From positions 67,718 through 131,717 of the forward strand of contig CAVTIN010000003.1 in NCBI GenBank assembly GCA_963734895.1: 64,000 nucleotides of DNA. Reading direction: 5' to 3'. Below, one piece after another: positions 1-64,000 of the stretch. The notes under the pieces were generated by a model. It did not search any database. It had not been told where the DNA came from and saw nothing but the letters and a program-made list of their open reading frames with translations. A program made the position numbers and the translations under genes. Every line of letters starts with the position of its first letter. Within the stretch, counting starts at the first letter, position 1. The DNA is from an uncultured Chloroflexia bacterium. Lineage in GTDB: Bacteria > Chloroflexota > Limnocylindria > Limnocylindrales > CSP1-4.

Positions 1-57
1 CGCCACATCGGATTCGAGGTCCGAGGTCGGGTGGATGCGCGCGGTCGCGTCGATCAC
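1..57 (-). CDS. partial N-terminus of a possible hexapeptide-repeat (left-handed beta-helix) transferase; the gene runs off the window
   Basis: GTG at 57..55 is followed by VIDATARIHPTSDLESDVA, which resembles LbH acyltransferase N-termini. Only 19 codons are visible. A TATACT -10-like hexamer lies on the minus strand at 157..152. Confidence 0.2.
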   Translation of the reverse strand, partial: MIDATARIHPTSDLESDVA

Positions 58-170
58 GGGTCTGGTGGGCTCCCTGCCTGGTCGCGGCTCACGCGAGCGC
101 CGCGGAACCGGGCCACCGCAGCGATCTGCCGCGCTCCCGGGACCGTCGCTGAGTATAGCCGCCGTCCCGA

Positions 171-776
171 TCAGCCCCGACGGCGCAGGGCGCGGATCAC
201 GGTGCTCACCAGGCCGAAGGCGGCACCGGCCGCAAGGGCGCCTCGCCAGTCGAGCACGGGCCGGACGTCGCCCGACACGTGCTGGGCGATCATCACCAGC
301 ACGCCCGTCGGCCGGTTGATGGTCACGCGCTGGGCGATCAGCGTTCGGACGAGACTCTGGTCGATCGTCGCGTTCCGGGCGGCGACCGTCCCGGCGATCC
401 CCTGGGTGACCCGGATCTCGCCCGCGAGCGCTGCGCCCAGGCTGCCGAGCTCGACGGCGGCGCGGTCGGCGCGGGCGGCGCCGATGCCACCCCACTGGAC
501 GAAGACCTCCTCGGCGTCGAGGCGCCCGATCCCGCCCATGCGGACATCGACGGCGCCGGCCGTTGCCTCGGCGATCCCGCCACGCTCGACCCGGATCACC
601 GTCGCCGGGGCGGTCGAGGCGGGATCGGGCTCTGGGACGGCCGGCGCGTGGACCTTGGACGGCACCGCCTCGACATCAGCGGCCTTGGCCCTGGTCGTGG
701 AGGCGACGTCGGGCGCCGGCTTCGCGGCGGCCCGGCGGCGGGGACGCTTGGGGGCGGCGGGCTTGGGCTCGGTCAT
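171..776 (-). CDS. hypothetical membrane-anchored protein with Gly-rich beta-helix-like repeats
   Basis: ORF 171..1250 is trimmed to ATG 776 (MTEPKP...). The upstream 158 codons are R/P/G-rich and overlap the divergent DUF3048 gene. It has repeated GGI(G/A)..A..V units and a C-terminal hydrophobic helix, ALAAGAAFGLVSTVI. Confidence 0.5.
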   Translation of the reverse strand: MTEPKPAAPKRPRRRAAAKPAPDVASTTRAKAADVEAVPSKVHAPAVPEPDPASTAPATVIRVERGGIAEATAGAVDVRMGGIGRLDAEEVFVQWGGIGAARADRAAVELGSLGAALAGEIRVTQGIAGTVAARNATIDQSLVRTLIAQRVTINRPTGVLVMIAQHVSGDVRPVLDWRGALAAGAAFGLVSTVIRALRRRG

Positions 777-991
777 CGGATGCCTCGGGTTGATCTGACA
801 GGCTGACTGTGTGGTCGAGCCTACCGCATGGTGGGGGCCGTACCCAGGGTCAGAGTGCCCCGTTTCCGGCTTCCCGCTATCCTGCCCGCGGGTTGCTGAC
901 GCCGGATCGGGCGGCACTTCCCGCCGACCGCGAACCGCTTCAGCTGGAGCCGCAGGATGAACATCGGCCGCCACGGTCAGCCGGTGGCGTC

Positions 992-2206
992 GTGACGCGG
1001 ACCGCCGCCGCCATGCTCGTCGCCGCCACACTCGCCGTCGGCGTCCTGGTCGGCGCCCTGGCAGGCGGATTGCTCGCGGCCCCGGGCCCGTCGCGGACAG
1101 CGCTGGCGTCACCGACCGCGTCCCCGGCCCCGACGACGAGCCCGTCGCCGACCGTGCCGGAGCCAACGCCCACCGCCACGCCGGCGCCGACACCGACCCC
1201 GGTCCCGACTCCGACCCCGTCGCCCACGCCGGTGCTGGTCCCCGATCCATTGACCGGCCTTCCGGTGACCGAGTCTGTCGCCTCGCGCCACGTCGTCGCC
1301 GTGATGGTCGACGACCAGACCGATGCTCGACCTCAATCGGGGTTCTCCAGCGCCGGCATCGTGTGGCAGGCCCCCGCGGAGGGCGGCATCCCGCGCTACA
1401 TGATGCTGTTCCAGGACGGCGATCCGGCGGCGGTTGGTCCGGTCCGCAGCTCGCGCCAGTACTTCATCGTCTGGGCATCGGAGTGGAAGGCCGTGTACGT
1501 CCACGTCGGCGGCTCGCCACAGGCGCTGGCCACGCTCCACTCGTCCCAGGGTCGCGGCGGCCTCGTGTATGACGCCGACGAGTTTCGCTACGGTGGCAAG
1601 TACCTGTGGCGCATCAAGCAGCGGAACGCGCCGCACAACGTCTACACGGACGGCGCGCATCTTCGGGCCCTGACCAAGCTCGTCGGCGCCAAGGCGGTCC
1701 CCAACCAGGCACCGCTGTGGAAGTTCGCACCGGCCCTGAACCTGGTCCATCGGCCCAATGGGGGCACGATCGTCGTCCCGTACGACGCCAACAAGATCAC
1801 ATACTCGTACGACCGGGTGACGAACACCTACCCCAGGACCGTCACCGGGGAGGGCAAGCAGTTCGACGCGGCAGCCGACGTGCGAGTGGCACCCACCAAC
1901 ATCGTCATCATGGTCGTCAAGTTCGGGCCCCTCAACGACGGGTCGCACAAGCACCGTCTCGAGGCACAGCAGATCGGCAGCGGCACGGCATGGATCGCGA
2001 CCAACGGCACCACGGTCAAGGGCACCTGGCGCAAGAAGTCGACCACAGCGCCAACCCTGTTCTACGGGCCGGACGGCAGGCAGGTGACGCTGACCGTCGG
2101 GCAGACGTTCGTGCAGGTGGTGAAGACGGGCACCGGGATCACGATCAAGGACGGTGCGGCACCGGTTCCGACAGTGCCCCACCTGGACCAGCTGCTCGAG
2201 CTCTGA
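992..2206 (+). CDS. DUF3048-family secreted or membrane-anchored protein
   Basis: It has an N-terminal hydrophobic helix and a Pro/Thr-rich linker. The core VAVMVDDQTDARPQSG..GIPRYMMLF..YVHVGGS is one I recognise as DUF3048. The start (GTG 992 or ATG 1013) is uncertain. Confidence 0.7.
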   Translation: MTRTAAAMLVAATLAVGVLVGALAGGLLAAPGPSRTALASPTASPAPTTSPSPTVPEPTPTATPAPTPTPVPTPTPSPTPVLVPDPLTGLPVTESVASRHVVAVMVDDQTDARPQSGFSSAGIVWQAPAEGGIPRYMMLFQDGDPAAVGPVRSSRQYFIVWASEWKAVYVHVGGSPQALATLHSSQGRGGLVYDADEFRYGGKYLWRIKQRNAPHNVYTDGAHLRALTKLVGAKAVPNQAPLWKFAPALNLVHRPNGGTIVVPYDANKITYSYDRVTNTYPRTVTGEGKQFDAAADVRVAPTNIVIMVVKFGPLNDGSHKHRLEAQQIGSGTAWIATNGTTVKGTWRKKSTTAPTLFYGPDGRQVTLTVGQTFVQVVKTGTGITIKDGAAPVPTVPHLDQLLEL

Positions 2207-2215
2207 CCGGGCGCC

Positions 2216-3406
2216 TCAGAGCAGGGGTGCGCGCCGGGCGACCTCCGCCCAGACCGCCCGGGTTTCACGCGCCACGTCCGCCCAGGTCCGGTCGCGTTCC
2301 GGCCGTTCGGCCGTTGCCGCCACCAGGCCGGCATGGAGATCGTCGTCCGACCAGGCGGCCCGCAGGGCCGCGGCCAGCCGGGTGGCATCGCCCGGCTCCA
2401 CCAGGATCCCGGCCCGCCCCACGATCTCCTTGAGCGAGCCGACCGCCGAAGCCACGACCGGCACGCCCGCGGCCAGCGCGTCAAGAGCGGAGAACGAGGC
2501 CGCTTCCGAGCGAACCGGCAGCACGAGGAACCGGGCCCCCGCGACGAGCGCGGCAAGGCGCGGCTCCGGCAGCCGCGGGGCATAGGCGAGCAGCTCCGAG
2601 ATGCCCTCCCGTGATGCGGCCCGGGACAGCGCCGCGCGGTCCGCCGGGGAGGCCCCGATGAGGCACACCCTGGGCGGCCAGGGAACGCCGTTCGGGGCCG
2701 GCTCGGCGGCAAGCGCCGTGAGCGCGGCCAGCAGCGTCGGCAGGTCCTGGCGCGCATCGTAGCGACCGGCGTAGACCGCGTAGCGATCGCCGAGGCCCAG
2801 GCGTTCCCGCTCGCGCGCCGCTCCCTCGATCGCGCCGATTGCGTAGGCGGGACGGGCGGCGAGCGGGACGACGCGCAGACGCGCTGCCCGGACGCGGAGG
2901 AGGAGACGAGCCTGGGCGGCGGTCTCGCGCGCCGGGACGATCACCGCCGCGGCATCGCGCAGGAGCCGGGCACGAAGGCGTTGCCCGAAGCGTGCGGCCA
3001 CGCCGCGCTGGTACGCATGCGGGAGCTCCCACGGGGCGAGGTCGAGCAGCGTCGCGACGATCGGGATTCGCGACGCGATCGGCAGCGCACCGGCGGCCGC
3101 GTGATACACGGCGCCCGTGGCCCCTGAGCGCTCAGCACGCCAGCCGGCACCCACCGACGCACCGCGGAGCATGACGGGGTCGACCGTGAGCGCACCGGAT
3201 CGCAGGAGGCGAGTGGGCGGCAGCAGTCGGTGCCCGATCACCGGCAATCCCGGCCAGCGGGCGGTTGGGTCATCGAGGTCCGAGGCGAGCAGGAACGAGA
3301 AGGATTCGCCGGGCATCGGGTCGGCCGCAAGCGCTCCCAGGAGGCCGTCGAGGTACGCGGCGGTCAGCGGGGCGCGCTCCGGGTCCTGGAGTGGACGCAC
3401 GTCCAT
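2216..3406 (-). CDS. glycosyltransferase, GT-B fold (GT4/GT1 family)
   Basis: The C-terminal segment PVRSEAASFSALDALAAGVPVVASAVGSLKEIV..GILVEPGD is typical of GT4 enzymes. The 506-aa ORF is trimmed to ATG 3406 (MDVRPLQ). Confidence 0.8.
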   Translation of the reverse strand: MDVRPLQDPERAPLTAAYLDGLLGALAADPMPGESFSFLLASDLDDPTARWPGLPVIGHRLLPPTRLLRSGALTVDPVMLRGASVGAGWRAERSGATGAVYHAAAGALPIASRIPIVATLLDLAPWELPHAYQRGVAARFGQRLRARLLRDAAAVIVPARETAAQARLLLRVRAARLRVVPLAARPAYAIGAIEGAARERERLGLGDRYAVYAGRYDARQDLPTLLAALTALAAEPAPNGVPWPPRVCLIGASPADRAALSRAASREGISELLAYAPRLPEPRLAALVAGARFLVLPVRSEAASFSALDALAAGVPVVASAVGSLKEIVGRAGILVEPGDATRLAAALRAAWSDDDLHAGLVAATAERPERDRTWADVARETRAVWAEVARRAPLL

Positions 3407-3483
3407 GACCACGCGGACCCCGGGAAGTGTCGCTGCGGGGGCTTCGGAGGCGCCCGGCCGCCACCCCGGCCGAGCGGGTCCGG

Positions 3484-4272
3484 TCACGGGGTCCGTCGTG
3501 CCGGAGCGCGCCCGCGGAGCTCGTCCCAGCGCAGCCCGACCACGACGAACAGCGCCTCCACGATGATCCGCCGGCTCATCTTGGACGCGCCTGCCCGACG
3601 ATCGCGGAACGTGATCGGCACCTCGGCGATCCGGGCCCCGAAGCGCGACGCGCGGTAGGTCATCTCGATCTGGAACACGTAGCCACCAGCCCGCACGCCG
3701 TCGAAGGGGACCTCCGCGAGCGTCGACGCCCGCCATGCCTTGAACCCCCCGGTCAGGTCGTGGGGACCGAGGCCGAGCATGATCCGTGCGAACACCGAGC
3801 CGCCGCGGGAGATGATGCGCCGGAACAGCCCCCAGTCCATCACCCCGCCGCCGCGAACGTAGCGCGAGCCGATCACGAGATCGCTTCGCCCGGCGAGGAC
3901 CGGCTCGATGAGGGCCGGCAGGGCCAAGGGATCGTGGGACCAGTCCGCGTCCATCTGCACGACAACCTGCGCCCCGCCCGCGAGGGCGTCGCGGAAGCCG
4001 TCCAGGTACGCGCGGCCAAGCCCCTGCTTTCCCGGCCGGTGCCGGACGCGGATCCGCTGATCGTCGGTGGCGAGCCGCTCGGCGAGCTCACCGGTCCCGT
4101 CCGGCGAGCTGTCGTCGATCACGAGCAGCGTCGCTCCCGGGAGCGCCTCCAGGATTGCCGCCGAGATGCCGGGGAGGTTATCCGCCTCGTCGTAGGTCGG
4201 CAGGCAGATCCAGGTACCGGCGCCCGAGGCGTCGGCGGCGCTCCGATCGAGGGGGCTCGGGTCGAGGCTCAT
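3484..4272 (-). CDS. polyprenol-phosphate mannosyl/glycosyl-transferase (GT2, Ppm1/DPM1-like)
   Basis: Motifs present: ICLPTYDEADNL, LLVIDDSSPDGT, VVVQMDADWSHDP, GSRYVRGGG and TGGFKAW. These are canonical GT2 dolichol/polyprenol-P-mannose synthase motifs. Confidence 0.85.
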   Translation of the reverse strand: MSLDPSPLDRSAADASGAGTWICLPTYDEADNLPGISAAILEALPGATLLVIDDSSPDGTGELAERLATDDQRIRVRHRPGKQGLGRAYLDGFRDALAGGAQVVVQMDADWSHDPLALPALIEPVLAGRSDLVIGSRYVRGGGVMDWGLFRRIISRGGSVFARIMLGLGPHDLTGGFKAWRASTLAEVPFDGVRAGGYVFQIEMTYRASRFGARIAEVPITFRDRRAGASKMSRRIIVEALFVVVGLRWDELRGRAPARRTP

Positions 4273-4320
4273 CGCAGGCGAGTGTAGCCGCCGGATGGGC
4301 CCGTCACTCGCGCAACAGGC

Positions 4321-7300
4321 CTACGGGAGGGCCCGCAGCGCGCTCAGCACCGCGTCGCTCACCGCGCCCGGGCCGCCCAGGATGACGATCTTGGCGGGCT
4401 TGAGCCGGGTGAGCTCGGCGGCGATCGCCGGCGGCAGGGCCTTGGGGTCGGTGAGCAGCAGCGGGGCCCCGTCCTTGCCGGCCACGGGAGCGCCGGTGAG
4501 CGCGTCGGGGAACTGGGTGCCGGTGGCGATGTACGCGACCGGCACGTTCGAGCCGAAGCTCGCGGCGCTGATCGCGGCCGAGGTGTCGTACAGGGTCTGG
4601 CCGAACAGGCGGGTGACCGTGCCCGCGTAGTGGCGCAGCGCGCTCAGCACCGCGTCGCTCACCGCGCCCGGGCCGCCCAGGATGACGATCTTGGCGGGCT
4701 TGAGCCGGGTGAGCTCGGCGGCGATCGCCGGCGGCAGGGCCTTGGGGTCGGTGAGCAGCAGCGGGGCCCCGTCCTTGCCGGCCACGGGAGCGCCGGTGAG
4801 CGCGTCGGGGAACTGGGTGCCGGTGGCGATGTACGCGACCGGCACGTTCGAGCCGAAGCTCGCGGCGCTGATCGCGGCCGAGGTGTCGTACAGGGTCTGG
4901 CCGAACAGGCGGGTGACCGTGCCCGCGTAGTGGCGCAGCGCGCTCAGCACCGCGTCGCTCACCGCGCCCGGGCCGCCCAGGATGACGATCTTGGCGGGCT
5001 TGAGCCGGGTGAGCTCGGCGGCGATCGCCGGCGGCAGGGCCTTGGGGTCGGTGAGCAGCAGCGGGGCCCCGTCCTTGCCGGCCACGGGAGCGCCGGTGAG
5101 CGCGTCGGGGAACTGGGTGCCGGTGGCGATGTACGCGACCGGCACGTTCGAGCCGAAGCTCGCGGCGCTGATCGCGGCCGAGGTGTCGTACAGGGTCTGG
5201 CCGAACAGGCGGGTGACGACGAGGTGCTGGACGGTCACCCCGAATGCGGCCACCTGGGCGGGGGACACCGGGCTGACCGACGGCGCCGTGTAGGTGACCG
5301 ATCCGGACTTCCCCACCAACTGGAGCATGTACGTTCCGTCGGCGACAGGCACCCCGGCGACCTTCGCATCCCAAGCGTAGTGGCGGGCGCCCGCGGCTCC
5401 CGCGGTCAACGTGCGCGTGTCCACGAGCGTGCCGTCGGAGCGGTACACGCGCAGCTGGAGGGTGCTCAGAGCAACGGTCGTCTGCCAGTCGAGCTGCACC
5501 GTATCGTGATCACCGTCGCCGTTGGGCGACACGAACCGGCTCCCGGCGTTCGCGACACCCAGGCTGGCGGCCCCGAGACCGTTGAAGCCGAGGCTGCGTA
5601 TCCCTGCGTCAACCGTCGTGGAGTTGGGTGCCCGATACGCGCCGATATAGCCGGAGGGTGTCGCCACGGGACCCGACGCCATCCACACGCCGACCTCCGC
5701 AAACGTCACCGTGCCCCATTCGAGGACCGGTTGCGTGACCTGCCACCAGACGTAGCCGTCGGCCGTGACCGGACCGCCGGTCACGGCGACGATCGTGCCG
5801 GTGTCGACGGTGCCCAGCTTCGCCGCCGACGTGTCTGGGCCGGTTCGGTACGACAGGCCATCGGTCCGCACCTGGCCGAAGCCACCGACCGCCAGCGACG
5901 GGCTGGGGCTCCAGGTCGAGGTGATGTCCCACGCGGACACGTTGCCCTTCGTGTCCCGTGCGCGGGTGCGGAACGCATAGCCATGGCCGGACTGGCCAAG
6001 CCAGGTGTCGGACTCCGCCGTGGTGCCGGAGAGCCAGGCCGTCCACGGACCGCCGTCTTTCGAGACCTGGACGTCGTACGAGGCAACCCCGGACGTGTCC
6101 GAGCCCGCCCAGGAGACCGTGAACCCCTCGTCCCGCTGGGTCGTGCCGAGCATCCGGACGCCGGTGACGGGGCCGGTCACGTCGGTCAGGAACGCGTCCG
6201 AGATGGCCCGGTACAGCTCCGGGTGGCCGCCGTCGTAGCCGAGCGCCCAGATTCCGGCGCCGCGCAGGCCGTACGTGTTCACGAGCTCGTAGCGAAGCCT
6301 CATCGACTCTGCGTCGTCGTAGTAGACCTGCCGCCAGGTCTGTACGCAGCCGTAGGTGGTCGTGCAGTTCGTCCGCTGGTAGGCGAACCACGGCGTCTGC
6401 TCGCGGCTGTCCCAGCGGCGCCCGTACTGGGCCACCAGGTCGACCACGTTCCCGTAGTTCACGGCGGCGCTGTACCCGTACTTGGCACCACTCTGGCTGG
6501 CCGCGTTCACCGCATCGGTCGCCGTCGACCACGCCCGCCCGTACCACGGGAGGCCCAGGATCACCTTCGACGGGCTGACCCGGGCCGTGTAGGAGCGAAT
6601 GGTGTCCGTCAGGTCGTAGGCGGGACCCGACAGCGGATCGATCGAGCCAACGTAGGATGACGATGAGGTCCGATAGTCGTAGCCCATCACGAAGATGGCG
6701 TCGGCCGCGCCCGCGGCGACGGAGGCCTCGATCGGGTAGTTGCCGATCCAGCCCGTGGTGTCGTACGTCAGCTGGTACCCGGGGGCCACCTTGTCGAGCT
6801 CCGTGCGCATCGTCCGCAGCAGCGCGACGAAGTCGTCCTCGTGGCCGCTGACGACCGGCTCGAAGTCGAGGTTGATACCGTCCGCTCCCCGGTCCCGGAC
6901 GGCCGCAACGGCCTGCTGCGCGAGGTTGAGCCGGGCAGCGCTGCTGCCGAGCAGCGCTGCCTGGACGTTTGCCTGGGTCGTCGACCATGCGAACACCGAG
7001 AGGGTGAGCACGACCCGCGTCCCGTGGCTGTGGGCGGCGTTGATGACCGAGGTGAGGCTCGAGCTCGTCCAGCCGCCCCACCCGGTGGTCGTCGAGCCGT
7101 CGCTGTTCTTCTTGAGCAGGTTGCCCGCACTGTTCGCACCCACGGAGAAGTACGCGATCGTCGACAGATCGTCGTAGTTGAGCGTCGACGCCGATCCGGA
7201 CACCTCCCAGTACGGCAGGAAGCCGAACACCTGCCGCCGCAGGCCGGAGGCGGCGGTCGTTTCGGACGTGGCCGTGACGGGGGCGGTCCAGGTGGCGCCG

Positions 7301-7812
7301 GCCGCATCGCCGGACACGCCGCCGCCGTTGGAGTCGACGGGTGCGGGGTCGGTTGACGGCGCGGCCACGTCCAGGGTGACCGGGACGCCGCCGGACGCCG
7401 AGGTGGACCAGCTGCTGCCCTGCGGGCTGCGCGCCATGTCGCGGCCGCTCGCTCGACCGGCGGGAAGCGCTGTTGGCGCCCGCCCATCCACCGGCCAGCG
7501 ATCCGTGGACCGCGGCGTGAACGGCGTGTCGACACGCGCGCCGGGCGTGAACGCGATCTTGTCAGAGGCGTGGGCCATCGCCTCCTCATACGGCACCGAC
7601 GGTTGTGGCCGGCCGACCTCCGTGATCGCAGCGCGATCCGCCGCCGATTCGGTGGGCGCCGGCTCAGCGTCGGGCGCGGACGTACGGGCGGCCGGCGGGG
7701 CGGTGGGCGTCGCGGCGATCGCCGGAACGGGCACGATGCCGACCACGAGCATTGCGACGAGGAGGACCGTCGCGACGGGGCGGCCGCGGAGCGCGAAGCG
7801 GGGTCGGGTCAC
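4321..7812 (-). CDS. secreted multidomain GH18 glycoside hydrolase with FN3-like, SH3b-like and FlgD-Ig-like modules and 3 C-terminal CWB2 cell-wall-binding repeats
   Basis: Signal peptide MTRPRFALRGRPVATVLLVAMLVVGIVPVPAIAA. GH18 core VFGFLPYWE..GADGINLDFEP. FlgD-Ig-like FVSPNGDGDHDT. Three identical 100-aa units, RLFGQTLYDTSAAISAASFG..AYIATGTQFPDALTGAPVAGKDGAPLLLT, match the CWB2 pattern. Confidence 0.85.
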   Translation of the reverse strand: MTRPRFALRGRPVATVLLVAMLVVGIVPVPAIAATPTAPPAARTSAPDAEPAPTESAADRAAITEVGRPQPSVPYEEAMAHASDKIAFTPGARVDTPFTPRSTDRWPVDGRAPTALPAGRASGRDMARSPQGSSWSTSASGGVPVTLDVAAPSTDPAPVDSNGGGVSGDAAGATWTAPVTATSETTAASGLRRQVFGFLPYWEVSGSASTLNYDDLSTIAYFSVGANSAGNLLKKNSDGSTTTGWGGWTSSSLTSVINAAHSHGTRVVLTLSVFAWSTTQANVQAALLGSSAARLNLAQQAVAAVRDRGADGINLDFEPVVSGHEDDFVALLRTMRTELDKVAPGYQLTYDTTGWIGNYPIEASVAAGAADAIFVMGYDYRTSSSSYVGSIDPLSGPAYDLTDTIRSYTARVSPSKVILGLPWYGRAWSTATDAVNAASQSGAKYGYSAAVNYGNVVDLVAQYGRRWDSREQTPWFAYQRTNCTTTYGCVQTWRQVYYDDAESMRLRYELVNTYGLRGAGIWALGYDGGHPELYRAISDAFLTDVTGPVTGVRMLGTTQRDEGFTVSWAGSDTSGVASYDVQVSKDGGPWTAWLSGTTAESDTWLGQSGHGYAFRTRARDTKGNVSAWDITSTWSPSPSLAVGGFGQVRTDGLSYRTGPDTSAAKLGTVDTGTIVAVTGGPVTADGYVWWQVTQPVLEWGTVTFAEVGVWMASGPVATPSGYIGAYRAPNSTTVDAGIRSLGFNGLGAASLGVANAGSRFVSPNGDGDHDTVQLDWQTTVALSTLQLRVYRSDGTLVDTRTLTAGAAGARHYAWDAKVAGVPVADGTYMLQLVGKSGSVTYTAPSVSPVSPAQVAAFGVTVQHLVVTRLFGQTLYDTSAAISAASFGSNVPVAYIATGTQFPDALTGAPVAGKDGAPLLLTDPKALPPAIAAELTRLKPAKIVILGGPGAVSDAVLSALRHYAGTVTRLFGQTLYDTSAAISAASFGSNVPVAYIATGTQFPDALTGAPVAGKDGAPLLLTDPKALPPAIAAELTRLKPAKIVILGGPGAVSDAVLSALRHYAGTVTRLFGQTLYDTSAAISAASFGSNVPVAYIATGTQFPDALTGAPVAGKDGAPLLLTDPKALPPAIAAELTRLKPAKIVILGGPGAVSDAVLSALRALP
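4336..5222. repeat. 2.96 tandem copies of a 300-bp unit (one CWB2 module each), nucleotide-identical to 8060..8946
   Basis: Lines 4381-4680, 4681-4980 and 4981-5220 read identically. The boundaries were found by comparing flanks with the second locus. Confidence 0.95.
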
Positions 7813-8047
7813 GGCCGTCCTCTTGGCAAACCTTGCACGGACGCGTCGCCTGACCGCGACGTGCCTGGCGGGACGCCCACCGAAAGAGTCTCGGTGCTCG
7901 AGCCAGTATCGTCCACCCGCCGTGTGGGCGGGTACAACCTGACCATCGTCCCTATGTCAACCAGTACGGTGTGGTTGGGGACACTCCGGTTCGGTTGGTC
8001 CGACGCGTCGATCCGCCCGTCGTGATGGCGGGGACTACCGGGCCGGC

Positions 8048-10375
8048 TCAGTAGGCAGCCAGCGCGCTCAGCACCGCGTCGCTCACCGCGCCCGGGCCGC
8101 CCAGGATGACGATCTTGGCGGGCTTGAGCCGGGTGAGCTCGGCGGCGATCGCCGGCGGCAGGGCCTTGGGGTCGGTGAGCAGCAGCGGGGCCCCGTCCTT
8201 GCCGGCCACGGGAGCGCCGGTGAGCGCGTCGGGGAACTGGGTGCCGGTGGCGATGTACGCGACCGGCACGTTCGAGCCGAAGCTCGCGGCGCTGATCGCG
8301 GCCGAGGTGTCGTACAGGGTCTGGCCGAACAGGCGGGTGACCGTGCCCGCGTAGTGGCGCAGCGCGCTCAGCACCGCGTCGCTCACCGCGCCCGGGCCGC
8401 CCAGGATGACGATCTTGGCGGGCTTGAGCCGGGTGAGCTCGGCGGCGATCGCCGGCGGCAGGGCCTTGGGGTCGGTGAGCAGCAGCGGGGCCCCGTCCTT
8501 GCCGGCCACGGGAGCGCCGGTGAGCGCGTCGGGGAACTGGGTGCCGGTGGCGATGTACGCGACCGGCACGTTCGAGCCGAAGCTCGCGGCGCTGATCGCG
8601 GCCGAGGTGTCGTACAGGGTCTGGCCGAACAGGCGGGTGACCGTGCCCGCGTAGTGGCGCAGCGCGCTCAGCACCGCGTCGCTCACCGCGCCCGGGCCGC
8701 CCAGGATGACGATCTTGGCGGGCTTGAGCCGGGTGAGCTCGGCGGCGATCGCCGGCGGCAGGGCCTTGGGGTCGGTGAGCAGCAGCGGGGCCCCGTCCTT
8801 GCCGGCCACGGGAGCGCCGGTGAGCGCGTCGGGGAACTGGGTGCCGGTGGCGATGTACGCGACCGGCACGTTCGAGCCGAAGCTCGCGGCGCTGATCGCG
8901 GCCGAGGTGTCGTACAGGGTCTGGCCGAACAGGCGGGTGACGACGATCGGATCGTGGTTGAGCACGAATGTCGCGGTCGAGGCCAGCGTCGGATTGGCCC
9001 ACGCGTCGTCCGCTGTGAGGCGCCACCGGTACGTGCCGTCGGGGGCAAGCGAGCCACCGACGATCCCGTCCCAGGTGATTGCAGCCGTATCACCGGTTCC
9101 GCTGCGGGTCGCGAGCGATGAGCCCTTGCCGTCCTCGATTGACAGCGTCCATGACGCCGTCTCCGAGATTTCCACGGTCAGCTGGTACGTGTCCCGATCG
9201 CCGTCGCCGTTCGGCGTGAACAGGGCGTTGCCGTCGCTGACCGACCAAACTCTCGGAGACTGGCTGTCGCGCGGCGTGGCGGTATCGCCGATCATCCAGC
9301 CGCTGCTCGATCCATCGAGGGTCTCGACATCGAGCAGCTCTGCGCCGTCCGTGGTCGAGGTGATGTCCGACACGCGCAGCTTGTCGTTCATCGGCAGCGT
9401 CGTGATTGGCGTCGGCGAGGACGGCTCGGCTGCAGTGTCGCCGGCGCTTCCGGCGGCGGCGTGCGCAGCAGCGGCGTCTGCCTCGGTTGCATACACAGGA
9501 GCATCGTCCACGGCAACGCTCGCGGCGCCGGGCGCCTGGAAGTCGGTCGGGTCGGTGTCGGTCGATGCGAAGCCCGCGCCCGTGACGTCCGCGGTCGTCA
9601 GCGTCATCGATCCGGTCATGGCGCGGTAGTAGCGGCTGGTCGAGTTCTCGGGATCAAGCTGGTAGGTCTTGCCGGGAGTGCGCACGGACGGGTATGACGC
9701 CACGTGGCCGTTTGCGTACGGCATCCCGCGCCACAGCTGATCGATGGTCTGCCGAGTCGTGAACAGCCGGGTGATGTAGCCGCTGTGACTGTGCCCGTCG
9801 GCGATGACCGCGCCGGCGCCCGCCTTGAGGAACGCCGACGCGTAGTTGTCGACTCGCTGCTGCGCGACGCTCAGCGTCGGCTCGGCGTTGCCGGGCTCGG
9901 AATTGCCGGAGGCGTAGCACAGGTGGAACAGCAGGACCACGGCGTTCGGCGCAGGCGTCAGCGTCCTGATGGACGGCTCGCCGTAGTACTTGTTCACATA
10001 GTCCGAGCGGTCGCCGTCGACATTGAGCCCGAAGCCGTCCTTCGTCGTGAACAGGGGGTCGTAGGTGTACGGGCTCGGCCAGCCATTGCCATGTCCGAGA
10101 TAGACGACGATCGATGCGCCATTCACGGCCGCCTTGACATTCGACCACGTCGCGTTCGGGCTGTAGACCCTGACCACGTTGCTGGTGTACGCAATCGCCT
10201 CGGCGTAGATCTGGTCCGCGTACGACCGGTAGGTCGAGGTCGCGCTGTGCGTGGCGCCGACGATGATCGCGACCTTGGGGCCCGTGGCCGCGGAGGCGCG
10301 AGATACGGTCGCCGGGGCAAACGTGCCGACACCCACGAGGAACACAGCGATGAGAGCGAGGGCCAGCTTGCGCAA
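8048..10375 (-). CDS. secreted protein with a putative clan-CD (caspase/gingipain-like) cysteine-peptidase-like N-domain, an FlgD-Ig-like module and 3 CWB2 repeats
   Basis: TTG start with signal peptide MRKLALALIAVFLVGVGTFAPATVSRASA. A beta-strand+HG (IVVYLGHGNG) and a beta-strand+C (VVLLFHLCYASG) form a dyad-like pattern. FTPNGDGDRDT module. The same three CWB2 units as the upstream gene. Confidence 0.7.
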   Translation of the reverse strand: MRKLALALIAVFLVGVGTFAPATVSRASAATGPKVAIIVGATHSATSTYRSYADQIYAEAIAYTSNVVRVYSPNATWSNVKAAVNGASIVVYLGHGNGWPSPYTYDPLFTTKDGFGLNVDGDRSDYVNKYYGEPSIRTLTPAPNAVVLLFHLCYASGNSEPGNAEPTLSVAQQRVDNYASAFLKAGAGAVIADGHSHSGYITRLFTTRQTIDQLWRGMPYANGHVASYPSVRTPGKTYQLDPENSTSRYYRAMTGSMTLTTADVTGAGFASTDTDPTDFQAPGAASVAVDDAPVYATEADAAAAHAAAGSAGDTAAEPSSPTPITTLPMNDKLRVSDITSTTDGAELLDVETLDGSSSGWMIGDTATPRDSQSPRVWSVSDGNALFTPNGDGDRDTYQLTVEISETASWTLSIEDGKGSSLATRSGTGDTAAITWDGIVGGSLAPDGTYRWRLTADDAWANPTLASTATFVLNHDPIVVTRLFGQTLYDTSAAISAASFGSNVPVAYIATGTQFPDALTGAPVAGKDGAPLLLTDPKALPPAIAAELTRLKPAKIVILGGPGAVSDAVLSALRHYAGTVTRLFGQTLYDTSAAISAASFGSNVPVAYIATGTQFPDALTGAPVAGKDGAPLLLTDPKALPPAIAAELTRLKPAKIVILGGPGAVSDAVLSALRHYAGTVTRLFGQTLYDTSAAISAASFGSNVPVAYIATGTQFPDALTGAPVAGKDGAPLLLTDPKALPPAIAAELTRLKPAKIVILGGPGAVSDAVLSALAAY
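8060..8946. repeat. second copy of the 887-bp triple-CWB2 cassette (3 x 300 bp)
   Basis: It is base-for-base identical to 4336..5222, in the same orientation, about 3.7 kb away. Confidence 0.95.
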
Positions 10376-10597
10376 GGGATGAGGCTCCGGTCATTTGCGG
10401 GCGCCCGGCAATAGACCGGGCAGGGATCAGTGCCCTGCAAGCGTCGTCGCGCGCGGGTTCGGAGCCAATCGCGGGATGGTCATGGCGCGCGTGGCCCTTT
10501 CGACCCGGTGCTGGTTCGGAGCGCAGCACACAGGTGCGGACCGGGGCAGTGTGTCGGGCGTGTCGCGGGCGCGGCGCCCGGTGATCGAGGCGGCCGG

Positions 10598-11532
10598 TCA
10601 GTGGCCTCGAAGCGTCCGCCGCAGCGCGGGCACGGCATCCGCGAATGCCTCGCGCCAGCCGCGCATCGGCTCCCCCGACGGCAGCGGCGTGGGCTCGAGC
10701 ACAGCCCAGCGCGGGGGCGTCGACGCCCGGGGCCAATCGGCGCCCGGGATGTCGAGCACGTCGACATCGATCGCGGCGGCGCGGAGAACCTCGCGCGCCC
10801 AGCCCGCGCGCGAGGCGCGACCCTCGTTGACCAGGTGGTGGACCGCGGTCCGTTCGATCCGGCCGGTCCATAGGCGTCTTCGGCGAGGAGCTCGCACAGC
10901 GCCTCGGCGACGTCGGGGGCATAGGTGGGGCTGCCGATCTCGTCGCCGACCACGCGCAAGGACTCCCCGGCACCGCGGGCCCGGATCGCCGCTGCCGCGA
11001 TCTTGGCGGGGAAGTCGTTGCCCGGCGGTCCGTGGAGCCACGATGTCCTGACCACGGCGAGGCGGGGCCCGGCCCCGGCACCACTCCCGATCGCTTCGCG
11101 AGCCAGGCGCTCCGCCTCGGCCTTGCTTGCGCCGTACGCGTTGATCGGGTCGAACACGTCGTCTGGTGCGTACCCGGCACCGTCCGTGCGCCGCCCATCG
11201 AAGACCTCGTTGGTCGAGATCAGGATCAGGTCGACCCCGCTACCAACGCAGGCATCGGCGAGCGCCCGCGTTGCCGTTGCGTTGCGTTGCAGCGCGAGCT
11301 GCGGATCCCGGGCGCAGCCGTCGACGTCGGTCCAGGCTGCGGCATGGATCACCACCTCCGGCCGATCGCGATCGATGAGCGCGGTCGCGGACGCCTCGGT
11401 GAGCGTGTCCAGGTCGAGCTCCGGCCGGCTCCACGCGATCGGGCCCATGGGGCCCGTGAACGGGGCCGCACCGAGGGCCTCGACGAGGGCGCTGCCGAGC
11501 CGGCCGCGTGCACCGGTGACGGCCACGCGCAC
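10598..11532 (-). pseudogene. rfbD: dTDP-4-dehydrorhamnose reductase (RmlD/RfbD), interrupted by a single-nt frameshift near 10864-10869
   Basis: The N-terminal part (MRVAVTGARGRLGS..SPTYAPDVAEALCELLAEDAY) is in the frame of 11532. The C-terminal part (VHHLVNEGRASRAGWAREVL..GWREAF) is in the frame ending at 10598. 935 nt plus 1 gives 312 codons. Confidence 0.85.
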
Positions 11533-11535
11533 CGG

Positions 11536-12635
<1,100 letters not shown>

Positions 12636-12639
<4 letters not shown>

Positions 12640-13400
12640 GGTTCGATCGGGTGGGCCGGCGGCGGTAGGAGCTGACCGGCCTCGTCATCCGCGCTCGCAA
12701 GCTCGGCCGCCTGGAGCAGCGACGCGACGGTGCCGGCGTCCGTCCACTGGCCGTCATAGACCGCGGTGAACAGGCCCCCTGACGGGATGTATCGGTTGAG
12801 GACGTCGGTGATCTCGAACTCACCACGGCCGGAGGGCGCCAGCGTCTCGATGACATCGAAGGCGTCGGGACGGAGGAAGTACACCCCGATCGGGATCAGG
12901 TCGCTCTTGGGATGAGCGGGCTTCTCCTCGAAGCCCAGCACGCGTCCCTCCGCGTCCAGCTCCGCGACACCGAAGCGCTCCGGGTCCGGGACCCGATAGA
13001 GCAGGGTCCCGGCGCCCCATGCACCGTCGTCGAACGCCAGGGCAGTGGCCGCCAGCGAGGGACCCCGGAGGATGTTGTCGCCCAGGACCACGCAGAACGA
13101 GTCGGCGCCGATGAAGTCCCGCGCGAGCCCGATCGCGTGGGCGATGCCGAGCGCGCCGCGCTGATACCGGTACGTCAGGTCGAGGCCGAGATGCCGGCCA
13201 TCGCCGAGGAGCTCCACGATGTCCCCGACGCTCTTGCCGCCGACGATCACCATCACCTCGCGGATCCCCATCCCGGCCAGCGTTTCGAGCGGGTAGTAGA
13301 TCATCGGCCGGTCGTAGATCGGCAGCAGATGCTTGTTGGTGACAATGGTGAGCGGGAACAGCCGGCTCGCGGTGCCACCGGCGAGGACGAGGCCCTTCAT
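12636..13400 (-). CDS. sugar-phosphate nucleotidyltransferase (short RmlA-like glucose-1-phosphate thymidylyltransferase)
   Basis: MKGLVLAGGTASRLFPLT..NKHLLPIYDRPMIYYPL is the nucleotidyltransferase signature. The ORF is trimmed from 13583 to ATG 13400. Confidence 0.8.
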
Positions 13401-13512
13401 CGGCGACAGCCTAGCAGGGCCGCGGCCGGCGATGGTCACCGGGGTCGCGCAACCGGGCGCGGCGATTTCGCCACCCCGGCTGGCAGGGTCACGCCCCGGG
13501 TCGCGCCGTGGA

Positions 13513-14475
13513 TCAGGGTCGGGAGGAGCTCGTCGGTTCGGGCGAAGGCGTGTAGCAGGGCACCTCGCCATCGGGCACGACACCGTCGGTCCCGCACGGG
13601 ACGGGCTGCTGGTCGACCGGCGGCAGCCCGCCCTGGTAGTCCGTGATGATCAGTGCCATCTCGAACGAATCGAGGTTCGCCGCGGGCGCCAGGAACGCCG
13701 TCTGGACCACGTCGTTCACGTCGCGCTGCACGTCGACGACGCTGCCCAGCACCAGGCCCTTAGGGTACGGGGACCGGAGGCCTCCCGCCAGCTCGATCCC
13801 GGCGGTGAACACCTCCTCCTCGGGCGCGATCTGCACCGAGGAATCGATGTTGCGCATGACGAGGACGCCGCCGGCCTGGCCACCGACCTCGCCCGCCGCC
13901 CCGGAGCCCAGCAGCATGCCGACCACGGTCGAAGACGGGTCGCTGATCAACGTCACCTTGGCGAAGTTCGGGCCGACGTCCGTGACGCGACCAGCCAGCG
14001 CGCCGCCCTGGACGACGACCGCATCGCCCTCGGCGATTCCGTCATCGGTGCCCTTGTCGAGGATCACCAGGCGTCGCGTGTCCAGCGACTCCCGGCCGAT
14101 GACGCGCGACGCGACGGTGGCGTGGTCGAACCCGCTCTGGAGCTGCAGCAGAGCCGTCAGCTGATCGTTCTCGCGCTTGACCACCTCCAGCCGCGCGTTC
14201 TCGTTGGTCAGGCGCTCGTTCTCGTCGCGTAGCGCCGAGTTGTCGGTCCGCAGCTGGTCGATCTCGCCGATCGCGCGTGCGACACCCGCGACGCCGTCGG
14301 CAGCCCCGGCGATCGCGCCCTGGAGCGGACGCAGCGCGAACGACATCCCACTCTGGAAGTCCTGGACGTACGGGTTCGCGGAGAAGGCCATCATCAGCAG
14401 CGTCACGGCGAGCAGGATCGTGAACGTGATGCCGCGACGGCGGGCCTGGCGACTGGCGGCGATGCGTGTGGTCAT
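13513..14475 (-). CDS. mreC: rod shape-determining protein MreC
   Basis: It has an N-terminal TM helix, a coiled coil (LRTDNSALRDENERLTNENARLE) and beta-barrel repeats (VVVQGGALAGRVTDVGPNFAKVTLI). It lies directly downstream of mreB. Trimmed to ATG 14475. Confidence 0.85.
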   Translation of the reverse strand: MTTRIAASRQARRRGITFTILLAVTLLMMAFSANPYVQDFQSGMSFALRPLQGAIAGAADGVAGVARAIGEIDQLRTDNSALRDENERLTNENARLEVVKRENDQLTALLQLQSGFDHATVASRVIGRESLDTRRLVILDKGTDDGIAEGDAVVVQGGALAGRVTDVGPNFAKVTLISDPSSTVVGMLLGSGAAGEVGGQAGGVLVMRNIDSSVQIAPEEEVFTAGIELAGGLRSPYPKGLVLGSVVDVQRDVNDVVQTAFLAPAANLDSFEMALIITDYQGGLPPVDQQPVPCGTDGVVPDGEVPCYTPSPEPTSSSRP

Positions 14476-14527
14476 GGCGCGAGCTCCGGGGGCCGGCCCC
14501 GATCCGCCGGGGCGGGCTGTGCGGTGA

Positions 14528-15586
14528 TCAGCGCGGCGGGCGGCTGTAGGTCTCGGTGACGAGGACGCGCTCCATGGACGGGCTGGCCAGCTCCTGGAGC
14601 ACGACGCCCGTGCCACGCGCGACGCAGGTCAGCGGGTCGTCGGCGACGTGCACCGGCATCTGGGTCGCCTCGGCGACGCGCCGGTCCAGGCCGACGAGCA
14701 GGGCACCACCGCCGGCAAGCACGACGCCCTGGTCCATGATGTCCGCCACGAGCTCCGGCGGCGTCTCCTCGATGGTGTCCTTGATCGTGTCCACGATCTG
14801 GGCGACCGAGACCTCGATCGCCTCGCGGATCTGGTCGGCGCCGACCTCGACCGAGCGCGGCAGCCCGGTCAGCAGGTCGCGCCCGCGAAGGGTGACGCGC
14901 TGCAAATCCCACTCGCCCGGGTAGGCGGAGCCGATCGCGACCTTGATGTCCTCGGCGGTCCGCTCGCCCAGGAACAGGTTGTACTCGCGTCGGGCGAACG
15001 ACACGATGTCCTGGTCCATCTCGTCGCCGCCGATCCGGATCGAGCGGCTGACGACGATCCCGCCCAGCGAGATGACCGCGACCTCGGTCGTGCCGCCGCC
15101 GATGTCGACGATCAGCGACCCGGACGGCTCGCTCACCGGCAGGCCCGCGCCGATCGCCGCCGCCATCGGCTCCTCGATGAGCCGAGCCCATCGGGCACCC
15201 GCGTTCATCGCGGCGTCGCGGACGGCGCGCTTCTCGACCTCGGTGACACCCGACGGGATCCCCAGCAGCATCCGCGGCCGCGGGATCAGGCCCACCCGGT
15301 CGTGCACCTTGTTCACGAAGTACTTGATCATCTGCTCGGTGACGTCGAAGTCCGAGATGACGCCATCACGCAGGGGACGGACCGCGATGATCGAAGCGGG
15401 GGTGCGGCCGACCATGCGCTTGGCCTCGGCGCCGATCGCGAGCACGCGCTTGGTCCTGGCGTCGATGGCCACTACGGACGGCTCGGAGATCACGATCCCG
15501 CGATCGCGCACGTGCACGAGCGTGTTGGCCGTGCCGAGGTCGATCCCGATATCGCGGGAGAACAGGCCGAGGATACGGTCGAGCAT
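14528..15586 (-). CDS. mreB: rod shape-determining protein MreB
   Basis: DIGIDLGTANTLV, VVAID, IVDIGGGTTEVAV and GGGALL are actin-fold MreB motifs along the full length. Confidence 0.95.
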   Translation of the reverse strand: MLDRILGLFSRDIGIDLGTANTLVHVRDRGIVISEPSVVAIDARTKRVLAIGAEAKRMVGRTPASIIAVRPLRDGVISDFDVTEQMIKYFVNKVHDRVGLIPRPRMLLGIPSGVTEVEKRAVRDAAMNAGARWARLIEEPMAAAIGAGLPVSEPSGSLIVDIGGGTTEVAVISLGGIVVSRSIRIGGDEMDQDIVSFARREYNLFLGERTAEDIKVAIGSAYPGEWDLQRVTLRGRDLLTGLPRSVEVGADQIREAIEVSVAQIVDTIKDTIEETPPELVADIMDQGVVLAGGGALLVGLDRRVAEATQMPVHVADDPLTCVARGTGVVLQELASPSMERVLVTETYSRPPR

Positions 15587-15804
15587 GCTGGCTGGCTGAT
15601 CCTTGCTGCGTGGATTCGGGCGCCTGCGTCGGCGCCGGCGCGGCGGCCGGAATGGCCGCGAAAACTGCGGGGTCGGGACTCGCGCACGAGATCGGCGCGA
15701 GAGCCCGAGCAGTATACCCGCGGCCGCGCCTGCGCCCAGTGACCCGAGCCGATCCGGGAACGGCGCGGCGCGTCGATCGACGGCTCGGCTAGGATCGCGG
15801 CGCC

Positions 15805-17838
15805 ATGACCCAACCGCTCGATGCCGCCGGGCCGATCGAGCCCGGCTCGACGCCCTTCCCGCGCCTGTTCTCGCCGCTGCAGCTGGGCTCGCTGCGGGTC
15901 CGCAATCGGATCTTCTCGTCGGGCCACGACACCGTGATGGCCAGGCAGGGGCTCATCTCGGATCAGCTGATCGCCTATCAGCAGGCGCGGGCCGCGGGCG
16001 GCGTCGGGCTCATCGTGGTCCAGGTGGCGGCCGTGCACCCGACCGCGGAGTACACGTCCCACACCCTGGGCGCCTGGGACGACGCGTGCATCCCGGGCTT
16101 CCGACGGCTGGCCGAGGTCGTCCACGCCGAGGGGGCCGGCATCGTCGGCCAGATCTTCCACGGCGGCCGCGAGATCATGGACTCCGACGACGGCACGCTC
16201 CCCGTCCCGCTGGCCCCGTCCTCCGTTCCCAGCGAGCGGTTCCACACGATGCCCCGGTCGATGCCGGTCCAGCTCATCCGCGAGATCGTCGAGGGGTACG
16301 CGGCCTCCGCGGCCCGTCTCCGCGCGGCCGGCCTCGACGGCGTCGAGATCGTCGCCAGCCACGGATACCTGCCGGCCCAGTTCCTGAGCCCGCGCGTGAA
16401 CCTGCGAACCGATGCGTACGGAGGCCCGCTCGACAACCGGCTGCGGTTCCTGCGCGAGGTGATCGCGGCGGTGCGGGCCGCGCTGGACGTTGAGGCCGTC
16501 GTTGGTCTCCGCATCTCGATCGACGAGCGCTCCGCCGAGGGGCTGCAGCGCGACGAGACCCTCGAGGCCCTGGCCGCGCTCGATGCCGACGGTGGACCGG
16601 ACTACATCAGCGTCGTCGCGGGCACCTCGGCAACCCTCGCCGGCTCCGACCACATCGTGCCGCCGATGACGATGGCCAACGCGTACACGGCTCCGCTCGC
16701 CGCCGCGACTCGGGCCGTCGTCCATGTTCCCGTCCTGGTCGCCGGACGCGTCAACCAGCCGCAGGAGGCGGAGCACATCCTGGAGCTCGGCCAGGCCGAC
16801 GCGGTCGCGATGACGCGCGCCCTGATCTCGGATCCGCGGCTCCCCGCCAAGGCCGCCGCCGGCCAACTGGACGAGATCCGCGCCTGCGTCGGCTGCAACC
16901 AGGCGTGCATCGGGCACTTCCACGCCGGCTACCCGATCTCGTGCATCCAGTACCCGGAGAGCGGCCGCGAGCTCGAGTTCGGGGCTCGTGTCGCGGTCAA
17001 GCCCGGCGAGCGGCGACGGGTGATGGTCGTCGGCGGTGGTCCGGCCGGCCTCAAGGCCGCGGCGGTTGCCGCGGAGCGCGGCCATGAGGTCACGCTCCAC
17101 GAGGCCGGGCGCTGGGTGGGGGGCCAGGTGCTGCTGGCCCAGCTGCTGCCCGGCCGCGCCGAGTTCGGCGGTGTCGTGACCAACCTCCGCGGTGAGGCGG
17201 AGCGGGCCGGCGTGCGTATCGTCACCGGCTCGCCGGTCGACGCCGGCGTGGTGGAGCGGGAGGCGCCCGACGCGGTGATCGTCGCGACCGGCGCGCGGCC
17301 CTATCGTCCGCCCCTCGAGCTCGCCAACGACCCGCCTGTGCTCGACGCCTGGCAGGTGATCCGCGGAGCCGACGTCCCGTCGGGCCGCGTCGTGGTGGTC
17401 GACTGGCGGTGCGACTGGATCGGGCCGGGCGTTGCGCTGCTGCTCGCCGCGGCGGGCCACCCGGTGACCCTGGCGGTGAACGGCTATACGCCCGGGTTCC
17501 GCATCCAGCAGTACGTTCGCGATGCGACGATCGCCGCGCTGACCCGGGCGCACGTGACGATCCTGCCGCTCACCCGGCCGTTCGGGTACGACGGGTCGGC
17601 GGTGTTCCTCCAGCACACGCTCACCGAGGACGCTGTCATCGTCGAGGATGTTGCAGCGCTCGTCCTCGCCCACGGGCACCTGCCGGAATCGACGCTGCTG
17701 GAGGCGCTTGCGGCCCGCGCGGACCTCAGGTCCGCATCCGGCCGCCCGATCGAGATCCACGGCGTGGGCGACTGCCTGGCGCCGCGGACCGTCGAAGAGG
17801 CGGTGCTCGAGGGGTTGCGGGTTTCGACGGCGATCTGA
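15805..17838 (+). CDS. NADH:flavin oxidoreductase (OYE-type TIM barrel) fused to an FAD/NAD(P)-binding domain, 2,4-dienoyl-CoA reductase-like
   Basis: OYE-like N-domain, the 4Fe-4S motif CVGCNQACIGH, and the dinucleotide fold VMVVGGGPAGLKAA. Confidence 0.85.
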   Translation: MTQPLDAAGPIEPGSTPFPRLFSPLQLGSLRVRNRIFSSGHDTVMARQGLISDQLIAYQQARAAGGVGLIVVQVAAVHPTAEYTSHTLGAWDDACIPGFRRLAEVVHAEGAGIVGQIFHGGREIMDSDDGTLPVPLAPSSVPSERFHTMPRSMPVQLIREIVEGYAASAARLRAAGLDGVEIVASHGYLPAQFLSPRVNLRTDAYGGPLDNRLRFLREVIAAVRAALDVEAVVGLRISIDERSAEGLQRDETLEALAALDADGGPDYISVVAGTSATLAGSDHIVPPMTMANAYTAPLAAATRAVVHVPVLVAGRVNQPQEAEHILELGQADAVAMTRALISDPRLPAKAAAGQLDEIRACVGCNQACIGHFHAGYPISCIQYPESGRELEFGARVAVKPGERRRVMVVGGGPAGLKAAAVAAERGHEVTLHEAGRWVGGQVLLAQLLPGRAEFGGVVTNLRGEAERAGVRIVTGSPVDAGVVEREAPDAVIVATGARPYRPPLELANDPPVLDAWQVIRGADVPSGRVVVVDWRCDWIGPGVALLLAAAGHPVTLAVNGYTPGFRIQQYVRDATIAALTRAHVTILPLTRPFGYDGSAVFLQHTLTEDAVIVEDVAALVLAHGHLPESTLLEALAARADLRSASGRPIEIHGVGDCLAPRTVEEAVLEGLRVSTAI

Positions 17839-17889
17839 TCGCGACGACGGGGCGGTCGTGGCCTTCGCGCCCGCGGCTGCCGCCGCAGC

Positions 17890-18651
17890 TCATCCTCGCG
17901 GCTGCGCCGGCCCGACCCGGTCGAAGGTCACGCCGCGATCCCGCAGTGAGATCCACGCGTCCTGGCCGATCACGACGTGGTCCAGCACGTCGACATCGAG
18001 CAGGCGGCCGGCCGCGATCGCCTCTGCGGTCAGGTGCAGATCGTCGGGCGACGGCGTCGGATCTCCGCTGGGATGGTTGTGAACCAGGATCACGCCCGAG
18101 GCGTCGAGCCGGACGGCGTCCCGGAACAGCTCGCCGACGCGCACCAGCGACGCCGAGACGTTGCCCACGTAGACCGACGACACGCGCTGGACCACGTTCT
18201 TGGCATTCAGGCTGAGCACCCGCAGCTCCTCGCGCTCCAGCCGGCCCATGTCCACGAGCAGGCGATCGGCGACGTCGCGCGGTGAGCGGATCGTCCACCG
18301 GGCGGCCGGCCGGTCCGCGATGGAGCGCCGTCCGAGCTCGAAGGCTGCGGCGAGGCGTGCCGCCTTGGCAGCGCCGATGCCGGGGATCACGGCCAGCTCC
18401 GTGTCCGACGCCCTTGCGAGCGCCGCCACGCTGGCATGGCGGGCAAGGGCCTCCTCGGCCAGCTCGACCGCGCTTCGACCGCCGGATCCCGTCCCCCAGA
18501 CCACGGCGATCAGCTCCGCCGCCGACAACCCACCGGGCCCGCGCAGGGCGAGCCGCTCTCGTGGACGCTCGGCGGCGGGCAGATCCCGGACCGACCTGGA
18601 CGCGGCTCGATGGACCGGGGCGGTTGCCACCCGGGCGTCGAGATCGGTCAC
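17890..18651 (-). CDS. radC: RadC-family JAMM-domain protein
   Basis: HhH region LAVIPGIGAAKAARL and JAMM motif LVHNHPSGDPTPSPDD. The start is uncertain: GTG 18651 or ATG 18750. Confidence 0.85.
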   Translation of the reverse strand: MTDLDARVATAPVHRAASRSVRDLPAAERPRERLALRGPGGLSAAELIAVVWGTGSGGRSAVELAEEALARHASVAALARASDTELAVIPGIGAAKAARLAAAFELGRRSIADRPAARWTIRSPRDVADRLLVDMGRLEREELRVLSLNAKNVVQRVSSVYVGNVSASLVRVGELFRDAVRLDASGVILVHNHPSGDPTPSPDDLHLTAEAIAAGRLLDVDVLDHVVIGQDAWISLRDRGVTFDRVGPAQPRG

Positions 18652-18835
18652 GAACCACCTCCCGTTGGGCGGCGTGTGCTGGGCTGGGGGACAAGGACGC
18701 CGGTCGTCCCCGGGTCCAGACGACGGAAGCCCGCCGATTTCCCCCGCCATCCGGACCCGGGAACGTGGCGCAGCCTACCGAGCGATGCTTACCGCGGGCT
18801 CATCGCCGACTTCGCCGCGGGTTTGGCGACGCGGC

Positions 18836-19834
18836 TCAGCCGCCGGCAGCGCCCGCGGCGAACAGGGCGATGACCTGAAGCGCATTGAACGCCGCATGCA
18901 GGCCGATCGCGGCGTACAGCGACCGCCGCGACAGGAACACCCAGCCAAGCGCGATGCCAACTGGCAGCAGCGCGATGAAGGAGAACAGCGCGTGCTGGGC
19001 GCCCGTGCCGAACGATGCGTCGAACAACGTGATCACGTGCGCGAGGGCAAAGAACGCCGCTCCCCGGATGATCGCCGGCCTGGCACCCCGGACGCGGGCC
19101 CACGCGGTGGTCGCGAACCCGCGGAAGAACAGCTCCTCGCCGATCGGCGCAAGCACGGCCGCCGAGACCAGGTTGGCGACGAGAGCAAGCGCGTCGCCCG
19201 CCTTGGGAAGCGGGCTCGGGGCTGGCTCCAGGAACCCGGCGAGCAGGCCGCCCAGGATGAGCGTGAACCCCAGCACCGGGACCGCGATCAGGGCGCCGAC
19301 GAGCAGGTCGCGTACCGCCTCGGCCGGACGGTGATGGAGCCCCATGTCCTTCCACGCGAGCGCGCCGGGGCCGACGACGAGCAGTCGCACGACGGCGAGG
19401 TACATGAGGGTCGTGAGCACCAGGGACACGGTGGTGGCCAGCGGTGACTCGGCGCTCACACCCAGTGCCGAGAGCGGCGCGAGGACGACGACGATCGCCA
19501 CCAGGGTCAGCGCGATCACGGCGAGGAACGTGAGCACCGGAGATGGCCCGCGGTAGTCCAGGGTCAGGTCGCGTCCGCGCTCGACCGCCTGGGAGCCTGC
19601 GGCGGAAACGAGCCCCAAGGCGAGCACGATCAGGCCGCCGAGGAACAGCCAGGGCGCCGCTCCGCTGCCCGACGCCAGGAACGAGACCGTCACGGTCGCG
19701 AGGCCCATGAGCGCGCCGAGCCAGCCGATCAGGTACAGGGCGGGGGCCGCGCGACCCTCGAGGCTGAAGATCGAGGCACCGGGGACGGGAGGGGCTGCCG
19801 ACGGTTCGGAGCGGGGCTCCGACGGTTCGGTCAA
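18836..19834 (-). CDS. CPBP-family (CAAX-type) intramembrane metalloprotease
   Basis: It has multiple TM helices and the motifs IGEELFFRGF, FFALAH and HAAFN. The start is unresolved. TTG 19834 overlaps the upstream gene's stop (TTGA) and is my best guess. Confidence 0.7.
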   Translation of the reverse strand: MTEPSEPRSEPSAAPPVPGASIFSLEGRAAPALYLIGWLGALMGLATVTVSFLASGSGAAPWLFLGGLIVLALGLVSAAGSQAVERGRDLTLDYRGPSPVLTFLAVIALTLVAIVVVLAPLSALGVSAESPLATTVSLVLTTLMYLAVVRLLVVGPGALAWKDMGLHHRPAEAVRDLLVGALIAVPVLGFTLILGGLLAGFLEPAPSPLPKAGDALALVANLVSAAVLAPIGEELFFRGFATTAWARVRGARPAIIRGAAFFALAHVITLFDASFGTGAQHALFSFIALLPVGIALGWVFLSRRSLYAAIGLHAAFNALQVIALFAAGAAGG

Positions 19835-20478
19835 GGCTCCGAGATCGGCCCCTGCGCCTTGCGCGGCGGAGACACCGAGCGCGGCGTCTGCCGCAGCGAG
19901 GCGGACCGGGTCGGCGGATGCAGCGGCGTGCGGCTGGTCGCCTCGAGACGATCGGGCCCGGCAAGGCCGCCGGTGATGGGCTCGAGGGCGGCGAGATCGG
20001 TGCGCTCGAAGTCGCGCCCGCACCAGGCGCACAGCGACCAGTCGAGGCCGACCAGCCGGCCGCAGTTGGCGCAAACCCGGTTGAGGCGCGTCCGGCAGGT
20101 CGGGCAGATGATCCACTCCTCGTGGACCCGGCGGGCGCAGGTGGGGCAGGTGCGGATCGTCTCCACCTCGGCCAGGAGCGCCTCCTCTGCGAGGTTGCGC
20201 TCGTAGATCTCGCCGATCTTCTCCTGGGGCCGCAGGATCCGGTACACGATGATCCCGAACGGGAACAGGATCGGCGTGAACAGCACGATCAGGGCCGCCG
20301 CCACGTACGGCAGGACGGGGTTGTCAGTCCGGAGCTGCATGTCGCGGAACGCCCAATAGGCGGCCGCGAGCCACAGGATGATGAAATAGGCGACGAACGC
20401 CTGGAACGTGAGCTGCACGATCGGGTTGTCGAAGAACCCGCCGATCGTGCTGCCGATCGTGTCGAGGATCTCTTGCAT
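19831..20478 (-). CDS. membrane protein with a double zinc-ribbon
   Basis: Two TM helices are followed by CPTCARR..CPTCRTRL..CANCGRLV..CAWCG, four CxxC pairs. Confidence 0.75.
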   Translation of the reverse strand: MQEILDTIGSTIGGFFDNPIVQLTFQAFVAYFIILWLAAAYWAFRDMQLRTDNPVLPYVAAALIVLFTPILFPFGIIVYRILRPQEKIGEIYERNLAEEALLAEVETIRTCPTCARRVHEEWIICPTCRTRLNRVCANCGRLVGLDWSLCAWCGRDFERTDLAALEPITGGLAGPDRLEATSRTPLHPPTRSASLRQTPRSVSPPRKAQGPISEP

Positions 20479-20581
20479 GCGGCGGCGTGGGGCCTCCCAG
20501 CGGGCGCGAGGCGCGGCCCGAGGGCACGCGGCGTTCGGCAGTGTAACAGGGGCTCACCAAGGCTCCCCGGCGCGCCCGCGC

Positions 20582-21583
20582 TCAGACGCCGGGGACGGCG
20601 TCCTCGTGACGGAGGCGAACGGTCGCGAAGGTCCATGTCGCTGCCCGAATGGCCGCGGCGAGCCCTGCCAGGACGAGGCCCCCAAGCCACACCGCGACCC
20701 AGATGGCAACCGCAGCGAGCGCGTTGACGGGATCGGCTCCACCGATCATCAGGTCCCGGACCCGCGTCCACCCGACCCCAGACGCGAGGAGCGCCGGACC
20801 GAGCATCAGCAGGACCGTGACGAGGCCGGTGATCGAGGTGGCCAGCGCGCGATGCGGCCGGCGCGCCACGTCCGCCCAGCCGAGCAGCCAGGCGCGAGCG
20901 ACGGATCGCCGACCGAGGACAAGGTGGCGGACGGCGATCGAGCCGGCCGCGTCAGACAGGAGCCAGGCCGCCCCGACGCCCGCGAGCAGACCCGGGACGT
21001 CGCGCACGACGCGCAGCGGGAGCGGCGTCACGAGGTCATCGGGCAGGACCAGCTCGTGGTACGCAGCGTCGTACAGTGGGCCCCAGGCCAGGACGAAGGC
21101 GACGAGCACGGGCACCAGTGCCATCAGCCGGATCAGCGTGATCCGGCTCACGCCTGGCGCGCCGGCAAGGTCGCCGGCCTGCACCGCCAGGCCCTCGCCC
21201 GTCGCGGCGTCGAGCGCAATCAGGATCCCCTGCCGCTCCGCCCACGCGCCGACGGCACACGCGATGACCACGATCGCGACGCCGAGCATCACCCCGGCAG
21301 CGACAAGCAGCACCAGCTCGGCCGACGGCGTCCCCAGAACGAGCCGGTTTGCCGGCCCACCGAGGTCGTTCTGGAGCCCGGTCGGCGTCGGCAGGACGAG
21401 GATCGGCCACGCCACGAGGACGATGCCCCCGCCGGCGAGAAACCCGAGCAAGCCGAAGGCCCACGATGCGGGCCGGATCAGCGTCGTGACGAACGCGGCG
21501 GTGACGGCCGTCCGCCACGGGAGTCCCGCTCCGGCCAACCTGCCCCGATCCGCGCCCGGCCGGGTCGCGGCGGCCTGGGTCAC
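20582..21583 (-). CDS. polytopic integral membrane protein, unknown function
   Basis: About 8 hydrophobic segments. Its GTG start overlaps the UPF0182 stop (GTGA at 21583..21580). Confidence 0.6.
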   Translation of the reverse strand: MTQAAATRPGADRGRLAGAGLPWRTAVTAAFVTTLIRPASWAFGLLGFLAGGGIVLVAWPILVLPTPTGLQNDLGGPANRLVLGTPSAELVLLVAAGVMLGVAIVVIACAVGAWAERQGILIALDAATGEGLAVQAGDLAGAPGVSRITLIRLMALVPVLVAFVLAWGPLYDAAYHELVLPDDLVTPLPLRVVRDVPGLLAGVGAAWLLSDAAGSIAVRHLVLGRRSVARAWLLGWADVARRPHRALATSITGLVTVLLMLGPALLASGVGWTRVRDLMIGGADPVNALAAVAIWVAVWLGGLVLAGLAAAIRAATWTFATVRLRHEDAVPGV

Positions 21584-24500
21584 GGCTGCTGGCTGGCTCC
21601 GGGCGATGCGGTCAGCTCGCCCAGCCGCTGCAGCGCATCCTGGACGCGCTGGATCTCGGTACCGTACGTTGCGAAATCGCCGTCACGCAGGGCCTGCTGG
21701 GCAAGCTCGAAGTGCTGATTGGCGTAGGCGACGAGGCCATCGACGTCGGACGGCAGGTCGCTGCCCGGCGGCAGCGTCGGGCGCGGGGTGGCAGACGCAC
21801 CTGGCGTCGGGCTGGGCCCGGGTGTCGGGGATGACCCCGGGCTGCCGCCCTGGGCCGCGAGCAGCTGCTTGAGCGCATCGGCCAGGGTGTCACCCCAGAC
21901 GATCGTGGTCGGGCTGCCCACCACGATCTTGCGGAACTCCGGGAACTTGGCCGAGGTCGACTGCAGGTATACGGGCTGGAGGTAGACCAGCGAGTCCCCC
22001 ACCGGGACGACGATCAGGTTGCCGCGAATGACGCGGCTCCCGCTCTGGTTCCAGAGCGTGATCTGGCCGCTGATCGTCGAGTCCTGGTCGATGCGGGCCT
22101 CGATCTGCGCGGGCCCGAAGATGGTCGTGTCCGCCGGGAACTGGAAGACCTGCACCGTCCCGTAGTTGGGTGCGTCATTGCGGGCCGCGACCCAGCTGAT
22201 CATGTTCGGCCGGCTGGCGGCGATCATCGGCTGGATCAGCAGGAACTCTGCCGCGCTCTCGCCCGGCAGTCGCATCACGACGTAGTACGCCTCGGTCGCG
22301 AGCGTCTGCTCGTTGGTCTGCACATCGGGCACCGTCCAGCGGTCGTTGTTCGAGAAGAACACGAGCGGCTGCGTCACGTGGTAGCGCCCGAACACCCGTG
22401 CCTGGACGTTGAACAGCTCCTCGGGAACTCGAAGGTGGGACGCGATCCCGGCCGGAATCTGGTCGATGCTCGTGAACAGGGTCGGGAAGATCTTCTGCCA
22501 GGTGCGGATAAGCGGATCGGTCGGATCGGCCACGTACAGGTGCATCGTGCCGTCGTAGGCGTCCATCGTGATCTTGATGCTGTTGCGGATGTAGTTGAAC
22601 TGGCCGGCACCGAGACCGGTGGTCCCGCCGAGGTCCGATGGGTTGAACCAGGTGGCGTGCGGGAACCGGTCGCTGACCGTGTAGGCGTCCTGGACGTAGA
22701 CGAGGCGCCCCGCGTCGTCGACGACCAGATACGGGTCCTTGTCGTAGCGCAGGAACGGGGCGATCATCCCCAGCCGGTCGCTGAGCGTGCGGTGGAACAG
22801 GAGCTGGCTGTCCGCCTGGATCTGGTCGGAGATCAGGAGGTCAAGGTCGCGGAACCGGAGCGCGTACAGCAGCCTGGTGAGTGTCGAATCGAGCTTGATC
22901 CCCGTGTCGCCGGTCCAGGTTGTCTTCTCGTCACTGCTGCCGGCGCTGGTATCGCGCGGGTAGTCGAACTCGGCCTGGCGTGCCCCGACGACGACGTAGT
23001 GGTCGTCGCCCTCGCCGAAGTAGATCCGCGGCTGCGTCACGGTCGGCGCATCGCTGTTCGAGACGGGCGGGAGGTCGCGGATCCACAGGCGCGGCTGGCC
23101 CTCCGGGGTGACCTCATTGACCGGCACCATGGCCAGACCCACTCCGTGGGTGTAGATGATCCGCTCGTTGACCCAGCTGGTCGCCGCCGGGTTCTTCTGG
23201 ATCGCGAGCTCGCGCGCCGAAAGCATCACCTGGCGGAGCTTCCCACCGATCATGTAGCGGTCGGTGTCCACGTCGATGAAGTCGTAGTACTGGCGAACGG
23301 TCTGCAGCTGGTCGAGCGTGGTCTGCAGGGGCCGGTAGTCCCAAAGGCGGGCATTCGTGAACGTGTCCGCCTCGTTGTCGATCGCTGTCTGCGTGAGCGG
23401 TTGGTCACCGCTGTACGGCTGGGACGTCCATTTGTCGAGCCCGAACGCGAGCCGCGTCATCGCGATGTTGTTCCCGATGTACTGCTCCTCCTGGGCATAG
23501 GTGTTGGGGTCGACGGTGAACCGCTGGATCGCCTCCGGGTACAGCTGCCCGAGCACGATCGAGGCGCTGAACCACACGATGACGATCATCCCGAGCGGCC
23601 ACAGCCAGCGGGTGAACGCGCCGGCGACCAGGAGGGCGCCGGCCAGGCCCGAGAGGAACGTGAGCACGTCGTAGGCCATGAACCGCGCGTTGGCGTCGGT
23701 GAACGACACGCCGATCGAGACGCCGGAGCTGCTGTAGACGAGCTCGTACTTGTCGAGCTGGTAGCCGAACGCGACCGACAGCAGGTACAGCCCCGCCAGT
23801 ACCGCGAGGTGGACGCGGACGCGCGTGATGAACACCTCGCCGCCACGCGAGGCGGCGACCAGGTAGCGGGCGCCGGCGACGGCGAGCGAGGCGAGCAGGA
23901 GTCCGTTGACGAGCGTCTGGGCGAGCCGGAAGAACGGCAGCTCGAACAGGAAGAAGCTGATGTCCTTGCCGAACACGGGGTCGGTGACCGACGACGTGGG
24001 CGAGAACGGCACCCGGTTTGCCCACATCAGCAGCGTGTCCCATGCGCCCGAGACGGTCCCGGCAACGCCCAGCGCCAGGAGGATCGCAAACCCGGCGATC
24101 ACCCACCGCGCGAGCGGGACGATATCCGGCAGGTCCTCGGGCTCGAACACGAACGTTCCCTCGTCCCGACCACCGCCGCCGCCGGTGGCACCGCCGAACG
24201 GTCCGCGGAGCTGGCCGCTGGCCCTCGCGCTCCGCTCGGCCTGGCGCTGCGCCTCACCCAGGCGGCTGGCGATCGCACGGAGCCGGCCCGGCCGCTCCGG
24301 GTCCGGGGGCGGCGCGAGGCGTCCAGCCACCAACAGGTTGCCGAGCAGGACCGCGAGCGCAACCACGAGCGCGACAGCGAACAGGCCGACCTGCGCCCCG
24401 AGGCGGGTCCAGAACACTGCGTCGAACCCGACGCTCTTGTACCAGATGGCATCGGTCCAGATGTCGACCGTGGTGCCGGCCAGGATCACGATGAACAGCA

Positions 24501-24873
24501 CCGCGGCGATGACGAGCGCGGCGCCCATCCGGCGCAGGATCGCGCCGATCGAGGGGGGCTGTGCGCCGTCGTTCGGGCCGCCTACGGGCCGCGGGGACCG
24601 GGGGCCTCGCGGTGGTCCGCCCGCGCGCCGACGACGCCGGCGGAGCGGGATGGGTTCGGGGCTGGGCCGGTCATCCAATTCGCCCGATGCCGTGTCGTCG
24701 GCATCGCTCGCGGCGTCTGAGTCCGAGACCTCGTCATCGGGGGCGTCCCCGCCCTCATCCTCGCCCTCGTCCTCGGAGTGGCCGTCATCGCCGTCGGACC
24801 GAGGCGCTCGGCCCTCCGCCTCAGCCCGCCGGCGCTCCAGCTCGCGCATGAACTCATCGAACAGGTCAGTCAT
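21580..24873 (-). CDS. UPF0182-family large membrane protein
   Basis: About 1100 aa. It has N-terminal TM helices with WYKSVGFDAVFWTRLG and a long extracytoplasmic region, typical of the actinobacterial UPF0182 family. The acidic N-terminal extension may shorten if an internal start is used. Confidence 0.8.
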   Translation of the reverse strand: MTDLFDEFMRELERRRAEAEGRAPRSDGDDGHSEDEGEDEGGDAPDDEVSDSDAASDADDTASGELDDRPSPEPIPLRRRRRRAGGPPRGPRSPRPVGGPNDGAQPPSIGAILRRMGAALVIAAVLFIVILAGTTVDIWTDAIWYKSVGFDAVFWTRLGAQVGLFAVALVVALAVLLGNLLVAGRLAPPPDPERPGRLRAIASRLGEAQRQAERSARASGQLRGPFGGATGGGGGRDEGTFVFEPEDLPDIVPLARWVIAGFAILLALGVAGTVSGAWDTLLMWANRVPFSPTSSVTDPVFGKDISFFLFELPFFRLAQTLVNGLLLASLAVAGARYLVAASRGGEVFITRVRVHLAVLAGLYLLSVAFGYQLDKYELVYSSSGVSIGVSFTDANARFMAYDVLTFLSGLAGALLVAGAFTRWLWPLGMIVIVWFSASIVLGQLYPEAIQRFTVDPNTYAQEEQYIGNNIAMTRLAFGLDKWTSQPYSGDQPLTQTAIDNEADTFTNARLWDYRPLQTTLDQLQTVRQYYDFIDVDTDRYMIGGKLRQVMLSARELAIQKNPAATSWVNERIIYTHGVGLAMVPVNEVTPEGQPRLWIRDLPPVSNSDAPTVTQPRIYFGEGDDHYVVVGARQAEFDYPRDTSAGSSDEKTTWTGDTGIKLDSTLTRLLYALRFRDLDLLISDQIQADSQLLFHRTLSDRLGMIAPFLRYDKDPYLVVDDAGRLVYVQDAYTVSDRFPHATWFNPSDLGGTTGLGAGQFNYIRNSIKITMDAYDGTMHLYVADPTDPLIRTWQKIFPTLFTSIDQIPAGIASHLRVPEELFNVQARVFGRYHVTQPLVFFSNNDRWTVPDVQTNEQTLATEAYYVVMRLPGESAAEFLLIQPMIAASRPNMISWVAARNDAPNYGTVQVFQFPADTTIFGPAQIEARIDQDSTISGQITLWNQSGSRVIRGNLIVVPVGDSLVYLQPVYLQSTSAKFPEFRKIVVGSPTTIVWGDTLADALKQLLAAQGGSPGSSPTPGPSPTPGASATPRPTLPPGSDLPSDVDGLVAYANQHFELAQQALRDGDFATYGTEIQRVQDALQRLGELTASPGASQQP

Positions 24874-24949
24874 TCCGGATGAGTCTATGTGACTCCGGCC
24901 TTCCCGGCGAACCAGAAGCCATCCTCATCGTCGCTGGTCTCGTGGCCGA

Positions 24950-25408
24950 TCAGGGTCGGGACAGCGACTCGACCGATCGCCGGAATCCCGCCAGGACCTG
25001 CTCCGCGAGCTGATTGGCCCGCAGCGTGACCATCAGCGCCGGCTCCCAGCGGAAGGCCGCCCGGATGGCCAGCGGTGCGTGCCATGGGCGGGTGTCGTCG
25101 TCGGGCGGAACGAGGGGGGCGAGCTTGATCGCAAGCCGTCCGTCCTCCTCACGGATCATCCCGGACAAGGATCCGGCAAACAACGGACCCAGGTGGAGGA
25201 GCGGCGGCTCCGGCGGCGGTCCGGCGGCGGGGCCCACCTCCCGGAAGCTCACGACGCCCTCGTCGTCGGCAACCCACAGGACCGCAAGCCACCAGTCGTC
25301 CGGACCATCGACGGGCTTGGCCATGCCGGCCTGGAGGCGCCGATCCCCGACACGGACGACCTGCTCGCGCAGAAAGGAAGGACCCGGATGCGGCAGTCGG
25401 TCTGGCAC
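24950..25408 (-). CDS. hypothetical protein
   Basis: The protein-like part is MAKPVDGPDDWWLAVLWVADDEGVVSFREV... The upstream part of the 294-aa ORF is R/S/P-rich. The start is GTG 25408 or ATG 25324. Confidence 0.5.
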   Translation of the reverse strand: MPDRLPHPGPSFLREQVVRVGDRRLQAGMAKPVDGPDDWWLAVLWVADDEGVVSFREVGPAAGPPPEPPLLHLGPLFAGSLSGMIREEDGRLAIKLAPLVPPDDDTRPWHAPLAIRAAFRWEPALMVTLRANQLAEQVLAGFRRSVESLSRP

Positions 25409-25436
25409 GCGGCCGAGGATACCCGGCGAGTGGGCG

Positions 25437-25991
25437 TCAGGTGCCCGGCGTGGCTCCCGGCGCCGGCGGCGCTGCGGGGACCGAGGGCGCGTCGACGGCG
25501 ACGGCGTCGTCATCGGCGCCCGCGTCGACATCGGCGCCGGACGCGACATCGGCGCCGGGCGCATCGCCCGCAGGCGCGTCGGCGGCGTTGAGCTCCGCGA
25601 GCGTGATGCCGCGGTGCGACAGCGCATCCGACTTGAGCGCGATGGCCTCGGCCTCGAGGTCTGCCCGCTCCGCATCGATCTGGAGGCGGAGCATCTCGCG
25701 GCGCACCGCATCCGACGGCGGCGCGACCGACGACGGGTCAAGCGGCCCACCGGAATCGGGCGGCATGTCGCCGGTGAGGAACGAGAGGATCCGACTCCGG
25801 GGTCGTGCCCCGGAGCGGGCTCCGGTAATGGCATGCGGATCGAGAGCGGTCAAGCCGGGGAGCTCGGGCTCGGTTCCCGTCGCGCTCGTGAGCGTCGCTC
25901 CGCAGGACGGGCAGCGCTCAACGTCAGGGGCGGGAAGCTCGGCCGAGCACCACTGGCAGGTGGTGACCGGACCGCTCGTCAGATCGGCCAT
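25437..25991 (-). CDS. zinc-ribbon protein with a coiled-coil and an acidic Ala/Asp-rich tail
   Basis: MADLTSGPVTTCQWCSAEL..CPSCGATL (CxxC..CxxC), followed by REMLRLQIDAERADLEAEAIALK. Confidence 0.55.
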   Translation of the reverse strand: MADLTSGPVTTCQWCSAELPAPDVERCPSCGATLTSATGTEPELPGLTALDPHAITGARSGARPRSRILSFLTGDMPPDSGGPLDPSSVAPPSDAVRREMLRLQIDAERADLEAEAIALKSDALSHRGITLAELNAADAPAGDAPGADVASGADVDAGADDDAVAVDAPSVPAAPPAPGATPGT

Positions 25992-26045
25992 GTGCGCACT
26001 GTAGACCACCGGAGGGGTACCGATATCCCCCGTTCAGGCTATCCA

Positions 26046-27809
26046 TTACTCCCATTCGATCGTGGCCGGCGGCTTGCTGCTGATGTCGTAGACGACCCGG
26101 TTGACCCCGGGGACCTCGTTCACGATCCGGGAGGAGATCCTGCCAAGGACGTCATAGGGCAGCTTGGCCCAATCGGCGGTCATGCCGTCCTCGGAGGTGA
26201 CGGCCCGGATCGCGACCACGTTCGCGTACGTCCGACCATCGCCCATGACGCCGACCGACCGCACCGGGGTCAGGATGGCAAACGACTGCCAGACGTTGCG
26301 GTACAGGCCGGCGGCCTTGATCTCGTCGATCACGATCCAGTCGGCGTCACGCAGCGTGTCGAGCCGCTCCGCGGTGACCTCGCCGATGATCCGGATCGCG
26401 AGGCCCGGACCGGGGAACGGCTGGCGATGGACCATCGCGTCCGGCAGCCCGAGCTCGAGGCCAACCAGCCGCACCTCGTCCTTGAACAGGTAGCGCAGCG
26501 GCTCGATGAGCTGGAACCGGAGATCGGCCGGCAGGCCTCCGACGTTGTGGTGGGTCTTGATCTTCTGGGCGGTCTTCGTCTCCGGGGTGGTGGACTCGAT
26601 CACGTCCGGATAGAGCGTGCCCTGGGTCAGGAAGTCGATCCGGCCCAGCTTCGCCGCCTCCTCCTCGAACACGCGAATGAACTCGCTGCCGATGATCCGC
26701 CGCTTCTGCTCCGGGTCCGTGACGCCGGCGAGGCGAGCGAGGAAGCGCTCGCGCGCATCGACCATCACCAGGCGCATGCCGAGGTTCGCCTCGAACGTGA
26801 CCCGCAGGAGCTCCGACTCCTTCTTGCGCATCAGCCCGTGATCGACGTAGATGCAGGTCAGGCGGTCCCCGACCGCCCGATGGACGAGCGCGGCGGCCAC
26901 GGCGCTGTCGACGCCTCCCGAAAGGGCGCAGATGACCTGACCCTGGGAGCCCGTCGCGCTGGCGTGGCGGTCGACGCGCTCGCGGATCGCGGCGATCGTG
27001 GTCTCGGCGAAGTTTGCCGGGGTCCAGCTTGGCTCGATGGCCGCGATCCCGGTCACGAAGTTGCGCAGGACGTCTCGCCCCCGCGGGGTGTGGACGACCT
27101 CCGGGTGGAACTGGATGCCGTACAGGCCGCGATCGGGCGCGGCGAGCCCGGCGTAGGGCGTCGAATCGGTCTGGGCCGTGGCGTGGAACCCCTCGGGCAG
27201 CCGGGTGATCGAGTCGCCGTGGCTCATCCACACGGGCTGTTCGCGGTCGATGCCGTCGAACAGGCCATCGTCCCGGGTGAGCTGCACGGTTGCCGGCCCG
27301 TATTCGCGCCGTGTCGCGGGCAGGACGTCGCCACCCAGCTCCAGCGCCATCAGCTGGGCGCCGTAGCAGATGCCGAGGACCGGGATCCGGCCGCTCCAGA
27401 TCGAGGCGTGCGCCTTTGGCGCGGCATCGTCGTATACCGAGTTGGGACCGCCCGACAGGATGATCGCGCGCACGCCGCGACGCTCGAGCTCCGCCAGGGG
27501 TGTGTCGTGGGGCAGCAGCTCCGAGTAGACGTGAAGCTCGCGCACGCGGCGCGCGATCAGCTGGGCAAACTGGCTGCCGAAATCGAGGACGGCGACGCTG
27601 CCTGGCTCCGGGATGGCCGTTGCCGGGGGGCGGTCCTCAGGTGTCCGGGCCGGCGCCGGTGCGTCGAGCGCGACCTCGAGATATGCCTCGACCTCTGCGT
27701 CGTCCGGGGCGAGGACGCGGTGGCCTGCGTTGGCCGCCTCCCCGTGGACGGTCTTGCCGCGCCGCTCGCCGTCCTCGGCGATGGGCTGCGATGGCTCCTC
27801 CGGCTCGGC
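26046..27809 (-). CDS. guaA: GMP synthase (glutamine-hydrolysing)
   Basis: GATase domain ([26 protein letters not shown]), ATP-PPase motif SGGVDS, and C-terminal KPPATIEWE. The start is uncertain. TTG 27809 is preceded by GGGAGGGG. The ORF opens at 27953. Confidence 0.9.
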
Positions 27810-27946
27810 CAATGACCCCTCCCGTGGCAGTGTGCGATCGTGTGCGCAGAGTCTACCGGCCGAGGCGCCCGCGAGGGTTGCCCTGCCTCGGTCCTGGGCC
27901 CGCGCCGGATGATCGACATCGCCAGATGCCAGGGGGGCTGCTGCAG

Positions 27947-28378
27947 ATGACACGCCAGAAGACCGACTCGTCGGACCACCCCCGCTACCCGATCCGGATC
28001 GGTGACCGGTCGGCAGGCCTGCTCCGGATCGTGTTCGGCGTGACGCCCGAGCGCGCCTGGGCCATGGTCACCGACGAGGAGGTCGTAGCCAGGTTCGGCC
28101 GGTTCGAGCTCCGCGTCGCCGTATCGAACATCTCCGGTTGGCGGATCGAGGGTCCCTGGCGCTGGATCACGGCGATCGGCGTCCGCAGGAGCATCCGCGG
28201 CGGCGACGTCTCGTTCGCCGGCAGCCCGCGCGGCGGCGTGAGGCTCGACCTCCGGACGCCCGTCCGCTGGACCTTCCTCCGCGTCCCGGCGTTCTACGTC
28301 GGTGTCGAGGACGTGGAGGGCTTCGCGGCCGCCCTCACCGAGCGCGGAATACCCGGCGAGGACGGGCGTGGATCGTAG
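27947..28378 (+). CDS. hypothetical protein
   Basis: ATG 27947 ([20 protein letters not shown]..). It has normal amino-acid composition, unlike the upstream R/P/G-rich part of ORF 27500..28378. Confidence 0.55.
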
Positions 28379-28469
28379 TTCGACGCCGCGGCCGGCCTCC
28401 GTCCGCGTTGCCGGGGCCGGCTATGGTCGCACTGCGTGACCTAACGCCGCGATCGACGGACCAGTTCTG

Positions 28470-28700
28470 TCACCTACCACGTGGCGCGGTGGTAGTCCGG
28501 CTTCTGCCACCTGTGGTTGGGCGAGCAGACGCGCCGAAGCCAGCTTCCCGCACGAATTCGCGGGCCGGTGGCCCGATCACGCCCGCTCGAGGCCAATGGG
28601 TGGGACTACCACCGCACCTCGCGGTGAGTGACGGGAATTCCGGCGCTCCAGGCAGATAGCACCACCTGCGGCGGTATGTGGCAGGAATAGCGCCCAATGA
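28470..28700. ncRNA. candidate structured RNA or UTR element of unknown class; strand unresolved
   Basis: A 13-bp perfect long-range helix pairs GCGGTGGTAGTCC (28486-28498) with GGACTACCACCGC (28603-28615) and encloses nested hairpins. The competing CTACCAC (28474-28480) and GCGGT (28621-28625) arms allow alternative pairings. No convincing ORF. Confidence 0.3.
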
Positions 28701-28809
28701 CCGAGCCTTGGCCGCCGCTGCCCTCGGTCCGGCCGCTACAGCCCTGGAAATCGCCTGGTCGCGGATGGCGACGCCACAGGGCGTGATAACGACCTCTGCT
28801 TCCGCTACG

Positions 28810-28833
28810 GCGCTCCGAGCTTCCCGGAGGCGC
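28810..28833 (-). terminator. hairpin immediately downstream of the guaB3-like stop
   Basis: On the minus strand, GCGCCTCCG / CGGAG-CGC forms an 8-bp stem with one bulge, 5 nt after the stop at 28839. There is no U-tract. Confidence 0.35.
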
Positions 28834-28838
28834 TGCCC

Positions 28839-30005
28839 CTACTTCCCGCGCAGCTGCCAGGACTTGCCCTCGGTGACGACCGACGGCGCGTAGACGATCT
28901 CGACGTCATGCATGTCGGCGATCGTCCGGGCGCCAAGCGCGGCCATCGACTGGCGGAGCGCACCCATCAGGTTCTGCGTCCCGTCGGTCACGTGTGACGG
29001 ACCGTTGAGGATCTGGTCCAGCGGCCCGACCGTGCCAACCCTGATCCGCGTGCCCCGCGGCAGGACCGGCGACGGGGCCGCCATGCCCCAGTTCGTGCCC
29101 CGGCCGGGCGCTTCGGCGGCACGGGCGAGCGGCGAGCCGAGCATGACGACGTCCGCGCCGGCCGCCAGCGCCTTCGCGAGATCGCCGCCGCGCCTCATCC
29201 CGCCGTCCGCAACCACCGGGACGTACTGCCCGGTCTCCGCGTGGTAAAGGTCACGCGCCGCCGCCACGTCCGCGATCGCGCTCACCTGCGGGATGCCGAT
29301 GCCGAGCACCTCCCGCGTGGTGCACGCAGCCCCGGGCCCGACGCCGACGAAGATCGCGGCGGCGCCCTGCTCCATCAGCTGGTAGGCGGCGTCCGCGTTG
29401 GTGGTGTTGCCCACCGCGACCGGGATCGGCATGAACCGGGTGAAGTCATCCAGGGCGAGCGGCTCGTAGCCGGACGCCAGATGCCGGGCCGAGGAGACCT
29501 GCGACTGGACGAGGAACAGGTCGGCGCCGTGTTCCGCGCAGAACGGCCCGAACCGGCGCGCGACGCCGGGTGTGGCAGATACCGCCGCCTTCGACCCGGC
29601 GGCGTGCAGCTCGTCGATCCGCCGCGCGATCAGGTCCTCGCGGATCGGCGCCGCGTACGCCTCCGCAAGCACGTCCTGAACCCGGTCGTCGGGCGCGTCC
29701 ACGATCCGGTCGAGCACTACCGATGGGTCGTCGTATCGCGTCTGCACGCCCTCGAGGTTGAGCACGGACAGACCACCGAGGCGGGCGAGCTCGCCGGACA
29801 GTCGCACGTCGGCGACGGCATCCATCGCGGCGGCCAGCACGGGGATCACGAGAGGCAGACCGCAGAACTCCTGCGCAAGGACCACGTCGGCGGGATCGAC
29901 GGTATCGGTGCCCGGGGCAAGCGAGACATCCTCGAACCCGTACGTGGGCCGGATCGCATCGACCTTGGAGCGGAAGACCCGCCGGTTCGCCAACGTCTCG
30001 GTCAT
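28839..30005 (-). CDS. IMP dehydrogenase-related protein (GuaB3-like, lacks the CBS pair)
   Basis: TIM-barrel IMPDH-like motifs (GVGPGAACTTREVLGIGIPQ, VVADGGMRRGGDLAKALAAGADVVMLGS). Trimmed to ATG 30005 (MTETLANRR). Confidence 0.8.
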   Translation of the reverse strand: MTETLANRRVFRSKVDAIRPTYGFEDVSLAPGTDTVDPADVVLAQEFCGLPLVIPVLAAAMDAVADVRLSGELARLGGLSVLNLEGVQTRYDDPSVVLDRIVDAPDDRVQDVLAEAYAAPIREDLIARRIDELHAAGSKAAVSATPGVARRFGPFCAEHGADLFLVQSQVSSARHLASGYEPLALDDFTRFMPIPVAVGNTTNADAAYQLMEQGAAAIFVGVGPGAACTTREVLGIGIPQVSAIADVAAARDLYHAETGQYVPVVADGGMRRGGDLAKALAAGADVVMLGSPLARAAEAPGRGTNWGMAAPSPVLPRGTRIRVGTVGPLDQILNGPSHVTDGTQNLMGALRQSMAALGARTIADMHDVEIVYAPSVVTEGKSWQLRGK

Positions 30006-30115
30006 TCCGCCGTCCTCTCGCGCAATCGGGCCGCCTCCATCGCCTGGGCAGAGTCTAGCGGGAACAGGGAGGGCCATAATTCGGGACGTACCCGGACGGA
30101 TACAGGAAGGGGCGC

Positions 30116-30988
30116 GTGATGGCAAAGGACAGGTCCCGACAGGCTCGGAAGGCCACGGAGACGGGCATCGACGGCGAAGCTGGTGCCACCGAGGGCGGGC
30201 GCCCCAGGGCTCCCAAGATGTCCGGCAAGGTGTACCTCGCAGAGCTCGCGAAGCTCCAGATCGAGCTGGCCAAGCTCCAGGAGTGGGTCAAGGCGCGCGG
30301 CCTCAAGGTGGTCGTGATCTTCGAGGGCCGTGACGCCGCGGGCAAGGGCGGCGCGATCAAGACGCTGACAATGGCGCTCAACCCGCGCGTAGCGCGCGTC
30401 GTCGCGTTGCCGGCCCCGACCGAGCGGGAGCGCTCGCAGTGGTATTTCCAGCGCTACGTGCCACACCTCCCCGCGGCCGGTGAGATCGTGCTGCTCGATC
30501 GCAGCTGGTACAACCGCGCCGGCGTCGAACGGGTGATGGGGTTCGCGACGGCCGCCGAGGTCGAGGAGTTCTATCGGTCCTGCCCCGAGTTCGAGCGGAT
30601 GCTCGTGCGGTCCGGCATCACCCTGATCAAGTACTGGTTCTCGGTCAGCGACGCCGAGCAGGAGAAGCGGTTCCAGGGCCGCATCGACGACCCGACCAAG
30701 CGCTGGAAGCTCAGCCCGATGGACCTGATGTCGCGGACGCGCTGGGTCGACTACTCGATCGCCAAGGATGAGATGTTCCGCCACACCGACATCAAGCAGG
30801 CCCCCTGGTACGTGGTCAGCGGCGATGACAAGAAGCGGGCTCGCCTCAACGTGATCAGCCACTTCCTGTCGCTGATCCCGTACGACGACCTCACCCCGGA
30901 GCCGATCGCGCTGCCGCCACGCGAGCCGGATCGCGGCTACGTCCGGCCGCCGATGGACGAGCAGACGTTCGTCCCCGAGCGGTACTGA
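30116..30988 (+). CDS. ppk2: polyphosphate kinase 2
   Basis: FEGRDAAGKGGAI Walker A, SWYNRAGVERVMGF, and KRWKLSPMD lid motifs. The start is GTG 30116 or ATG 30119. Confidence 0.9.
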   Translation: MMAKDRSRQARKATETGIDGEAGATEGGRPRAPKMSGKVYLAELAKLQIELAKLQEWVKARGLKVVVIFEGRDAAGKGGAIKTLTMALNPRVARVVALPAPTERERSQWYFQRYVPHLPAAGEIVLLDRSWYNRAGVERVMGFATAAEVEEFYRSCPEFERMLVRSGITLIKYWFSVSDAEQEKRFQGRIDDPTKRWKLSPMDLMSRTRWVDYSIAKDEMFRHTDIKQAPWYVVSGDDKKRARLNVISHFLSLIPYDDLTPEPIALPPREPDRGYVRPPMDEQTFVPERY

Positions 30989-31075
30989 CCACCGGAAGCC
31001 ATCGGGTGTCCGGGCGAGGCGCAGCCCGCGGCGAGTTGCAGCCCCGGGGGTGGACGCTCAGCCCGGGGGTGACGC

Positions 31076-31564
31076 TCAGCCGAGGACGCGCGCGCCGTCG
31101 AGGTCGAGCTCGAACCACGGCGCACGCGCCGGGTCGAGCACGTCGTCGCGGATCCGTTCGATCGCGGTCCGGTACCCGGGCCACACGATTTCGCGGTGGG
31201 CCGTCCCGAGCGGCAGCCAGCGCGCGTCGTCGTGCTCGTGCGACAGGACCGGCTCCGCATCGGAGCGCACGCGGACCGCGAACACGGCGGCGGTCAGCAC
31301 GGCGTCGGCCGACGGCTCGTGGAACTGGTTGACCAGGTCGAGGTCGTAGAAGACCTCGATCTCCGACGGCCCGAAGCCCGTCTCCTCGGCCAGCTCGCGC
31401 AGGGCCCCGGCCGTGACCCGCTCCCCCGGCTCGAGCCCGCCCGACACGCACTGCCACAGGCCGGCCAGGATCCGGCCCGGCGCCCGCCGGACGAGCAGGA
31501 TCTCGGCGCCGGCCGCCCGCACCCGGAACATCCAGCAGTCCACGAGGTCGGGGCGAAGGCTCAC
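31076..31564 (-). CDS. NUDIX hydrolase
   Basis: The Nudix box GGLEPGERVTAGALRELAEETGF is present. GTG 31564 overlaps the DinB-like stop (GTGA). Confidence 0.8.
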   Translation of the reverse strand: MSLRPDLVDCWMFRVRAAGAEILLVRRAPGRILAGLWQCVSGGLEPGERVTAGALRELAEETGFGPSEIEVFYDLDLVNQFHEPSADAVLTAAVFAVRVRSDAEPVLSHEHDDARWLPLGTAHREIVWPGYRTAIERIRDDVLDPARAPWFELDLDGARVLG

Positions 31565-32145
31565 GTCGCCGCCAGCTGAAGCTCGAGCCGCTCCAGCTGC
31601 TCCAGGTGCATCAGGTCGTGAACGCCCGCGAACAACAGCCATTCGCCGCATCGCAGGCGGCCGACCAGTGGGTGGTCCAGCGGGCAGGGCTCGGTCTCGT
31701 GACCCTCGATGGCGCGGGATGCCCGCTCCACGATCCGCTGGCTGGTGGCGATCCGGCGAAGCAGCTGATCGCGCGTGGCGTCTGCCGCGCCGGGGATTCC
31801 GGGGATCACGGACGGCGCCTCAGCCGGCCAGCGCCCCTTCGCCGCGAGCGACCCGGCGATGGCGAGGCCCGACCGTGCGTCGGCGGTGTGTCCGAGCGCC
31901 TGGGCAACGTTCCAGTCGCCTTCGCCGCCGGGCATCGAGAACGCATCGTCCGCCAGCGTCTCGACGACGGAGACCAGCGCTGTCGCCACCGCCGTCAACT
32001 GGACGGCGATGCGCGGGGCGCTGCCGGATCCCGCGCCGCGACGGACCTCGCGGCGGACGGAGATGAACGCGCCCTGGTCGATGCCTCGCCACGCACGCAC
32101 GATGTCGGGGGCTGCGGGCCCGAGGGCGTCGATCCGGGTGGGCAT
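31561..32145 (-). CDS. DinB-family (DinB_2-like) four-helix-bundle protein
   Basis: His-containing helices (AQALGHTADA, GVHDLMHLEQL). The 387-aa ORF is trimmed to ATG 32145 (MPTRIDALG). Confidence 0.6.
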   Translation of the reverse strand: MPTRIDALGPAAPDIVRAWRGIDQGAFISVRREVRRGAGSGSAPRIAVQLTAVATALVSVVETLADDAFSMPGGEGDWNVAQALGHTADARSGLAIAGSLAAKGRWPAEAPSVIPGIPGAADATRDQLLRRIATSQRIVERASRAIEGHETEPCPLDHPLVGRLRCGEWLLFAGVHDLMHLEQLERLELQLAAT

Positions 32146-32180
32146 CGGCGGGTGGCGGGCTGCCGGGCCGCTGACCGGCC

Positions 32181-33113
32181 TCAGCCCGGCAGGAGCTGAC
32201 GCAGCGCGAACAGCACGTTCGCGGGCCGCTCGGCGAGGCGGCGCATGTACCACGGGTACCACGCGGCGCCGTAGGCGATCAGCGTCTGGACCCTGAAGCC
32301 GGAACGGGCAAGACGGCGCTGCTCCTTGGCCCGGATGCCGTAGAGCATCTGGACCTCGAAGGCGTCCTTCTGAACGCCTGCGGCAGCGGCGTGGCCGGCG
32401 ATCTGCTCCACGAGCTCCACGTCGTGCGTGCCAAGGCCCAGCCGGATGTCGCGGGTCCGGCTCTCCCGGAGCAGGGTCACCGCGACGGCCAGGTAGTTGG
32501 CATCGACCTCCCGCTTCGAGCGGAAGGCGACGTCGCGCGGCTCGTCGTAGGCGCCCTTGACCAGGCGGATCGCCGGGTTCATCGGCAGCAGCCGCTCCAC
32601 GTCCTTGGTCGTGCGTCGAAGGTAGGCCTGGAGGCAGATCCCCGTCCGCGGATGGGACGCCCGAAGCCGCTGATACAGGTTGAGCGTCCGCTCGACGTAG
32701 GTGCTGTCCTCCATGTCGATCCACAGGTACGAGCCCTGCGCCTCGGCCGCAGCCGCGAGCACTCGCAGGTGACCGAAACAGACGTCCTCATCGATGTCCA
32801 GTCCCAGCTGCGTCAGCTTGACGCTGATCTCGCCGTCGATCTCGGCGGCCTTGATCCGGGCCAGCAGCTCCTGGTAGTGGTCCGCGACCACCTGCGCCTG
32901 CTCGATCTCGGTCAGGTTCTCGCCCAGCTCGGTGTACAGGGTCCCGATCCCCAGCACGTGCAGCTCGAACGCCGCACCCAGCGCGTCGTCGATCTCCTCG
33001 CCGGGCATGAACCGTCGGACGGCGCGGCGCATGAACGGAAGTTTGGGCAGCCGCTCGCGCATCCAGGGGTTGCGCGCGAACCACAGAAGGATCCTGCGGA
33101 GCACCCGGTTCAC
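32181..33113 (-). CDS. proline dehydrogenase (monofunctional PRODH)
   Basis: ISVKLTQLG, YLWIDMEDS, ICLQAYL, IRLVKGAY and QMLYGI are PRODH barrel motifs. The GTG start overlaps the upstream stop. Confidence 0.85.
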   Translation of the reverse strand: MNRVLRRILLWFARNPWMRERLPKLPFMRRAVRRFMPGEEIDDALGAAFELHVLGIGTLYTELGENLTEIEQAQVVADHYQELLARIKAAEIDGEISVKLTQLGLDIDEDVCFGHLRVLAAAAEAQGSYLWIDMEDSTYVERTLNLYQRLRASHPRTGICLQAYLRRTTKDVERLLPMNPAIRLVKGAYDEPRDVAFRSKREVDANYLAVAVTLLRESRTRDIRLGLGTHDVELVEQIAGHAAAAGVQKDAFEVQMLYGIRAKEQRRLARSGFRVQTLIAYGAAWYPWYMRRLAERPANVLFALRQLLPG

Positions 33114-33439
33114 AGTCGTTCGAAGCGCTCCACCGGCAGCACGAACACCGTGGCTCCTCCGACCTCGACCTCGAGCGGGTAGGGCATGAAGAACTCGCCG
33201 GGCTCCATGATCGGCGGCATCGGGTTCACGATCTGCGTCCGCGCGTGGCAGTTATCGCGCACGATCGCGAGCACCTCATCGACCTGCGGCTCCTCGACGC
33301 CCACGATGACGGTCGCGTTCGACTGCTTGAGGAACCCGCCCGAGGAGTGCAGCCGCGTGGCGCGATGCTCGCGCTCGAGCAGGGCGTCCACGAGGGCGCC
33401 GGCATCTTCGTTGTGCACGATGGCGACGACGAGCTTCAT
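33110..33439 (-). CDS. PII-like cyclic-di-AMP receptor protein (YaaQ/DarA, DUF970 family)
   Basis: MKLVVAIVHNEDAGALVDAL..SSGGFLKQSNATVIVGVEE..PYPLEVEVGGATVFVLPVERFERL closely parallels B. subtilis YaaQ as I recall it. Trimmed to ATG 33439. Confidence 0.8.
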   Translation of the reverse strand: MKLVVAIVHNEDAGALVDALLEREHRATRLHSSGGFLKQSNATVIVGVEEPQVDEVLAIVRDNCHARTQIVNPMPPIMEPGEFFMPYPLEVEVGGATVFVLPVERFERL

Positions 33440-33598
33440 TGAATCCGAGGATAGCCCACCCGGAGACGGTCGATGTTGCCGGAATGGGCCAAACGCACGA
33501 TCAGCGGGTGTACGATGCCGACTCGCCTCGATCGGGCGCGAGGGCGCCGCCCAGCGACCCGGGAGCCCGCCCCGATCCGGCAGCACGCGGAGGCACAC

Positions 33599-34621
33599 GT
33601 GTCGGACTCCATCGGCGCCGGCGACGGCCCGCTCACCATCCTGTCTGCGGGCGCGGCCGCACTCGCGCGCGCCGACGACCTGGATACCGCGCTATCGGCG
33701 ATCGTCGAAGCGGGCGCGACCGCGGTCGGCGCGGCGACTGCCGCCGTGTTCACGCCCGGCGCGGACGGCAGCGGTCTGGAGCTGCTGTTGACGCTGGGCA
33801 TGCCGGAGCACACCGTCGATGGCTTCGCGGCGGACGTGTCGGGCAATCCCGAGCACCCGATCCACCGCGCCGCGGTCGACCGCACCGGATCGCTCGGGCG
33901 AACCAGCGAGATGCCGGACGGGGCCCCGATGACGGTCGTGGACCTGCCGCTCGTCGTCGCCAGCGGCGGCGTCGAGGAAGGGCTGGGCGTGCTGAGCTTC
34001 GGCTGGCCGGGAGTCCACGAGGTCGGCGTCGCCGAGGAGACCACCCTGGTCGCCATCGCCGATCTGGCGGCAGCGGCGATCGGGACGTTCCGCACGGCCT
34101 CGCTCGCTGCAGAGCGGGCCGAGTGGTTCGAGCGCGTCGCACACACGGATCCGCTGACCGGTCTCTCGAACGCGCGCACGCTGACGCGCATCCTGGAGCT
34201 CGAGGTGGCGCGCGCCCAGCGCCAGCGCAGCGAGGTGTCCGTCGCGGTGTTCGACGTCGACGGGTTCACCGAGCTCAACACGTCGGTCGGCTCGCGAGCC
34301 GGCGACCAGGTCCTGCGCCAGGTCGCCGCCGTGCTCGCCGAGAATGTCCGCCTGGTCGACACGATCGCCCGCACGGGCGGCGACGAGTTCGTGCTCGTGG
34401 CGCCGGGATCGGCCGGTGTGACCGTCGCCCACCGCGTGCTGGATGGGATCGCGACGCTGGAGGCCGTGGAGAACCTCCCGGTCACCGTCTCCGCCGGAGT
34501 GGCCAGGTTCCCGCAGGATGGTGGAGACGCCGAAGCGCTGATCGGCGCGGCGCGTGCAGCCCTCGCGAGCGGCGCCGGAGCGGCTTCGATCTCGGAGGCG
34601 GCGGGCACCGCCGGCGCGTAG
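33599..34621 (+). CDS. GAF-domain diguanylate cyclase (GGDEF)
   Basis: DPLTGLSNAR, the VAVFDVDGFTELN motif, and an intact ARTGGDEFVLVA active site. The start is taken as GTG 33599, which is preceded by GGAGG. ATG 33473 is also possible. Confidence 0.85.
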   Translation: MSDSIGAGDGPLTILSAGAAALARADDLDTALSAIVEAGATAVGAATAAVFTPGADGSGLELLLTLGMPEHTVDGFAADVSGNPEHPIHRAAVDRTGSLGRTSEMPDGAPMTVVDLPLVVASGGVEEGLGVLSFGWPGVHEVGVAEETTLVAIADLAAAAIGTFRTASLAAERAEWFERVAHTDPLTGLSNARTLTRILELEVARAQRQRSEVSVAVFDVDGFTELNTSVGSRAGDQVLRQVAAVLAENVRLVDTIARTGGDEFVLVAPGSAGVTVAHRVLDGIATLEAVENLPVTVSAGVARFPQDGGDAEALIGAARAALASGAGAASISEAAGTAGA

Positions 34622-34660
34622 CCCACCGGTCTCGTGGAGCTCGCATCGGCGGGCGAGGCG

Positions 34661-35353
34661 TCAGGCCTCGATCTCCACCTTGGCGACCGCATCCTGCAGG
34701 CACGGCATCCGGTCGACGACCCTGCCGACGGCCGAGATGGCCCCGGCGAGCACCGCGGCCTCATCGCCTGTCGCATCGACGATCGCGTAGCGTCCGGGCT
34801 CGGCGGCGGCAAACCCCAGGAAGGCAGCCCGGACCCGCCCGTGGTACTCGAGGTCCTGGAACGCCTCGAAGCGCGTCACCTCGGCCGACTTGCGGCCGAG
34901 GCCGAGCTCCACGGGAATGTCGAGCAGGATCGTGAGATCGGGCGCCAGCCCGCCGGTCGCGAGTCGCTGGACGGCCTCGAGCTCGCGCATCGGGACGCCG
35001 GATCCCTGACCCTGGTAGGCCAGCGACGAGTCGGCATACCGGTCGCACACCACCACGGCCCCGCGCTCGAGCGCCGGGCGGATCACCTCCGTGACGTGCT
35101 GCGCCCGGGCGGCTGCGAACAGCAGGGCGTCCGCAAGACCGGTGCGGTCGATCCTGGGCTCGGTGTCGAGCACCAGGCGCCGGATCTGCTCGCCCAGGGG
35201 AGTCGACCCCGGCTCGCGCGTCGTGACGACCTCGCAGCCCCCAACCCGCAGCGCGTCTGCGAGCCGAGGCATGAGGCTGGACTTTCCCGATCCATCCGGA
35301 CCTTCGAGCGTGATGAACACGCCTCGTCCGACGTGTGCGGCACCTGATTCCAC
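34661..35353 (-). CDS. tmk: thymidylate kinase
   Basis: FITLEGPDGSGKSS P-loop, DRYADSS, and lid region. Start at GTG 35353 (VESGAAHVGRGVFITLEG). The 424-aa ORF upstream is R/P/G-rich repeat sequence. Confidence 0.9.
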   Translation of the reverse strand: MESGAAHVGRGVFITLEGPDGSGKSSLMPRLADALRVGGCEVVTTREPGSTPLGEQIRRLVLDTEPRIDRTGLADALLFAAARAQHVTEVIRPALERGAVVVCDRYADSSLAYQGQGSGVPMRELEAVQRLATGGLAPDLTILLDIPVELGLGRKSAEVTRFEAFQDLEYHGRVRAAFLGFAAAEPGRYAIVDATGDEAAVLAGAISAVGRVVDRMPCLQDAVAKVEIEA

Positions 35354-35375
35354 GAACGCGAGTGTAGGCGATGTG

Positions 35376-35569
35376 CCGGGCCGTTCCGGGCCGGGCATCG
35401 TCGCTGGGCGCGGACCGCGCCGACGCCGTGCCGGGCCTCGGCCGCGCGTTGACTGCCAGACGACGAAACCGGGCCGTTCCGGGCCGGGCATCGTCGCTGG
35501 GCGCGGACCGCGCCGACGCCGTGCCGGGCCTCGGCCGCCCGTTGACTGCCAGACCACGAAACCGGGCCG
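35376..35569. repeat. 93-bp tandem repeat, 2.1 copies, 2 mismatches between full copies
   Basis: Units at 35376-35468 and 35469-35561, plus a 9-nt start of a third. Each unit carries the palindrome GGCGCGGACCGCGCC and a TTGACT hexamer. The repeat lies 23 bp upstream of the tmk start. Confidence 0.9.
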
Positions 35570-35757
35570 GCCACGCGCCAGGCGGTGCCCCAGCCCCGAA
35601 CCGTTGCCTCTGACGCCACGGAAGTCGGCTGCAAGGGCGACCGCGACCTGCGAGGGGCGATTTCGTGGCCCGCCAGTCAACACCCGGCGGCCCAAGGCGT
35701 GGAATGGCTGCCTGCGGGCCGAGCGGTCCGGATCGATCGTGTCTGCGGCCCGCTCGG

Positions 35758-36276
35758 TCAGGCCGGCAGGCCTACGGGCGTGGACGTCAGCGCGTCCGCT
35801 CGCTGCCAGGCCGAGAGGTGGGCGGCGATGGCCGCGAGGACACCGGGGACGCCCGCGGCAACGGGAGGTGTGAGCTCGAGGCCGAGCTCGATCGCAAGGG
35901 GCTCGACGCCGATCACCCGGACGCGCCTGGGCCACGACTCCATCACGTGGAGCGCGCCTAGCAGCTCTCCCGCTCCGAGGTCATGAACGCTCATCACCTG
36001 CTCGTGGCGAATGAGCGATGCCCCCTCGAGGTCGAGCAGCGTCCCGGGCTCGCGGTTCGCGTGGATCGCATCGACGACCACGAGCCCGTCCAGTCCCGTG
36101 AGGTAGGGCAGCAGGCCGAGCCCGACGGTTCCGCCGTCGATCAGCTCGACGGCGGACGGGTCCGACAGGACGGACAGGAGCTCGGGCTCGGTCTGGAGAC
36201 GCTCGATGACGATGGCGCCCAGCGCCTCGTCCGCCTCGAGCCGGTTGCCGAGCCCCAGCACGGCATAGCGGCTCAT
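35758..36276 (-). CDS. [NiFe]-hydrogenase maturation endopeptidase (HyaD/HupD family)
   Basis: VLGLGNRLEADEALG, DGGTVGL and VVVDA motifs. Its ATG overlaps the hypA-like stop (ATGA). Confidence 0.85.
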   Translation of the reverse strand: MSRYAVLGLGNRLEADEALGAIVIERLQTEPELLSVLSDPSAVELIDGGTVGLGLLPYLTGLDGLVVVDAIHANREPGTLLDLEGASLIRHEQVMSVHDLGAGELLGALHVMESWPRRVRVIGVEPLAIELGLELTPPVAAGVPGVLAAIAAHLSAWQRADALTSTPVGLPA

Positions 36277-36650
36277 CCCATCACCCGGGCTGTCGTCGGC
36301 GCGGGGTCACCGGACGTCGTCGTGGGTGCCCATTGCAGCGTTGCGTCCACCGCGTGGCCACCCCGGTCCGGAAGCGGCCACCCACACTCGGCACAGAACG
36401 GGTGGTCCGCATGGGCCTCGTTCGAGACGCCACAGGCGAGGCACTCGACCGGATCGGCCGTCACCTCGATCGCGACGTCCGTGAAGCCGTGCGCCCGGAG
36501 GGCCAGCTCGGCATGCAGGCGAGCCGCCTCGGGCGCGAGATGGATCGGATCGTGGATCCGGATCTGGATGGCAGATGGATGTCGGAGGTCCGGGCCGGCC
36601 GCGGCGATGGCATCGCCCACCGCCGCTGCGAGCAGGCCGGCTTCATGCAT
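36273..36650 (-). CDS. hypA: HypA/HybF-like hydrogenase nickel-insertion protein
   Basis: It has the N-terminal MHE motif and a zinc site, CLAC..CAEC. Trimmed to ATG 36650. Confidence 0.7.
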   Translation of the reverse strand: MHEAGLLAAAVGDAIAAAGPDLRHPSAIQIRIHDPIHLAPEAARLHAELALRAHGFTDVAIEVTADPVECLACGVSNEAHADHPFCAECGWPLPDRGGHAVDATLQWAPTTTSGDPAPTTARVMG

Positions 36651-37443
36651 CGGCGCGATCCCGATCTTTGGAGCGCGCCGACTCCTCCGGGGACATTCCG
36701 GCGAGACCCAGCGCCTCGACGGTCTGCTCGGTCCGGATGTTCTTGTAGCCGCTGAAGATCGAGGACACGACCCCGTTGCGTTCCTCGATGTCGACCAGGA
36801 TCGCGCTGTAGACATGGTGGATCGCGAATGCCCCGAACAGGAAGGTGACGATGTAGTGAAGCACTCTCACCGTCTGGATCCCGCCGGGAACCGCGCCGCC
36901 CCACCCGAACAGGAGGTGGATGGGTCCGGAAGGCATGATCCAGCCGAACAGCAGCAGCCCCGTGAGGATCTGCCCGAACAGGCCCACCGACACGACGGTG
37001 TACGCGAGGCCCGCGAGGTGGTTGTGACCCGTGTACGGGACCGGATGGCGTCTCCGGAACGTGTAGTACCGGAACATCTGTCCGAGCCAGTAGAACTGCT
37101 CACGCCGGTGGGGCACGATCTGGCGCCAGCTCGAGAAGCTGTTCCCGGCGAAGCCCCAGTAGAAGCGAACGCCGATCGACAGCGAGAACACGATCGCGAA
37201 GATCTCGTGCCACCACCGGACGCTGGCCATCACGGTCGAGGCTTCCACCGGCTTGGACGGGACGAGGAACGGCGCGTGGATGTACAGCCCGGTCGCGGCG
37301 AGGGCCACGATCGAGGTCACGATCAGCCAGTGGGTCACCCTGACGGGCACCTCCCACACGTAGATCGGCTGCGACCCGATGTGGCTCAGGTCTTCCTTGG
37401 CGGCCGGCGAGTCGATGTCACGGTGCTGCGGGATCGCGGCCAT
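36643..37443 (-). CDS. Ni/Fe-hydrogenase b-type cytochrome subunit
   Basis: Four TM helices with conserved His (THWLIV, WWHEIF, GHNHLAGL, AIHHVY). It lies immediately downstream of the large subunit. Trimmed to ATG 37443. Confidence 0.8.
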   Translation of the reverse strand: MAAIPQHRDIDSPAAKEDLSHIGSQPIYVWEVPVRVTHWLIVTSIVALAATGLYIHAPFLVPSKPVEASTVMASVRWWHEIFAIVFSLSIGVRFYWGFAGNSFSSWRQIVPHRREQFYWLGQMFRYYTFRRRHPVPYTGHNHLAGLAYTVVSVGLFGQILTGLLLFGWIMPSGPIHLLFGWGGAVPGGIQTVRVLHYIVTFLFGAFAIHHVYSAILVDIEERNGVVSSIFSGYKNIRTEQTVEALGLAGMSPEESARSKDRDRADA

Positions 37444-39155
37444 CACCGCACCTCCACGCGCACCCGCTCCTTGCCGGTCGCGTCCACGACATGGACCGCG
37501 CAGGCGAGGCACGGATCGAACGAGTGGATCGTGCGGAGCAGCTCCAGCGGCTGCTCCGGGTCCGCGACGGGTGTCCCTTCCAGCGAGGCCTCATACGGCC
37601 CGGCCTGGCCCTGCGCATCGCGGGGTCCGGCGTTCCAAGTGGACGGAACGACCGCCTGGTAGTTCTCGATCTTCTTGTCCTTGATCTTGATCCAGTGGCC
37701 CAGCGCCCCGCGCGGTGCCTCGTGGAAGCCCCAGCCCTCTGCCTCAGCCGGCCATGTGGAGGGATCCCACTTCGCGCCTTCGTGGATGCGGAGGTCGCCG
37801 GAGTCCATGTTGTGGGACAGCTCGTCGAGCCAGCCGTCCATCATGTCCAGCAGGTACACGGTCTCGAGCGCCCGGGCGGCGACCCGGCCGAGCGTCGAGA
37901 ACAGCGCTGCCGGCTGGAGCTTGAGCTCGGTCAGCGCCCCGTTGACGATCTCCTGGATTCGCGCGTTGCCGGCGGCATAGCCGACCAGCATCCGGGCAAG
38001 TGGCCCAACCTCCATCACCTGGCCGTCATAGCGCGGTGACTTCAGCCACGAATACTTCGCTTCGACGTCCAGGGAGTCGTACGGTGGCTGCGGCCCGGTG
38101 TACTTGGGATTCGTCTCGCCCGACCACGGGTGCAGCGCGGCGGAGTCACCCTCGCCGTACTCGTAGTAGGAGTGGGCGATCGCTTCCGTGATCTTGTTCT
38201 GGTCCAGCGGCATCAGGGTGCCCAGGTCGCCGCCCATGACGATCCCGCGATTGAACCCGAACTTGGCCTGCTCGGTCCGATCTCCACCCTGGAGGCCGCC
38301 GTAGGACAGGTAGTTCATGTGCCCGGCACCCAGGCTCCACCATTCGGGGTAGAAGCTGGCCACGGCCTTGACGTCCGGGACGTACACCTGCTCCACGAAG
38401 TCGCGCATCTGCTTGATGCGCTCCGCGATGAACCCGATGCGCTCGAAGTTGACGACGTTGGGCGAATTCGGGTCGACGGCCGCCGCCATCCCGCCCACGA
38501 GGTAGGTCTGCAGGTGGGGGTTCTTCCCACCGAGGACCGCGTGGATCTGGATGACCTCGCGCTGCCACTCGAGGGCCTCGAGATAGTGCGCGACCGCCAG
38601 GAGGTCCGCCTCCGGCGGGAGTCGGTACGCGGGGTGTCCCCAGTACCCGCTGGCAAACAGGCTCAGCTGCCCGGAGTCGACCAGCTTCTGCACCCGGGCC
38701 TTGATCCCCGCGAAGTACTGCTCGGAGCTCTTGCCCCAGGGCGAGATCGACTGCGCGAGCTTCGAGGTCGCCGCAGGGTCGGCCGTCAGCGCACCGGTGA
38801 CGTCCACCCAGTCGAGGGCATGCAGGTGGTAGAAGTGGATGACGTGATCCTGGATGTGCTGGGCGCCGGCGATCAGGTTCCGGATGAGGCGTGCATTGGG
38901 CGGGATCTCGATCCCCAGCGCGTCCTCGACTGCGTACACGGACGCGTGCGCATGGACGGTCGTGCACACGCCGCAGATGCGCTGTGCCCAGATCCAGGCC
39001 TCGCGCGGGTCGCGGCCCTGGAGGATCAGCTCCATCCCGCGAAACATCGTCCCGGACGAGTAGGCGGCCGTGACGGCGCCGTTGTCGACCTGGGCTTCGA
39101 TGCGAAGGTGTCCCTCGATCCGCGTGACGGGATCGATGACGATTCGGTCGGCCAT
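37443..39155 (-). CDS. [NiFe]-hydrogenase large subunit (group 1 type)
   Basis: N-terminal RICGVCTTVH and C-terminal DPCLACAVH metal-binding motifs, followed by a 15-aa tail that fits protease processing. Confidence 0.95.
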   Translation of the reverse strand: MADRIVIDPVTRIEGHLRIEAQVDNGAVTAAYSSGTMFRGMELILQGRDPREAWIWAQRICGVCTTVHAHASVYAVEDALGIEIPPNARLIRNLIAGAQHIQDHVIHFYHLHALDWVDVTGALTADPAATSKLAQSISPWGKSSEQYFAGIKARVQKLVDSGQLSLFASGYWGHPAYRLPPEADLLAVAHYLEALEWQREVIQIHAVLGGKNPHLQTYLVGGMAAAVDPNSPNVVNFERIGFIAERIKQMRDFVEQVYVPDVKAVASFYPEWWSLGAGHMNYLSYGGLQGGDRTEQAKFGFNRGIVMGGDLGTLMPLDQNKITEAIAHSYYEYGEGDSAALHPWSGETNPKYTGPQPPYDSLDVEAKYSWLKSPRYDGQVMEVGPLARMLVGYAAGNARIQEIVNGALTELKLQPAALFSTLGRVAARALETVYLLDMMDGWLDELSHNMDSGDLRIHEGAKWDPSTWPAEAEGWGFHEAPRGALGHWIKIKDKKIENYQAVVPSTWNAGPRDAQGQAGPYEASLEGTPVADPEQPLELLRTIHSFDPCLACAVHVVDATGKERVRVEVR

Positions 39156-39165
39156 CGTCCTCTCC

Positions 39166-40389
39166 TCAGGCGCTCAGGCCGTCGCCATCGGAGGGCGCGG
39201 CGGGGGTGGGCGGGGGCTCGGGTAGCACGGTGCCGTCCGGGCCGACGGTCGCGCGCCGGCCCTCGCGGGCGCGACGGGCGATGACGCCCCCCGCGTGGAC
39301 GGCCGTCCCGACAGCAACGAATCCGACGGCGGCCAGTCCGATGGTCTGAGCATCCACGTCGACGCCCAGCATCTTGACGCCGGGCAGGCGCTCGTAGAAC
39401 GGGCTCATCGCCTCCCAGAACCGGGGCGAGGCACACGCAATGCAGCCGTGCCCGGCGCCGATGGGCCAGTTCGTGCCGTCGTTCCAGCGGACGATCGGAC
39501 AGTTGTAGGTGGCCTGCGGGCCTTTGCAGCCCATCTTGTACAGGCACCAGCCGTTGCGATGTCCCTCGTCTCCCCAGGCCTCGACGAACCGCCCTGCATC
39601 GAAGTGCGCACGTCGCTCGCACTGGTCGTGGATCAGGTGCCCGTAGGCGAACAGGGGACGCTTGTACGAGTCGAGCGCGGGCGGGGCACCGAAGGTCAGG
39701 TAGTGGACGATGGTCGCCGCCGTGTTCGCCACGTTGTGGGGGCAGCCGCCGAGGTTGATCAGCGGCTTGTCGCCGATGATCTCGCCGACGCCCACGGCAC
39801 CGGTCGGACCGAGGCGCGGGAAGCCGCCGTCCCAGGCACACGCCCCGACCGCGATCACGAGCGCCGCGTTGGTCGCCATGTCACGCAGGATGTCGATCGC
39901 CGTGCGGCCGCCGATGGTGCAGTAGATCCCGTTCTCCGCCGTGGGGATCGAGCCCTCGACGATGAGCACGTACGGGTCTGACCCGTTCTTGACCCGTTGG
40001 AGGACGGCCTCGGCCTGGTGCCCGGCGCCGGCCATGATCGTCTCGTGGTACTCCCACGAGAGCACGTCGAGGACGACGTCTGCGACCGCGGGGTGGCTGC
40101 TGCGCAGCATCGATTCCGTGTTGCCGGCGCAGTCCTGGAACTCGAGCCACACCACGACCGGCTTGCGCTGGGTCTCGAGCGCCTTGACGATCCTGGGCGT
40201 CATCGTCGACGGGAGCGCCAGCAGCGCCGTCATCGCCGATGCGAAGCCGAGGAATCGGCGGCGGCTGATCCCGCGGTCTGCAAGCGCCGTCGCAAGCCAG
40301 CCGTCCGACTTGCTGGCCACGCGGGGCGGCGTGGGGTCCTCGCTCGCTCGGGGGGCCGGGCTCACCTGGAACCCGCCGACATCGCCCAT
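39166..40389 (-). CDS. [NiFe]-hydrogenase small subunit with a Tat signal and a C-terminal membrane anchor
   Basis: Twin-arginine motif ISRRRFLGF. Fe-S ligand motifs (GACAWDGG, GGCPHN, HDQCERRAHFDAG, CLYKMGCKGP, GHGCIAC). ATG 40389 is preceded by GGGAGGAGAG. Confidence 0.9.
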   Translation of the reverse strand: MGDVGGFQVSPAPRASEDPTPPRVASKSDGWLATALADRGISRRRFLGFASAMTALLALPSTMTPRIVKALETQRKPVVVWLEFQDCAGNTESMLRSSHPAVADVVLDVLSWEYHETIMAGAGHQAEAVLQRVKNGSDPYVLIVEGSIPTAENGIYCTIGGRTAIDILRDMATNAALVIAVGACAWDGGFPRLGPTGAVGVGEIIGDKPLINLGGCPHNVANTAATIVHYLTFGAPPALDSYKRPLFAYGHLIHDQCERRAHFDAGRFVEAWGDEGHRNGWCLYKMGCKGPQATYNCPIVRWNDGTNWPIGAGHGCIACASPRFWEAMSPFYERLPGVKMLGVDVDAQTIGLAAVGFVAVGTAVHAGGVIARRAREGRRATVGPDGTVLPEPPPTPAAPSDGDGLSA

Positions 40390-40689
40390 GGTCGTCTCTC
40401 CTCCCGGCGCTGCTCGATCAGGACGGACGCTCGCCCGCGCCACCGACCGTGCCCGGCGGCACAAGGCAGGCGGTCGCCCTCAGATCGCCGCGCCGGTGGT
40501 CGCCGGATGGGGAGACAATCGGGACCTAACGGCCCATGACACAGGGCCGATCGGGACGCCGTACACGGGCCGAACGTCCCGCAGCCTCCAATCCGTCGCG
40601 GGCCCTTGGTGCCGGCGGCTCCGGGCCCGTCCGCGGCAGGCCGAGTGACCTGGCGGCGCGCGACAGGTCCACGCGGTACCCTCGGCCCG

Positions 40690-42132
40690 ATGCGCGATCT
40701 CACAGGCCGTGCCCTCGACACGGCGACCACCCTGGGCGCGACGTACGCCGACGTGCGCGTGGTCCGGCGCCTCGAGGAGTCGATCAACGTCAAGTCGGCT
40801 CGCGTGGAGGGCGTGTCCTCGGGCGAGAGCGAGGGATTCGGGGTCCGCGTCATCGTGGACGGCGCGTGGGGCTTCGCTGCCAGCCACCACCTGAGCACGG
40901 GTGAAGCGGATCGGGTCGCGACGGCAGCCGTCCGGATCGCCAGGGCGAGCGCGACCGCCATCCGGAACCCGGTCCGTCTGGACGATCGCCCCCCGGCCCG
41001 CGGGAGCTTCGAGACACAGGTGCAGGAGGACCCGTTCGCGGTTCCCCTGGATGAGAAGATCGGACACCTCCTGGCTGCCGATCGGGCCATGAGCGCGGTC
41101 AAGGGGATCGCGTTCACCGACTCGATGTACGCGGCGCAGCGCGAGTGGAAGACCTTCGCCGCCTCCGACGGCAGCTACACCGAGCAGGTCATCACCCACA
41201 TCGGCAGCGGCCTCGAAGCGAACGCCATCGCGGGCGACGAACACCAGCGCCGCAGCTATCCGGACAACGGCGGCCTGTGGGGGTCCGCGGGCTACGAGTT
41301 CATCCGCGCGATGGACCTCGAGGCGAACGCCGAGCGCGTCGCTAGCGAGGCCGTCGAGCTGCTGAGCGCGCCGCCGCTGCCGGCCGGGACGCGGACGATC
41401 CTGCTCCACCCCAGCCAGCTGTACATGCAGGTCCACGAGAGCTGCGGCCATCCGACCGAGCTCGACCGGGCATTCGGCACCGAGGCCAGCTACGCCGGGA
41501 CGAGCTTCCTGACGCCGGACCTCCTGGGCAGCTTCCGCTACGGCTCCGACCTGTGCGACATCGTCGCCGACGCCACCGTTCCCGGCGGCCTGGGCACGTT
41601 CGGATGGGACGACGAAGGCGTCGTCGCCCAGCAGGTGCCGCTGATCAAGGAGGGCATGTTCGTCGGATATCTCAGCTCCCGTGAGACCGCTCCACGAATC
41701 GGACGCCAGTCCGGTGGTGCCATGCGGGCCGACGGATGGAACCGGATCCCGCTCATCCGGATGACCAACGTCAACCTGCTGCCCAAGCCGGGGATGAGCT
41801 TCGAGGACATCGTCGCGGATACCGACGACGGGATCATGTTCGAGACGAACCGCAGCTGGTCGATCGACGATCGCCGTCTCAACTTCCAGTTCGGCACCGA
41901 GGTCTGCCGCGAGATCAAGGGCGGCAAGCCGGGCCGGCTGTACCGCAACGGCACCTACACCGGCATCACCTACGAGCTGTGGCGGTCGATGGACGCCGTC
42001 GGCGACGCCAGCTCCTGGCGGATGTGGGGCACCCCCAACTGCGGCAAGGGCGAGCCGCCACAGACCGGCCACGTCGGCCACGGCGTCTCAGGCGCGCGGT
42101 TCCGCAACGTGCGGGTGGGGGTGATGGGATGA
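40690..42132 (+). CDS. tldD: TldD-family metalloprotease component
   Basis: TldD/PmbA fold with the HESCGHPTE metal motif. Trimmed to ATG 40690. Confidence 0.85.
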   Translation: MRDLTGRALDTATTLGATYADVRVVRRLEESINVKSARVEGVSSGESEGFGVRVIVDGAWGFAASHHLSTGEADRVATAAVRIARASATAIRNPVRLDDRPPARGSFETQVQEDPFAVPLDEKIGHLLAADRAMSAVKGIAFTDSMYAAQREWKTFAASDGSYTEQVITHIGSGLEANAIAGDEHQRRSYPDNGGLWGSAGYEFIRAMDLEANAERVASEAVELLSAPPLPAGTRTILLHPSQLYMQVHESCGHPTELDRAFGTEASYAGTSFLTPDLLGSFRYGSDLCDIVADATVPGGLGTFGWDDEGVVAQQVPLIKEGMFVGYLSSRETAPRIGRQSGGAMRADGWNRIPLIRMTNVNLLPKPGMSFEDIVADTDDGIMFETNRSWSIDDRRLNFQFGTEVCREIKGGKPGRLYRNGTYTGITYELWRSMDAVGDASSWRMWGTPNCGKGEPPQTGHVGHGVSGARFRNVRVGVMG

Positions 42133-43499
42133 GCGAGCGGCACGGGATCGGCGGCGACGCTGCCGAGGCGCTTCGCCTGGCGGAGCTCGTGGTCGAGATG
42201 TCATCGAAGGCCGGAGCGACCGAGGCCGAGGCGCTGGTCGCGTCGGGCGAGTCCTCGCTCACCCGGTTCGCCAACTCGGAGATCCACCAGAACGTCAGCA
42301 GCGACGAGGTCCTCGTCAACCTGCGCTTCGTGCGCGGACGTCGCGTTGGCGTGGCGTCGACGGGACGGACCGATTCCGAGGGGCTGCACGCCCTCGTGGA
42401 GCGAGCGACGGCCATCGCCACCAACGTCGCCGAGCTCGAGGACTGGGCCGGTCTCCCCGATGGCGGGAGCGTGCTGCCGCTCGACATCGCCTGGTCGGAC
42501 GGCACGGCAGACGCCACGCCGGAGCTCCGCGCCGCCGGGGCCAGGGAGGTGATCGCCGCCGCGGACCATGCCGGTGTCACGGCCTTCGGGTCGTTCTCGA
42601 CCGACATCGAGGCGATCGCGGTCGCCAGCTCGCGGGGGATCCGCGCCGCGGAGCGCCGGACCAGCTCCCAGCTGCTCACGGTGACGATGGGGCCCGACAA
42701 CGGCACGGGGTACGCGGAGCAGTGCTCGGTCGACGCCGGCGCGATCGATGCGGCCGCGATCGGGCGCGAGGCCGCCGAGCGGGCACGGGCGAGCGCGAAC
42801 CCGATCGCCCTTGACCCCGGCGACTACCCGGTCGTCCTGCACCACTATGCGGTCGTGGACCTGCTGGACATGCTCGGGTACCTGGGCTTCTCCGCGCTTG
42901 CCGTCCAGGAAGACCGATCGTTCTTCAAGGCTGGCGAGCAGGTCGGGTCGAAGCTGGTGACGATCACCGATGACGGGCGCGACCCGGCGGGCCTGCCGGC
43001 CGGGTTCGATGCCGAAGGCGTGCCCAAGCAGCGGCTCGCGCTCCTCGATGCGGGCGTGTGCCGTGACCTCGCGTTCGACCAGCAGACCGCCGCGCGCGCC
43101 GGCCGATCGTCGACGGGCCATGGGCTTCCGGCCCCCAACCCGTACGGCCCGTTTCCGACCAACATGGTGATGGCCGCGGGGGACGCCGGCTTCGACGATC
43201 TCGTCGGAGGGATCGATCGCGGCCTGCTCGTGACCCGGTTCCACTACACGAACCCCGTCTACCCGAAGCGCGTCGTGATCACGGGCATGACCCGCGACGG
43301 CACCTTCCTGGTCGAGGACGGCAAGCTCGTCGGTGCGGTCCGGAACCTGCGGTTCACGATGTCGTATCTCGACGCCCTGGCCAACGTGGAGGCTGTGGGA
43401 CGCGAGCGCCGGTGCCTGCGCGGCATGCTCGGCGGCAGCGTCGTGCCCTCGCTCCGGCTGTCGTCGTTCTCGTTCACCGGCGCGACGGCCGAGGGATAG
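42129..43499 (+). CDS. pmbA: PmbA/TldE-family protein
   Basis: It is paralogous to tldD and lacks the HExxxH motif. Its ATG overlaps the tldD stop (ATGA at 42129-42132). Confidence 0.8.
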   Translation: MSERHGIGGDAAEALRLAELVVEMSSKAGATEAEALVASGESSLTRFANSEIHQNVSSDEVLVNLRFVRGRRVGVASTGRTDSEGLHALVERATAIATNVAELEDWAGLPDGGSVLPLDIAWSDGTADATPELRAAGAREVIAAADHAGVTAFGSFSTDIEAIAVASSRGIRAAERRTSSQLLTVTMGPDNGTGYAEQCSVDAGAIDAAAIGREAAERARASANPIALDPGDYPVVLHHYAVVDLLDMLGYLGFSALAVQEDRSFFKAGEQVGSKLVTITDDGRDPAGLPAGFDAEGVPKQRLALLDAGVCRDLAFDQQTAARAGRSSTGHGLPAPNPYGPFPTNMVMAAGDAGFDDLVGGIDRGLLVTRFHYTNPVYPKRVVITGMTRDGTFLVEDGKLVGAVRNLRFTMSYLDALANVEAVGRERRCLRGMLGGSVVPSLRLSSFSFTGATAEG

Positions 43500-43507
43500 G
43501 GAGCCGG

Positions 43508-43801
43508 ATGGGCATCGGCGACGCACGAGCGGCGGACCTGACGGTGTTCGTCGACACGGATGCCTCGATCACCGTCGATGTCGGGTCGCGGTTCGTGCCG
43601 GTGGGCAACGAAGATCTTGAGCGGATCCTGGACCGCCTCGCAGCCGACGGGGGCACGCTGCGGCTGCTGGGTGCCCCCGATCGGGCCGATGACGGAGATG
43701 AGCCGCCCGACCGCGAGAGCGACCCCGCGGTGGGGGCCGCGTCGTACGTGCTCGCCCTCGCCCATGCGCGTGGGCTCCAGGTGATCCGCGAGGACCGCTG
43801 A
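43508..43801 (+). CDS. hypothetical protein
   Basis: ATG 43508 (MGIGDARAADLTVFVDTD..), 97 aa, with no recognisable motif. Confidence 0.45.
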   Translation: MGIGDARAADLTVFVDTDASITVDVGSRFVPVGNEDLERILDRLAADGGTLRLLGAPDRADDGDEPPDRESDPAVGAASYVLALAHARGLQVIREDR

Positions 43802-43802
43802 C

Positions 43803-44254
43803 ATGGCGCCGAAGGCAGCATCCGCTCGCGCCTTGCCCGGCGCTTCGATCCCGTCGAGCTGCGGGCCATCAAGCGCCTGTGGATCCGGCACTCGATCGCG
43901 GAGGATGCCCGGGACATCGATGGGCTGATCGCGACGCTGGCCCCCGATTGCGTCTACGAGATGGTGCCGACGGGCCAGCGCTGGGAGGGGCACGAGGGGG
44001 CGCGGGCGTTCTACACGGAGCTGTTCGCGGCGTTCCCGGACAACCGGTTCGGGCTGACCGACATCGTGGTCGGTCCGCAGGGCGTGTTCGAGGCCGCGCA
44101 GCTGACGGGCACCAACCTCGGCCCGTGGGCGGGCGTACCGGCCTCCGGCCTGCCGGTCAGCCTGGGCGTGCTGATCCTGTTCCCGTGGGATCCGGCCACC
44201 AGGCTGTTCCGCGGCGAGCGGATCTGGTTCGATCGGGGCGCCGTCGGCGGCTGA
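43803..44254 (+). CDS. SnoaL/NTF2-like (ester-cyclase-like) protein, apparently interrupted by a 1-nt deletion near 43836-43841
   Basis: The conserved frame (..FDPVELRAIKRLWIRHSIAEDARDIDGLIATLAPDCVYEMV..) opens at 43802 but has no ATG, GTG or TTG before 43961. ATG 43803 is in another frame. 452 nt plus 1 gives 151 codons. Confidence 0.6.
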
Positions 44255-44292
44255 GACGTCGGCCGCACGCCGGGGCGCCGCGGGTCGCGGCG

Positions 44293-44336
44293 GTCACGGC
44301 GCGCCTCGTAACGTTCTCCGAACGGAACGGGTCCAG
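44293..44336 (+). promoter_or_regulatory. heptamer-repeat element upstream of paralog P1
   Basis: GTCACGG 44293, GTAACGT 44308, CGAACGG 44319 and GGAACGG 44324, followed by CAGAAT (44334-44339) 9 nt before the ATG. 28 of 39 ungapped positions are identical to the P2 upstream block. Confidence 0.5.
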
Positions 44337-44348
44337 AATGCGGAATCG

Positions 44349-45590
44349 ATGACCAGCTCCGTTCGAAACCGCTCGACGACGCCAGCTTTCCCGACGGCCG
44401 CGGAGACAGGTCGTTCGCTTCCCCTACCCGGCCGGATCATCGTTGTGCTGGTGGCCGCGGGCGCCGTCGTCGTCGGCGCACCCAGCGGTGTCGGGCTGCT
44501 GTGGGCGGTCCCGTACGGGGCCGTGGCGACGATCCTGATCGTCCGGAGACCACGACACGCGATCGGCTGGATCCTGCTCGTGCTGGGATGGATGTTCCCG
44601 CTCGCGTCCGCCACGCTCGATATGACGCCGGCCCAGTTCTCAGGTGGCTCCCTGACACCGCTGACAGCGGTCGCGGGCTGGCTCATCGCCACCGCCGGGT
44701 CCGCAGGGTTCGTGCTCTTTGCGACGCTGATGTTCACCTTTCCCTCCGGGCGCTACCCGGGGGGCCGATGGCGCTTCCTGGCGCCCGCGCTGCTCGCCAT
44801 CGCGTCGGCGACAGTCCTGGTCTCGGCGCTCGCGCCGAGGATCAATGTGGGCTTTCAGGGCAACCAGACGAGCGTGTCCGTCGCCAACCCGTTCGCGATC
44901 ACGCCCGGGGCCGCGATCTGGAACGGGATCCCATACGAGCTGAGCTTCATCGTCCAGATCGCCGTCATGGCGATCGCTGCCATCTCGCTCGCGAACCAAT
45001 TCGGTGGGACCAGTGGGATCGAGCGCCAGCAGCTTCGATGGGTCGCCGCCGCGCTCGGCTTCGTCGTGCTCGCCGTGCTCGGCGGCCTGGCACTCGGCGG
45101 GATCTTCCCGGACCTGAGCTCAACGGGCTTCATCTGGATCCCTGCGATGCTGGCCTTCGCGTCAGTTCCCATCGCGGTGGGCGTCGCGATCATGCGCTAC
45201 CGGCTGTACGAGATCGACCGGATCATCAGCCGGACGCTCGGTTGGACCGTCACCACGATCGTCGTGGCGGCGGCCTTCGGCGGCCTGATCGTTGGTCTGC
45301 AGGCGGCGCTCGCGCCGTACACGAGCGAGAGCACCCTCGCGGTCGCGCTCTCGACGCTCATCGCGGCGGCCCTGTTCGGGCGCGTGCATCGCGGCATCCA
45401 GGCGACCGTGGACCGTCGGTTCAACCGGACCCGGGTGGATGCGCAGCGGGCCCTCGACGCGTTCGGCAGCGGGCTGCGCGACGTGACGGCCCTGGACGCG
45501 GTCCATGCCCGCCTCGAGGACACGATCCGGGCGACGGTCCAGCCGCGGGTCGTCGGCGTCTGGACGCGCGCCGGCGGGCCCGGGGAGTAG
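44349..45590 (+). CDS. paralog P1 of a ~10-TM membrane protein family with a conserved C-terminal RYRLYxIDR / VDRRFNR module
   Basis: Motifs RRPRHAIGWILL, FPSGRYPGGRWR, IERQQLRW, MRYRLYEIDRIISRT and VDRRFNRTRVD. Confidence 0.8.
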   Translation: MTSSVRNRSTTPAFPTAAETGRSLPLPGRIIVVLVAAGAVVVGAPSGVGLLWAVPYGAVATILIVRRPRHAIGWILLVLGWMFPLASATLDMTPAQFSGGSLTPLTAVAGWLIATAGSAGFVLFATLMFTFPSGRYPGGRWRFLAPALLAIASATVLVSALAPRINVGFQGNQTSVSVANPFAITPGAAIWNGIPYELSFIVQIAVMAIAAISLANQFGGTSGIERQQLRWVAAALGFVVLAVLGGLALGGIFPDLSSTGFIWIPAMLAFASVPIAVGVAIMRYRLYEIDRIISRTLGWTVTTIVVAAAFGGLIVGLQAALAPYTSESTLAVALSTLIAAALFGRVHRGIQATVDRRFNRTRVDAQRALDAFGSGLRDVTALDAVHARLEDTIRATVQPRVVGVWTRAGGPGE

Positions 45591-45732
45591 GGCGGGCCGC
45601 GTTCGCCCAGTCGGGGTGCCCCAGGCTGACCACGTAACAGGCAGGAACGGCATCGCGACCGGCGACCTGTGGCGAGCCGGTCGCGATGATTGAGGGAGGG
45701 ATACCCGGGCGTCCCCGGCATGGGTGGACGCG

Positions 45733-46377
45733 TCAGTGGCGGCCGCTCATGAACGTGCCGTTGACCTGGTCGGTTGCCCGCTGGGTCACCTGGTCCTTCA
45801 TCGCATCGGCCTGGGCCTGGGTGATGGTCCCGGCGGTGACCTTGGCGGCGAGCTCGTCGAGCCCGTCCTGGACGAGGGCGTCGATGACCTTCTGCGTGTC
45901 GACGTTGTTGGCCTTCGCCACGTCGGCGATCGTCTGGCCATTCTGGAGCGCGGTGTTGAGGTCGGCCTCGGTGATCCCGATCGCCCTGGCGACGACCGAG
46001 GCATCGCTCACGGCTTCGTCGTGGCCGAAGCCGCCGGGGCCACGGTCAGGACCGTCGGGTCCGCGGTGATCGCGGCCGGGTCCGCGGTGATCGCCACCGG
46101 GACCGCCCGCGTCGCCATCGGCCGGCGGATTACCGCTTGCCGTCGGCGCGTTTGGTGTGGCAGGACTGGGCGACGCGGCGTCGGCCGCGAGCGGTCCGAC
46201 GAGCGCGGCCGCGGCAAGGCCGCCGGCGACGATCGTCCCGATCGCGGCGAACCTGAGGTTTCGCCGGCGGCCGGGGCCGGGCGTCACGGACCTACCGGAT
46301 GGCGCCATGGTGGGGCCATTTGACGTCCCTTCTTCGGCAGGCGCGAAGGGCGCCAGGATCTCGTCGTCTCGGGTCAT
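45733..46377 (-). CDS. secreted or membrane-anchored helical-repeat protein (tentatively YckD/DUF2680-like)
   Basis: ATG 46377 (MTRDDEIL). TM/signal anchor LRFAAIGTIVAGGLAAAALVG. Gly/Pro/Arg linker. A tail, GTITQAQADAMKDQVTQRATDQVNG, resembles the YckD-type TxxQA..K repeats. Confidence 0.55.
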   Translation of the reverse strand: MTRDDEILAPFAPAEEGTSNGPTMAPSGRSVTPGPGRRRNLRFAAIGTIVAGGLAAAALVGPLAADAASPSPATPNAPTASGNPPADGDAGGPGGDHRGPGRDHRGPDGPDRGPGGFGHDEAVSDASVVARAIGITEADLNTALQNGQTIADVAKANNVDTQKVIDALVQDGLDELAAKVTAGTITQAQADAMKDQVTQRATDQVNGTFMSGRH

Positions 46378-46510
46378 GGATGGTTCCTTCGAGGTCCGGC
46401 CGGCAGCTGCCGGGTCTGCGGGACGCAGGGTTGCGATCCACGCCCCGGACTCTGGGGCGTCCATCCTTTCGATCCCGTGACGAGCCCGGACGCACTGCCG
46501 AGGGAGCGCC

Positions 46511-49422
46511 CTACCAGGCGACAAGCTTCCAGATCTCCGGCTCCAGCTCGCCGGGGTTCCCACCGACCTCGGCGAAGATCGCCACCGCCTGCTTGAGGTG
46601 CGCCATCGCTTCGTCGGTCCTACCCACGGCGTGAAGCTGGTCCGCGAGGCTGTTCTCGACGGCCGCCTCGAGGTGGCGCTCGCCCGTTCGGCGGCACTCC
46701 TCGAGGGCGGCCTCGAGCAGCGCGATCGCGGCAGCCCGATCGCCGGCGGCTGCCTCGACCAGGGCCAGGGCATTGCGGGCCGCGATCGCCGCCCCTGCAT
46801 CCGGATCCGCCTCCGCCAGGGCGAGACTCTGCCCCAGGGACACCCGCGCGGCGTCCAGATCGCCGGTCTCACGAGCAACCAGCCCCAGAATCCGGTGGGC
46901 GGCGCCGGCACCCGGACCGTCCCCGACCGCCTCGGCGATGCCGAGCGCGCGCGACGCGGCGAGGTGGGCAAGGTCGAGCTCGCCCGCGCGGTGGGCCACG
47001 ACAGCCCGCTCGACGAGCGCCCGCGCGAGAAGATGGGCGCCGGTCGCCGTCGCGCCAAGCTCGAGCGTCGCGACCGCCGCGTCCAGGTGGCTGGCCGCCG
47101 TCGCGAGATCGCCTCGGCGAGCGTGAACCCTCCCGAGCCGGAGCTCGACCCTCGGAAGCTCGTCGTCGGACGTCGCCGCTGCGGCGGCCTCGAGCGCCGC
47201 GATGGCGCCCGCGTAGTCACCCAGCGCCATTCGCACCTCGCCGAGCAGGAGCTGGATCTCGGCGACCTCGGGGTGCCCCAGTGCGATCGCGGTCTCAAGG
47301 TGGGCGGCAGCCTCGCGGTTGGCGAACAGCGACACGGGCCTGGACGCCGGCCTGGCGGAAGGCATCAGCCGCCTCCGCCTCCCGGCCCGCCGCACGCTCG
47401 TGGATCGCGACCTGGACAAGGCGGCCGGGGTCGTCCCGGCCCCCGCCCTCGGCCCGGAGGAGCTCGGCGGTCCGACGATGGAGCAGGCGGCGACGGGCGA
47501 GGCTGGTCGCGTCGTACGCGGCGTCGCGGAGCTTGGCGTGCGCGAAGTCGAAGGCGACCTCCGGAGCCGCCGGGAACCTCGCGGACGATGCCGCGCCGGA
47601 CCAGCTCCTCGAGCGCCGTCACGGTCTCGTCCTCGGAGCGTCCGCTCGCTCCTCGGACGAGCGGCAGGTCGAACGAGCGGCCGATCACGGCGGCGGCCGA
47701 CAGCACCTGTCCGGCCGTCTCGCTGACCGTTGCGAGGCGCTCCCGCAACAGCGCCCTCACGCTTCGGGTGGGACCTTCAACGGTGCTCGTGCCGGCAGCG
47801 AGCGCTTCCACGACGAACAGCGGCAGGCCCTCGCTCTCCTCGAGCAACGCGTCCGCCGCCATCGATGGCCCGCCCATCGTCGACGCCGCGGCAACCAGCC
47901 GCTCGACGTCGTCGCCATCGAGCCGCCGGAGGGGGACGGAAACCGCCGACGGCAGGGCGTCGACGGTCGCCGCGAACGCCGAGGCAAGATCGTCGAGATC
48001 CTCGGGCCGCCACGTGAGCAGGAGCAGCAGTGACCGCGATCCTCGAGACGGCGAGCGAGCCAGGCGAGCGCCTCGCGCGACGCGTCGTCCGCCCACTGGA
48101 TGTCCTCCACCGTGATCAGGCCCACCACCGGACCCGCCACCAGGGCGGCCAGCGCGCCGGCGATCGCCTCGAGAAGGCGAGCGCGTGCGGCCGGCCCGTC
48201 CTCCGCCACACCCCGGACGTCCCCTGCACCTCGCGGATCAGAGAGCTCGGCCGGCAGTGGCACCAGACGCCCGAGCTCGTCGAGGGTGTTGGGCGGCAGC
48301 CGTCGAAGACGTTCGATCGCATCCGGATGGCTGAGCCCGACACGGAGCAGCCCGACGATCACGCCGTAGGCGATGCCCGTCTCGGAGGCGAACGATCGCG
48401 CCACGATCACCGCGCCGCCGTGCCGCGCTCACCTCGGCGCCGAGATCTTCGGCGAGCCTCGACTTGCCGATGCCTGCCTCACCGGTGACGTATGCGACCC
48501 GCCCATCGGGGGCGGCGTCGCGGTGCGTATCGCGCAGCACGGTCATCTCGCGGGCTCGCCCGACCAGTGGCAGGCGGCCCGGGGCCGACGGCGCGGGCAC
48601 GAGGCGCGCGCCCACGGGCGGCGGGAGCTCGCCCGGGTCGCCGGTCCGGGCGGCGGTCCGGACACGCTCGTCGCGGATCGCCTCGTACAGCGCTGTCGTC
48701 TCGGCGAGCGGCGTGACGCCCAGCTCGCGCTCCAGACCCGCGACGCACGCACGGTATTGGCGGATGGCGCCGGCCCGGTCCCCGGATCGGGCGAGGAGAA
48801 GCATCAGCCGGCGCTGTGCAGGTTCGTCGAGCGAGTCGAGCTCCAGTCGCCGGGTCGCCGCGGCCACGGCCGCCGGGAGGTCGCCCTCCGCCTCGGCGGA
48901 GCTGGCGAGCCGGTCCAGCACGCGGGCAACGGTCCGTTCCACCGCAACCGCCCGCGTCGCCCGCCAGTCATCGAAATCCGGGCTGTCGCGGAGGGAGAAC
49001 CCGGACAGGAACGGGCCCCGAGCGGCCGAGGACGCCTCACGGAGGGGGGCGCTCGACGTTTCGGCGTCCGCTGCCTCAACGATCGCGAGGTCCATCCACG
49101 TCCCGGTGGCATCGAGCGCGACCGTGGACCGGTCCACCCGCAGCCATCGGTCACCGAGCGCCGACCGCAGCACGGACAAGGTGCGCCGGAGCGCCCCGCG
49201 GGCGGACTCGTCGTCGGACTCGGGCCAGAGCATGGCGGCCAGCGCCTCGCGGGCGAACGGCCGGCGCTCGGTAGCCAGCAGCGCAAGGATCGCGAGGGCC
49301 TTGCGCGTGTCCACGACGAGCGGCGCGCCATCCACCCGCACCTCGAGCGGTCCGAGCACGCGGATCTCGAGCGTGTCGCCCTGCGCGGCCTGGGGAGGGG
49401 GCGGAGCGGCGGGTCGGGACAT
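46511..49422 (-). pseudogene. AfsR/SARP-family regulator (OmpR-type wHTH + BTAD + P-loop NTPase + TPR) broken by four single-nt frameshifts
   Basis: The pieces lie in four frames. (1) LEIRVLGPLEV..BTAD..GEAGIGKSRLAEDLG. (2) VIVARSFASE..VEDIQWADDASREALAWLARRL. (3) LLLLLTWRPEDLDD..LEELVRRGIVREV. (4) VAFDFAHAKLRDAAY.. then the TPR tail ..FANREAAAHLETAIALG..KLVAW. 2912 nt minus a net 2 gives 970 codons. Confidence 0.85.
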
Positions 49423-49424
49423 CA

Positions 49425-49485
49425 CGCGTAACGGTACCGCGGCGTCACGGGATCTCGTAACGTTTCGGGAACGGTTTCGTCCCAG
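49425..49485. promoter_or_regulatory. heptamer-repeat element in the divergent SARP/P2 intergenic region
   Basis: GTAACGG 49428, GTCACGG 49444, GTAACGT 49457 and GGAACGG 49468. The last two are 11 nt apart. CAGCAT (49483-49488) lies 8 nt before the P2 ATG. Confidence 0.5.
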
Positions 49486-49496
49486 CATGCGGTGCC

Positions 49497-50705
49497 ATGA
49501 TCGCGTCCCAGCAACTGCCCGGCCGCGGCCGCCTGGTCTCCAGGGCCGCTCCAGGAAGCCCCTGGATACGGGTTACCGTCGCAATCGCCGGTCTGCTCGC
49601 CGTGGGCGGCACGGTCGCCCGCTTGTCGGGCGATCCGACGGGCTGGCACCTGTCCCTCGTGTTCCTCGCCACATCGCTCAGCTACCTGGTCGTGGGCGCA
49701 CTGATCGTGGAGCGACGGCAGGGCAACGCGGTCGGGCCGCTCGTCCTGGCGCTCGGGCTGCTGCTGGTCGGGTACGTGACCCTCGATGCCTACATCCGCC
49801 AGCCCGCGGGCGCCTTGGCCGCCGCACATGCCGCGCTCGTCGTGAGCCTGACCGACGGCCCGATGTTCTTCCTGGTGGCGATGCTGTTCCTGGCGTTTCC
49901 GGACGGCCACCTGCCGAGCAGCCGCTGGCGGACCCTGGTCGCCCTCGATGGCGCGATGGCCGCGGCCGTCTTCCTGGGCGCGTTGCTGCGGCCCGGTCGC
50001 TACCCGTTCTATACGTGGCTCGAGAACCCGTTCAACCCGCCGATGACGGTCCTGACCGAGGTCTGGGAGCTCACCTACGGGTTGACGGTCGTGGGTGTCG
50101 CTGCGGCGGCGCTTTCGCTCGTCGGGCGCTGGCGACGCGGTGACCTCGTTGAGCGCGCCCAGCTCAAGTGGGTGGCGGGGGCCGCGACGCTGGCGGCTGC
50201 CGCGATGATCGGCTACGGCGCCGGAGCGGGCCCCAGCGACTATTCGGATGCCGGCGACTTCGCCGTGGGCCTGTCGCTCGGCCTCTTTCCCGTCGCCATC
50301 GGGATCGCGGTCCTGCGGTATCGCCTGTACGAGATCGACCGCCTGATCAGCCGAACCCTGGCCTGGGCCCTCGTGACGGCGATCCTGGTGGGGCTGTTTG
50401 CGATCGTGGTCGTCGGCCTCCAGGCGCTTCTTGCCGGGGCGACGCAGGGCGACACGCTGGCGGTCGCGGCATCGACCCTGCTCGCCGCTGCCCTGTTCCA
50501 GCCGCTGCGCGCTCGAGTCCAGCATGCCGTCGACCGGCGCTTCAACCGCTCACGGATCGACGCAGAGCGGACGGTGGCGGAGTTCTCCGATCGCCTCCGC
50601 GACGAGATCGACCTGGACCGGCTGCACGGCGCCGTCATCGCAACCGCTCGCACCGCGGTTCACCCGGCCGGCGCCGGCCTGTGGCTTCGCCGGGAGGCCG
50701 AATGA
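49497..50705 (+). CDS. paralog P2 of the ~10-TM membrane protein family
   Basis: Motifs FPDGHLPSSRWR, VERAQLKW, LRYRLYEIDRLISRT, FQPLRARVQHAVDRRFNRSRID and LWLR. Confidence 0.8.
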   Translation: MIASQQLPGRGRLVSRAAPGSPWIRVTVAIAGLLAVGGTVARLSGDPTGWHLSLVFLATSLSYLVVGALIVERRQGNAVGPLVLALGLLLVGYVTLDAYIRQPAGALAAAHAALVVSLTDGPMFFLVAMLFLAFPDGHLPSSRWRTLVALDGAMAAAVFLGALLRPGRYPFYTWLENPFNPPMTVLTEVWELTYGLTVVGVAAAALSLVGRWRRGDLVERAQLKWVAGAATLAAAAMIGYGAGAGPSDYSDAGDFAVGLSLGLFPVAIGIAVLRYRLYEIDRLISRTLAWALVTAILVGLFAIVVVGLQALLAGATQGDTLAVAASTLLAAALFQPLRARVQHAVDRRFNRSRIDAERTVAEFSDRLRDEIDLDRLHGAVIATARTAVHPAGAGLWLRREAE

Positions 50706-51046
50706 TGGCGACCACCACCGGGCCGGTGCGCAAGGAGCTCGGCATAGGCGCGACGGCGCACGAGACGCTGCCCCGAGCGGTGGCCGTCATCGTCTACGTG
50801 GCACCGGTCGCGGTGCTCATGCTCCTCCTGGGTGGTGCGTGGGCGGGCGGCGCGCTGGCCCGGGACCTGCTGGTCCCGAACCTTGCCTGGGTCATCACGT
50901 CGTGCGGTGCCGACGCGTTCGGTGCCGGGTTGCGCGAGCAGGTCGATCTGGGCGCCGTATCGAAGAGCACCCTCGCGACGGTTGCGCAGGTGATTGAGCC
51001 CTCGGGTGTCGCGCTGTGGCTTCGTTCCGGACGGGGGACACCGTGA
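50702..51046 (+). CDS. mini-paralog: single-TM protein carrying only the family's C-terminal ~45-aa tail
   Basis: Its ATG overlaps the P2 stop (ATGA). The tail DAFGAGLREQVDLGAVSKSTLATVAQVIEPSGVALWLR aligns with DAFAERLRDQVELGEIHGDIHQTVHSTMRPTHVGMWLR of P6. Confidence 0.5.
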   Translation: MMATTTGPVRKELGIGATAHETLPRAVAVIVYVAPVAVLMLLLGGAWAGGALARDLLVPNLAWVITSCGADAFGAGLREQVDLGAVSKSTLATVAQVIEPSGVALWLRSGRGTP

Positions 51047-52269
51047 TCTCGGGCGTGGCGCGCTCCCCCCGACCCAGGCTGGTCGCTGCAGCCAGCATCG
51101 TGTTCACGGGCACGCTGTGCGTGATCGCCCTTGGCCTGCTCGCGGCCACATGGTCGGTGGAGGTCCCGGGCACGTGGTCCGTCCGCGGATTTCCGATCGC
51201 GATCGCGGGCACCTGCGTGGCAATCGGGGCCATCGTCGTGGTCCGGGTGCAGGGAAACCCGATCGGGTGGCTGTTCCTGGCCGCCGCAATCCTGTCGGCG
51301 ATCGAGGGCGCCTGCGATCAGTACGCGACGCTGGCCCTCATCGCCGAGCCGGGCGCCCATGCCGGAGGAGAGGTCGCAGCCTGGGTCGCCGGCTGGATCT
51401 GGATCCCGGCCATCGCGCTGGTGACCGTGTTCCTGCCGCTGGTGTTCCCGGACGGCCGCCTGCTGAACTCGCGTTGGCGTCCGATCGTTTGGCTCGATGG
51501 CGGGGTGGTGGCGCTCGCGACACTGGGTGCCGCCGTGCTGCCGGGACCACTCGACAACGCCGCCTATCTGTCCAATCCATTCTCCGTCGACATCGGCATC
51601 CGGCCCGAGCTGCGGTGGATCGCCTACCTGCCGCTCATCGTCGCCATCTTCATCGGCGCCAGCGCCCTCGTGCTCCGGTTCCGCCGGTCGACCGGGGAGA
51701 GCCGCCAGCAGCTCAAGTGGCTTGCGTTCAGCGTCGCGGTCTGCGGCCTTGTGTTCTGGGCCGTCCCACTGGGCAAGCTCGGCGCCCTTCCACCGGGCGG
51801 CGCCAAGCTCACCGAGATCGTGGTCACGGCGGGCATCCTGGGCATCCCGATCTCGGCCGGTGTCGCGGTCCTCCGCTACCGGCTGTGGGATATCGACCGG
51901 ATCGTCAGCCGCACCATCAGCTACCTGATCATCAGCGCCGTGCTCGCGATCATGTTCGCGGTGACCGTTGTCGGGCTGCAGGAGGTGTTGAGCCCGCTGA
52001 CGGGCCAGAGCACGGTCTCGGTCGCCGCGGCGACCCTGGTCGCCTTCACCCTGTTCCAGCCGTTGCGCCATCGCGTCCAGGCGGCGGTCGACCGCAGGTT
52101 CAATCGGGCGCACATCGATGCCCAGCGCGTCCTTGACGCGTTTGCGGCCGGGCTGCGCGACGATGCGGCCCTCGACACCCTCAGCGCACACCTCGAGACG
52201 GTCGTCGCACGCTCGATGCAGCCCCGGTCGGTCGCCGTCTGGACCCGCGAGGGAGGGACCGCGCGATGA
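51043..52269 (+). CDS. paralog P3 of the ~10-TM membrane protein family
   Basis: GTG 51043 overlaps the upstream stop (GTGA). Motifs GNPIGWLFL, FPDGRLLNSRWR, ESRQQLKW, LRYRLWDIDRIVSRT and VDRRFNRAHID. Confidence 0.8.
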   Translation: MISGVARSPRPRLVAAASIVFTGTLCVIALGLLAATWSVEVPGTWSVRGFPIAIAGTCVAIGAIVVVRVQGNPIGWLFLAAAILSAIEGACDQYATLALIAEPGAHAGGEVAAWVAGWIWIPAIALVTVFLPLVFPDGRLLNSRWRPIVWLDGGVVALATLGAAVLPGPLDNAAYLSNPFSVDIGIRPELRWIAYLPLIVAIFIGASALVLRFRRSTGESRQQLKWLAFSVAVCGLVFWAVPLGKLGALPPGGAKLTEIVVTAGILGIPISAGVAVLRYRLWDIDRIVSRTISYLIISAVLAIMFAVTVVGLQEVLSPLTGQSTVSVAAATLVAFTLFQPLRHRVQAAVDRRFNRAHIDAQRVLDAFAAGLRDDAALDTLSAHLETVVARSMQPRSVAVWTREGGTAR

Positions 52270-52322
52270 GGGCGTTCCGTCCGTTGACGGTGTCGCGCCC
52301 TTGGACTGCCCGGATGGCGATC

Positions 52323-52384
52323 ATCTCAGAGATCGCCGTTGTGGCCGGACGGGACTGGCAGATCTCAGAGATCGCCGTTGTGGC
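52323..52384. promoter_or_regulatory. two copies of a 23-nt element, each with a central palindrome, 39 nt apart, in the P3-P4 gap
   Basis: ATCTCAGAGATCGCCGTTGTGGC occurs at 52323-52345 and 52362-52384. The second copy reads GATCTCAGAGATC, with perfect 6-bp inverted arms. Confidence 0.45.
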
Positions 52385-52459
52385 AGCCGGGACGGTCGCC
52401 CATGCCTTGGGCCCGAACGGAGCTGTGGTCTGGATCCGGCCAACTCGAGGAGGGACTTG

Positions 52460-53650
52460 ATGAGGCTCGGGCGGTGGCGGGTCATCCCGTATCTCATCCT
52501 GGCAGCGCTCGTCCTTGCGCCCTCCGTCTGGGCTGGTCAGGACTGGAGTGGCTGGTTGATCGTGGGCTCGTTCGCAGCCGTGGGCCTGGTCCTGCTCTGG
52601 CAGCGGCCACGAGAGGTCGTCGGCTGGCTCCTCCTGGGCATCGCGGTCGCCTTCTCCGCGCTCGGGGTCAGTCTCCCGGGCTCCGCGTCCCAGGTCGTCG
52701 ACGGCCACGCTGACACGGGAGTCACCATCTACGCCTGGTTGAGCGCGTGGAGCGCGAGCCTCTTCTTCGGCGAGTTCGTCGCGCTGGCGACGCTGTTCCC
52801 GAGCGGGCGGTTCTCGGCGGGGCGGGTCGGCCTGGCAGGGCGGATCGCGGTGGCCATCCCGCTCGGCTTCAGCGCCGTTCTGGCGTTCGCACCGAGCTGG
52901 CAGATGACCTTCACCGACGGGTCGACGGCGCGGGTGCTCCTGCCGTTCGCGGTCATGCCCGACTGGCCCGGCTGGCCGGTGCTGGACAACCTCGTCTACA
53001 TCGGCGTTCTCGCGGCGCTGGTCATCGCCGTCGGGACTCTGATCGTCCGGTTCCGGCGGACGCGCGGCCCGGAGCGCGAGCAGTACAAGTGGCTGCTCGC
53101 CGCGCTCGCGGCGACCCTGGCGGCAGTGATCTTCGCGTTCGCCGTGATCGTCCTTGTCGACGCCAACGGCACTTGGATGTGGTGGCCGGCAGTGCTCGCC
53201 TACCCGACCATCCCGGCCGCGATCGGGATCGCGATCCGCCGCTATCACCTATACGACATCGACCGGATCGTCAGCCGGTCCGTCTCGTACCTCGCGGTCA
53301 CCGGGCTCCTGGCGGCCGTGTTCGGTGGCCTGGTGGTCGCGCTGCAAGCACTGCTGTCGGGCATCACCCAGGGCGGCACCCTTGCCGTGGCAGCTTCCAC
53401 GCTGGCCGCGTTTGCGCTGTTCCAGCCGCTGCGACGGCGAGTCCAGCTGGTGGTCGACCGCCGGTTCGACCGAGCGCGCGTCGACGCCCAGACGACGGTG
53501 GACGCCTTTGCCGAGCACCTGCGCGACGAGCTGGACCTCGCGACCCTGCACGACTCCCTCGTGGCGACGACCCGTGCGGCCATGCGGCCGGCCAGCACCT
53601 CGCTGTGGCTGCGCAACGTTTCGACATCGCAGGTTGCCGAGGTTCCGTAA
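52460..53650 (+). CDS. paralog P4 of the ~10-TM membrane protein family
   Basis: ATG 52460 is preceded by GAGGAGGGA. Motifs PREVVGWLLL, FPSGRFSAGR, PEREQYKW, IRRYHLYDIDRIVSRS and VDRRFDRARVD. Confidence 0.8.
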   Translation: MRLGRWRVIPYLILAALVLAPSVWAGQDWSGWLIVGSFAAVGLVLLWQRPREVVGWLLLGIAVAFSALGVSLPGSASQVVDGHADTGVTIYAWLSAWSASLFFGEFVALATLFPSGRFSAGRVGLAGRIAVAIPLGFSAVLAFAPSWQMTFTDGSTARVLLPFAVMPDWPGWPVLDNLVYIGVLAALVIAVGTLIVRFRRTRGPEREQYKWLLAALAATLAAVIFAFAVIVLVDANGTWMWWPAVLAYPTIPAAIGIAIRRYHLYDIDRIVSRSVSYLAVTGLLAAVFGGLVVALQALLSGITQGGTLAVAASTLAAFALFQPLRRRVQLVVDRRFDRARVDAQTTVDAFAEHLRDELDLATLHDSLVATTRAAMRPASTSLWLRNVSTSQVAEVP

Positions 53651-53779
53651 CGATGTCCGACGCTCGACCACTACTCACCGGACGAAGTCGACCGGGACAG
53701 CGTCGCGAGCCCAACGTGGAGGTTGGCGGGCGGTCACCGAAGCATCATCGCGGCCTCCGACGACGCACGACCGTGGCCT

Positions 53780-53800
53780 CCGTAACGATTTCGGGACGCG
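53780..53800 (+). promoter_or_regulatory. GTAACG-type heptamer pair upstream of the small secreted protein gene
   Basis: CCGTAACGATTTCGGGACGCG contains GTAACGA 53782 and GGGACGC 53793, 11 nt apart. It is near-identical to the P2 core CGTAACGTTTCGGGAACGG. Confidence 0.4.
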
Positions 53801-53861
53801 CGACCGGTTGAATTTGGCCACGCAGCCCGCCCCCTGGAGCTGCCGCAGTTGGAGGCCACCG

Positions 53862-54281
53862 ATGCGTCGCATTCTCGCCCGCTCGATCCTCGCCGGAACG
53901 CTGATCGCCACCATCGGCGCCGGAACCGCGCTCGGACACGAGTGCTTCATCGCCAGCCGGTCGGACACCGGCAATGTGACCGCAGGCACGCACTCGCGCG
54001 CGTGGGTCTACATCGGGAGCCTGTCTGAGCTGTTTGGGCTCCTGGCCGACGATACCGGCCTTCCACCCCTGTCGGACAGCCAGCTCGCGTGGGCTGTCGG
54101 CGAGGCGAGGGCGGCGGGTATGCCGAACGAGTTCTCGATCTTCATCGGCAACCACACCATTGCCGAAGGCACGCCGGCCATGGCCAAGCACGCGGCTGAT
54201 GGCCGGGGGGTCGACCATCTCGGTGACTGGTTCCCCGCGGCGGTCCAGATCTACATGGCGGCCCTCGCTCCTCACGAGTAG
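53862..54281 (+). CDS. small secreted protein, unknown function
   Basis: GGAGG lies 6 nt upstream of the ATG. The signal peptide is MRRILARSILAGTLIATIGAGTALG. The predicted mature N-terminus starts HECF. Confidence 0.65.
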   Translation: MRRILARSILAGTLIATIGAGTALGHECFIASRSDTGNVTAGTHSRAWVYIGSLSELFGLLADDTGLPPLSDSQLAWAVGEARAAGMPNEFSIFIGNHTIAEGTPAMAKHAADGRGVDHLGDWFPAAVQIYMAALAPHE

Positions 54282-54307
54282 GGACTTCGCAGCGGCGATT
54301 GGCAACG

Positions 54308-54343
54308 GGCCAGGCCCTCCCCCCGGGGGACGAGGGCCTGGCC
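54308..54343 (+). terminator. strong GC hairpin after the small secreted protein gene
   Basis: GGCCAGGCCCTC (54308-54319) and GAGGGCCTGGCC (54332-54343) are perfect 12-bp arms. There is no T-tract, which is common in high-GC actinobacteria. Confidence 0.55.
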
Positions 54344-54429
54344 GCGTCCCCAGCGGCCGTCAGGGTTGCCCCAGCGGCCGACCATGGTGATCAGGAGACG
54401 CGCGAGGCATCCGCGCAGGAGGTCCACCG

Positions 54430-54495
54430 ATGCCAATGAACGAGGCGCCTGTGGCGCGCCAGCCGAAGCAGCGGCTCAACCGCAGCCGACGATGA
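54430..54495 (+). CDS. possible 21-codon leader ORF translationally coupled to P5
   Basis: AGGAGG (54417-54422) lies 7 nt before ATG 54430. The peptide is MPMNEAPVARQPKQRLNRSRR. Its TGA overlaps the P5 ATG (ATGA at 54492-54495). Confidence 0.3.
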   Translation: MPMNEAPVARQPKQRLNRSRR

Positions 54496-55709
54496 CCGGC
54501 GGTCTCTCCGGGACAACGTGGCGACGGCCTGGGGTCTGGGCTGCCGGCGTCCTGCTGGCGAGCACCGTCGGAATGGTGTGCTTCGCGTTCGTCCTCGCGG
54601 TCCTGCCAGGTACCGAGCAGCTGGCCGGTCGACCTGGCGAGACTAACCCGCTCGGGCCGGTCAGTGCCCCGGTCGTGCTGGGCGTGCTCCTCACGTCGCC
54701 TGCCGTTGGCGCGATCCTCGCTGTTCGCCAGCCATCCAACCCGATCGGCTGGCTGTTCCTCCTGATCGGGTTCGGCTTCTCCATCTACGTCTTCTCCTGG
54801 GGGTATGTCGGTCGGAGCGTCGGGCTGGGTGCCGACCTGCCCGGCTATCGCCTGGTCGACTGGGTTGCTTCCTGGTCGATCACCGCTGCAGTCGGGCTGG
54901 CCGTGATCTGGGTCCCTATGTTGTTCCCGGATGGTCACCTGCCAGGCTCGCACTGGCGCCCTGTCGCCTGGGTGGCCGCCATCGGTACCGCCAGTCAGGT
55001 CGCGGTCGAGGCGCTGACGACCAACGGGATCCTGCCCAACCCGATTGCCGCCGACGGTCCCGTGACCGATGCCCTCAAGGCGCTGGGCGTCTTCTTCCTC
55101 GTCGGGGTCCTCGTGGCGATCGCGGCAGTGATCGTTCGTTACCGGCGATCCCGCGGTCCCGAGCGCCAGCAGCTCAAGTGGTTCCTGGCGGCCGCCGGCT
55201 ACATGGCGATCGTGCTCCCCATCGCCGGAGGGACCGGCAATGAGCTGGCCTTCTACCTCTTCATGCTCGGGATGATCGCGATCCCCATCGCCATCGGGAT
55301 CGCGATCCTGCGATACCGGCTGTACGACATCGACCGCCTGATCAGCCGCACCATCGGCTGGGCGCTGGTGACCGGGATCCTGGCCGCCGTGTTCGTGGGC
55401 GTCGTGCTCGCCCTCCAGTCGCTGTTGGCCGGGTTCACCCAGGGCGAGACCCTCGCGGTCGCGGCATCCACGCTGGCCGCGTTCGCGCTGTTCCAGCCGC
55501 TGCGGCGGCGGATCCAGGTTGCGGTCGATCGGCGGTTCGACCGGGCCCGGTACGACGGGCAGCTCACGGTCGATGCGTTTGCGGAGCGGCTGCGGGACGA
55601 GGTGGAGTTCGCCGAGATCGATCGGGACATCCATCGCGTGATCGACGATGCCGTGCGCCCGACCCATGTCGGGATGTGGCTGCGCGAGCGCCAGGGAGCA
55701 GGCCGGTGA
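54492..55709 (+). CDS. paralog P5 of the ~10-TM membrane protein family
   Basis: Motifs SNPIGWLFL, FPDGHLPGSHWR, PERQQLKW, LRYRLYDIDRLISRT and VDRRFDRARYD. The start is uncertain: ATG 54492, ATG 54384 or TTG 54366. Confidence 0.8.
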   Translation: MTGGLSGTTWRRPGVWAAGVLLASTVGMVCFAFVLAVLPGTEQLAGRPGETNPLGPVSAPVVLGVLLTSPAVGAILAVRQPSNPIGWLFLLIGFGFSIYVFSWGYVGRSVGLGADLPGYRLVDWVASWSITAAVGLAVIWVPMLFPDGHLPGSHWRPVAWVAAIGTASQVAVEALTTNGILPNPIAADGPVTDALKALGVFFLVGVLVAIAAVIVRYRRSRGPERQQLKWFLAAAGYMAIVLPIAGGTGNELAFYLFMLGMIAIPIAIGIAILRYRLYDIDRLISRTIGWALVTGILAAVFVGVVLALQSLLAGFTQGETLAVAASTLAAFALFQPLRRRIQVAVDRRFDRARYDGQLTVDAFAERLRDEVEFAEIDRDIHRVIDDAVRPTHVGMWLRERQGAGR

Positions 55710-56893
55710 CGGCAGCCCGCGTCACCCGCCCCGAACCTGCCGTGCCGGCCCGCCGCCGGCCGACCACCTGGCTCGCCCTCGTCCTGCTGGCCATCGCCCT
55801 GGGCATGGTGGGCTTCATGTTCGCCTCGGCCATGCTCCCCGGGCACGAGCGCCTGTCGACCGCGGTGGAGGAGGGGCTGGACGTCATCCCGATCCTCGCG
55901 TCATTGGCGGCGGTCCTTTCGCTTGCCGGCGTCGGGTGCGTGCTGGCGGCGCTTCGTCCACGCAACCCCATCGGCTGGGTCTTGCTGGTCGGGGGCGCGA
56001 CCTTGATGCTCAGCGATTTCACGACGAGCTACGTGGAGCGCAGCACCGTGGTCGAACCCCTTCCCGGTTACCGGCTCCTGGAGACCTTGTCGCCCTTGTT
56101 CGCGTCACTCGCCATCCCACTCCTGACCGTCTGGCTTCCGCTCCTGTTTCCGGATGGGCGGCTGCCAGGGCCGCGTTGGCGGGTCGTGGGCGCGATCGCC
56201 ACGATCTACACGGTCGCTGCCGTCGCGCTGACGCTGGTGCCGGCGCCCGAGCTCGTGGGGGAGGCGATCAGCCCGATCGCAGGGGGATTGATCGCGGCCG
56301 CCCTCGTCGCGCTCATCGTGCGCTTCCGGCGCACGCATGGGGCGGAGCGCCAGCAGGTGAAGTGGTTTCTGGCGGCGGTCGCGCTGCTCGCCGCGTCGAT
56401 GCTCGTGCTGGCAGCAACGCACAACGAGTGGGGGTGGGCGCTCATGCTGCTCTCCCTCGCGTTCCTGCCCATCGCCATCGGCATCGCCGTCCTCCGCTAC
56501 CGGCTGTACGACATCGACCGGCTGGTCAGCCGCACGATCGGGTGGGCGCTGGTGACCGGGATCCTGGCTGCCGTGTTCGTGGGTGTCGTGATCGGCCTCC
56601 AGGCGCTGCTCTCGAGCTTCACCCAGGGTGAGACGCTCGCGGTGGCCGCGTCCACGCTGGTCGCATTCGCCCTGTTCCAGCCGCTGCGACGGCGGGTCCA
56701 GGTTGCGGTCGATCGGCGGTTCGACCGGGCGCGGTACGACGGGCAGCGCACCGTTGATGCGTTTGCCGAGCGGCTGCGCGATCAAGTGGAGCTCGGCGAG
56801 ATCCACGGAGACATCCATCAGACAGTGCACTCGACCATGCGGCCGACACACGTCGGCATGTGGCTTCGGCGCGCCGGCGACCAAGCCCCCTAG
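55706..56893 (+). CDS. paralog P6 of the ~10-TM membrane protein family
   Basis: GTG 55706 overlaps the P5 stop (GTGA). Motifs RNPIGWVLL, FPDGRLPGPRWR, AERQQVKW, LRYRLYDIDRLVSRT and VDRRFDRARYD. Confidence 0.8.
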   Translation: MTAARVTRPEPAVPARRRPTTWLALVLLAIALGMVGFMFASAMLPGHERLSTAVEEGLDVIPILASLAAVLSLAGVGCVLAALRPRNPIGWVLLVGGATLMLSDFTTSYVERSTVVEPLPGYRLLETLSPLFASLAIPLLTVWLPLLFPDGRLPGPRWRVVGAIATIYTVAAVALTLVPAPELVGEAISPIAGGLIAAALVALIVRFRRTHGAERQQVKWFLAAVALLAASMLVLAATHNEWGWALMLLSLAFLPIAIGIAVLRYRLYDIDRLVSRTIGWALVTGILAAVFVGVVIGLQALLSSFTQGETLAVAASTLVAFALFQPLRRRVQVAVDRRFDRARYDGQRTVDAFAERLRDQVELGEIHGDIHQTVHSTMRPTHVGMWLRRAGDQAP

Positions 56894-56922
56894 ATCAGAG
56901 TCGGCCGCCTGGAGAGAGCGCA

Positions 56923-57350
56923 ATGTCATTCACGATCGAGGATACGTACGATGCCCCGGTGGCGACGCAGCAGCGATCTATGCCTGCTACACCGACGCGT
57001 CCACCTGGCACCTCTGGGGCCACAACACGAGCGGCGCGCAGGCCCGGACGCTGGTGGAAGAGGGTGCGATCGTGGACGTCAAGGTCCGCCGCTACCCGTG
57101 GACGTATGCGGTCCGCGTCCTCGAGGTTGATCCGGGTCGGCGCGTGGTCTGCGAGGTGAGGCCCGTCGGCGTGCGGATCGTGCAGTCGTACGAGGTCGAG
57201 CCAATCGCCGACGGAGCCCGGATCCGCCACGTGTTCACGGTCGCGGGTCCGCTCGAGCGCGGGTACAAGCTGCTCGCCGGCCAGTACACCAAGCTGCTCG
57301 CCCGCGAGACCCGCGCCCTGGCCGCCTACGTTCGACGGGGTCGTGCCTGA
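56923..57350 (+). CDS. SRPBCC/START-like (polyketide-cyclase-fold) protein, apparently interrupted by a 1-nt deletion near 56953-56962
   Basis: GGAGAGAG precedes ATG 56923 (MSFTIEDTYDAP). The rest (AAIYACYTDASTWHLWG..VRIVQSYEVEP..) is in another frame. 428 nt plus 1 gives 143 codons. Confidence 0.65.
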
Positions 57351-57375
57351 CAGAACCGATCATGGATGACGTGGT

Positions 57376-57433
57376 GTTACGTGACGATATCGGAGCGTCA
57401 CCATTGTTCGTAACGATATCCGGACGCTTCCAG
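57376..57433 (+). promoter_or_regulatory. GTAACG-type heptamer cluster upstream of the partner-switching operon
   Basis: GTTACGT 57376 and GTGACGA 57381 come first. GTAACGA 57410 and CGGACGC 57421 follow, 11 nt apart. CAGCTT (57431-57436) lies 12 nt before ATG 57449. Confidence 0.4.
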
Positions 57434-57448
57434 CTTGAGGATCAGGTC

Positions 57449-59099
57449 ATGACAGCACTGACTCGTCCATTCCGGCGCCTCCTTCGCCGGCCCGCGCCAG
57501 ACGGCCGCCGGCTTCGCCGTCGCGCCGCCCGCCGAATGCCTGCCGAGCAGCCCGGCGTGTCCATCGACATCCCGGAGACCGACCCGCTGTTCGCCTACCT
57601 GCAGTCGGCACCCGGGCCCGGTGGATCTCTTGCGCCTGGAGCTGGCGTCGCCGGCCCTCACCGAGCTCCGCGAGGCCGGCGTGGCGCTTGTCGTGCCGCT
57701 GGTGACCCAGGGTGAGCTGATCGGCACCCTCAACCTCGGACCACGGCTGTCCGAGCAGGAATACTCCACAGACGACCGCCGGCTCCTGGCCACGCTCGCC
57801 GCCCAGGCCGCGCCCGCCATCCGCGTCGCCCAGCTCGTACGCGAGCAGGCCGCCGAGGCCGCGGAGCGCGAGCGGTACCAGCAGGAGCTCAAGGTCGCGC
57901 AGCTGATCCAGCAGCAGTTTCTGCCGCGCGAGCTGCCCAACTTGCCCGAGTGGCAGATCGCCGCGTACTACGGCCCGGCGCGTGTTGTCGGCGGCGACTT
58001 CTACGACTTCATCGACCTCGGGGACGGCAGGATCGGCGTCGTGGTCGGCGACGTGACCGACAAGGGCGTGCCGGCGGCGCTGGTCATGGCCCGAACCCAC
58101 TCCATTCTGCGCGCCGAGGCGCCGCGCCTGGTCGAGCCCGGCAAGGTGCTCGCTCGCGCCAACGAGCTGCTGGTGCCGGAGATGCCGGCCCGCATGTTCG
58201 TGACCTGCCTTTACGGCGTCCTGGAGCCCGCGACCGGCCGCTTCGTGTTCGCGAACGCTGGCCACAACCTGCCCTACGTCCGGACACCGGATGGCGTCAT
58301 CGAGCTTCGGGCAACCGGCCTGCCGCTCGGCCTCATGCCGGGCATCGAGTACGAGGAGACCGAGGGCTCCGTGGGCCAGGGCGATGCGATGCTGCTCTAC
58401 TCGGATGGCCTCGTAGAGCAGCACGGGCCGGGCCGCGAGATGTACGGCTTCCCGCGCCTGCGCAGCGCGATGGAAGGTGCCGATGCCGGGAGCGAGCTCC
58501 TGGACCGGCTGCTCGAGGAGCTGAAGGCGTTCCAGGGTTCGGAAGTGGAGCAGGAAGACGACATCACGCTCGTCACCCTCCGACGGTCGGCGGGTGTGAC
58601 CGAGGGGGCGTGGTCCGAGGTTCGCCCCGAGGTCGAGGTCACCCGTGACGACGAGCCGTCCGAGGTCCTCGCTGCAGAGCCCCTGCTCACGTTCACGATC
58701 CAGGGCGCGATCGGCAACGAGCGCGCGGCCATGCAACGGGTGGCCGACGTGGTCGCGCCGCTGGGGCTGGAGCCTGCGCGACTCGAGCGCCTCAAGACCG
58801 CCGTCGCCGAGACCGTGATGAACGCGATCGAGTACGGATCGCAGGGCGATCCTGAGGTTCCCGTGGACGTGCGCGTGGACGCCGATGACGCGGCGATCCG
58901 CATCCGGGTCACGGACCGGGCCCTGTCCGGACCGGTGCCCGACGTCGAGATGCCTGACCTGAACGCCAAGCTCGAGGGTCTCCAGAAGCCCCGTGGCTGG
59001 GGCCTGTTCCTGATCCGCCACATGGTCGACGGCATGGACGTGCACGTCGCCGATGGCCTGCAGACCGTCACCCTCACCCTCGCCCGGGACGGGCGCTGA
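57449..59099 (+). CDS. GAF + PP2C (SpoIIE/RsbU-type) phosphatase fused to an RsbW-like HATPase anti-sigma-kinase domain; 1-nt insertion near 57611-57620
   Basis: ATG 57449 (MTALTRPF..DPLFAYLQSAPGP) shifts frame into VDLLRLELASPAL.. PP2C motifs GGDFYDF, GDVTDKGVPAA, YSDGLVE and DDITLV are present. The C-terminal ERLKTAVAETVMNAIEYG..GWGLFLIRHMVD matches an RsbW-type domain. 1651 nt minus 1 gives 550 codons. Confidence 0.8.
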
Positions 59100-59114
59100 C
59101 CGATGGAGGCAGCC

Positions 59115-59477
59115 ATGAACGAGCAGCGGCTCGACATCGAGGTCGTCACATCGACCGCCGGCGAGGCCCGGCTCGCGATGCGCGGCGACGTGGACATCGC
59201 GGCGGACGAGGCGCTTGCCACCGCGTACGCGACCGCGGCGGCAGGGGGCGCCACGCGCGTGGTCCTCGACTTCAGGAGCGTCGACTACATCAACTCGACC
59301 GGCATTGCGCTGATCGTCCGGCTGCTCGCAGAGGCCCGCCGCGATCACCGAGAGGTGATTGCCGAGGGGCTCACCGACCACTACCGGGAGATCTTCCGGA
59401 TCACCCGGCTGTCCGATTACCTCACCATCGCCGACGGCGTCTCGGCAGGCAGCGTTCCAGAGGAGGGCAACCGATGA
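59115..59477 (+). CDS. STAS-domain anti-sigma-factor antagonist (RsbV-like) 1
   Basis: The VVLDFRSVDYINSTGIALIVRLL core has the conserved Ser in DYINSTG. GGAGG precedes ATG 59115. ATG 59103 is also possible. Confidence 0.8.
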   Translation: MNEQRLDIEVVTSTAGEARLAMRGDVDIAADEALATAYATAAAGGATRVVLDFRSVDYINSTGIALIVRLLAEARRDHREVIAEGLTDHYREIFRITRLSDYLTIADGVSAGSVPEEGNR

Positions 59478-59818
59478 CCGACACCACGATCGACGTCAGC
59501 CAGCATGGCGATGCCGCGATCCTCCACGTCCACGGTGAGATCACCGGCGGCAGCGAGCCCGCACTGATGGGCGCCTACGGCCAGGCCGGCGACGCGCGAT
59601 CCATCGTGCTGGACTTCGGCGATCTCGAGTACATGAACAGCGGTGGGATCGGGCTGCTGGTGACGCTCCTCGTGCGCACGAAGCGGGCCGGCCAGAAGCT
59701 GCTCGCCGTTGGCCTGACCGAGCACTACCGCCAGATCCTGGCGCTGACCCGTCTCGACGAGGCGATCTCAATCCACGACGACGAGCCTTCGGCCCTGGCC
59801 GCAGCCGCGTCCGCCTGA
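59474..59818 (+). CDS. STAS-domain anti-sigma-factor antagonist (RsbV-like) 2
   Basis: IVLDFGDLEYMNSGGIGLLVTLL core. Its ATG overlaps the upstream stop (ATGA) and is preceded by GGAGGG. Confidence 0.8.
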   Translation: MTDTTIDVSQHGDAAILHVHGEITGGSEPALMGAYGQAGDARSIVLDFGDLEYMNSGGIGLLVTLLVRTKRAGQKLLAVGLTEHYRQILALTRLDEAISIHDDEPSALAAAASA

Positions 59819-59831
59819 ACGGAGCACTCCC

Positions 59832-60572
59832 ATGACCACCGAGCCTCGCACCCCCCGCGATAAGGAATCCTGGGCCCGCCCCGTGGACCGGCTGTCCACG
59901 ACCGCGAAGACCGGTGGCATGGACACCGTCACCGGCAAGCGCGTCTCCGGCCCCATCCAGGGCTTCGGCCAGATGTGGCAGAAGACGTTCAAGGTGAGGC
60001 TCGACGGCGTCGACCTCGACCCGGAGGCCGTCGTCGCGCACTGGAAGGCCGGGTTCCCCACCTTCTGGCCCAAGGGCGCAGCGTTCTACGCCCCGCTGGC
60101 GGGGATCGCCCCCGGCGAGGTCGCCCTGCTGGAGGTTGCGCCGGTCCCGGGCTCACCGGTCAAGATGTCGACCGGGGTCATGGTCATCTACGCTGACCGT
60201 GAATCGTTCACGTTCATGACACCAGAGGGTCACGCGCTGTCCGCATGGATCACCTTCTCCGCCTTCCGCGACGGCGACACGACGGTCGCCCAGGCCCAGG
60301 CGCTCGAGCGGACGAGCGACCCGTTCATCGAGCTGACCTACATGTTCGGCGCGAACCGGGCGAACGACCGGTTCTGGGAACGGACGTTGGAGAACCTGGC
60401 GGCCTCGCTGGGTGTCGAGGCTCCGGTCGTCGAAGCGCAGAAGGTGTGCGTGGACAAGCATCGACAATGGCGGTACGTCCGCAACCTGCGCCGCAGCGCC
60501 GCGGTCAACATGGCGGTGGGCACGGTCACGGCTCCCGTCCGCTGGGTGCGGCGCCGCCGGGTCGCAGGCTGA
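59832..60572 (+). CDS. hypothetical protein in the partner-switching operon
   Basis: A 246-aa ORF with normal composition (GFGQMWQKTFKVRL..FTFMTPEGHALSAWITFSAF). I cannot name the family with confidence. Confidence 0.55.
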   Translation: MTTEPRTPRDKESWARPVDRLSTTAKTGGMDTVTGKRVSGPIQGFGQMWQKTFKVRLDGVDLDPEAVVAHWKAGFPTFWPKGAAFYAPLAGIAPGEVALLEVAPVPGSPVKMSTGVMVIYADRESFTFMTPEGHALSAWITFSAFRDGDTTVAQAQALERTSDPFIELTYMFGANRANDRFWERTLENLAASLGVEAPVVEAQKVCVDKHRQWRYVRNLRRSAAVNMAVGTVTAPVRWVRRRRVAG

Positions 60573-60609
60573 TCGCGGCACGTCCGTCGCGGAGCCCGCG
60601 GTGACGCCC

Positions 60610-62040
60610 ATGCGTCGCCGCGGTGACGGGCTGGACGCCATCGTCGTCGGCGCGGGTCCCAACGGACTTGCCGCAGCCATCGAGCTCGCGCGCGCCGGGC
60701 GGCAGGTCAGGATCTACGAAGCCGCCGACGAGGTCGGCGGCGGGTCCCGGTCCGCGGAGCTGACGCTCCCAGGCTTCATCCACGACGTCTGCTCCGCGGT
60801 TCACCCGCTGGGCGTGGCGTCGACCTTCTTCGGTACGCTCGACCTGGCCCGTCACGGGCTCGAGTGGGTCCAGCCCCAGGCACCCCTCGCGCACGCGCTG
60901 GCTCCCGGCAGGAGCGTTGTCCTGGAACGCGATCTCGAAGCCACGCGCCGGAACGTGGGCCGTGACGGAGACGCATGGGTCCGCCTGTTCGGACCGCTCG
61001 CCCGCGAGTGGGAGCGCCTCGCCCCGACGCTGCTCGGACCGGTGGTCCGGCCGCCTCGCCATCCGCTGCTCCTGGCCCGCTTCGGCCTGCCGGCGGTGCT
61101 CCCGGCGACATCGCTCGCCCGGATCGCGTTCCGAGAGCCCGCCGCGCGGGCGCTGTTCGCGGGCATGGCCGGCCATTCAATGCTCCGGTTGGGCCGCCCG
61201 CTGACCGCGTCCTTCGGGCTGGTGCTGGGGATGCTCGCCCACGCCGTGGGCTGGCCGGTGGCACGCGGCGGCAGCGGCCGGATCGCGGCGGCGCTCGAAG
61301 CGGAGGCCCGCTCGCTGGGCGTCGAGATCGTCATTGGCCACCGGGTCGATGCGCTCGCGGCGCTGCCGGACGCCCGGGCCGTGATCCTCGACCTCACACC
61401 GCGCCAGGTCGTGGAGATCGCCGGCAACCGGCTTCCGTCCGGATACCGGGGCCAGCTGGAGCGGTACCGCTACGGACCGGGGGCGTTCAAGGTCGACTGG
61501 GCACTCGACGGCCCGATCCCGTGGGCTGATCCGGCCACGGCCAGAGCCGGAACGGTGCATGTCGGCGGGACGATGACCGAGGTCGCAGCATCGGAGGACG
61601 CGGTGGATCGTGGAACTCCGTCGGATCGCCCATTCGTGCTGCTGGTCCAGCCGACGATGGCGGATCCGTCGCGAGCGCCGGAGGGCAAGCACATCGCGTG
61701 GGCCTACTGCCACGTGCCCCACGGTTCCGACGTGGACATGACCGACGCGATCGAGCGCCAGGTCGAGCGGTTCGCGCCGGGGTTCCGCGACCTCGTCCTC
61801 GCCCGGAGCGTGAAGAACGCGCCGGCGATGGAGGCGTACGACGCGAACTACATCGGCGGCGACATCAACGGCGGGATCCAGGACGTTCGCCAACTGCTGT
61901 TCCGACCGGTCCTGCGCTGGAACCCGTACACGACTCCCGACCCGGGGCTGTTCCTGTGCTCGTCCTCGACGCCGCCTGGCGGCGGGGTCCACGGGATGGG
62001 CGGTCTGCACGCGGCGCGAGCGGTGCTGCACCGAACCTGA
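60610..62040 (+). CDS. FAD-dependent oxidoreductase, phytoene-desaturase (CrtI)-related family
   Basis: Dinucleotide fold DAIVVGAGPNGLAAAIELARAG..YEA..VGGG, and a C-terminal GGGVHGMGG typical of the family. The start is ATG 60610 or GTG 60601. Confidence 0.8.
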   Translation: MRRRGDGLDAIVVGAGPNGLAAAIELARAGRQVRIYEAADEVGGGSRSAELTLPGFIHDVCSAVHPLGVASTFFGTLDLARHGLEWVQPQAPLAHALAPGRSVVLERDLEATRRNVGRDGDAWVRLFGPLAREWERLAPTLLGPVVRPPRHPLLLARFGLPAVLPATSLARIAFREPAARALFAGMAGHSMLRLGRPLTASFGLVLGMLAHAVGWPVARGGSGRIAAALEAEARSLGVEIVIGHRVDALAALPDARAVILDLTPRQVVEIAGNRLPSGYRGQLERYRYGPGAFKVDWALDGPIPWADPATARAGTVHVGGTMTEVAASEDAVDRGTPSDRPFVLLVQPTMADPSRAPEGKHIAWAYCHVPHGSDVDMTDAIERQVERFAPGFRDLVLARSVKNAPAMEAYDANYIGGDINGGIQDVRQLLFRPVLRWNPYTTPDPGLFLCSSSTPPGGGVHGMGGLHAARAVLHRT

Positions 62041-62109
62041 CTCAGGACAGGCGGCCTCCGGAATCGGCGCGCTCGCGGGCGCCGCGATGGCAGACTGCGC
62101 TGATCCGCG

Positions 62110-63309
62110 ATGACCACCACCAGCCGCTCCCGGGATGAGATCCGCGTCCTCGGCCGTTCCATCACGGTCGAGGCGATGGCGCGGGCGCTGCTCGCGATCG
62201 GCGCCGCAATCTTCTACTGGCTGCTCGGCCCCGGACAGGGCGACAACGACCCGTTCAACCCGCTGGCTGCCGCGCTCCTGCAGGGGCGGCTGTCGATCCC
62301 GGACCCGATGCCCTGGCTCGAGAGCGTGCCGGCACCGGACGGCTGGTACGTGCCGCTCGCTCCGGGACCCGCCGTGGTCCTGCTCCCGGTCGTCGCCCTG
62401 GTCGGGCCGCACGTCGTGGACACCAGCCTGCTGTCGGCGATCTCGGCGGCCGTGGCGGTCTGGCTCGCGTGGGGCCTGGTGCGCCAGATCGGCGGGACCG
62501 CGCGGCAGGCCGCCTGGCTCACGGTCGCGCTCGCCTTCGGCTCCGAGCTGACCTGGGTCGCGACCTCGGGTGGCCCGCACAACGTCGAGCACACGCTGGC
62601 GATGGCGTGCCTGCTGGCAAGCCTCCGCCTGGCGATCGCGGGTCGCGCCCCGGCGGCAGCCGGGCTCCTGTGGGCATTCGCCGTGACCTGCCGCGTCCCC
62701 GTCGGGCTCGCGCTGCCGCTGTTCGTGTGGCTGTACCGACGCCAGATCGGGCGGTTCGTACTCGCCGCCGCGCCGATCGGGGCGCTGTTCGTGTTCTACA
62801 ACACCGCCCGCTTCGGCAACCCGCTGGATTTCGGGCTGGCGCGGATCATGGGCGGCGATCCACCGACCTCGGTCCTCGACGAGCCCTGGTACAACCACGG
62901 GATCATCGCGATCGACTACCTCCCGCGAGGGCTGCACACGATGCTGCTCCGGACGTTCGATATCGTGTCCGACCCGCCGTGGTTCCGCCCCAACTGGACG
63001 GGTGCATCCGTGCTGCTGACGATGCCTGTGCTCGCCTGGCTGCACCGGGCGCGGGCAAAGGTGCTCGTGGTTCCCTGGCTGGTCGCGGGCCTCGTCCTGG
63101 TGCCGGACCTGCTCCACGGCGCCCCGGGATTCGCGCAGTTCGGATACCGCTTCATCTGCGACGTGCTGCCGATCCTGTGGTGGCTGCTGGCGTGGGTCGC
63201 CGTCAACCGCGGGCTGACGCTGGGGATGCGGGCGGCGATCGTGGCCGGCATCGCGGTCAACATGTATGCGCTCTGGACGGTGTGGGCGCTCGGGTTCGTC
63301 GGCTACTGA
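62110..63309 (+). CDS. polytopic membrane glycosyltransferase-like protein (GT-C fold, ArnT/PMT-like)
   Basis: About 10 TM helices, with an early periplasmic-loop acidic motif (GQGDNDPFNP) and the overall architecture of GT-C enzymes. This is a family-level call only. Confidence 0.5.
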   Translation: MTTTSRSRDEIRVLGRSITVEAMARALLAIGAAIFYWLLGPGQGDNDPFNPLAAALLQGRLSIPDPMPWLESVPAPDGWYVPLAPGPAVVLLPVVALVGPHVVDTSLLSAISAAVAVWLAWGLVRQIGGTARQAAWLTVALAFGSELTWVATSGGPHNVEHTLAMACLLASLRLAIAGRAPAAAGLLWAFAVTCRVPVGLALPLFVWLYRRQIGRFVLAAAPIGALFVFYNTARFGNPLDFGLARIMGGDPPTSVLDEPWYNHGIIAIDYLPRGLHTMLLRTFDIVSDPPWFRPNWTGASVLLTMPVLAWLHRARAKVLVVPWLVAGLVLVPDLLHGAPGFAQFGYRFICDVLPILWWLLAWVAVNRGLTLGMRAAIVAGIAVNMYALWTVWALGFVGY

Positions 63310-63495
63310 GGGCCTGCAGACGCATGCCGCCGGAACCGGGTCATCGCACCCCGACCGCCTTGACGCACGGTGTGCCATCGGACCAAACCTGCCGTGACGC
63401 GCCGGACGCATCAAGAGCAAGGCCAGCCTGGCGGCTGCCGAGCCTGAACGCGCCAATTCGAGCCGAACCCCGTGCTTAGACGCCGAGTTGATGCG

Positions 63496-63552
63496 CCCGG
63501 TGAGTCGGCCCGGCCGGTGCTCCGCCCCCGGTGAGTCGGCCCGGCCGGTGCT
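63496..63552. repeat. 26-nt direct repeat x2 (period 31) in the convergent intergenic region
   Basis: CCCGGTGAGTCGGCCCGGCCGGTGCT occurs at 63496-63521 and 63527-63552. A degenerate third start overlaps the VOC gene stop. Confidence 0.7.
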
Positions 63553-63561
63553 GTGCCCCGG

Positions 63562-63921
63562 TCAGGCGTCGCCCGACACGCAGAACTCGTTGCCCTCGGG
63601 ATCGGCCATGACGGTCCACCGGAACGTGCCCAGGGAACCCGTCCCGACGACGCGCGCCCCGAGGTCGACGAGCCGGGCCACCTCGTCGTCCATGACCTCG
63701 GCGCGGAAGTCGAGGTGAACCCGGTTCTTGACGATCTTCGACTCCGGCACCTTCTGGAACAGGATCGGCGGTCGGCCGGGCTCGGCTGGCGACGGTGGCG
63801 CCAGCGCGACGTACTGGTCGTTGACCGCGCGCCGCTCGTAGCCGAGCGCGGCAGCCCAGAAGTCGACGACCGCGCCGTGGTCGGCGCAGTCCATGACGAC
63901 CTCGGTCACGCGCAGCGACAT
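63562..63921 (-). CDS. VOC/glyoxalase-family protein
   Basis: VMDCADHGAVVDFWAAALGY..NRVHLDF..DLGA..MADPEGNEFCV is the glyoxalase/bleomycin-resistance fold pattern. Confidence 0.8.
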   Translation of the reverse strand: MSLRVTEVVMDCADHGAVVDFWAAALGYERRAVNDQYVALAPPSPAEPGRPPILFQKVPESKIVKNRVHLDFRAEVMDDEVARLVDLGARVVGTGSLGTFRWTVMADPEGNEFCVSGDA

Positions 63922-64000
63922 GGGTGCTCCTTCCGGGACACGGCTGCCGGTAGGACCGCTAGCGCGCGATCTCCCCGGGCGCGAGCTTGTCAGGCGCCTC

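Follow-up and report, generated by a model that had tools for sequence, protein, structure and literature searches.

Two neighbouring minus-strand genes of an uncultured soil Chloroflexota bacterium (Ca. Limnocylindria/Limnocylindrales), which encode unrelated secreted enzymes, end in the same C-terminal triple CWB2 wall-binding module, and the cassettes encoding this module are identical at every nucleotide. We analyzed the 64-kb stretch of DNA that contains both genes, here called the window, together with homologous loci of related genomes. Recurrent gene conversion (concerted evolution), with the copy number held at three, very probably provides the best explanation of the identical cassettes.

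Anatomy of the two genes and their shared cassette

The features of the locus, with positions in the window, are as follows.

809-2206, plus strand: DUF3048 protein, downstream neighbour (Pfam)
2216-3487, minus strand: GT4/GT1 glycosyltransferase, downstream neighbour (Pfam)
3484-4272, minus strand: GT2 glycosyltransferase, downstream neighbour (Pfam)
4321-7812, minus strand: gene A, secreted protein of 1163 aa (open reading frame and translation); in order, signal peptide, GH18, weak SH3-like region, FlgD-type Ig domain and three CWB2 units
4334-5222, minus strand: CWB2 array A, with units 4918-5217, 4618-4917 and 4334-4617; 4336-5222 matches array B
6232-7227, minus strand: GH18 catalytic domain, gene A residues 196-527, motif DGINLDFE
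7813-8047, minus strand: intergenic region between both genes, putative promoter or 5' leader of gene A
8048-10375, minus strand: gene B, secreted protein of 775 aa (open reading frame and translation); in order, signal peptide, C25-like Cys peptidase domain, Ig-like domain and three CWB2 units
8060-8946, minus strand: CWB2 array B, with units 8642-8941, 8342-8641 and 8060-8341; matches 4336-5222
9755-10237, minus strand: Peptidase_C25-like catalytic region, gene B residues 47-207 (Pfam)
10091-10093 and 9917-9919, minus strand: codons of the putative dyad of gene B, His95 (GHGNGW) and Cys153 (HLCYASG), respectively
10480-11532, minus strand: RmlD-like gene, upstream neighbour (Pfam, match truncated)
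11536-12639, minus strand: RmlB-like dehydratase, upstream neighbour (Pfam)
12636-13583, minus strand: RmlA-like nucleotidyltransferase, upstream neighbour (Pfam)
13513-14616 and 14528-15586, both minus strand: MreC and MreB, respectively, upstream neighbours (Pfam)

Direct string comparison of 4336-5222 with 8060-8946 gave 0 mismatches over 887 nt, on the same strand and at an offset of 3724 nt, in agreement with the first-pass annotation, which had described base-for-base identical direct repeats about 3.7 kb apart. A perfect match of this length cannot be due to chance. Both edges of the cassette were sharp, with identity in 20-nt windows falling to chance level just outside. Tandem Repeats Finder and a repeat search revealed in each array a period of 300 nt, with 2.9 copies and 100% matches, and the period-300 identity spanned 4334-5217 and 8060-8941. 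The earlier count of six perfect 300-bp units stands for the CWB2 domains, all six of which are identical at the DNA level, but not for the whole repeat length, as only four units have the complete 300 nt, and the two terminal ones agree with these over 282-284 nt. Directly ahead of both stops, the final 5-6 codons deviate from the inter-unit linker (RALP and AAY, each followed by the stop, vs RHYAGT). No further copy of the cassette was found in the 64-kb window using tblastn and blastn.

The catalytic parts of the two genes were rightly described as unrelated: Pfam assigned GH18 (E 1e-27) to gene A and Peptidase_C25 (E 1e-5) to gene B. Gene A also matched FlgD_ig (E 5e-8) and CW_binding_2 (E 7.5e-57 in three stretches), and has a GC3 of 0.92. 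P0051 is the exact gene A product save for residue 1, which is M in P0051 and V in the translation from the GTG start. The GH18 match was full length (PF00704 profile positions 3-317 of 317). Compared with the catalytic motif DxxDxDxE, the protein reads D-G-I-N-L-D-F-E, keeping the D-x-E with Asn in place of the middle Asp. The solved structures nearest to this domain were 4WIW and B. subtilis YdhD (3CZ8) and YaaH (4S3K); structural neighbours of the YdhD/YaaH type are GH18 proteins associated with sporulation and germination. The intergenic region upstream of gene A contained blocks conserved in four genomes (alignment of the window with L002, L004 and L030), and an Rfam scan of the window, this region included, matched no RNA family.

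Gene B (GC3 of 0.91) further matched CHU_C (E 8e-5) and CW_binding_2 (E 3.5e-53); its Peptidase_C25 score of 25.4 bits is close to the cut-off of 23. P0001 aligned with the gene B protein at 100% identity by BLASTP, with 2 aa differences. His95 and Cys153 were invariant in a set of 10 homologs and in a set of 34. The AlphaFold2 model of gene B had a mean pLDDT of 86. A PDB sequence search with the peptidase domain returned no match, and a fold search gave weak PorU and MALT1 matches (TM 0.2-0.3) in a listing dominated by Ig-like domains.

The shared module was recognized by Pfam CW_binding_2 in three stretches per protein, at scores of 190 and 178 bits where the cut-off is 24.9. Its sequence matched, over the full length, the triple CWB2 modules of Cwp6 (5J72) and Cwp8 (5J6Q), the phmmer match to 5J72 covering residues 2-295. 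AlphaFold2 pLDDT in the module was 88-98; Foldseek with the predicted module returned 5J72 at E 6e-27, and superposition on the C. difficile SlpA HMW subunit (7ACY_B) gave a TM of 0.71 and an rmsd of 2.6 Å over 340 columns. The three units are thus predicted by the model to have the fold and mutual arrangement seen in Cwp6, Cwp8 and SlpA. The core motif needed for anchoring, defined as P-[ILV]-[ILV]-[ILV] (PMC4973711), is present as GAPLLLTD in each unit. Among 34 homologs the P and the second L of the core were invariant in all three units, and the first L was likewise invariant in units 1 and 2, with ≥90% conservation in unit 3.

In C. difficile cell wall proteins (Cwp), three tandem CWB2 motifs (PF04122) hold varied enzymes as well as the S-layer on PSII, an anionic polymer (Willing et al. 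2015, PMC4973711), and by analogy the module would bind a secondary cell-wall polymer non-covalently. Both systems fuse three tandem CWB2 units to varied functional domains, the partners including an amidase (Cwp6) and a cysteine protease (Cwp84) in C. difficile and GH18 and a C25-like peptidase here, and in both the genes lie beside a locus for the synthesis of wall polysaccharide, the AP locus in C. difficile. They differ in phylum, Chloroflexota in our case, and in that the C. difficile motifs average 27% identity, whereas DNA identity here is 100% both among the units of a gene and across the two genes. The upstream Rml/Mre block was syntenic in L082-L084, and in L001 and L084 the locus extends with hexapeptide transferase, DegT aminotransferase and Gfo/Idh/MocA genes. 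The two enzyme genes sit in a cell-wall glycopolymer and rhamnose locus.

CWB2 units in related genomes

The two-gene locus was syntenic in L002, L004, L025, L030, L065 and L082-L084. Three-unit arrays on both genes accompanied this synteny in L002, L004, L025, L030, L083 and L084; L065 and L082 contained both genes, on contigs too short to include the whole second array. The unique parts of the genes had dS values of 0.43-1.0 between species, and only 39-64% of their four-fold sites were identical. The cassette duplication is therefore older than the species splits. The first-pass annotation had suggested comparing repeat number and identity in relatives, and this comparison gave three units in 17 of the 17 complete long-read arrays examined and unit identities of 97-100% within each of four genomes (the window, L002, L003 and L004), compared with 61-75% between genomes in the unit identity matrix. 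CWB2 units grouped by genome, not by position or gene, so that copies within a genome are more similar than orthologous copies of different genomes. Together with the old, syntenic two-gene architecture, this grouping supports ongoing gene conversion of the anchoring module, one of the readings initially proposed.

The state of the arrays differed among lineages. In L025, L083 and L084, units were 95-100% identical within each gene and 71-78% identical between genes. In L030, the genes were 99.9% identical to each other over 952 nt, while in both of them unit 3 was 7-10% different from units 1 and 2. Homogenisation within the gene in the former and between genes in the latter shows that the two can be separated, and from the sequence comparison they appear to be two decoupled processes. 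Mosaic patterns or tract boundaries of the kind left by gene conversion were apparent beyond the sharp cassette edges of the window: unit 3 of L030 diverges only from position ~207 on, identically in both genes, and the six units of L004 fail the four-gamete test, carrying every combination at sites 128 and 149, an observation on two sites for which recurrent mutation is possible. Among 76 CWB2-bearing homologs, the maximum inter-repeat identity was bimodal, with 45 at 70-80% and 16 at ≥98%. The GC3 of the arrays exceeded that of the unique parts in five of six genomes (0.99 vs 0.86-0.90 in the window), which fits GC-biased conversion.

A single very recent event, in which the cassette was triplicated and copied to the second gene once, shortly before sampling, is quite improbable. 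Perfect identity in one genome alone cannot separate such an event from a recurrent process; however, three-unit arrays occupy orthologous positions on both genes in species at dS 0.4-1.0 and in more distant ones, and lineages show within-gene homogenisation only, between-gene homogenisation only, or both. Every long-read relative also has its own near-identical units, indicating that homogenisation arose independently many times. Very recent duplication, which had been put forward as the origin of the repeats, accordingly does not hold; the last homogenising event alone is recent.

The first-pass annotation had also predicted that the locus is prone to recombinational deletion or inversion of the intervening gene. 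L003 provides a natural example of the deletion: it lacks exactly the GH18 gene, the gene B array being followed directly by GT2, with both flanks syntenic. This absence is consistent with cassette-by-cassette deletion; the deletion junction was not found in L003, where the intergenic sequences are too diverged. Inversion was a mistaken prediction, as the repeats are direct.

The nearest foreign cassettes, in protein searches with three units or one unit, were ≤61% identical over most of the query and mostly actinobacterial. The cassette-only protein searches failed to return the cassette carriers P0001 and P0051, and are uninformative about additional genes of this genome that bear it. JGI metagenomes, scanned for exact DNA matches to a 51-nt probe from the cassette, contained none.

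Assembly and protein-level selection as alternative causes

An artefact, in which true copies that differ in sequence or number were homogenised or mis-counted by the long-read assembler or polisher, would yield exactly such perfect identity of six copies. The MFD-named loci L002-L004, L025 and L030 are MAGs of the Microflora Danica project, for which the published method is Nanopore reads assembled using Flye with one round of Medaka (PMC12313526). These relatives are thus products of a Nanopore-only metagenome pipeline, the window is probably of the same kind, and indel frameshifts in several sister loci (L025 gene B, P0008 and L083) point to imperfect consensus quality.

Against this, a second assembly (L001, sample ERZ25039500) of a strain with 27 differences from window positions 1-11085 (99.77% identity) reproduced identical cassettes and the same copy number. 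Five of the differences fell in the unique parts of the two genes and 0 in either cassette, a zero that is not significant alone, as ~2 would be expected from the flank divergence. L001 may come from the same pipeline as the named project loci, given its similar contig naming and sample accession, and the evidence against a pipeline-specific artefact is therefore indirect. MFD-named loci retained 1-18 differences between copies, which argues against systematic homogenising. At 0.9 kb, each array should fit, unique flanks included, within a kb-scale long read.

Short-read assemblies of relatives did not yield perfect triplets, but broke right at the array or gave too few units. The contigs L023, L029, L037, L046 and L076 end 121-164 nt into the first CWB2 unit, these being the only five that demonstrably enter a unit, as most of the 80 loci lack CWB2. 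L069 has one unit only, possibly a collapsed assembly. The sole short-read array assembled right through, that of L065, has units only 70-72% alike. Three is, moreover, the biologically expected number of units. The assembler or polisher artefact raised in the first-pass annotation is thus very unlikely, less probable still than the single recent event.

Purifying or convergent selection on the protein, without recombination, was rejected as the sole cause of the likeness: each unit is constrained, anchoring in C. difficile requiring all three CWB2 motifs (PMC4973711), but the identity extends to all synonymous sites (0/887 nt differ) while orthologs are near saturation at four-fold sites, and function does not require identity, with CWB2 motifs averaging the 27% noted above in C. 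difficile and 50-70% in actinobacterial isolates.

Proposed mechanism of concerted evolution and its significance

Recurrent gene conversion probably accounts for the cassettes through two processes. In the first, the three tandem units would be homogenised within a gene by intramolecular conversion or, alternatively, by unequal exchange followed by a return to three units. In the second, non-reciprocal conversion would act between the arrays, which lie 3.7 kb apart in direct orientation, and the tracts would end where homology ends, upstream at the Ig-like domain and downstream at the stop codon or shortly beyond it. We infer a RecA-type molecular mechanism for the conversion and a selective reason for the three copies: selection would keep exactly this number, which forms the CWB2 pseudo-trimer. 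In the genome of the window, both processes would recently have gone to completion, leaving all six units with one sequence. As a side effect, the direct repeats could delete the GH18 gene by homologous recombination.

Concerted evolution in bacteria is known from tufA/tufB, from rRNA operons and from a survey of 26 recurrently converting prokaryotic genes (PMC6053082). As in those cases, paralogs within a genome are more alike than orthologs between genomes, the process recurs over the long term, and identity includes synonymous sites. In the known cases, whole genes are converted, whereas the unit here is a 100-codon domain; unlike in cases of the tufA/tufB type, conversion takes place both within a gene, among tandem units, and between two otherwise unrelated genes, and the converted module changes faster, not slower, in amino acids than its surroundings. 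Periscope proteins (Rib, SasG and SHIRT; PMC8201768), in which long, near-identical domains are repeated in tandem on the bacterial surface, likewise have highly identical DNA repeats that encode folded domains of secreted or surface proteins, with presumed intragenic recombination and repeats visible mainly with long reads. Their repeats form a stalk and vary widely in number among strains, whereas here every long-read array has three, which together form one compact binding module.

In two S-layer gene families, the Campylobacter fetus sapA homologs and Lactobacillus acidophilus slpA/slpB, paralogs combine a near-identical anchoring part with different functional parts, and homologous recombination at the shared segment serves to switch expression in a programmed manner, by inversion or by exchange of cassettes. 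The locus described here has the same nearly identical anchor, different functional parts and recombinogenic shared segment; in contrast to sapA and slpA/slpB, both genes are complete and co-oriented with no sign of switching, and only deletion is expected.

At similar dS, dN/dS was 0.38-0.74 for the cassette and 0.15-0.30 for GT2 and the catalytic domains; the cassette values are NG86 estimates on only 90 codons, in a genome whose GC3 is 90-99%. Amino-acid change in the anchor, relative to synonymous change, is thus 2-3x faster than in the attached enzymes, which leads to a tentative and rather unlikely reading: gene conversion may act as a synchroniser, copying changes of the anchor to its three subunits and to all anchored enzymes, and so tracking a changing wall polymer. 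This polymer would be made by the adjacent locus and would change perhaps under phage pressure. If so, the identity would be an adaptive, lineage-wide property of the Limnocylindria envelope rather than a neutral by-product of the repeats.

The locus is a clear example of concerted evolution, though not of a fundamentally new type, in which the process operates at the level of a domain, in a module whose function would depend on exactly three repeats. Tandem domains of high identity can evidently be maintained without the copy-number variation of stalk-type surface proteins, and within-gene and between-gene homogenisation can be told apart in lineages that display either of them alone or the two together. 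Phylogenies and ortholog assignments in which the CWB2 part is included will mislead, and short-read assemblies of abundant soil Chloroflexota break or collapse at the anchors, with the consequence that their wall-protein repertoires are under-counted. If the faster amino-acid change does reflect tracking of a variable wall polymer, this locus would aid the study of envelope diversity in an uncultured class.

A triple-CWB2 cassette shared by two genes

Direct sequence comparison confirmed the claim of the first-pass annotation that positions 4336-5222 and 8060-8946 are identical; all 887 nt match on the same strand at an offset of 3724 nt, and identity just outside both segments is at chance level. 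Each segment is a tandem array with a 300-nt period (2.9 copies, 100% matches) encoding three CWB2 units (Pfam CW_binding_2, PF04122), and the period-300 identity spans 4334-5217 in array A and 8060-8941 in array B. The arrays together hold four full 300-nt units; the remaining two are terminal units, which match the others over 282-284 nt only and then diverge into their own last codons (RALP-stop or AAY-stop, where the inter-unit linker instead reads RHYAGT). No further copies of the cassette were found within the 64-kb window. The arrays form the 3' ends of two minus-strand genes (GC3 0.91-0.92):

4321-7812, minus strand: gene A, 1163 aa; signal peptide, GH18, SH3-like, FlgD-type Ig, three CWB2
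8048-10375, minus strand: gene B, 775 aa; signal peptide, Peptidase_C25-like region, Ig-like, three CWB2

The GH18 domain of gene A is full length (Pfam, E 1e-27), carries the motif DGINLDFE and has 4WIW and B. subtilis YdhD and YaaH as its closest solved structures; the SH3-like match is weak. In gene B, the Peptidase_C25-like region scores 25.4 bits against a Pfam cut-off of 23, fold-search support for a clan CD peptidase is weak, and His95 (in GHGNGW) and Cys153 (in HLCYASG) do not vary across 34 homologs. Along its whole length, the cassette can be aligned to the triple CWB2 module of C. difficile Cwp6 and Cwp8, and superposition of the AlphaFold2 model of gene B (mean pLDDT 86; CWB2 module 88-98) on the SlpA HMW subunit gives a TM of 0.71 and an rmsd of 2.6 Å. 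Sequence, motif and predicted fold place the module in the triple-CWB2 anchor family. In C. difficile, the three CWB2 motifs, all required, bind the wall polymer PSII, their mean identity is just 27%, and the cwp genes adjoin the polymer-synthesis locus (PMC4973711); the window's two genes likewise sit amid wall-polymer-type genes. Homologs of the C25-like peptidase are mostly without CWB2 (most of loci L005-L081; proteins P0052-P0120), having C-terminal matches to CHU_C, FlgD_ig and PF19077 (JGI name 'FlgD'), so that one catalytic domain has differing C-terminal partners across the class.

Assembly of the repeats

That an assembler or polisher homogenised or miscounted the repeats, one of three interpretations in the first-pass annotation, is very unlikely. 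The cassettes were reproduced in a second assembly (L001, sample ERZ25039500) with the same gene order and copy number, which is 99.77% identical to window positions 1-11085; of its 27 differences, five affect unique sequence of the two genes, and neither cassette contains any. Many homologous loci (L002-L004, L025, L030) bear Microflora Danica (MFD) isolate names with contig_N labels. That project used Nanopore sequencing, Flye assembly and one Medaka polishing round (PMC12313526), and 1-18 differences remain between copies in the MFD-named sister assemblies. In 17/17 complete long-read arrays the unit count was three, as the module requires. Five short-read contigs (L023, L029, L037, L046, L076) stop 121-164 nt into the first CWB2 unit, and k141 labels on three of them put this distance at roughly one k-mer, which is where a de Bruijn assembler stops inside a near-perfect repeat. 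Only one short-read locus looks anomalous, and what it shows is a deficit of units: scaffold L069 (3306-5745) has a peptidase gene with a single CWB2 unit and the glycosyltransferase gene GT2 directly after, and represents either a truly reduced locus or identical repeats that collapsed in assembly. Artefacts at these loci collapse repeats and do not generate perfect triplets. A small doubt about the assembly persists.

Frameshifts in or near CWB2 arrays of several long-read assemblies (L025 11660-12350; protein P0008; L083 10469-13031), which could stem from indel errors of Nanopore sequencing or mark true pseudogenes, split gene calls and conceal CWB2 domains from annotation. Cassette-only queries of protein databases missed two proteins containing the cassette at 100% identity; negatives from repeat-only queries are therefore untrustworthy.

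Evolution of the units across genomes

All homologs were from Chloroflexota MAGs, named Ca. Limnocylindrales/Limnocylindria. Contigs from one genome per species yielded 80 loci with the gene B peptidase, and units were compared in the CWB2-bearing subset of these together with three added long-read-type loci.

Table. Unit identity at the window and at homologous loci from other assemblies (locus; within gene; between genes)
Window; 100%; 100%
L002; gene B units 1 and 2 100%, all six units 97-100%; 99.66%
L003, gene B only; 99-99.5%; not applicable
L004; 97.8-99.7% over all six units, within and between genes
L030; 7-10% divergence of unit 3 from units 1 and 2, alike in both genes; 99.9% across 952 nt, stop codon included
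L025; 99-99.7%; 74-77%
L083; 95-99.6%; 71-74%
L084; 99.6-100%; 75-78%
L082, contig end before array A; 99.6-99.8%; not applicable
L065, short-read; 70-72%

Units from different genomes share only 61-75% identity, and the resulting grouping by genome is the hallmark of concerted evolution. The two-gene architecture itself is old, judging from the unique parts of the orthologs (dS 0.43-1.0; four-fold sites only 39-64% identical), which rules out a single recent duplication as the origin of the arrangement. Units that group by genome within an old architecture support ongoing gene conversion, the remaining interpretation of the first-pass annotation. Homogenisation within and between genes is separable, each having arisen independently in several lineages. 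In L004, each of the four possible allele combinations at two interior sites occurs in the set of six units, which indicates exchange in shifted register. In a protein survey, maximum inter-repeat identity was bimodal among 76 CWB2-bearing homologs (45 at 70-80%, 16 at no less than 98%), and it was 50-70% in a mostly actinobacterial set.

At the amino acid level, similarity of the cassette does not follow that of the catalytic domain: the window and L002 share 83% in the peptidase portion against 58% in the CWB2 unit, whereas L002 and L025 share 53% and 76%, respectively. Estimates that are indicative only, given 90 codons and extreme codon bias, put cassette dN/dS (NG86) at 0.38-0.74 at dS 0.38-0.84, that of the catalytic domains and GT2 (NG86) at 0.15-0.30, and array GC3 above unique-part GC3 in 5/6 genomes (window 0.99 vs 0.86-0.90), which would fit GC-biased conversion. 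Conservation is higher in the neighbouring glycosyltransferases than in the cassette, which does not support simple co-variation with those genes.

Were the arrays to recombine with each other, the GH18 gene would be lost and gene B would end in a hybrid array ahead of GT2. On L003, a 1.3-Mb long-read contig, the stretch 11462-12600 has the gene B array followed by about 190 nt and then GT2; both flanks are syntenic, and the GH18 gene, absent here, is present in all closer and more distant relatives. This locus has the form expected of the product of cassette-cassette deletion, with a junction not demonstrable in intergenic DNA that is too diverged. Inversion, also foreseen in the first-pass annotation, is not expected from direct repeats.

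Genomic neighbourhood and comparison with known systems

MreB, MreC and RmlA-, RmlB- and RmlD-like genes lie upstream of the gene pair, and GT2, GT4 (a second glycosyltransferase) and DUF3048 downstream; in a sister contig the locus extends to hexapeptide transferase, DegT aminotransferase and Gfo/Idh/MocA genes. A syntenic block (window 1-25000; L001, L082, L083, L084) recurs in several species, not all genes being present everywhere, in the order UPF0182, RadC, MreB, MreC, Rml genes, peptidase-CWB2, GH18-CWB2, GT2, (GT4), DUF3048, hexapeptide transferase, DegT, Gfo/Idh/MocA. Other features of the window are:

about 4285-4300, minus strand: TACACT-containing motif, about 10-15 nt before the start codon of GT2
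7813-8047, minus strand: intergenic region upstream of the GH18 gene, with blocks conserved in four species
10480-11532, minus strand: RmlD-like ORF, covering the Pfam RmlD profile at positions 1-201 of 287 only
35376-35569: 93-nt tandem repeat (2.1 copies, 98% matches, 45-48-nt internal sub-periods) between ORFs 33473-34621 (plus) and 35758-36276 (minus)

The TACACT motif, probably the promoter -10 element of GT2, is kept in four genomes (window, L002, L003, L004), persisting in L003 despite the missing GH18 gene. The GH18 upstream region (counterparts: L002 12340-12610, L004 12335-12635, L030 12300-12570) contains CCACACCGTACYG, TGGKCRGGTTG and GYGGYCAGGCG, then a ribosome-binding site and GTG start; it matched no Rfam family and may be a promoter or leader element. 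The RmlD-like ORF holds 19 of the 27 differences between the window and L001 within 11 kb (16 substitutions and indels totalling three bases, especially at 10803-10966 and 10571), and may reflect a frameshift in the gene, an indel error of Nanopore sequencing or a short recombination tract.

In kind, such evolution is not unusual: both gene conversion and concerted evolution are on record for entire bacterial genes, tuf among them (PMC6053082), and near-identical tandem domains are common in surface 'Periscope' proteins (PMC8201768). Unlike in Periscope proteins, copy number here is fixed and the repeats make one compact binding unit; unlike in classic conversion cases, the converted unit is a domain common to otherwise unrelated genes and evolves faster than its surroundings. 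None of the 15 top-ranked matches of a full-text literature search treated CWB2 together with concerted evolution, and, judged by titles and abstracts, the case is not addressed in the five papers mentioning both Limnocylindria and the cell wall. Conversion might conceivably keep every wall anchor of the cell in step with a changing wall polymer, a reading we consider rather unlikely.

Follow-up and report, generated by a model that had tools for sequence, protein, structure and literature searches.

The block shared by the upstream regions of P1 and P2, two paralogous membrane-protein genes of an uncultured Limnocylindria-type Chloroflexota, is probably a SARP-activated promoter that dispenses with a -35 element, yields leaderless or near-leaderless mRNAs and is read by the SARP regulator encoded beside it. 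What was observed, in the 64,000-nucleotide stretch of DNA analysed here (the window), in the remainder of its genome and in relatives, is the motif with its geometry and conservation, together with its co-occurrence with a particular gene set and with the regulator gene.

In the proposed mechanism, two imperfect direct repeats one helical turn apart would replace the -35 element, with an upstream unit (DRup), YCGTAACG(WT), at about -40..-33 and a downstream unit (DRdown), YCCGRACG, at about -29..-22, when the hexamer is set as -12..-7. A housekeeping-type -10 element, nAnnAT, would follow 9 bp further downstream (CAGAAT for P1 and CAGCAT for P2), and transcription would start 0-4 nt before the ATG. 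Two SARP-domain copies of an AfsR-like STAND regulator would bind the repeats side by side and recruit RNA polymerase, in the manner of AfsR at the afsS promoter. Among the P genes, the predicted regulon includes P1, the run from P2 to P4, P5 and P6 behind a secreted-protein gene, and two copies on other contigs; it would also include a GAF-PP2C-RsbW-like gene together with its two STAS genes. The SARP protein as binder, the activation and the position of the transcription start are predictions made from the DNA. The coordinates of the features are collected in Table 1.

Table 1. Genes and candidate promoter elements in the analysed window.
Feature	Position	Strand	Remarks
SnoaL-like gene	ends 44254		before block 1
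P1 promoter, DRup TCGTAACG	44306..44313	+	~-40..-33
P1 promoter, DRdown TCCGAACG	44317..44324	+	~-29..-22, 11 bp after DRup
P1 -10-like hexamer CAGAAT	44334..44339	+	9 bp past box, 9 nt before ATG 44349
P1	44349..45590	+	413-aa multi-pass membrane protein; family not covered by a dedicated Pfam model
Small secreted-protein gene	45733 to ~46400	-	
Large SARP (AfsR-like) regulator gene	46511..49422	-	wHTH-BTAD, AAA_16 P-loop, TPR
GCGTAACGGTAC	49425..49436	-	in many clusters kept at exactly 29 nt before the P2-type box
P2 promoter, DRup TCGTAACG	49455..49462	+	
P2 promoter, DRdown CGGGAACG	49466..49473	+	
P2 -10-like hexamer CAGCAT	49483..49488	+	9 bp past box, 8 nt before ATG 49497
P2	49497..50705	+	402-aa P1 paralogue; heads the run P2, mini-paralogue, P3, P4
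Third site: box CGTAACGATTTCGGGACG, 9 nt, TTGAAT	53781..53813	+	34.9 bits
139-aa secreted-protein gene	from 53862	+	followed by P5, P6 and an SRPBCC-type gene
Fourth site: box CGTAACGATATCCGGACG, 10 nt, GAGGAT, 6 nt, ATG 57449	57409..57442	+	
Part-GAF + SpoIIE-type PP2C + RsbW-like HATPase_c_2 gene (PP2C gene)	from 57449	+	one frame break
Two STAS genes	59103-59818		

The block upstream of P1 and P2

An earlier note on this DNA had described an ungapped match of 28 of 39 positions between 44305-44343 and 49454-49492, and recomputation returned exactly this value. The sub-blocks it listed as common to both copies (CTCGTAACGTT, AACGG, CCAG and ATGCGG) were found in both, and the distances from the end of the block to the ATGs at 44349 and 49497 are the 5 nt (P1) and 4 nt (P2) originally given. 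For the best 39-nt segment of the two 150-nt upstream regions, 28 matches occurred in one of 1000 dinucleotide shuffles, and the same number was reached in one of 1000 comparisons with random genomic 150-mers. Within the block, the 11-nt and 6-nt cores are 100% identical.

The N-terminal coding regions had been said to resemble each other less than the block does, and this holds, with 49% nucleotide identity over the first 120 codons against 72% in the block. Over the whole gene the nucleotide identity is 53% (global protein-guided alignment for both coding values), and BLASTP aligns P1 with P2 only from residue 121/124 onward, at 40% identity. Conserved coding motifs elsewhere in the two genes reach 33/39 identity, so that the block is not the single most similar stretch of P1 and P2. 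A longer duplication that would extend over the coding sequence at equal identity is absent, the coding regions being far less conserved than the core of the block.

Comparison of the upstream regions of relatives places the core of the block at a fixed position in 26 of 36 same-genus genomes, as well as in clusters of distant MAGs, and at these loci, orthologous and paralogous, the flanks and spacers vary while the core stays. The proposal of a shared cis-element under selection, rather than a residue of duplication, is therefore supported, since the core is kept in relatives and is also found before non-homologous genes. The heptamer GTCACGG does precede each block (44293-44299 and 49444-49450), as had been noticed, but it is not a conserved feature, its spacing to the block being 5 nt in one case and 3 nt in the other. 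It was also rejected as a functional element: its spacing varies, GTCAC occurs upstream of only 3 of 120 related sites, and the information content of the zone in question, -20..-4 relative to the box, is about 0 (122 sites).

The box motif and its occurrence

The common core of the P1 and P2 blocks, CGTAACGTT-N4-GAACGG, was converted into the search pattern CGTAACGNT-N4-GRACG, and the footprint of the motif was drawn from 122 distinct sites, gathered from all loci fetched from relatives. The conserved part is an 18-bp box, CGTAACGWT-N4-GRACG, whose halves, YCGTAACG (positions 0-7) and YCCGRACG (positions 11-18), form an imperfect direct repeat in an 11-bp register and agree with each other at only about 6 of 8 positions. 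Across the 122 sites, positions 0-7 are invariant or Y and position 8 is A or T, and positions that the pattern left free are still conserved (Y at 0 in 96%, T at 9 in 96%, C at 12-13). Further signal is found downstream of the box, namely A at +29 (88%), A at +32 (56%) and T at +33 (80%); the 9-nt spacer between box and hexamer and everything 5' of position 0 carry about 0 bits.

The 2.5-Mb genome to which the window belongs contains five matches to the pattern and a sixth site with one change, each a short way upstream of a gene and on its coding strand. From base composition, about 0.35 chance matches were estimated for a core that is slightly shorter, and the pattern reversed as a control has none. 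Four of the at least six sites of this genome lie in the window (44307, 49456, 53781 and 57409), and the two remaining ones precede P paralogues on contigs C13 and C15. In 36 same-genus genomes, about 90 matches, often clustered, were counted, against 4 for the reversed control. The pattern is at background level in a sister family with small genomes, and in 300 Chloroflexota genomes scanned it is at background in most, with a few enriched patches. Enrichment confined to patches of the phylum indicates that the box is not a general promoter feature of Chloroflexota.

A PWM trained solely on other genomes was run on the genome of the window, where it ranks the P1 site first, at 39.2 bits, and also recovers the P2, 53781, 57409, C13 and C15 sites; on a shuffled contig it gave zero matches. 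Orthologues of the PP2C gene found by protein search alone carry the box in all 24 cases with an available N-terminus, and their promoters read CGTAACGATGTCCGRAC(G/A), 9-10 variable nt, GAGGAT, 6-7 variable nt and ATG. Weaker matches to box plus hexamer, of 21-28 bits, were recorded at G000:C4:36863 and, on the minus strand, at C2:104627 and C5:118976; the genes behind them are a small membrane-protein gene, an unidentified ORF and an SRPBCC-like gene, and these are possible further members of the regulon.

The large SARP regulator gene

The regulator gene and P2 are divergently arranged, and the 74-nt gap between them holds the second block. In the assembly of the window, the regulator is readable only across about four frame changes (46511-49422), and an intact orthologue of 968 aa is present in the related genome G006 (L038:9168-12074). 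The BTAD domain is recognized with an E value of 6.5e-16 in the fragment from the window and of 1.3e-21 in the G006 orthologue, in which AAA_16 (E 6e-23) and TPR_12, TPR_2 and TPR_14 were also identified, and residues 29-273 of the orthologue align to EmbR (2fez, E 2e-8) and to the SARP domain of AfsR (8hvr, E 7e-5). The domain plan is that of a large SARP, with an OmpR-type wHTH and BTAD at the N-terminus, a central P-loop ATPase of NOD/NB-ARC type and C-terminal TPRs. The NCBIfam equivalog model for AfsR (NF053617) is matched at 75.7 bits, below its cut-off of 1430; the regulator belongs to the AfsR-like family but is not AfsR itself.

In at least 24 of 30 clusters, including those in MAGs labelled Gaiellaceae and Chloroflexota, an AfsR-like SARP gene and the first box are in divergent orientation, the box lying at most 220 nt from the 5' end of the regulator gene. 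Although 24 regulators compared share no more than 44-75% identity overall, their recognition-helix stretch, ARGALRRTLSVLR, hardly varies, in keeping with the invariance of the box. On the regulator's own strand, GCGTAACGGTAC reads TACCGT, followed after 8 nt by the ATG of the regulator, and the same geometry is seen in G006 (L038:12010-12024). TACCGT is likely the -10 element of a leaderless regulator mRNA, with a half-box embedded in it, and a half-box inside this -10 region might allow autoregulation.

Frame breaks are also seen in other genes of this genome. The PP2C gene has one frame change within its first 55 codons (57600-57630), and the C13 paralogue is likewise split (G000:C13:45340-45520). 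The orthologues of the broken genes are intact in G006, and the breaks fall in short runs of G/C rather than in long homopolymers. Given these other single-base breaks, and relatives that are mostly long-read MAGs, sequencing error is a plausible origin of the breaks. If those in the regulator gene are genuine, this genome has no working activator, and the boxes would be relics or serve another factor.

The frameshifted state of the SARP gene in the window's genome is one of several observations compatible with a different reader. The box would then still be a genuine promoter-proximal operator, bound by another winged-helix regulator encoded elsewhere (an orphan of OmpR, PhoB or GlnR type), with the SARP a member of the regulon or unrelated to it. 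Repeats spaced by 11 bp are common to the whole OmpR-type class, and the fact that any winged-helix protein of this class could read them counts against the assignment to the SARP. The core of the box, GTAAC-n6-nGRAC or AC-n9-AC, resembles the GlnR box of actinomycetes, gTnAc-n6-GaAAc, with which it shares the AC-n9-AC core, the 11-bp register and an OmpR-type reader. In its second half, however, the box has SGRAC where the GlnR box has GAAAC; it contains only one a-b pair, nitrogen genes are not among its targets, and it is a SARP gene that is found in the clusters, no GlnR-like gene having been seen there. PhoP and AfsR are known to share sites (PMC10936776), and the C13 and C15 boxes are far from the SARP gene. 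Nevertheless, we regard a reader other than the SARP as unlikely. The divergent arrangement of SARP gene and first box recurs in distant lineages, the recognition helix shares the near-invariance of the box, and no response-regulator gene was seen in the clusters; moreover, a regulator outside the co-inherited accessory island would need to be present in every recipient.

The -10-like hexamer and the predicted start of transcription

In 93 of the 122 sites, exactly 9 bp separate the box from a hexamer of the form nAnnnT, any other offset being found in at most 7. Its variants (CAGAAT, CAGCAT, CATCAT, GACGAT, GAGGAT and similar) have in common only the A and T typical of -10 elements, with 88% of the 122 sites having A as the second base (A2) and 80% having T as the sixth (T6). 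Orthologues of P2 have CATCAT, GAGCAT or GAAGAT at this place, followed by CCGGTGCC-ATG. At 17-18 bp upstream of the hexamer the sequence reads ACGWTN, which is no good -35 element, in keeping with SARP promoters, and no sigma-70 -35/-10 consensus was found in the region of the P1 or P2 block.

In 57 of 92 sites, 6-10 nt (peak at 6 nt) separate the hexamer from an ATG or GTG that opens an ORF, and the distance from the start of the hexamer to the ATG is 15 bp for P1, 14 bp for P2 and 12 bp for both the 57449 gene and the C13 paralogue. In leaderless genes, a TANNNT signal precedes the start codon by about 12 bp (PMC3160421). A -10-like signal of this kind and at about this distance is found here, with the A2 and T6 of the hexamer in common and a hexamer start 12-15 bp before the ATG; the difference lies in the first base, which here is mostly G or C, not T. 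The mRNAs from the box promoters are thus most likely leaderless or nearly so, judging by this spacing, although the gaps between hexamer and ATG of P1 and P2 (9 and 8 nt) exceed the 6-7 nt that would best suit a strictly leaderless start. The fixed distance of the block from the start codon would then be due to near-leaderless transcription, not to a structured leader.

Some sites have a long leader with a separate GGAGG near the ATG. They comprise those of L030, L036 and L011 among the relatives and, in the window, the third site, which has an orthologous site in L042 and is followed by a 48-nt leader with GGAGG before the ATG of the secreted-protein gene and then P5 and P6. Since these sites have a GGAGG of their own, the hexamer appears to be a -10 element and not a ribosome-binding site. 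A Shine-Dalgarno function of the hexamer, considered in view of the GAGGAT 6-7 nt before the PP2C ATG, was rejected as the general reading, most hexamers being not purine-rich and only A2 and T6 being conserved.

The same geometry bears on the possibility that the two conserved blocks are themselves elements of an alternative sigma factor, for instance one under RsbW-like/STAS partner switching, acting without an activator. A sigma factor is the usual target of partner-switching modules, and both a PP2C-RsbW-like fusion and two STAS proteins are encoded in the island; GGAAC/GRAC resembles the AAC core of ECF -35 elements. However, GTAAC lies 21 nt and GRAC 10 nt before the hexamer, where ECF and SigB/F-type promoters need about 14-17 nt after a -35 of (G)GAAC or GTTT, and a conserved -10 of CGT or GGGTAT type is lacking. 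The sole downstream signal, nAnnAT, corresponds to A2 and T6 of a housekeeping-type hexamer, and the helical register of the two upstream blocks points to a DNA-binding protein that acts as a dimer. Among the genes noticed in the clusters examined there was none for a sigma factor. An ECF/SigB-type promoter was rejected on the grounds of this spacing, and recognition by an alternative sigma factor is altogether very improbable.

The earlier note had left the choice between a promoter plus operator and a short 5' leader, of which the former is upheld and the latter is not (folding z = 0.14 and -0.36, without Rfam match). The blocks folded no better than shuffles (z = 0.14, -0.36, 0.96 and -1.23), and an Rfam search of 43800-50000 gave no match at the blocks and one chance match elsewhere (E 0.69); an RNA leader or riboswitch, having neither a structure signal nor an Rfam match, was rejected. 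That the block is a residue of duplication or an RNA leader element with no part in transcription initiation, as the paralogy of P1 and P2 (through which upstream similarity could be inherited) and the contact of the block with the start codon might suggest, is hardly credible when the core is 100% kept against 49-53% identity in the coding DNA, when the box also stands before non-homologous genes (small secreted protein; GAF-PP2C-RsbW) and in 24/24 PP2C orthologues amid variable adjacent spacers, when the folding equals that of shuffles, and when, with the hexamer as -10, the box would not be transcribed at all.

Gene content and layout of the island

The layout of the island was read from third-position GC and Pfam matches. 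The P family has more than 4000 homologues, mostly hypothetical proteins of about 400 aa, a few of them with a weak HisKA_7TM match. Of the eight P paralogues in the genome of the window, two lie on other contigs. The P array has just one long gap, upstream of P4, which holds a 39-nt tandem repeat with the palindrome GATCTCAGAGATC (52320-52390), and no box is present there.

The best-conserved gene of the island is the PP2C gene, with 82-96% identity among orthologues; it lies behind the fourth site and is followed by the two STAS genes. Its product starts with MTALTRPFRRLL (57449-57490), which resembles the motif FQPLRARVQ of P-family C-termini (e.g. 50590-50705), and its GAF match is confined to profile positions ~40-133. 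What this GAF domain lacks might come from the P C-terminus; when the P2 C-terminus was joined to the PP2C N-terminus, the Pfam GAF score did not rise (36.6 bits, against 36.4 bits unjoined).

At the junction with the PP2C gene, the last P gene ends on a TAA within the box (TCG TAA CG) in L049, L050, L053, L054, L056, L060, L061 and L069, and several such P genes encode W-L/V-R-N-V/A as ..CGTAACG.. 34 nt upstream of the box. In G006, the last P gene (L038:14406-15647) continues across the box, and its end overlaps the PP2C start in an ATGA. An in-frame fusion of the last P gene with the PP2C gene, through recombination or readthrough at CGTAACG (which encodes R-N-V/A), was considered and rejected, since with box-to-ATG distances of 39-41 nt the reading frame is not kept.

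At the other end of the island, the boxed P1 gene and the small secreted-protein gene sit between the SnoaL-like gene and the 3' end of the regulator gene (44255-46510). In L039, L042 and L044 the SnoaL gene directly adjoins the regulator, in L121 the order is that of the window (SnoaL, box, P gene, convergent regulator), and in L097 and L122 a boxed P gene is likewise convergent with the regulator. The interval between SnoaL and regulator is a recurrent insertion point for a boxed P gene.

Distribution across relatives

The relatives compared are MAGs labelled uncultured Chloroflexia or Candidatus Limnocylindria/Limnocylindrales, many of them from one long-read soil survey. Ten of ten 20-kb regions from relatives show the regulator, a divergent box, 2-12 P genes with further boxes, and then a box and the PP2C gene. 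Within the genus, the PP2C gene and the P family (1-18 P genes) occur together in 25 of 41 genomes and are both missing from 15, and just one genome has a single P gene alone. In the box scan of 36 genomes, all 22 carriers of the PP2C gene have 1-8 boxes, and the 14 non-carriers have 0-1. Box, P family and PP2C gene are thus present or absent together within the genus, as one accessory island (~43800-59900 in the window). Clusters of box, P genes and PP2C gene also occur in MAGs labelled Thermoleophilia and Rubrobacteraceae, and such near-identical boxes under the labels of other phyla suggest horizontal transfer of the whole cassette.

Comparison with known SARP systems

In SARP promoters, direct repeats are spaced by 11 or 22 bp, and 8 bp separate the 3' repeat from the -10 element (PMC10936776). 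The halves of the box have the 11-bp spacing, and the last conserved base of DRdown lies 9 bp before the hexamer (93/122), which, with the hexamer assumed to be the -10, is 1 bp off this rule and was accepted as agreement. At the afsS promoter of Streptomyces coelicolor, two SARP protomers of AfsR sit side by side on two 11-bp repeats at -40..-19 (PMC10936776). The promoters described here share with the afs box the 11-bp-spaced direct repeats over or replacing the -35 element and a suboptimal -10; the 8-mers occupy -40..-33 and -29..-22 once the hexamer is set at -12..-7, and the spacing becomes identical to that of afsS if the 11-bp unit is counted (-29..-19). The regulators also agree in domain order, from the OmpR-type wHTH through BTAD and P-loop NOD to TPR.

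Differences from the afs box are the sequence of the repeats, YCGTAACG / YCCGRACG, and the conserved T9 of the upstream unit. AfsR contacts the first 8 bp of each repeat of the afs box (PMC10936776), and the 96% conservation of T9 counts against the SARP reading in that AfsR leaves the last 3 bp uncontacted; the limited agreement between the two halves of the box counts against it as well. The host is an uncultured Limnocylindria-type Chloroflexota and not an actinomycete, most target mRNAs look leaderless, and the targets are membrane-sensor-like paralogues and a partner-switching module instead of afsS or antibiotic genes.

As with the cluster-situated SARPs ActII-ORF4, DnrI, PimR and PolY, which recognize heptameric boxes (PMC10972967), the regulator gene lies inside its own cluster, and several promoters of the cluster bear the same repeats, overlapping the -35 region. 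The distance from the 3' repeat to the -10 is about 8 bp in those systems and 9 bp here, counted from the last conserved base (PMC10972967). In contrast to them, only two repeats are seen here, of the genes noticed only the small SnoaL- and SRPBCC-type ones at the island edges recall secondary metabolism, and the box is little changed across regulators 44-75% identical and across MAGs labelled other phyla.

Implications

The block is probably a known promoter design, a SARP box plus a -10 element, employed here by an uncultured soil Chloroflexota on signalling genes. This would provide a concrete promoter/operator for soil Limnocylindria-type Chloroflexota, for which no published one, and no regulon, was found in a brief literature search. 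It would also place the SARP design in Chloroflexota and on a signalling regulon, the published accounts PMC10972967 and PMC10936776 treating only Streptomyces and other actinobacteria. Box and -10 together make up a compact part of 34 bp, which also predicts leaderless expression. In addition, the large and uncharacterised P family is tied to a partner-switching phosphatase/kinase, which gives it a first functional context.

A broader and rather doubtful proposal is that the whole forms a self-contained mobile signalling island, in which one SARP, an array of P genes (1-18 per genome) and the highly conserved GAF-PP2C-RsbW-like protein with its two STAS partners are wired by one nearly unchanging SARP box. 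The P proteins, orphan and HisKA_7TM-like without an output domain, would act as interchangeable membrane inputs to the shared phosphatase/kinase, and the SARP would set which of these inputs are expressed. The N-terminus of the PP2C protein bears a remnant of the P-family motif QPLRxRxQ, and of a GAF domain the protein retains only the C-terminal two-thirds. If true, the island would represent a new "receptor repertoire" feeding a partner-switching pathway, and would give SARPs a role beyond antibiotic control and beyond the actinomycetes.

Follow-up and report, generated by a model that had tools for sequence, protein, structure and literature searches.

The 64,000-nucleotide window analyzed here, from an uncultured Chloroflexia bacterium, harbors six full-length paralogous membrane proteins next to a single partner-switching module, and our favored reading, which we hold with somewhat more belief than doubt, is that they are diversified receptors feeding this one module. 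Three independent lines of evidence support the original prediction that this is a diversified, sensor-like family whose outer face varies while its cytoplasmic module stays constant: homology to sensor-kinase input regions, asymmetric conservation across the membrane, and conserved synteny combined with a shared promoter element.

All six full-length ORFs predicted between positions 44349 and 56893 were found at their coordinates on the plus strand and encode proteins of 395–413 aa: P1 (44349..45590, 413 aa), P2 (49497..50705, 402 aa), P3 (51043..52269, 408 aa), P4 (52460..53650, 396 aa), P5 (54492..55709, 405 aa) and P6 (55706..56893, 395 aa). P1, a 10-TM sensor-module paralog like the others, is a separate transcription unit located across the regulator gene from the rest of the array. 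Between P2 and P3 lies a remnant paralog (50702..51045, plus strand, 113 aa), of which only the C-terminal tail is recognizable, corresponding solely to family-profile positions 354–395. The proposed overlaps are indeed present, as ATGA between P2 and the remnant and as GTGA between the remnant and P3 and between P5 and P6. A small predicted secreted protein of 139 aa (53862..54281, plus strand) is inserted in the array; it has no Pfam match, and at another locus (L014) the gene for a homolog separates the last membrane gene from that of the phosphatase. The ordered set of motifs described for the paralogs was recovered by alignment in all six with minor deviations only, namely FPSGRFSAGRVG (without WR) and RRYHLYDIDR in P4, LFGRVHRGIQ replacing LFQPLRxR in P1, and a terminal VWTR in P1 and P3. 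The same set constitutes the family signature in an alignment of 125 diverse relatives.

As anticipated, the paralogs differ most in their N-terminal halves (27–41% identity, compared to 47–80% in the C-terminal ∼130 aa). The last ∼120 aa are highly similar, but P5 and P6 are not nearly identical there as had been stated, sharing 78% of amino acids and 80% of nucleotides over the last 120 codons. Their third-codon-position identity is 0.68–0.78 in the 3′ module versus 0.32–0.52 in the 5′ part, which indicates that the 3′ third of P6 was apparently homogenized with P5 by gene conversion. Apart from the P5/P6 pair, the closest relative of each paralog is found in another genome rather than in this window, and these relatives come from different genomes and different array positions, suggesting birth-and-death evolution as is typical for receptor families.

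Against Pfam and NCBIfam, none of the six paralogs scored above cut-off with any model, and no kinase, cyclase or transporter domain was found in these searches, in agreement with the predicted absence of an output domain. Judged by their sequences, the membrane proteins are members of a huge unnamed family, with 18,264 clusters at 50% identity for the P4 query (E≤1e-3) and more than 7,962 matches for P5; almost all members are ∼400 aa long and nearly all end at the same WLR. Comparison of the family profile with the Streptomyces kinase WP_138957284 by hhalign (probability 99.9%, E = 4e-37) aligned family columns 46–398 with kinase residues 71–414, including all signature motifs. As this kinase carries GAF, HisKA_3 and HATPase_c domains, nearly the whole membrane protein corresponds to the membrane region at the N-terminus of histidine kinases of the GAF-HisKA_3 type and ends inside their GAF-like region. 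Such kinases, e.g., WP_138957284 of Streptomyces sp. YIM 121038 and WP_015231682 of Deinococcus peraridilitoris, weakly resemble Pfam HisKA_7TM (PF16927) and share with the window proteins a 10-TM module with the same motif order (RRPxNPxGW, FPxGxLxSxRWR, NPxG, RxRxxxGxxRxQLxW, LRxxLxDIDR and QPLRxxxQ). In contrast to these kinases, the window proteins lack DHp and ATPase domains and occur in tandem arrays whose neighbor is a PP2C/STAS module and not a response regulator. We therefore classify them, from this sequence homology, as stand-alone, kinase-less sensor modules. Their relatives are kinase sensor modules, but this does not place them in a functionally characterized family or make them the sensor half of a standard histidine kinase, because the module of these relatives is itself uncharacterized and at best weakly HisKA_7TM-like and because no separate kinase half was found in the cassette. 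A weak match was also seen to PrsK. We know of no ligand for the membrane module of GAF-HisKA_3 kinases.

The proposed topology of about ten TM helices is supported by an AlphaFold2 model of P4 (pLDDT 87, pTM 0.77), which comprises 10 TM helices and an outer beta-hairpin with the conserved NPxG motif. In the model, both termini of the bundle are placed in the cytoplasm; the positive-inside rule agrees with this orientation, with K+R accounting for 5 of 21 residues in the cytoplasmic loops and 1 of 63 in the outer loops. Conservation is strongly asymmetric: information content reaches 2.8 bits in the loops, 2.5 in the TM halves and 2.5 in the tail on the cytoplasmic side, versus 1.7 bits in the TM halves and 1.3 in the loops on the outer side. 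Thus, the conserved side of the protein is an arginine-rich cytoplasmic face, whereas the outer loops vary. A Foldseek search returned generic 7-TM resemblance only (TM-score ∼0.3).

Tandem same-strand arrays of two to eight copies are normal in Chloroflexota and Actinomycetota, being present at 50 of 81 loci, and their carriers include many soil bacteria. Array composition varies between genomes. Multi-copy arrays flanked by 4 kb or more numbered 21, and 17–18 of these are accompanied by a cassette consisting of a divergent AfsR-like SARP regulator, a GAF-PP2C-RsbW-like protein, two STAS proteins, a conserved protein u and a CrtI-like oxidase. The 19 well-flanked solo family members have, with one exception, no cassette nearby; many cassette-less solo members nonetheless have the promoter box described below. 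The earlier suggestion that the regulator or the partner-switching genes are partners of the array thus gains weight, since PP2C/RsbW/STAS and SARP genes adjoin arrays in two phyla and since the membrane-gene units and the phosphatase operon have a promoter motif in common. The cassette contains no sigma factor, nor any other evident target for the RsbW-like domain.

In the window, the AfsR-like large SARP regulator (46511..49401, minus strand; wHTH/BTAD, AAA_16 NOD and TPR) is transcribed divergently from P2. Its gene is broken by four frame changes (∼48425, 48025, 47560 and 47338), while intact orthologs of 952–971 aa exist at two other loci (L082 and L083). Downstream of the array on the plus strand follow a small SRPBCC/Polyketide_cyc2-like protein (56924..57350; one frame change near 56970), an ortholog of which is contained in the L082 array, and the partner-switching enzyme (57450..59099; one frame change near 57615). 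Given these frame changes, four in the SARP gene and one each in the phosphatase and SRPBCC genes, the system may be decaying in this window or the assembly may contain indel errors. The enzyme consists of a conserved basic N-terminal peptide (MTxLTRPxRRLLxR), a disordered linker, a short and very highly conserved GAF-like domain, a PP2C (SpoIIE) domain and an RsbW-like HATPase_c_2 domain, with PP2C and N-box/G2 motifs conserved. Its best solved relative is Rv1364c (PP2C plus kinase, E = 2e-14), followed by SiaA. The two STAS proteins, STAS protein 1 of the anti-sigma-antagonist type (59103..59477, plus strand; YINSTG) and STAS protein 2 (59474..59818, plus strand; YMNSGG), have a serine at the usual phospho-site and weak matches to the MlaB model. 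Protein u (59832..60572, plus strand, 246 aa) is 80–94% identical across more than 120 clusters and has no Pfam or PDB relatives. The last conserved cassette gene encodes a CrtI/CrtO-like FAD oxidoreductase (60412..62040, plus strand), which probably starts around 60616 in reality.

A SARP-box-like direct repeat, CGTAACGWT-N5-RACG, is located upstream of the membrane-gene units and of the phosphatase operon. Four exact copies occur in the window, compared to 0.18 expected: CGTAACGTTCTCCGAACG (44307..44324, plus strand), with two hexamers 11 nt apart, 24 nt upstream of the P1 ATG; CGTAACGTTTCGGGAACG (49456..49473, plus strand), 23 nt upstream of the P2 ATG; CGTAACGATTTCGGGACG (53781..53798, plus strand), upstream of the unit of the small secreted gene, P5 and P6; and CGTAACGATATCCGGACG (57409..57426, plus strand), 23 nt upstream of the phosphatase gene ATG. 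Degenerate second boxes at 49427 and 57380 lie 29 nt upstream of the P2 and phosphatase boxes, respectively. In 1.34 Mb of loci we found 75 exact copies; 73 have the orientation of the genes, and 71 lie no more than 450 nt upstream of a gene for a membrane-family protein, the phosphatase or u. Of 40 orthologous phosphatase genes, 38 have the box in front of them; among membrane genes it precedes 55 of the 97 that are first or solo, versus only 3 of 140 internal ones. According to the published rule, SARP sites are 11-bp periodic repeats whose 3′ repeat lies 8 bp from the −10 element (PMC10936776). The boxes obey this rule: their period is 11 bp, and at P1 a −10-like CAGAAT follows the 8-bp core of the downstream repeat at a distance of 8 nt and precedes the ATG by another 8 nt. 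The divergent regulator has the same SARP-NOD-TPR domain order as AfsR, the large SARP of Streptomyces (PMC10936776). In contrast to AfsR, the predicted SARP site here reads GTAACG/GGRACG, unlike the afs box, and the putative targets are signaling genes in Chloroflexota and non-streptomycete Actinomycetota rather than an antibiotic pathway.

In the mechanism we propose, the system would comprise one to eight receptors, one switch enzyme, two STAS proteins, protein u, the CrtI-like oxidase and the AfsR-like SARP. Each paralog would respond to a cue of its own, extracytoplasmic or in the membrane, which it would detect with its variable outer loops and the outer halves of its helices. The signal would leave via the cytoplasmic face, invariant and rich in arginine, and the tail to reach the single switch enzyme. 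The most plausible site of contact with the receptors is the conserved N-terminal peptide of the phosphatase or its GAF-like domain; an AlphaFold2 chimera of the P6 tail and the N-terminal region of the enzyme, a weak test built with six tail sequences and an unpaired alignment, showed no docking (tail-strand pLDDT<50, pTM 0.48). Receptor input would set the phosphatase/kinase balance on the STAS proteins, both of which the enzyme presumably phosphorylates and dephosphorylates. The SARP regulator would bind the shared direct-repeat boxes and drive leaderless transcription both of the receptor units and of the switch operon, so that the whole set would form one regulon.

Several known systems share parts of this organization. 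In Bacillus SpoIIE, a 10-TM domain is fused to the PP2C that dephosphorylates the STAS protein SpoIIAA, so that membrane part, PP2C, STAS substrate and RsbW-type kinase likewise form one functional unit; here, in contrast, separate genes, present in multiple copies, encode the membrane part, and no similarity to the membrane proteins was found with the SpoIIE model TIGR02865. Rv1364c of M. tuberculosis (PDB 3ke6) and SiaA/B/C of Pseudomonas resemble the switch enzyme in combining a sensor domain, PP2C and RsbW-like kinase with STAS partners. Rv1364c, however, has PAS instead of the GAF-like domain and a fused STAS domain, SiaA has its own membrane anchor, and neither is linked to separate membrane-receptor arrays or a SARP regulator. 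The RsbR family of the Bacillus stressosome (PMC11821858) also feeds several paralogous sensors, with a variable sensing and a constant signaling part, into one partner-switching cascade; RsbR is cytoplasmic, though, its constant part is a STAS domain, and it assembles with RsbS and RsbT. The window proteins are 10-TM, lack a STAS domain and show no detectable homology to RsbR.

Alternatively, the membrane proteins could be the output of the switch, as transporters, channels or membrane enzymes gated by the STAS phosphorylation state and perhaps linked to the SRPBCC lipid-binding protein, the CrtI-like oxidase and protein u. Precedents for such gating are the STAS domains that act on SulP/SLC26 transporters and MlaB, which acts on MlaFE. 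Conserved synteny is blind to direction and cannot separate input from output, and the operon linkage to STAS proteins, a carotenoid-desaturase-type oxidase and SRPBCC proteins, the weak MlaB matches, and an arginine-rich face on which a phospho-STAS could dock would all suit this alternative. We nevertheless consider it unlikely, as the entire protein is homologous to a sensor-kinase input region, no transporter or enzyme family was matched in Pfam, NCBIfam or PDB, and a fast-evolving outer face with a copy number of one to eight is more receptor-like than expected of a conserved transport pathway. It also seems quite improbable that the proteins are non-sensing scaffolds, possibly a multi-paralog hetero-oligomer, that only hold the switch enzyme and STAS proteins at the membrane and leave sensing to the enzyme's own GAF-like domain. 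The strong conservation of that domain, the constraint on the cytoplasmic face and the translational coupling of several paralogs are in line with a scaffold. However, a mere anchor would need neither 10 TM helices nor a conserved outer NPxG hairpin, and would give no reason to keep paralogs that diverged long ago and vary in their outer faces; the differing array composition between genomes argues against a defined hetero-oligomer.

Given their close homology to the membrane part of GAF-HisKA_3 kinases, including the start of the GAF-like region, the proteins might instead be kinase-less relics that heterodimerize with full-length kinases encoded elsewhere and damp or tune them. Paired kinases of this type exist (L084), but no GAF-HisKA_3 kinase or cognate response regulator is present in any examined cassette, the ∼400-aa form is much the commonest architecture in this very large family, and co-regulation is with a PP2C operon and not a two-component system, making such decoys very improbable. 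That mis-assembly expanded fewer genes into the array has practically no probability and was rejected. The frame changes in several neighboring genes may reflect an imperfect assembly, but DNA identity between copies, measured over the best-conserved 300 nt, is only 65–88%, so that they are not an assembly duplication; protein identity in the N-terminal halves is 27–41%, and similar arrays are found in dozens of independent assemblies. Read as diversified receptors, the arrays, together with the single switch and the shared promoter motif, point to an undescribed multi-receptor signaling system.

The six membrane-protein genes lie where the original prediction had placed them, all on the + strand: P1 (44349-45590), P2 (49497-50705), P3 (51043-52269), P4 (52460-53650), P5 (54492-55709) and P6 (55706-56893), encoding products of 413, 402, 408, 396, 405 and 395 aa, respectively, in a window with a G+C content of ∼71%. 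The proposed translational coupling was also recovered, as a 113-aa remnant (50702-51045), which keeps just the final ∼40 residues of the family profile (family HMM), overlaps P2 by ATGA and P3 by GTGA, and P5 overlaps P6 by GTGA. Alignment of P1-P6 and the remnant (alignment A1) showed the ordered motif set in six of six full-length copies, with small deviations in P1 and P4, and confirmed that the N-terminal part is the more diverged one: any two paralogs share 27-41% of residues ahead of the RYRLYDIDR motif and 47-80% beyond it. P5 and P6 had been described as nearly identical at their C-termini; the actual identity across the final 120 residues is 78%. At third codon positions, their identity reaches 0.68-0.78 in the last ∼360 nt versus 0.32-0.52 upstream. 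Because synonymous-site identity is far higher there than upstream, this points to gene conversion between the adjacent paralogs, limited to the 3′ module encoding the constant cytoplasmic part, rather than to selection alone. An assembly expansion of fewer genes, which had been named as a possible source of the array, is excluded, since the six copies are only 65-88% identical in DNA even over the best-conserved 300 nt.

A small gene within the array (53862-54281, +) carries its own promoter box and encodes a 139-aa protein with a predicted signal peptide and no Pfam match. A homolog is found in the comparison locus L014 (11084-11578), flanked there by the array and the phosphatase gene.

In a profile search, none of the six paralogs reached the Pfam-A or NCBIfam cut-offs, and only P4 weakly matched the PrsK kinase model, at the membrane/GAF junction (E = 4.5e-5). 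For HisKA_7TM (PF16927; gathering score 28.6 bits), there was no match at E ≤ 1 for any of the six; a precomputed PF16927 match is present in seven of the 120 best relatives, and a related kinase scores 16.7 bits (E = 0.007). With scores under the threshold, the proteins do not belong to HisKA_7TM. The absence of an output domain was borne out: P1-P6 have no HisKA or HATPase_c match, and each ends 5-15 residues past the WLR motif. They are therefore not sensor histidine kinases of the HisKA_3 type, which would have a DHp domain with its phospho-accepting His and a HATPase_c catalytic domain, nor are they stressosome sensors (RsbR), as a STAS match is absent from all six paralogs.

The family is large. 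A word-indexed search with P5 returned more than 7,962 matches, nearly all of them ‘hypothetical proteins’ of ∼400 aa, a few with a weak HisKA_7TM annotation. When 1.84 billion cluster representatives were scanned exhaustively with P4 (HMMER), 18,264 proteins were detected at E ≤ 1e-3, including 2,840 at E ≤ 1e-30, almost all of them 380-430 aa long and aligned up to the very end of the query. Because of this uniform length and alignment, the ∼400-aa domain-less form is the usual architecture of the family and not a local truncation. Longer members (478-929 aa) were searched for an extra domain and none was recognisable; at least one of them, P0122, was matched in two stretches and looks like a tandem fusion. 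Neither Pfam nor NCBIfam has a dedicated model for the family, which, with over 18,000 clusters at 50% identity, ranks with the larger membrane protein families that lack a name. Its members come chiefly from soil-dwelling Chloroflexota and Actinomycetota known for the most part through metagenomes, and the closest named relatives of the family, like those of the 246-aa protein u encoded downstream, belong to Candidatus Limnocylindrales. A literature search found no paper on the membrane family or on the cassette.

Relatives with an output domain were detected by tblastn against annotated plasmids, where matches fell in genes for ‘GAF domain-containing sensor histidine kinases’ of Streptomyces and Deinococcus, in which a multi-TM N-terminus precedes a compact GAF-like domain, HisKA_3 and HATPase_c. 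When the family alignment A2 (125 sequences) was compared with the Streptomyces kinase by profile-profile alignment (hhalign), the probability was 99.9% (E = 4e-37, 343 aligned columns), with family columns 46-398 corresponding to kinase residues 71-414 and all signature motifs collinear. Because the alignment covers this whole range with the signature motifs aligned, the family represents the membrane input module of GAF-HisKA_3 kinases together with the initial helices and strand of the ensuing GAF-like region; the shared module is a matter of homology only. The family proteins stop before the beta-hairpin and helix of the GAF-like domain that are best recognised by Pfam. By descent, the membrane input region of GAF-HisKA_3 kinases is closest, and P1-P6 differ from these kinases in having neither a DHp nor an ATPase domain. 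On a plasmid of Streptomyces sp. YIM 121038 (locus L084, 725-5552), two adjacent kinases with the membrane module of the family precede one NarL-type response regulator; therefore, full-length kinase relatives also exist as tandem paralogs.

An AlphaFold2 model of P4 computed with A2 (pLDDT 87, pTM 0.77) shows ten long helices, in agreement with the predicted ∼10-TM topology, with a beta-hairpin separating helix 5 from helix 6, and a C-terminus of three cytoplasmic helices followed by a less confident terminal segment. With both termini placed inside, Lys and Arg make up 5 of 21 residues in the cytoplasmic loops versus 1 of 63 in the outer loops. Column information in A2 follows the same division, with 2.8 bits in the cytoplasmic loops and 2.5 bits in both the cytoplasmic TM halves and the tail versus 1.7 bits in the outer TM halves and 1.3 bits in the outer loops, which upholds the proposed variable outer face and constant cytoplasmic module. 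On the cytoplasmic face, a dozen arginines as well as D268, D333 and D342 are fully or almost fully invariant, and the sole conserved outer element is an NPxG in the hairpin loop. Searches of the PDB were uninformative: Foldseek returned just GPCR-like 7-TM matches (TM-score ∼0.3, rmsd ∼10 Å), and a sequence-profile search with the membrane family found nothing.

Downstream of the array, the window encodes a protein with GAF-like, PP2C (SpoIIE) and HATPase_c_2 domains, two STAS proteins, u, and a CrtI-like FAD oxidoreductase; a regulator with SARP (BTAD), AAA_16 and TPR regions lies upstream of the array's main part in divergent orientation. The phosphatase (57450-59099, +) matches SpoIIE-family PP2C (PF07228, E = 1.6e-50), with GGDFYD, GDVTDKG and DDIT motifs, and HATPase_c_2 of the RsbW/SpoIIAB type (PF13581, E = 4.6e-20). 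The metal-binding motifs of its PP2C domain are conserved. The N-box ExxMNAIExG and the G2-like PRGWGLFLI are kept in 25 phosphatase orthologs, the G1 box in part. Its best solved relatives are Rv1364c (PP2C plus kinase, E = 2e-14) and SiaA. Both STAS proteins (59103-59477 and 59474-59818, +) carry a Ser at the canonical phospho-site (YINSTG and YMNSGG). Hence the combination of PP2C, HATPase_c_2 and STAS domains with a phosphorylatable Ser marks these adjacent genes as a putative partner-switching module of the RsbU/V/W or SpoIIE/AA/AB type. A gene for a sigma factor, one potential target of the RsbW-like domain, was absent from the cassette gene tables examined. Protein u (59832-60572, +) is 80-94% identical over more than 120 clusters and has 3,256 matches, with no Pfam, NCBIfam or PDB relative found; it is another dark family tied to this signalling system. 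An anti-phage defence system can be dismissed, as PADLOC gave no real match for the cassette proteins, the sole one being a generic Rossmann-motif match of the oxidase.

Phosphatase orthologs start with a conserved basic peptide, MTxLTRPIRRLLGR, followed by a low-complexity linker of 30-50 aa and a short, very highly conserved GAF-like domain. The membrane-protein tail aligns with the start of the GAF-like region of the kinase (hhalign), and the N-terminal domain of the phosphatase matches the GAF profile only from position ∼44 onward. As the tail would supply the early and the phosphatase the later part of a GAF domain, completion of the phosphatase domain by the tail was put to the test. In an AlphaFold2 model of a chimera between the P6 tail and the phosphatase N-terminus, based on six window-derived chimeras and database phosphatase fragments, the GAF-like domain was confidently predicted (pLDDT 86-96), the tail strand was disordered (pLDDT < 50), and there was no defined inter-domain arrangement (pTM 0.48), in what is a weak test given the unpaired tail depth of 6. 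Split-GAF complementation is not supported by this model and was set aside. Instead of complementing each other, the tail and the start of the phosphatase domain may represent one and the same helix-strand element in the GAF profile.

Several cassette genes in the window carry frame changes. The regulator gene (46511-49401, −; BTAD E = 7e-16, followed by AAA_16 and TPR) has four, near 48425, 48025, 47560 and 47338, and its orthologs in the comparison loci L082 and L083 are intact. One each is found in the gene for a small SRPBCC protein (56924-57350, +), near 56970, and in the phosphatase gene, a one-base change near 57615 downstream of the true start ATG at 57450. Long homopolymers are present at none of the six sites. 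Frame changes are absent from P1-P6, the two STAS genes, u, the oxidase gene and the TldD/PmbA genes alongside; the intact neighbouring genes amount to ∼13 kb. The frame changes are either real lesions, indicating a decaying regulator, or local indel errors.

Repeats also occur elsewhere in the window. A GH18 enzyme (4321-7812, −) and a peptidase C25-like protein (8048-10375, −) both end in triple CWB2 cell-wall-binding domains, which are encoded by three tandem 300-bp units each (4334-5233 and 8058-8957). The units are 95-100% identical within and between the two genes, which lie ∼3.7 kb apart; their identity reflects either concerted evolution or assembly collapse. A 93-bp tandem repeat (2.1 copies, 98% identity) is located at 35376-35569.

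Copy number and synteny of the family, for which the original prediction had suggested a survey, were analyzed in a scan with one genome per species (577 relatives). The 80 loci kept stem mostly from Chloroflexota (Limnocylindria and related) and Actinomycetota (Rubrobacteraceae, Acidimicrobiia, Thermoleophilia, Gaiellaceae, Nocardioidaceae); many of them are long-read metagenome bins, themselves with fragmented genes. Same-strand tandem arrays of 2-8 copies were found in 50 of 81 loci (family HMM). The cassette genes recur as well, with the phosphatase in 41 loci, the two STAS genes in 37, u in 35, the regulator in 33 and the oxidase in 30. Most commonly, a divergent regulator is followed by the array, phosphatase, STAS, STAS, u and oxidase; in some Actinomycetota the array is placed after the oxidase instead. 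When only loci with at least 4 kb of flanking sequence on each side are considered, the full cassette accompanies 17-18 of 21 multi-copy arrays, and among well-flanked solo copies just 1 of 19 has it nearby. A recurrent neighbour family of the solo members was looked for and none was found. The domain content of the cassette was confirmed in precomputed gene tables for three long contigs. A gene for a SnoaL-like small protein (43961-44254, +) and a TldD/PmbA pair (40606-43499, +) upstream of the cassette also flank it in several related loci, e.g., L083, L004 and L012; therefore, local synteny reaches beyond the signalling system.

For each window paralog, the closest relative comes from a different genome and occupies another position in its array (e.g., 72% identity for P3, 66% for P2 and 74% for P4), compared to 35-54% identity among the paralogs in the window. 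Because of this, the array copies are old lineages that are gained, lost and shuffled.

Aligning the intergenic regions between regulator and array revealed a box, CGTAACG(A/T)T-N5-(A/G)ACG, composed of two related hexamers 11 nt apart. Four exact boxes are present in the window, all on the + strand, versus 0.18 expected even when one mismatch is allowed: at 44307-44324, 24 nt before the ATG of P1; at 49456-49473, 23 nt before that of P2; at 53781-53798, 63 nt before the small secreted-protein gene preceding P5/P6; and at 57409-57426, 23 nt before the ATG of the phosphatase gene. Degenerate second boxes (49427 and 57380) lie 29 nt upstream of exact ones. The three tightly spaced promoters, those of P1, P2 and the phosphatase gene, have −10-like hexamers (CAGAAT, CAGCAT and GAGGAT) 8-9 bp past the 8-bp core of the downstream repeat and 6-8 nt before the ATG, a spacing which implies that these three genes give rise to putatively leaderless transcripts. 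Because boxes precede P1, P2, the small gene and the phosphatase gene, the array is predicted to form at least three transcription units (P1; P2-remnant-P3-P4; small gene-P5-P6) that would be co-regulated with the switch operon.

Across 1.34 Mb of loci, 73 of 75 exact boxes are on the gene strand, and 71 are followed within 450 nt by a family gene (39 cases), a phosphatase gene (28) or u (4). Conversely counted, a box is found ahead of nearly all phosphatase genes (38 of 40) and of 55 out of 97 family genes that stand alone or first in an array, versus 3 of 140 internal ones. It is present in ∼50 other loci, also ahead of solo family genes that are remote from any cassette. In SARP-dependent promoters, direct repeats recur with a period of 11 bp, and 8 bp separate the 3′ repeat from the −10 element (PMC10936776); the geometry of the box agrees with this rule. 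The window regulator shares the SARP-NOD-TPR layout of AfsR (PMC10936776); a regulator with wHTH and BTAD domains and candidate target promoters carrying SARP-type direct repeats are thus both present in the window. We infer that the encoded SARP is the factor binding the box.

P1-P6 are kinase-less homologs of a kinase input module, conserved inside and variable outside, which occur in variable-number arrays next to a PP2C/RsbW-like/STAS module and share a promoter element with it. How the two parts cooperate can be read in several ways. We lean, by a little more than even chance, towards diversified receptors that feed one partner-switching enzyme: each paralog would sense a distinct cue, its cytoplasmic face would modulate the single switch enzyme, the enzyme would set the phosphorylation state of the STAS proteins, and the SARP would drive the regulon, with the switch possibly feeding back on the SARP. 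Synteny would be equally compatible with the reverse direction, as it cannot tell input from output, and in the main rival reading it is the membrane proteins that are regulated, as an output comparable to STAS-gated transporters. Both the homology to kinase input modules and the receptor-like evolutionary pattern speak against such an output role, which we regard as rather improbable. We rank lower still that the membrane proteins serve as a scaffold only, and a role as decoy kinases seems very improbable.

By logic, the closest systems are the stressosome, in which a single partner-switching cascade receives input from RsbR paralogs that differ in their sensing parts, and SpoIIE, which joins a 10-TM domain and a PP2C in one protein. 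Homology to P1-P6 is absent in both cases. Partner-switching signalling as such is known; what is new is the separable, multi-copy membrane input modules and the AfsR-like regulon. A bolder version, which we offer as a speculation with the odds somewhat against it, is a ‘plug-in receptor array’ in which interchangeable kinase-less 10-TM receptors, descended from histidine-kinase input modules and evolving by birth and death, dock on one PP2C/RsbW-like/STAS switch whose output controls the AfsR-like SARP and through it receptor transcription. If true, such an array would link two-component input modules, partner switching and SARP regulators, which are normally separate, and would operate in soil phyla that are abundant and little studied (Limnocylindria-type Chloroflexota, Rubrobacteria, Acidimicrobiia and Nocardioidaceae).

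For the family and thousands of ‘hypothetical proteins’, these data provide a concrete hypothesis: a kinase-less input module co-encoded and co-regulated with partner switching and an AfsR-like regulator. To our knowledge, how environmental input reaches partner-switching phosphatases is understood for only a minority of systems outside Bacillus, and separable multi-copy membrane receptors would make a convenient model for it. The SARP-type box defines a candidate regulon and offers a direct handle for reporter assays, and would extend SARP-type control beyond antibiotic clusters and Actinomycetota.

Follow-up and report, generated by a model that had tools for sequence, protein, structure and literature searches.

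The locus lies within a window of 64 kb, the whole stretch of DNA that was analysed, and comprises a regulator gene, an operon of paralogous membrane-protein genes, and a short gap from which the two diverge (Table 1). The gap between the regulator ATG (49422, minus strand; CAT at 49420-49422) and the P2 ATG (49497, plus strand) measures 74 bp. Its plus strand contains, in this order, the heptamers GTAACGG (49428-34), GTCACGG (49444-50), GTAACGT (49457-63), GGAACGG (49468-74), and GTCCCAG (49479-85), with start-to-start spacings of 16, 13, 11, and 11 nt. The hexamer CAGCAT (49483-88) starts 14 nt before the P2 ATG and is followed by 8 nt. The gap length and the positions of the heptamers and of CAGCAT, as given in an earlier note on this DNA, were all confirmed. 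The 11-nt phasing announced in the title of that note applies, as its text states, to the pair GTAACGT 49457/GGAACGG 49468; as a description of the whole gap it is overstated, the other real spacings being 16 and 13 nt. A search of the whole window with Rfam covariance models gave 0 matches at gathering score, so that no known RNA family (leader or riboswitch) was recognized.

Table 1. Coordinates of the regulator, its predicted target operon, and the repeat and promoter elements in the window.
Feature	Position	Strand	Remarks
DR1, upstream 11-bp direct repeat CGTAACGTTTC	49456..49466	+	contains heptamer GTAACGT (49457-63)
DR2, downstream 11-bp direct repeat GGGAACGGTTT	49467..49477	+	contains heptamer GGAACGG (49468-74)
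Predicted -10 hexamer of the P2 operon, CAGCAT	49483..49488	+	invariant A (position 2) and T (position 6)
Second heptamer GTCACGG, no conserved box	49444..49450	+	13 nt from box 1, unphased
Large SARP (AfsR-like) regulator gene	46511..49422	-	winged-helix DNA-binding domain, BTAD, AAA_16/NOD, TPR
Predicted -10 hexamer of the regulator, TACCGT	49431..49436	-	8 nt before regulator ATG; overlaps heptamer GTAACGG (49428-34)
Target operon	49497..53650	+	P2 49497-50705; remnant paralog 50703-51046; P3 ~51043-52269; P4 52461-53650
Second operator-promoter, before P1 (ATG 44349)	44307..44339	+	CGTAACGTTCT, CCGAACGGAAC, 8 nt, CAGAAT, 9 nt, ATG
Third site	57409..57442	+	CGTAACGATAT, CCGGACGCTTC, 9-nt spacer, GAGGAT, 6 nt, ATG 57449 (relaxed scan)
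Candidate fourth site, weaker	53781..53813	+	CGTAACGATTT, CGGGACGCGCG, 11-nt phased (relaxed scan)

Judged by its domain content, the regulator is a SARP, in which a winged-helix domain is followed by BTAD. BTAD (PF03704) was recognized by Pfam above the gathering score (E 2.8e-16, residues 116-250), and Trans_reg_C gave a sub-threshold match (E 0.0075, 16.8 bits, residues 39-92). The only solved structure retrieved by sequence search was that of EmbR from Mycobacterium tuberculosis (PDB 2FEZ), to which the N-terminal 274 aa of the regulator align with E 1.2e-10 over residues 17-254, that is, over the DNA-binding and BTAD domains. In EmbR, the place of NOD and TPR is taken by a C-terminal FHA domain, and the identity to the regulator is low. 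Pfam located BTAD, AAA_16, and TPR on pieces of the regulator ORF in four frames of the window; the same three domains are present in the intact ortholog of 968 aa encoded in the related locus L001.

Alignment to this intact ortholog placed four small frameshifting insertions in the regulator gene of the window, at ~48421 (+1), ~48039 (+2), ~47576 (+1), and ~47334 (+1). Removal of these four leaves an open frame of 968 codons with a dN/dS of 0.08-0.35, which indicates that the disruption is either very recent or artefactual. One frameshift was also found in the GAF-PP2C gene at 57449. The SARP and P genes are likewise fragmented in L092-L094, MAG contigs that share an ENA accession series with L001 and L002. 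This similar fragmentation favours consensus indel errors. It is more informative than a GC3-frame map for counting frameshifts window-wide, which is too coarse for a decision. The regulator frameshifts are thus probably assembly errors. If they are true, the boxes in the gap would now be orphans, or would be served by a paralogous SARP.

The first two junctions of the target operon are start/stop overlaps (ATGA and GTGA), and P4 is set apart by a 191-nt spacer. Six P paralogs were found in the window by tblastn with P2. The P proteins are multi-helix membrane proteins of ~400 aa, for which Pfam and NCBIfam searches gave no match. The AlphaFold2 model has a pLDDT of 82.9 and produced weak 7TM/GPCR-like matches in a Foldseek search against the PDB (E at least 0.03).

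Two of the heptamers in the gap are parts of the direct repeats DR1 and DR2, which form an 11-bp phased pair, CGTAACGtT-N2-cGgAACG. The end of the downstream heptamer (49468-74) is 8 nt from CAGCAT. The upstream regions of P1 and P2 align gap-free from CTCGTAACGTT to ATGCGG and have a common layout: GTAACGT, 4 nt, nGAACGG, 8 nt, CAGnAT, 8-9 nt, ATG. The gene behind the third site, at 57449, codes for a GAF-PP2C(SpoIIE)-HATPase_c_2 protein with NCBIfam phosphatase and anti-sigma-kinase matches; in L002, the ortholog of this site (at 8652) precedes the orthologous gene and has an 8-nt spacer. Pairs of AACG cores 11 nt apart are located at 49459/49470 (P2), 44310/44321 (P1), and 57412/57423 (GAF-PP2C gene). 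The candidate fourth site has TTGAAT, without A at position 2, where the hexamer would be expected. It is located 48 nt before a gene for a 139-aa secreted protein (ATG 53862) with a GGAGG ribosome-binding site.

The degenerate heptamer GKMACGK, which was defined post hoc, is a weak descriptor of these elements. It matched 127 times window-wide vs 105.6 ± 9.7 expected, i.e. without enrichment, and was therefore replaced by a composite pattern. In the heptamer scan, these boxes reappeared in unchanged order before P1 (44293, 44308, 44324). First-order Markov simulation of the window, run 200 times, yielded four same-strand copies within 50 nt in 0 cases; the simulated maximum was 3 copies per 50 nt, reached in 24 of the 200. 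The composite pattern, AACG-N7-DACG-N10-A-NNN-T, has exactly two matches in 64 kb vs 0.03 expected; each of them immediately precedes a gene of the P family, one P1 and the other P2.

In L001, L002, and L003, orthologous loci from MAGs labelled "uncultured Chloroflexia bacterium", a SARP gene and a P gene likewise diverge from a gap of 72-74 bp. All three retain CGTAACGTT-N2-nGAACGG-N8-CAGCAT-CCGGTGCC-ATG. The form shared by these loci and L092-L094 is CGTAACGTT-N2-nGAACG-N9-cAnnnT-N8-ATG. Among the orthologs, the sequence from the boxes to the start of the regulator has been randomised. The heptamer GTCACGG (49444) is degenerate or absent in L001, L002, L003, L014, and L016; a copy before P1, at 44293, has a distance of 15 nt to box 1.

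A wider sample consisted of 80 metagenome loci, 69 of them non-redundant, retrieved with the SARP N-terminal domain as the only query. The repeat pair AACG-N7-DACG was found in target-gene orientation no more than 260 nt upstream of the regulator in 55 of the 69 non-redundant loci, a count that describes phylogenetically related loci and not independent events, and an association that amounts to guilt by association. All loci of at least 58% identity and many of those at 39-50% possess the pair. It occurs at a rate of 3.3e-3 per nt near the regulator vs 5.5e-5 elsewhere in the same loci, which is a 59-fold difference; the opposite orientation accounted for 4 occurrences in the same sample. Among nine loci from a genome scan, L004, L006, L009, and L010 were rejected as chance matches, two of which lie inside a conserved coding region.

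The SARP homologs with an adjoining motif span 36-83% identity, and their neighbouring genes are varied. In L005 (Acidimicrobiia, 43% identity), the motif lies between the SARP homolog and a lipoprotein gene. It precedes alpha/beta-hydrolase-like genes in L072 and L091 and an FAD-enzyme-like gene in L075, these three labels being read off N-terminal sequences. Extra copies before other genes near the regulator were detected in L002 (three promoters in 13 kb), L028, L032, L037, L056, L072, and L073. In these neighbourhoods, the motif travels with the regulator and not with the P genes. GTAACG boxes pair with DTRKA...ARGALRRTLS in the DNA-binding domain, and GCAACG boxes with (D/E)R(H/R)KA...RRAL. 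This is suggestive of co-variation between the box variant and the SARP DNA-binding domain, in one clade and confounded by phylogeny.

A motif-anchored alignment was made of 54 unique sequences. Its most conserved columns correspond to the DR1 consensus atcCCGTAACGtT; the ggaACG of DR2 is also high in information, and the DR2 core, (A/G/T)ACG, always follows the DR1 core at 11 nt. The conserved part of each 11-bp repeat is the first 8-9 bp. An invariant A and an invariant T define the hexamer, which is placed exactly 8 nt after heptamer 2, the columns between carrying about zero information. The hexamer variants include CAGCAT, GAGGAT, CAGGAT, TATACT, TATAAT, and others. No conserved third repeat was present in this alignment, nor was there conservation of GTCACGG (49444) or GTCCCAG (49479). 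Of the four-heptamer operator described in the earlier note, the two boxes at 49457 and 49468 are conserved, the heptamer at 49428 is probably the -10 of the regulator, and that at 49444 is unconserved. GTCCCAG, regarded there as a weaker further repeat, had to be dropped.

In the loci of at least 58% identity, a start codon follows the hexamer after 6-8 nt; the exceptions are L031, L037, and L040, which have none there. This spacing and the invariant A and T of the hexamer speak for a P2 mRNA with no leader or almost none, as had been proposed from the window alone. A TANNNT motif at about -12 has been used to call leaderless genes, Chloroflexi included (PMC3160421). The P2 upstream region has the corresponding sequence features, namely a TANNNT-like -10 without a Shine-Dalgarno sequence, for which the 8 nt between CAGCAT and the ATG leave no room; the transcript start is a predicted one. 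What the loci share with the leaderless TANNNT promoters known from Actinobacteria, Deinococcus-Thermus, and Chloroflexi is a -10-like hexamer (here NANNNT) that starts 12-14 nt before the start codon, and the lack of a Shine-Dalgarno sequence (PMC3160421). Unlike in those promoters, the first base of the hexamer is C or G here, and the promoter appears to be activator-dependent. In more distant groups of loci, the module of boxes and -10 is kept and a leader with a Shine-Dalgarno sequence is added.

The distal element CGTAACGGTAC (49427-37; CGTAACGG = 49427-34), which contains the heptamer at 49428, is conserved at a fixed offset of 29 nt from DR1 and is off-phase. Read on the minus strand, this heptamer gives TACCGT 8 nt before the regulator ATG, which makes it the probable -10 of the regulator's own divergent leaderless promoter. 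TACCGT, TATCGT, or TACGGT is located 6-9 nt before the SARP start in nearly all loci of at least 58% identity, with L031 as the exception, and in the group at 47-49%. Box 1 (DR1), read as its reverse complement, is at a distance of 18 nt from the hexamer of the regulator. In L024, the AACG core of the distal element is lost and the TANNNT is kept. Conservation also extends to the CG within the hexamer and to the TACG behind it, so that the distal element may additionally be an autoregulatory half-site. Autoregulation is also possible because DR1 overlaps the -35 region of the predicted regulator promoter (box centre at about -42.5).

The geometry of these elements is that known from SARP-dependent promoters. 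SARP targets contain direct repeats 11 or 22 bp apart, the 3' repeat lying 8 bp from the -10 (PMC10936776). In the best match among known systems, the afs box of the afsS promoter of Streptomyces coelicolor, two protomers of AfsR lie next to each other on 22 bp (-40 to -19); their contacts are with the initial 8 bp of each 11-bp repeat, and they take the place of -35 recognition (PMC10936776). AfsR is a large STAND-class SARP with the same domain order as the regulator studied here once its frameshifts are removed (OmpR-type DNA-binding domain, BTAD, NOD/AAA ATPase, TPR). Like the afs box, the P2 element consists of two 11-bp direct repeats conserved over their first 8-9 bp, the 3' one being separated by 8 bp from a suboptimal -10; it has no recognisable -35, and its centre is near -29 (PMC10936776). 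By its sequence, the P2 element is thus a SARP-box promoter, with repeats 11 bp apart and the 3' repeat 8 bp from the predicted -10. It is a real, well-supported, and conventional cis-element; its binding and its activation by the regulator are what we infer. The link between this operator/promoter and the SARP-type regulator, first suggested in the earlier note, is supported by the SARP geometry, the conservation, and the 59-fold association with SARP genes.

According to the mechanism that we propose, two protomers of the adjacent large SARP, an AfsR-like protein with an OmpR-type winged helix, BTAD, NOD ATPase, and TPR, would sit side by side on CGTAACGTTTC (49456-66) and GGGAACGGTTT (49467-77). 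With the T of CAGCAT taken as -7, the repeats would extend from about -39 to -18 of the P2 promoter, in the place of the -35. The bound dimer would substitute for -35 recognition and recruit the RNA polymerase holoenzyme with the primary sigma factor, as shown for AfsR. The transcript would start on the P2 ATG (49497) or no more than 2-3 nt away from it and run through P2, P3, and P4. The same module of boxes and -10 would drive P1 (44307-39) and the GAF-PP2C-anti-sigma-kinase gene (57409-42), and the regulator would be transcribed divergently from its own leaderless promoter with TACCGT (49431-36, minus strand) as the -10. We estimate at roughly three in four the probability that an AfsR-like SARP bound to DR1/DR2 activates a leaderless P2-P4 transcript, and that the 74-bp spacer is a compact back-to-back promoter region.

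Tandem repeats of ~11 bp overlapping the -35 are generic for the OmpR/PhoB class. A different winged-helix protein of this class, for example a response regulator encoded elsewhere, might thus bind the repeats, the SARP gene being merely co-regulated. That the boxes in the window are intact and the regulator ORF is frameshifted would fit such an arrangement, as would L011 (Anaerolineaceae) from the genome scan, where an nAACGn repeat array occurs with no SARP homolog within the 8 kb examined. This explanation is nevertheless unlikely. The motif adjoins SARP homologs in 55 of 69 loci in spite of their wide span of identity (36-83%) and varied neighbours, and the gene calls of five related loci include no response-regulator gene. 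Also, the 8-bp distance to the -10 is a SARP-specific rule, and the box variant co-varies with residues of the SARP DNA-binding domain.

AAC-rich -35 elements are typical of ECF promoters, and GTAAC or GGAAC could be read as the -35 of an ECF sigma promoter (GGAAC/GTAAC-N16-17-CGTC) without any activator site. The window does contain GTAAC (49457-61), 16 nt, and CGTC (49478-81), L001 is arranged alike, and a partner-switching module is encoded in the same cluster. The putative -10, CGTC, is unconserved: information is close to zero in alignment columns 48-55, a CGT is missing from this place in L003, L017, and P1, and it is the A and T of the sigma-70-type hexamer that are invariant. One -35 would moreover leave two equally conserved AACG cores 11 nt apart unexplained, and the gene calls of five related loci revealed no gene for an ECF sigma factor. 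The ECF promoter was rejected on account of the unconserved CGTC, and we regard it as very improbable.

The proposal that the heptamer cluster has no regulatory function, and is due to chance or is a relic of a P1/P2 promoter duplication, is strongly disfavoured already and retains hardly any probability. It could draw on the post hoc definition of a heptamer that is unenriched window-wide and on the paralogy of P1 and P2, whose upstream regions could share ancestry. The P1 and P2 proteins are, however, only ~37% identical, and neutral upstream DNA would have decayed over such a distance. The boxes are invariant in orthologs in which the intervening spacers are randomised, the motif is 59-fold enriched beside SARP genes, and the simulations of the window (0 of 200) failed to produce four copies in 50 nt. 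Finally, the idea that the gap is coding, with the regulator starting at an in-frame ATG at 49488 (within CAGCAT as read on the minus strand) and the heptamers being part of a 22-aa N-terminal extension, has a negligible probability: 48238..49488 does appear in the ORF list as a single open frame, L002 has this frame open as well, and the L093 gene call extends the SARP over the motif, but a distance of 64 nt between the two ATGs puts them out of frame in L001, for which reason the long ORF was rejected and the gap is taken as non-coding with the regulator starting at 49422, a start that matches the gene calls in L001 and L002, and, furthermore, ortholog length differences are no multiples of three and the CAGNAT-ATGCGG block is also found before P1, which has no divergently oriented regulator next to it.

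To our knowledge, SARPs have been studied almost only as activators of antibiotic clusters in Streptomyces. Among the papers searched, none was found that links SARPs with Chloroflexi or with a GTAACG box. On sequence grounds, the element is a member of the known class of SARP-box promoters, with a new box consensus and a new host lineage. The consensus, CGTAACGnT / nGRACG, is different from that of the afs box, and the hosts are uncultured Chloroflexia-labelled MAGs and Acidimicrobiia relatives, not Streptomyces. The predicted targets are orphan membrane-protein arrays and a partner-switching gene instead of antibiotic-pathway genes. Also unlike in the AfsR system, the target mRNA is predicted to be leaderless, with its promoter back to back with the predicted leaderless promoter of the regulator, and the regulator falls far below the cutoff of the NCBIfam AfsR model (sub-threshold score of 55 vs 1430 bits). 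The operators of small SARPs (ActII-ORF4, DnrI), which are built of TCGAGXX repeats, have another consensus and frequently three repeats vs the two found here, and their cognate proteins differ from the large regulator with NOD and TPR.

The operator consensus CGTAACGnT-N2-nGRACG, followed by 8 bp and the -10, is comparatively validated for a SARP subfamily of soil Chloroflexia-labelled bacteria and Acidimicrobiia. The AfsR-type architecture, with 8 bp to the -10, would extend to these lineages, on promoters predicted to be leaderless and bidirectional. The consensus can be used for scanning MAGs for SARP regulons and also as a defined DNA probe. These results extend known biology; the mechanism is not new. 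The local regulon is predicted to consist of the six paralogous membrane-protein genes and the partner-switching phosphatase/kinase gene.

We consider only tentatively, and with less than even confidence, that these sites belong to an undescribed, widely conserved SARP regulon of soil Chloroflexota and Actinomycetota MAGs, in which one dimer serves both directions. If so, a GTAACG-N5-GRACG box would be used by an AfsR-like STAND regulator to co-activate three kinds of genes, namely orphan 7TM-like "sensor without kinase" arrays, the GAF-PP2C/anti-sigma-kinase gene, and possibly the secreted-protein gene. The back-to-back leaderless promoters would then combine target activation with autoregulation, and SARPs would reach beyond antibiotic control in actinomycetes into a general membrane-signalling circuit.

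Two details of the P2 promoter may be added. The -10 hexamer opens with C or G and not with T, the base in CAGCAT being C. The 8-nt gap behind it puts the canonical start site 2 nt before the P2 ATG, and not on the ATG itself.

Two variants of the predicted direct-repeat box were distinguished, and each is paired with particular residues in the DNA-binding domain of the large AfsR-like (SARP) regulator. Namely, the GCAACG box occurs together with (D/E)R(H/R)KA and RRAL at four metagenomic SARP-homolog loci (L070, L072, L075, and L091), while GTAACG is paired with DTRKA and RRTL at the other loci. Judging from this pairing, the residues that differ between the two groups are candidate specificity determinants. 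A box array was also found in a contig of an Anaerolineaceae MAG (L011, positions 960-1100), which carries five nAACGn or CACG cores spaced by 10-14 nt. This array terminates with the canonical pair of boxes (DR1-DR2) and the hexamer CAGGAT, followed by a 31-nt leader containing a ribosome-binding site. No SARP homolog was found within the 8 kb of L011 examined.

Additional repeats and box-like sites were revealed in the window (see the table). Two copies of ATCTCAGAGATCGCCGTTGTGGC, located 39 nt apart in a spacer of 191 nt, may represent a further operator or an internal promoter element. The spacing in the box-like pair CCGTAACGATGTCCGACGC is 10 nt, versus 11 nt in the canonical boxes, and a -10-like hexamer was not found at the canonical distance from this pair.

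Repeats, box-like sites, and a remnant gene in the window
Feature	Positions	Description
Tandem array 1	4334-5233	3 x 300-bp copies
Tandem array 2	8058-8957	3 x 300-bp copies
Remnant P-family ORF	50703-51046	114 aa
Perfect 23-nt direct repeat ATCTCAGAGATCGCCGTTGTGGC	52323-52345 and 52362-52384	P3-P4 spacer
Box-like pair CCGTAACGATGTCCGACGC	53645-53663	overlaps P4 stop codon

The six paralogous P genes (44349-45590, 49497-53650, and 54430-56893) encode membrane proteins of about 400 aa, which have no family assignment and share the invariant motifs RYRLYEIDR and DRRFNR. AlphaFold2 predicted a multi-helix bundle (pLDDT 82.9) with weak 7TM-like matches; PF16927 (HisKA_7TM) is present in some of the P homologs. 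In the remnant ORF, an N-terminal transmembrane segment is joined to the P-family C-terminal '...LWLR' tail, which indicates an internal deletion. Overlapping start and stop codons (ATGA and GTGA) couple this ORF to both P2 and P3. A partner-switching module with conserved synteny is located 3' of the P array (57449-60572 in the window; 8688-11865 in the related contig L002) and encodes a GAF-PP2C-anti-sigma-kinase fusion together with two STAS proteins and a protein of 246 aa.

The SARP gene (46511-49422) contains four frameshifting insertions and the GAF-PP2C gene a single one (G to GG, at about 57615), whereas P1-P4 in the same window are intact. After correction of its indels, the SARP frame is open over 968 codons and displays purifying selection. 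The same gene fragmentation was observed in the related MAG contigs L092-L094. Divergence of the region 46511-50705 from L001, the related contig with an intact SARP ortholog, is mosaic: dS is 0.6-0.9 in SARP codons 1-615 and about 0.2 in codons 616-968 and P2. This pattern of substitutions suggests recombination or a chimeric consensus over the N-terminal two-thirds of SARP.

The copies in the two tandem arrays, which are separated by 3.7 kb, share 95-100% identity both inside one array and across the two. These arrays could have arisen by very recent duplication within genes of the minus strand or could be an artefact of long-read assembly.
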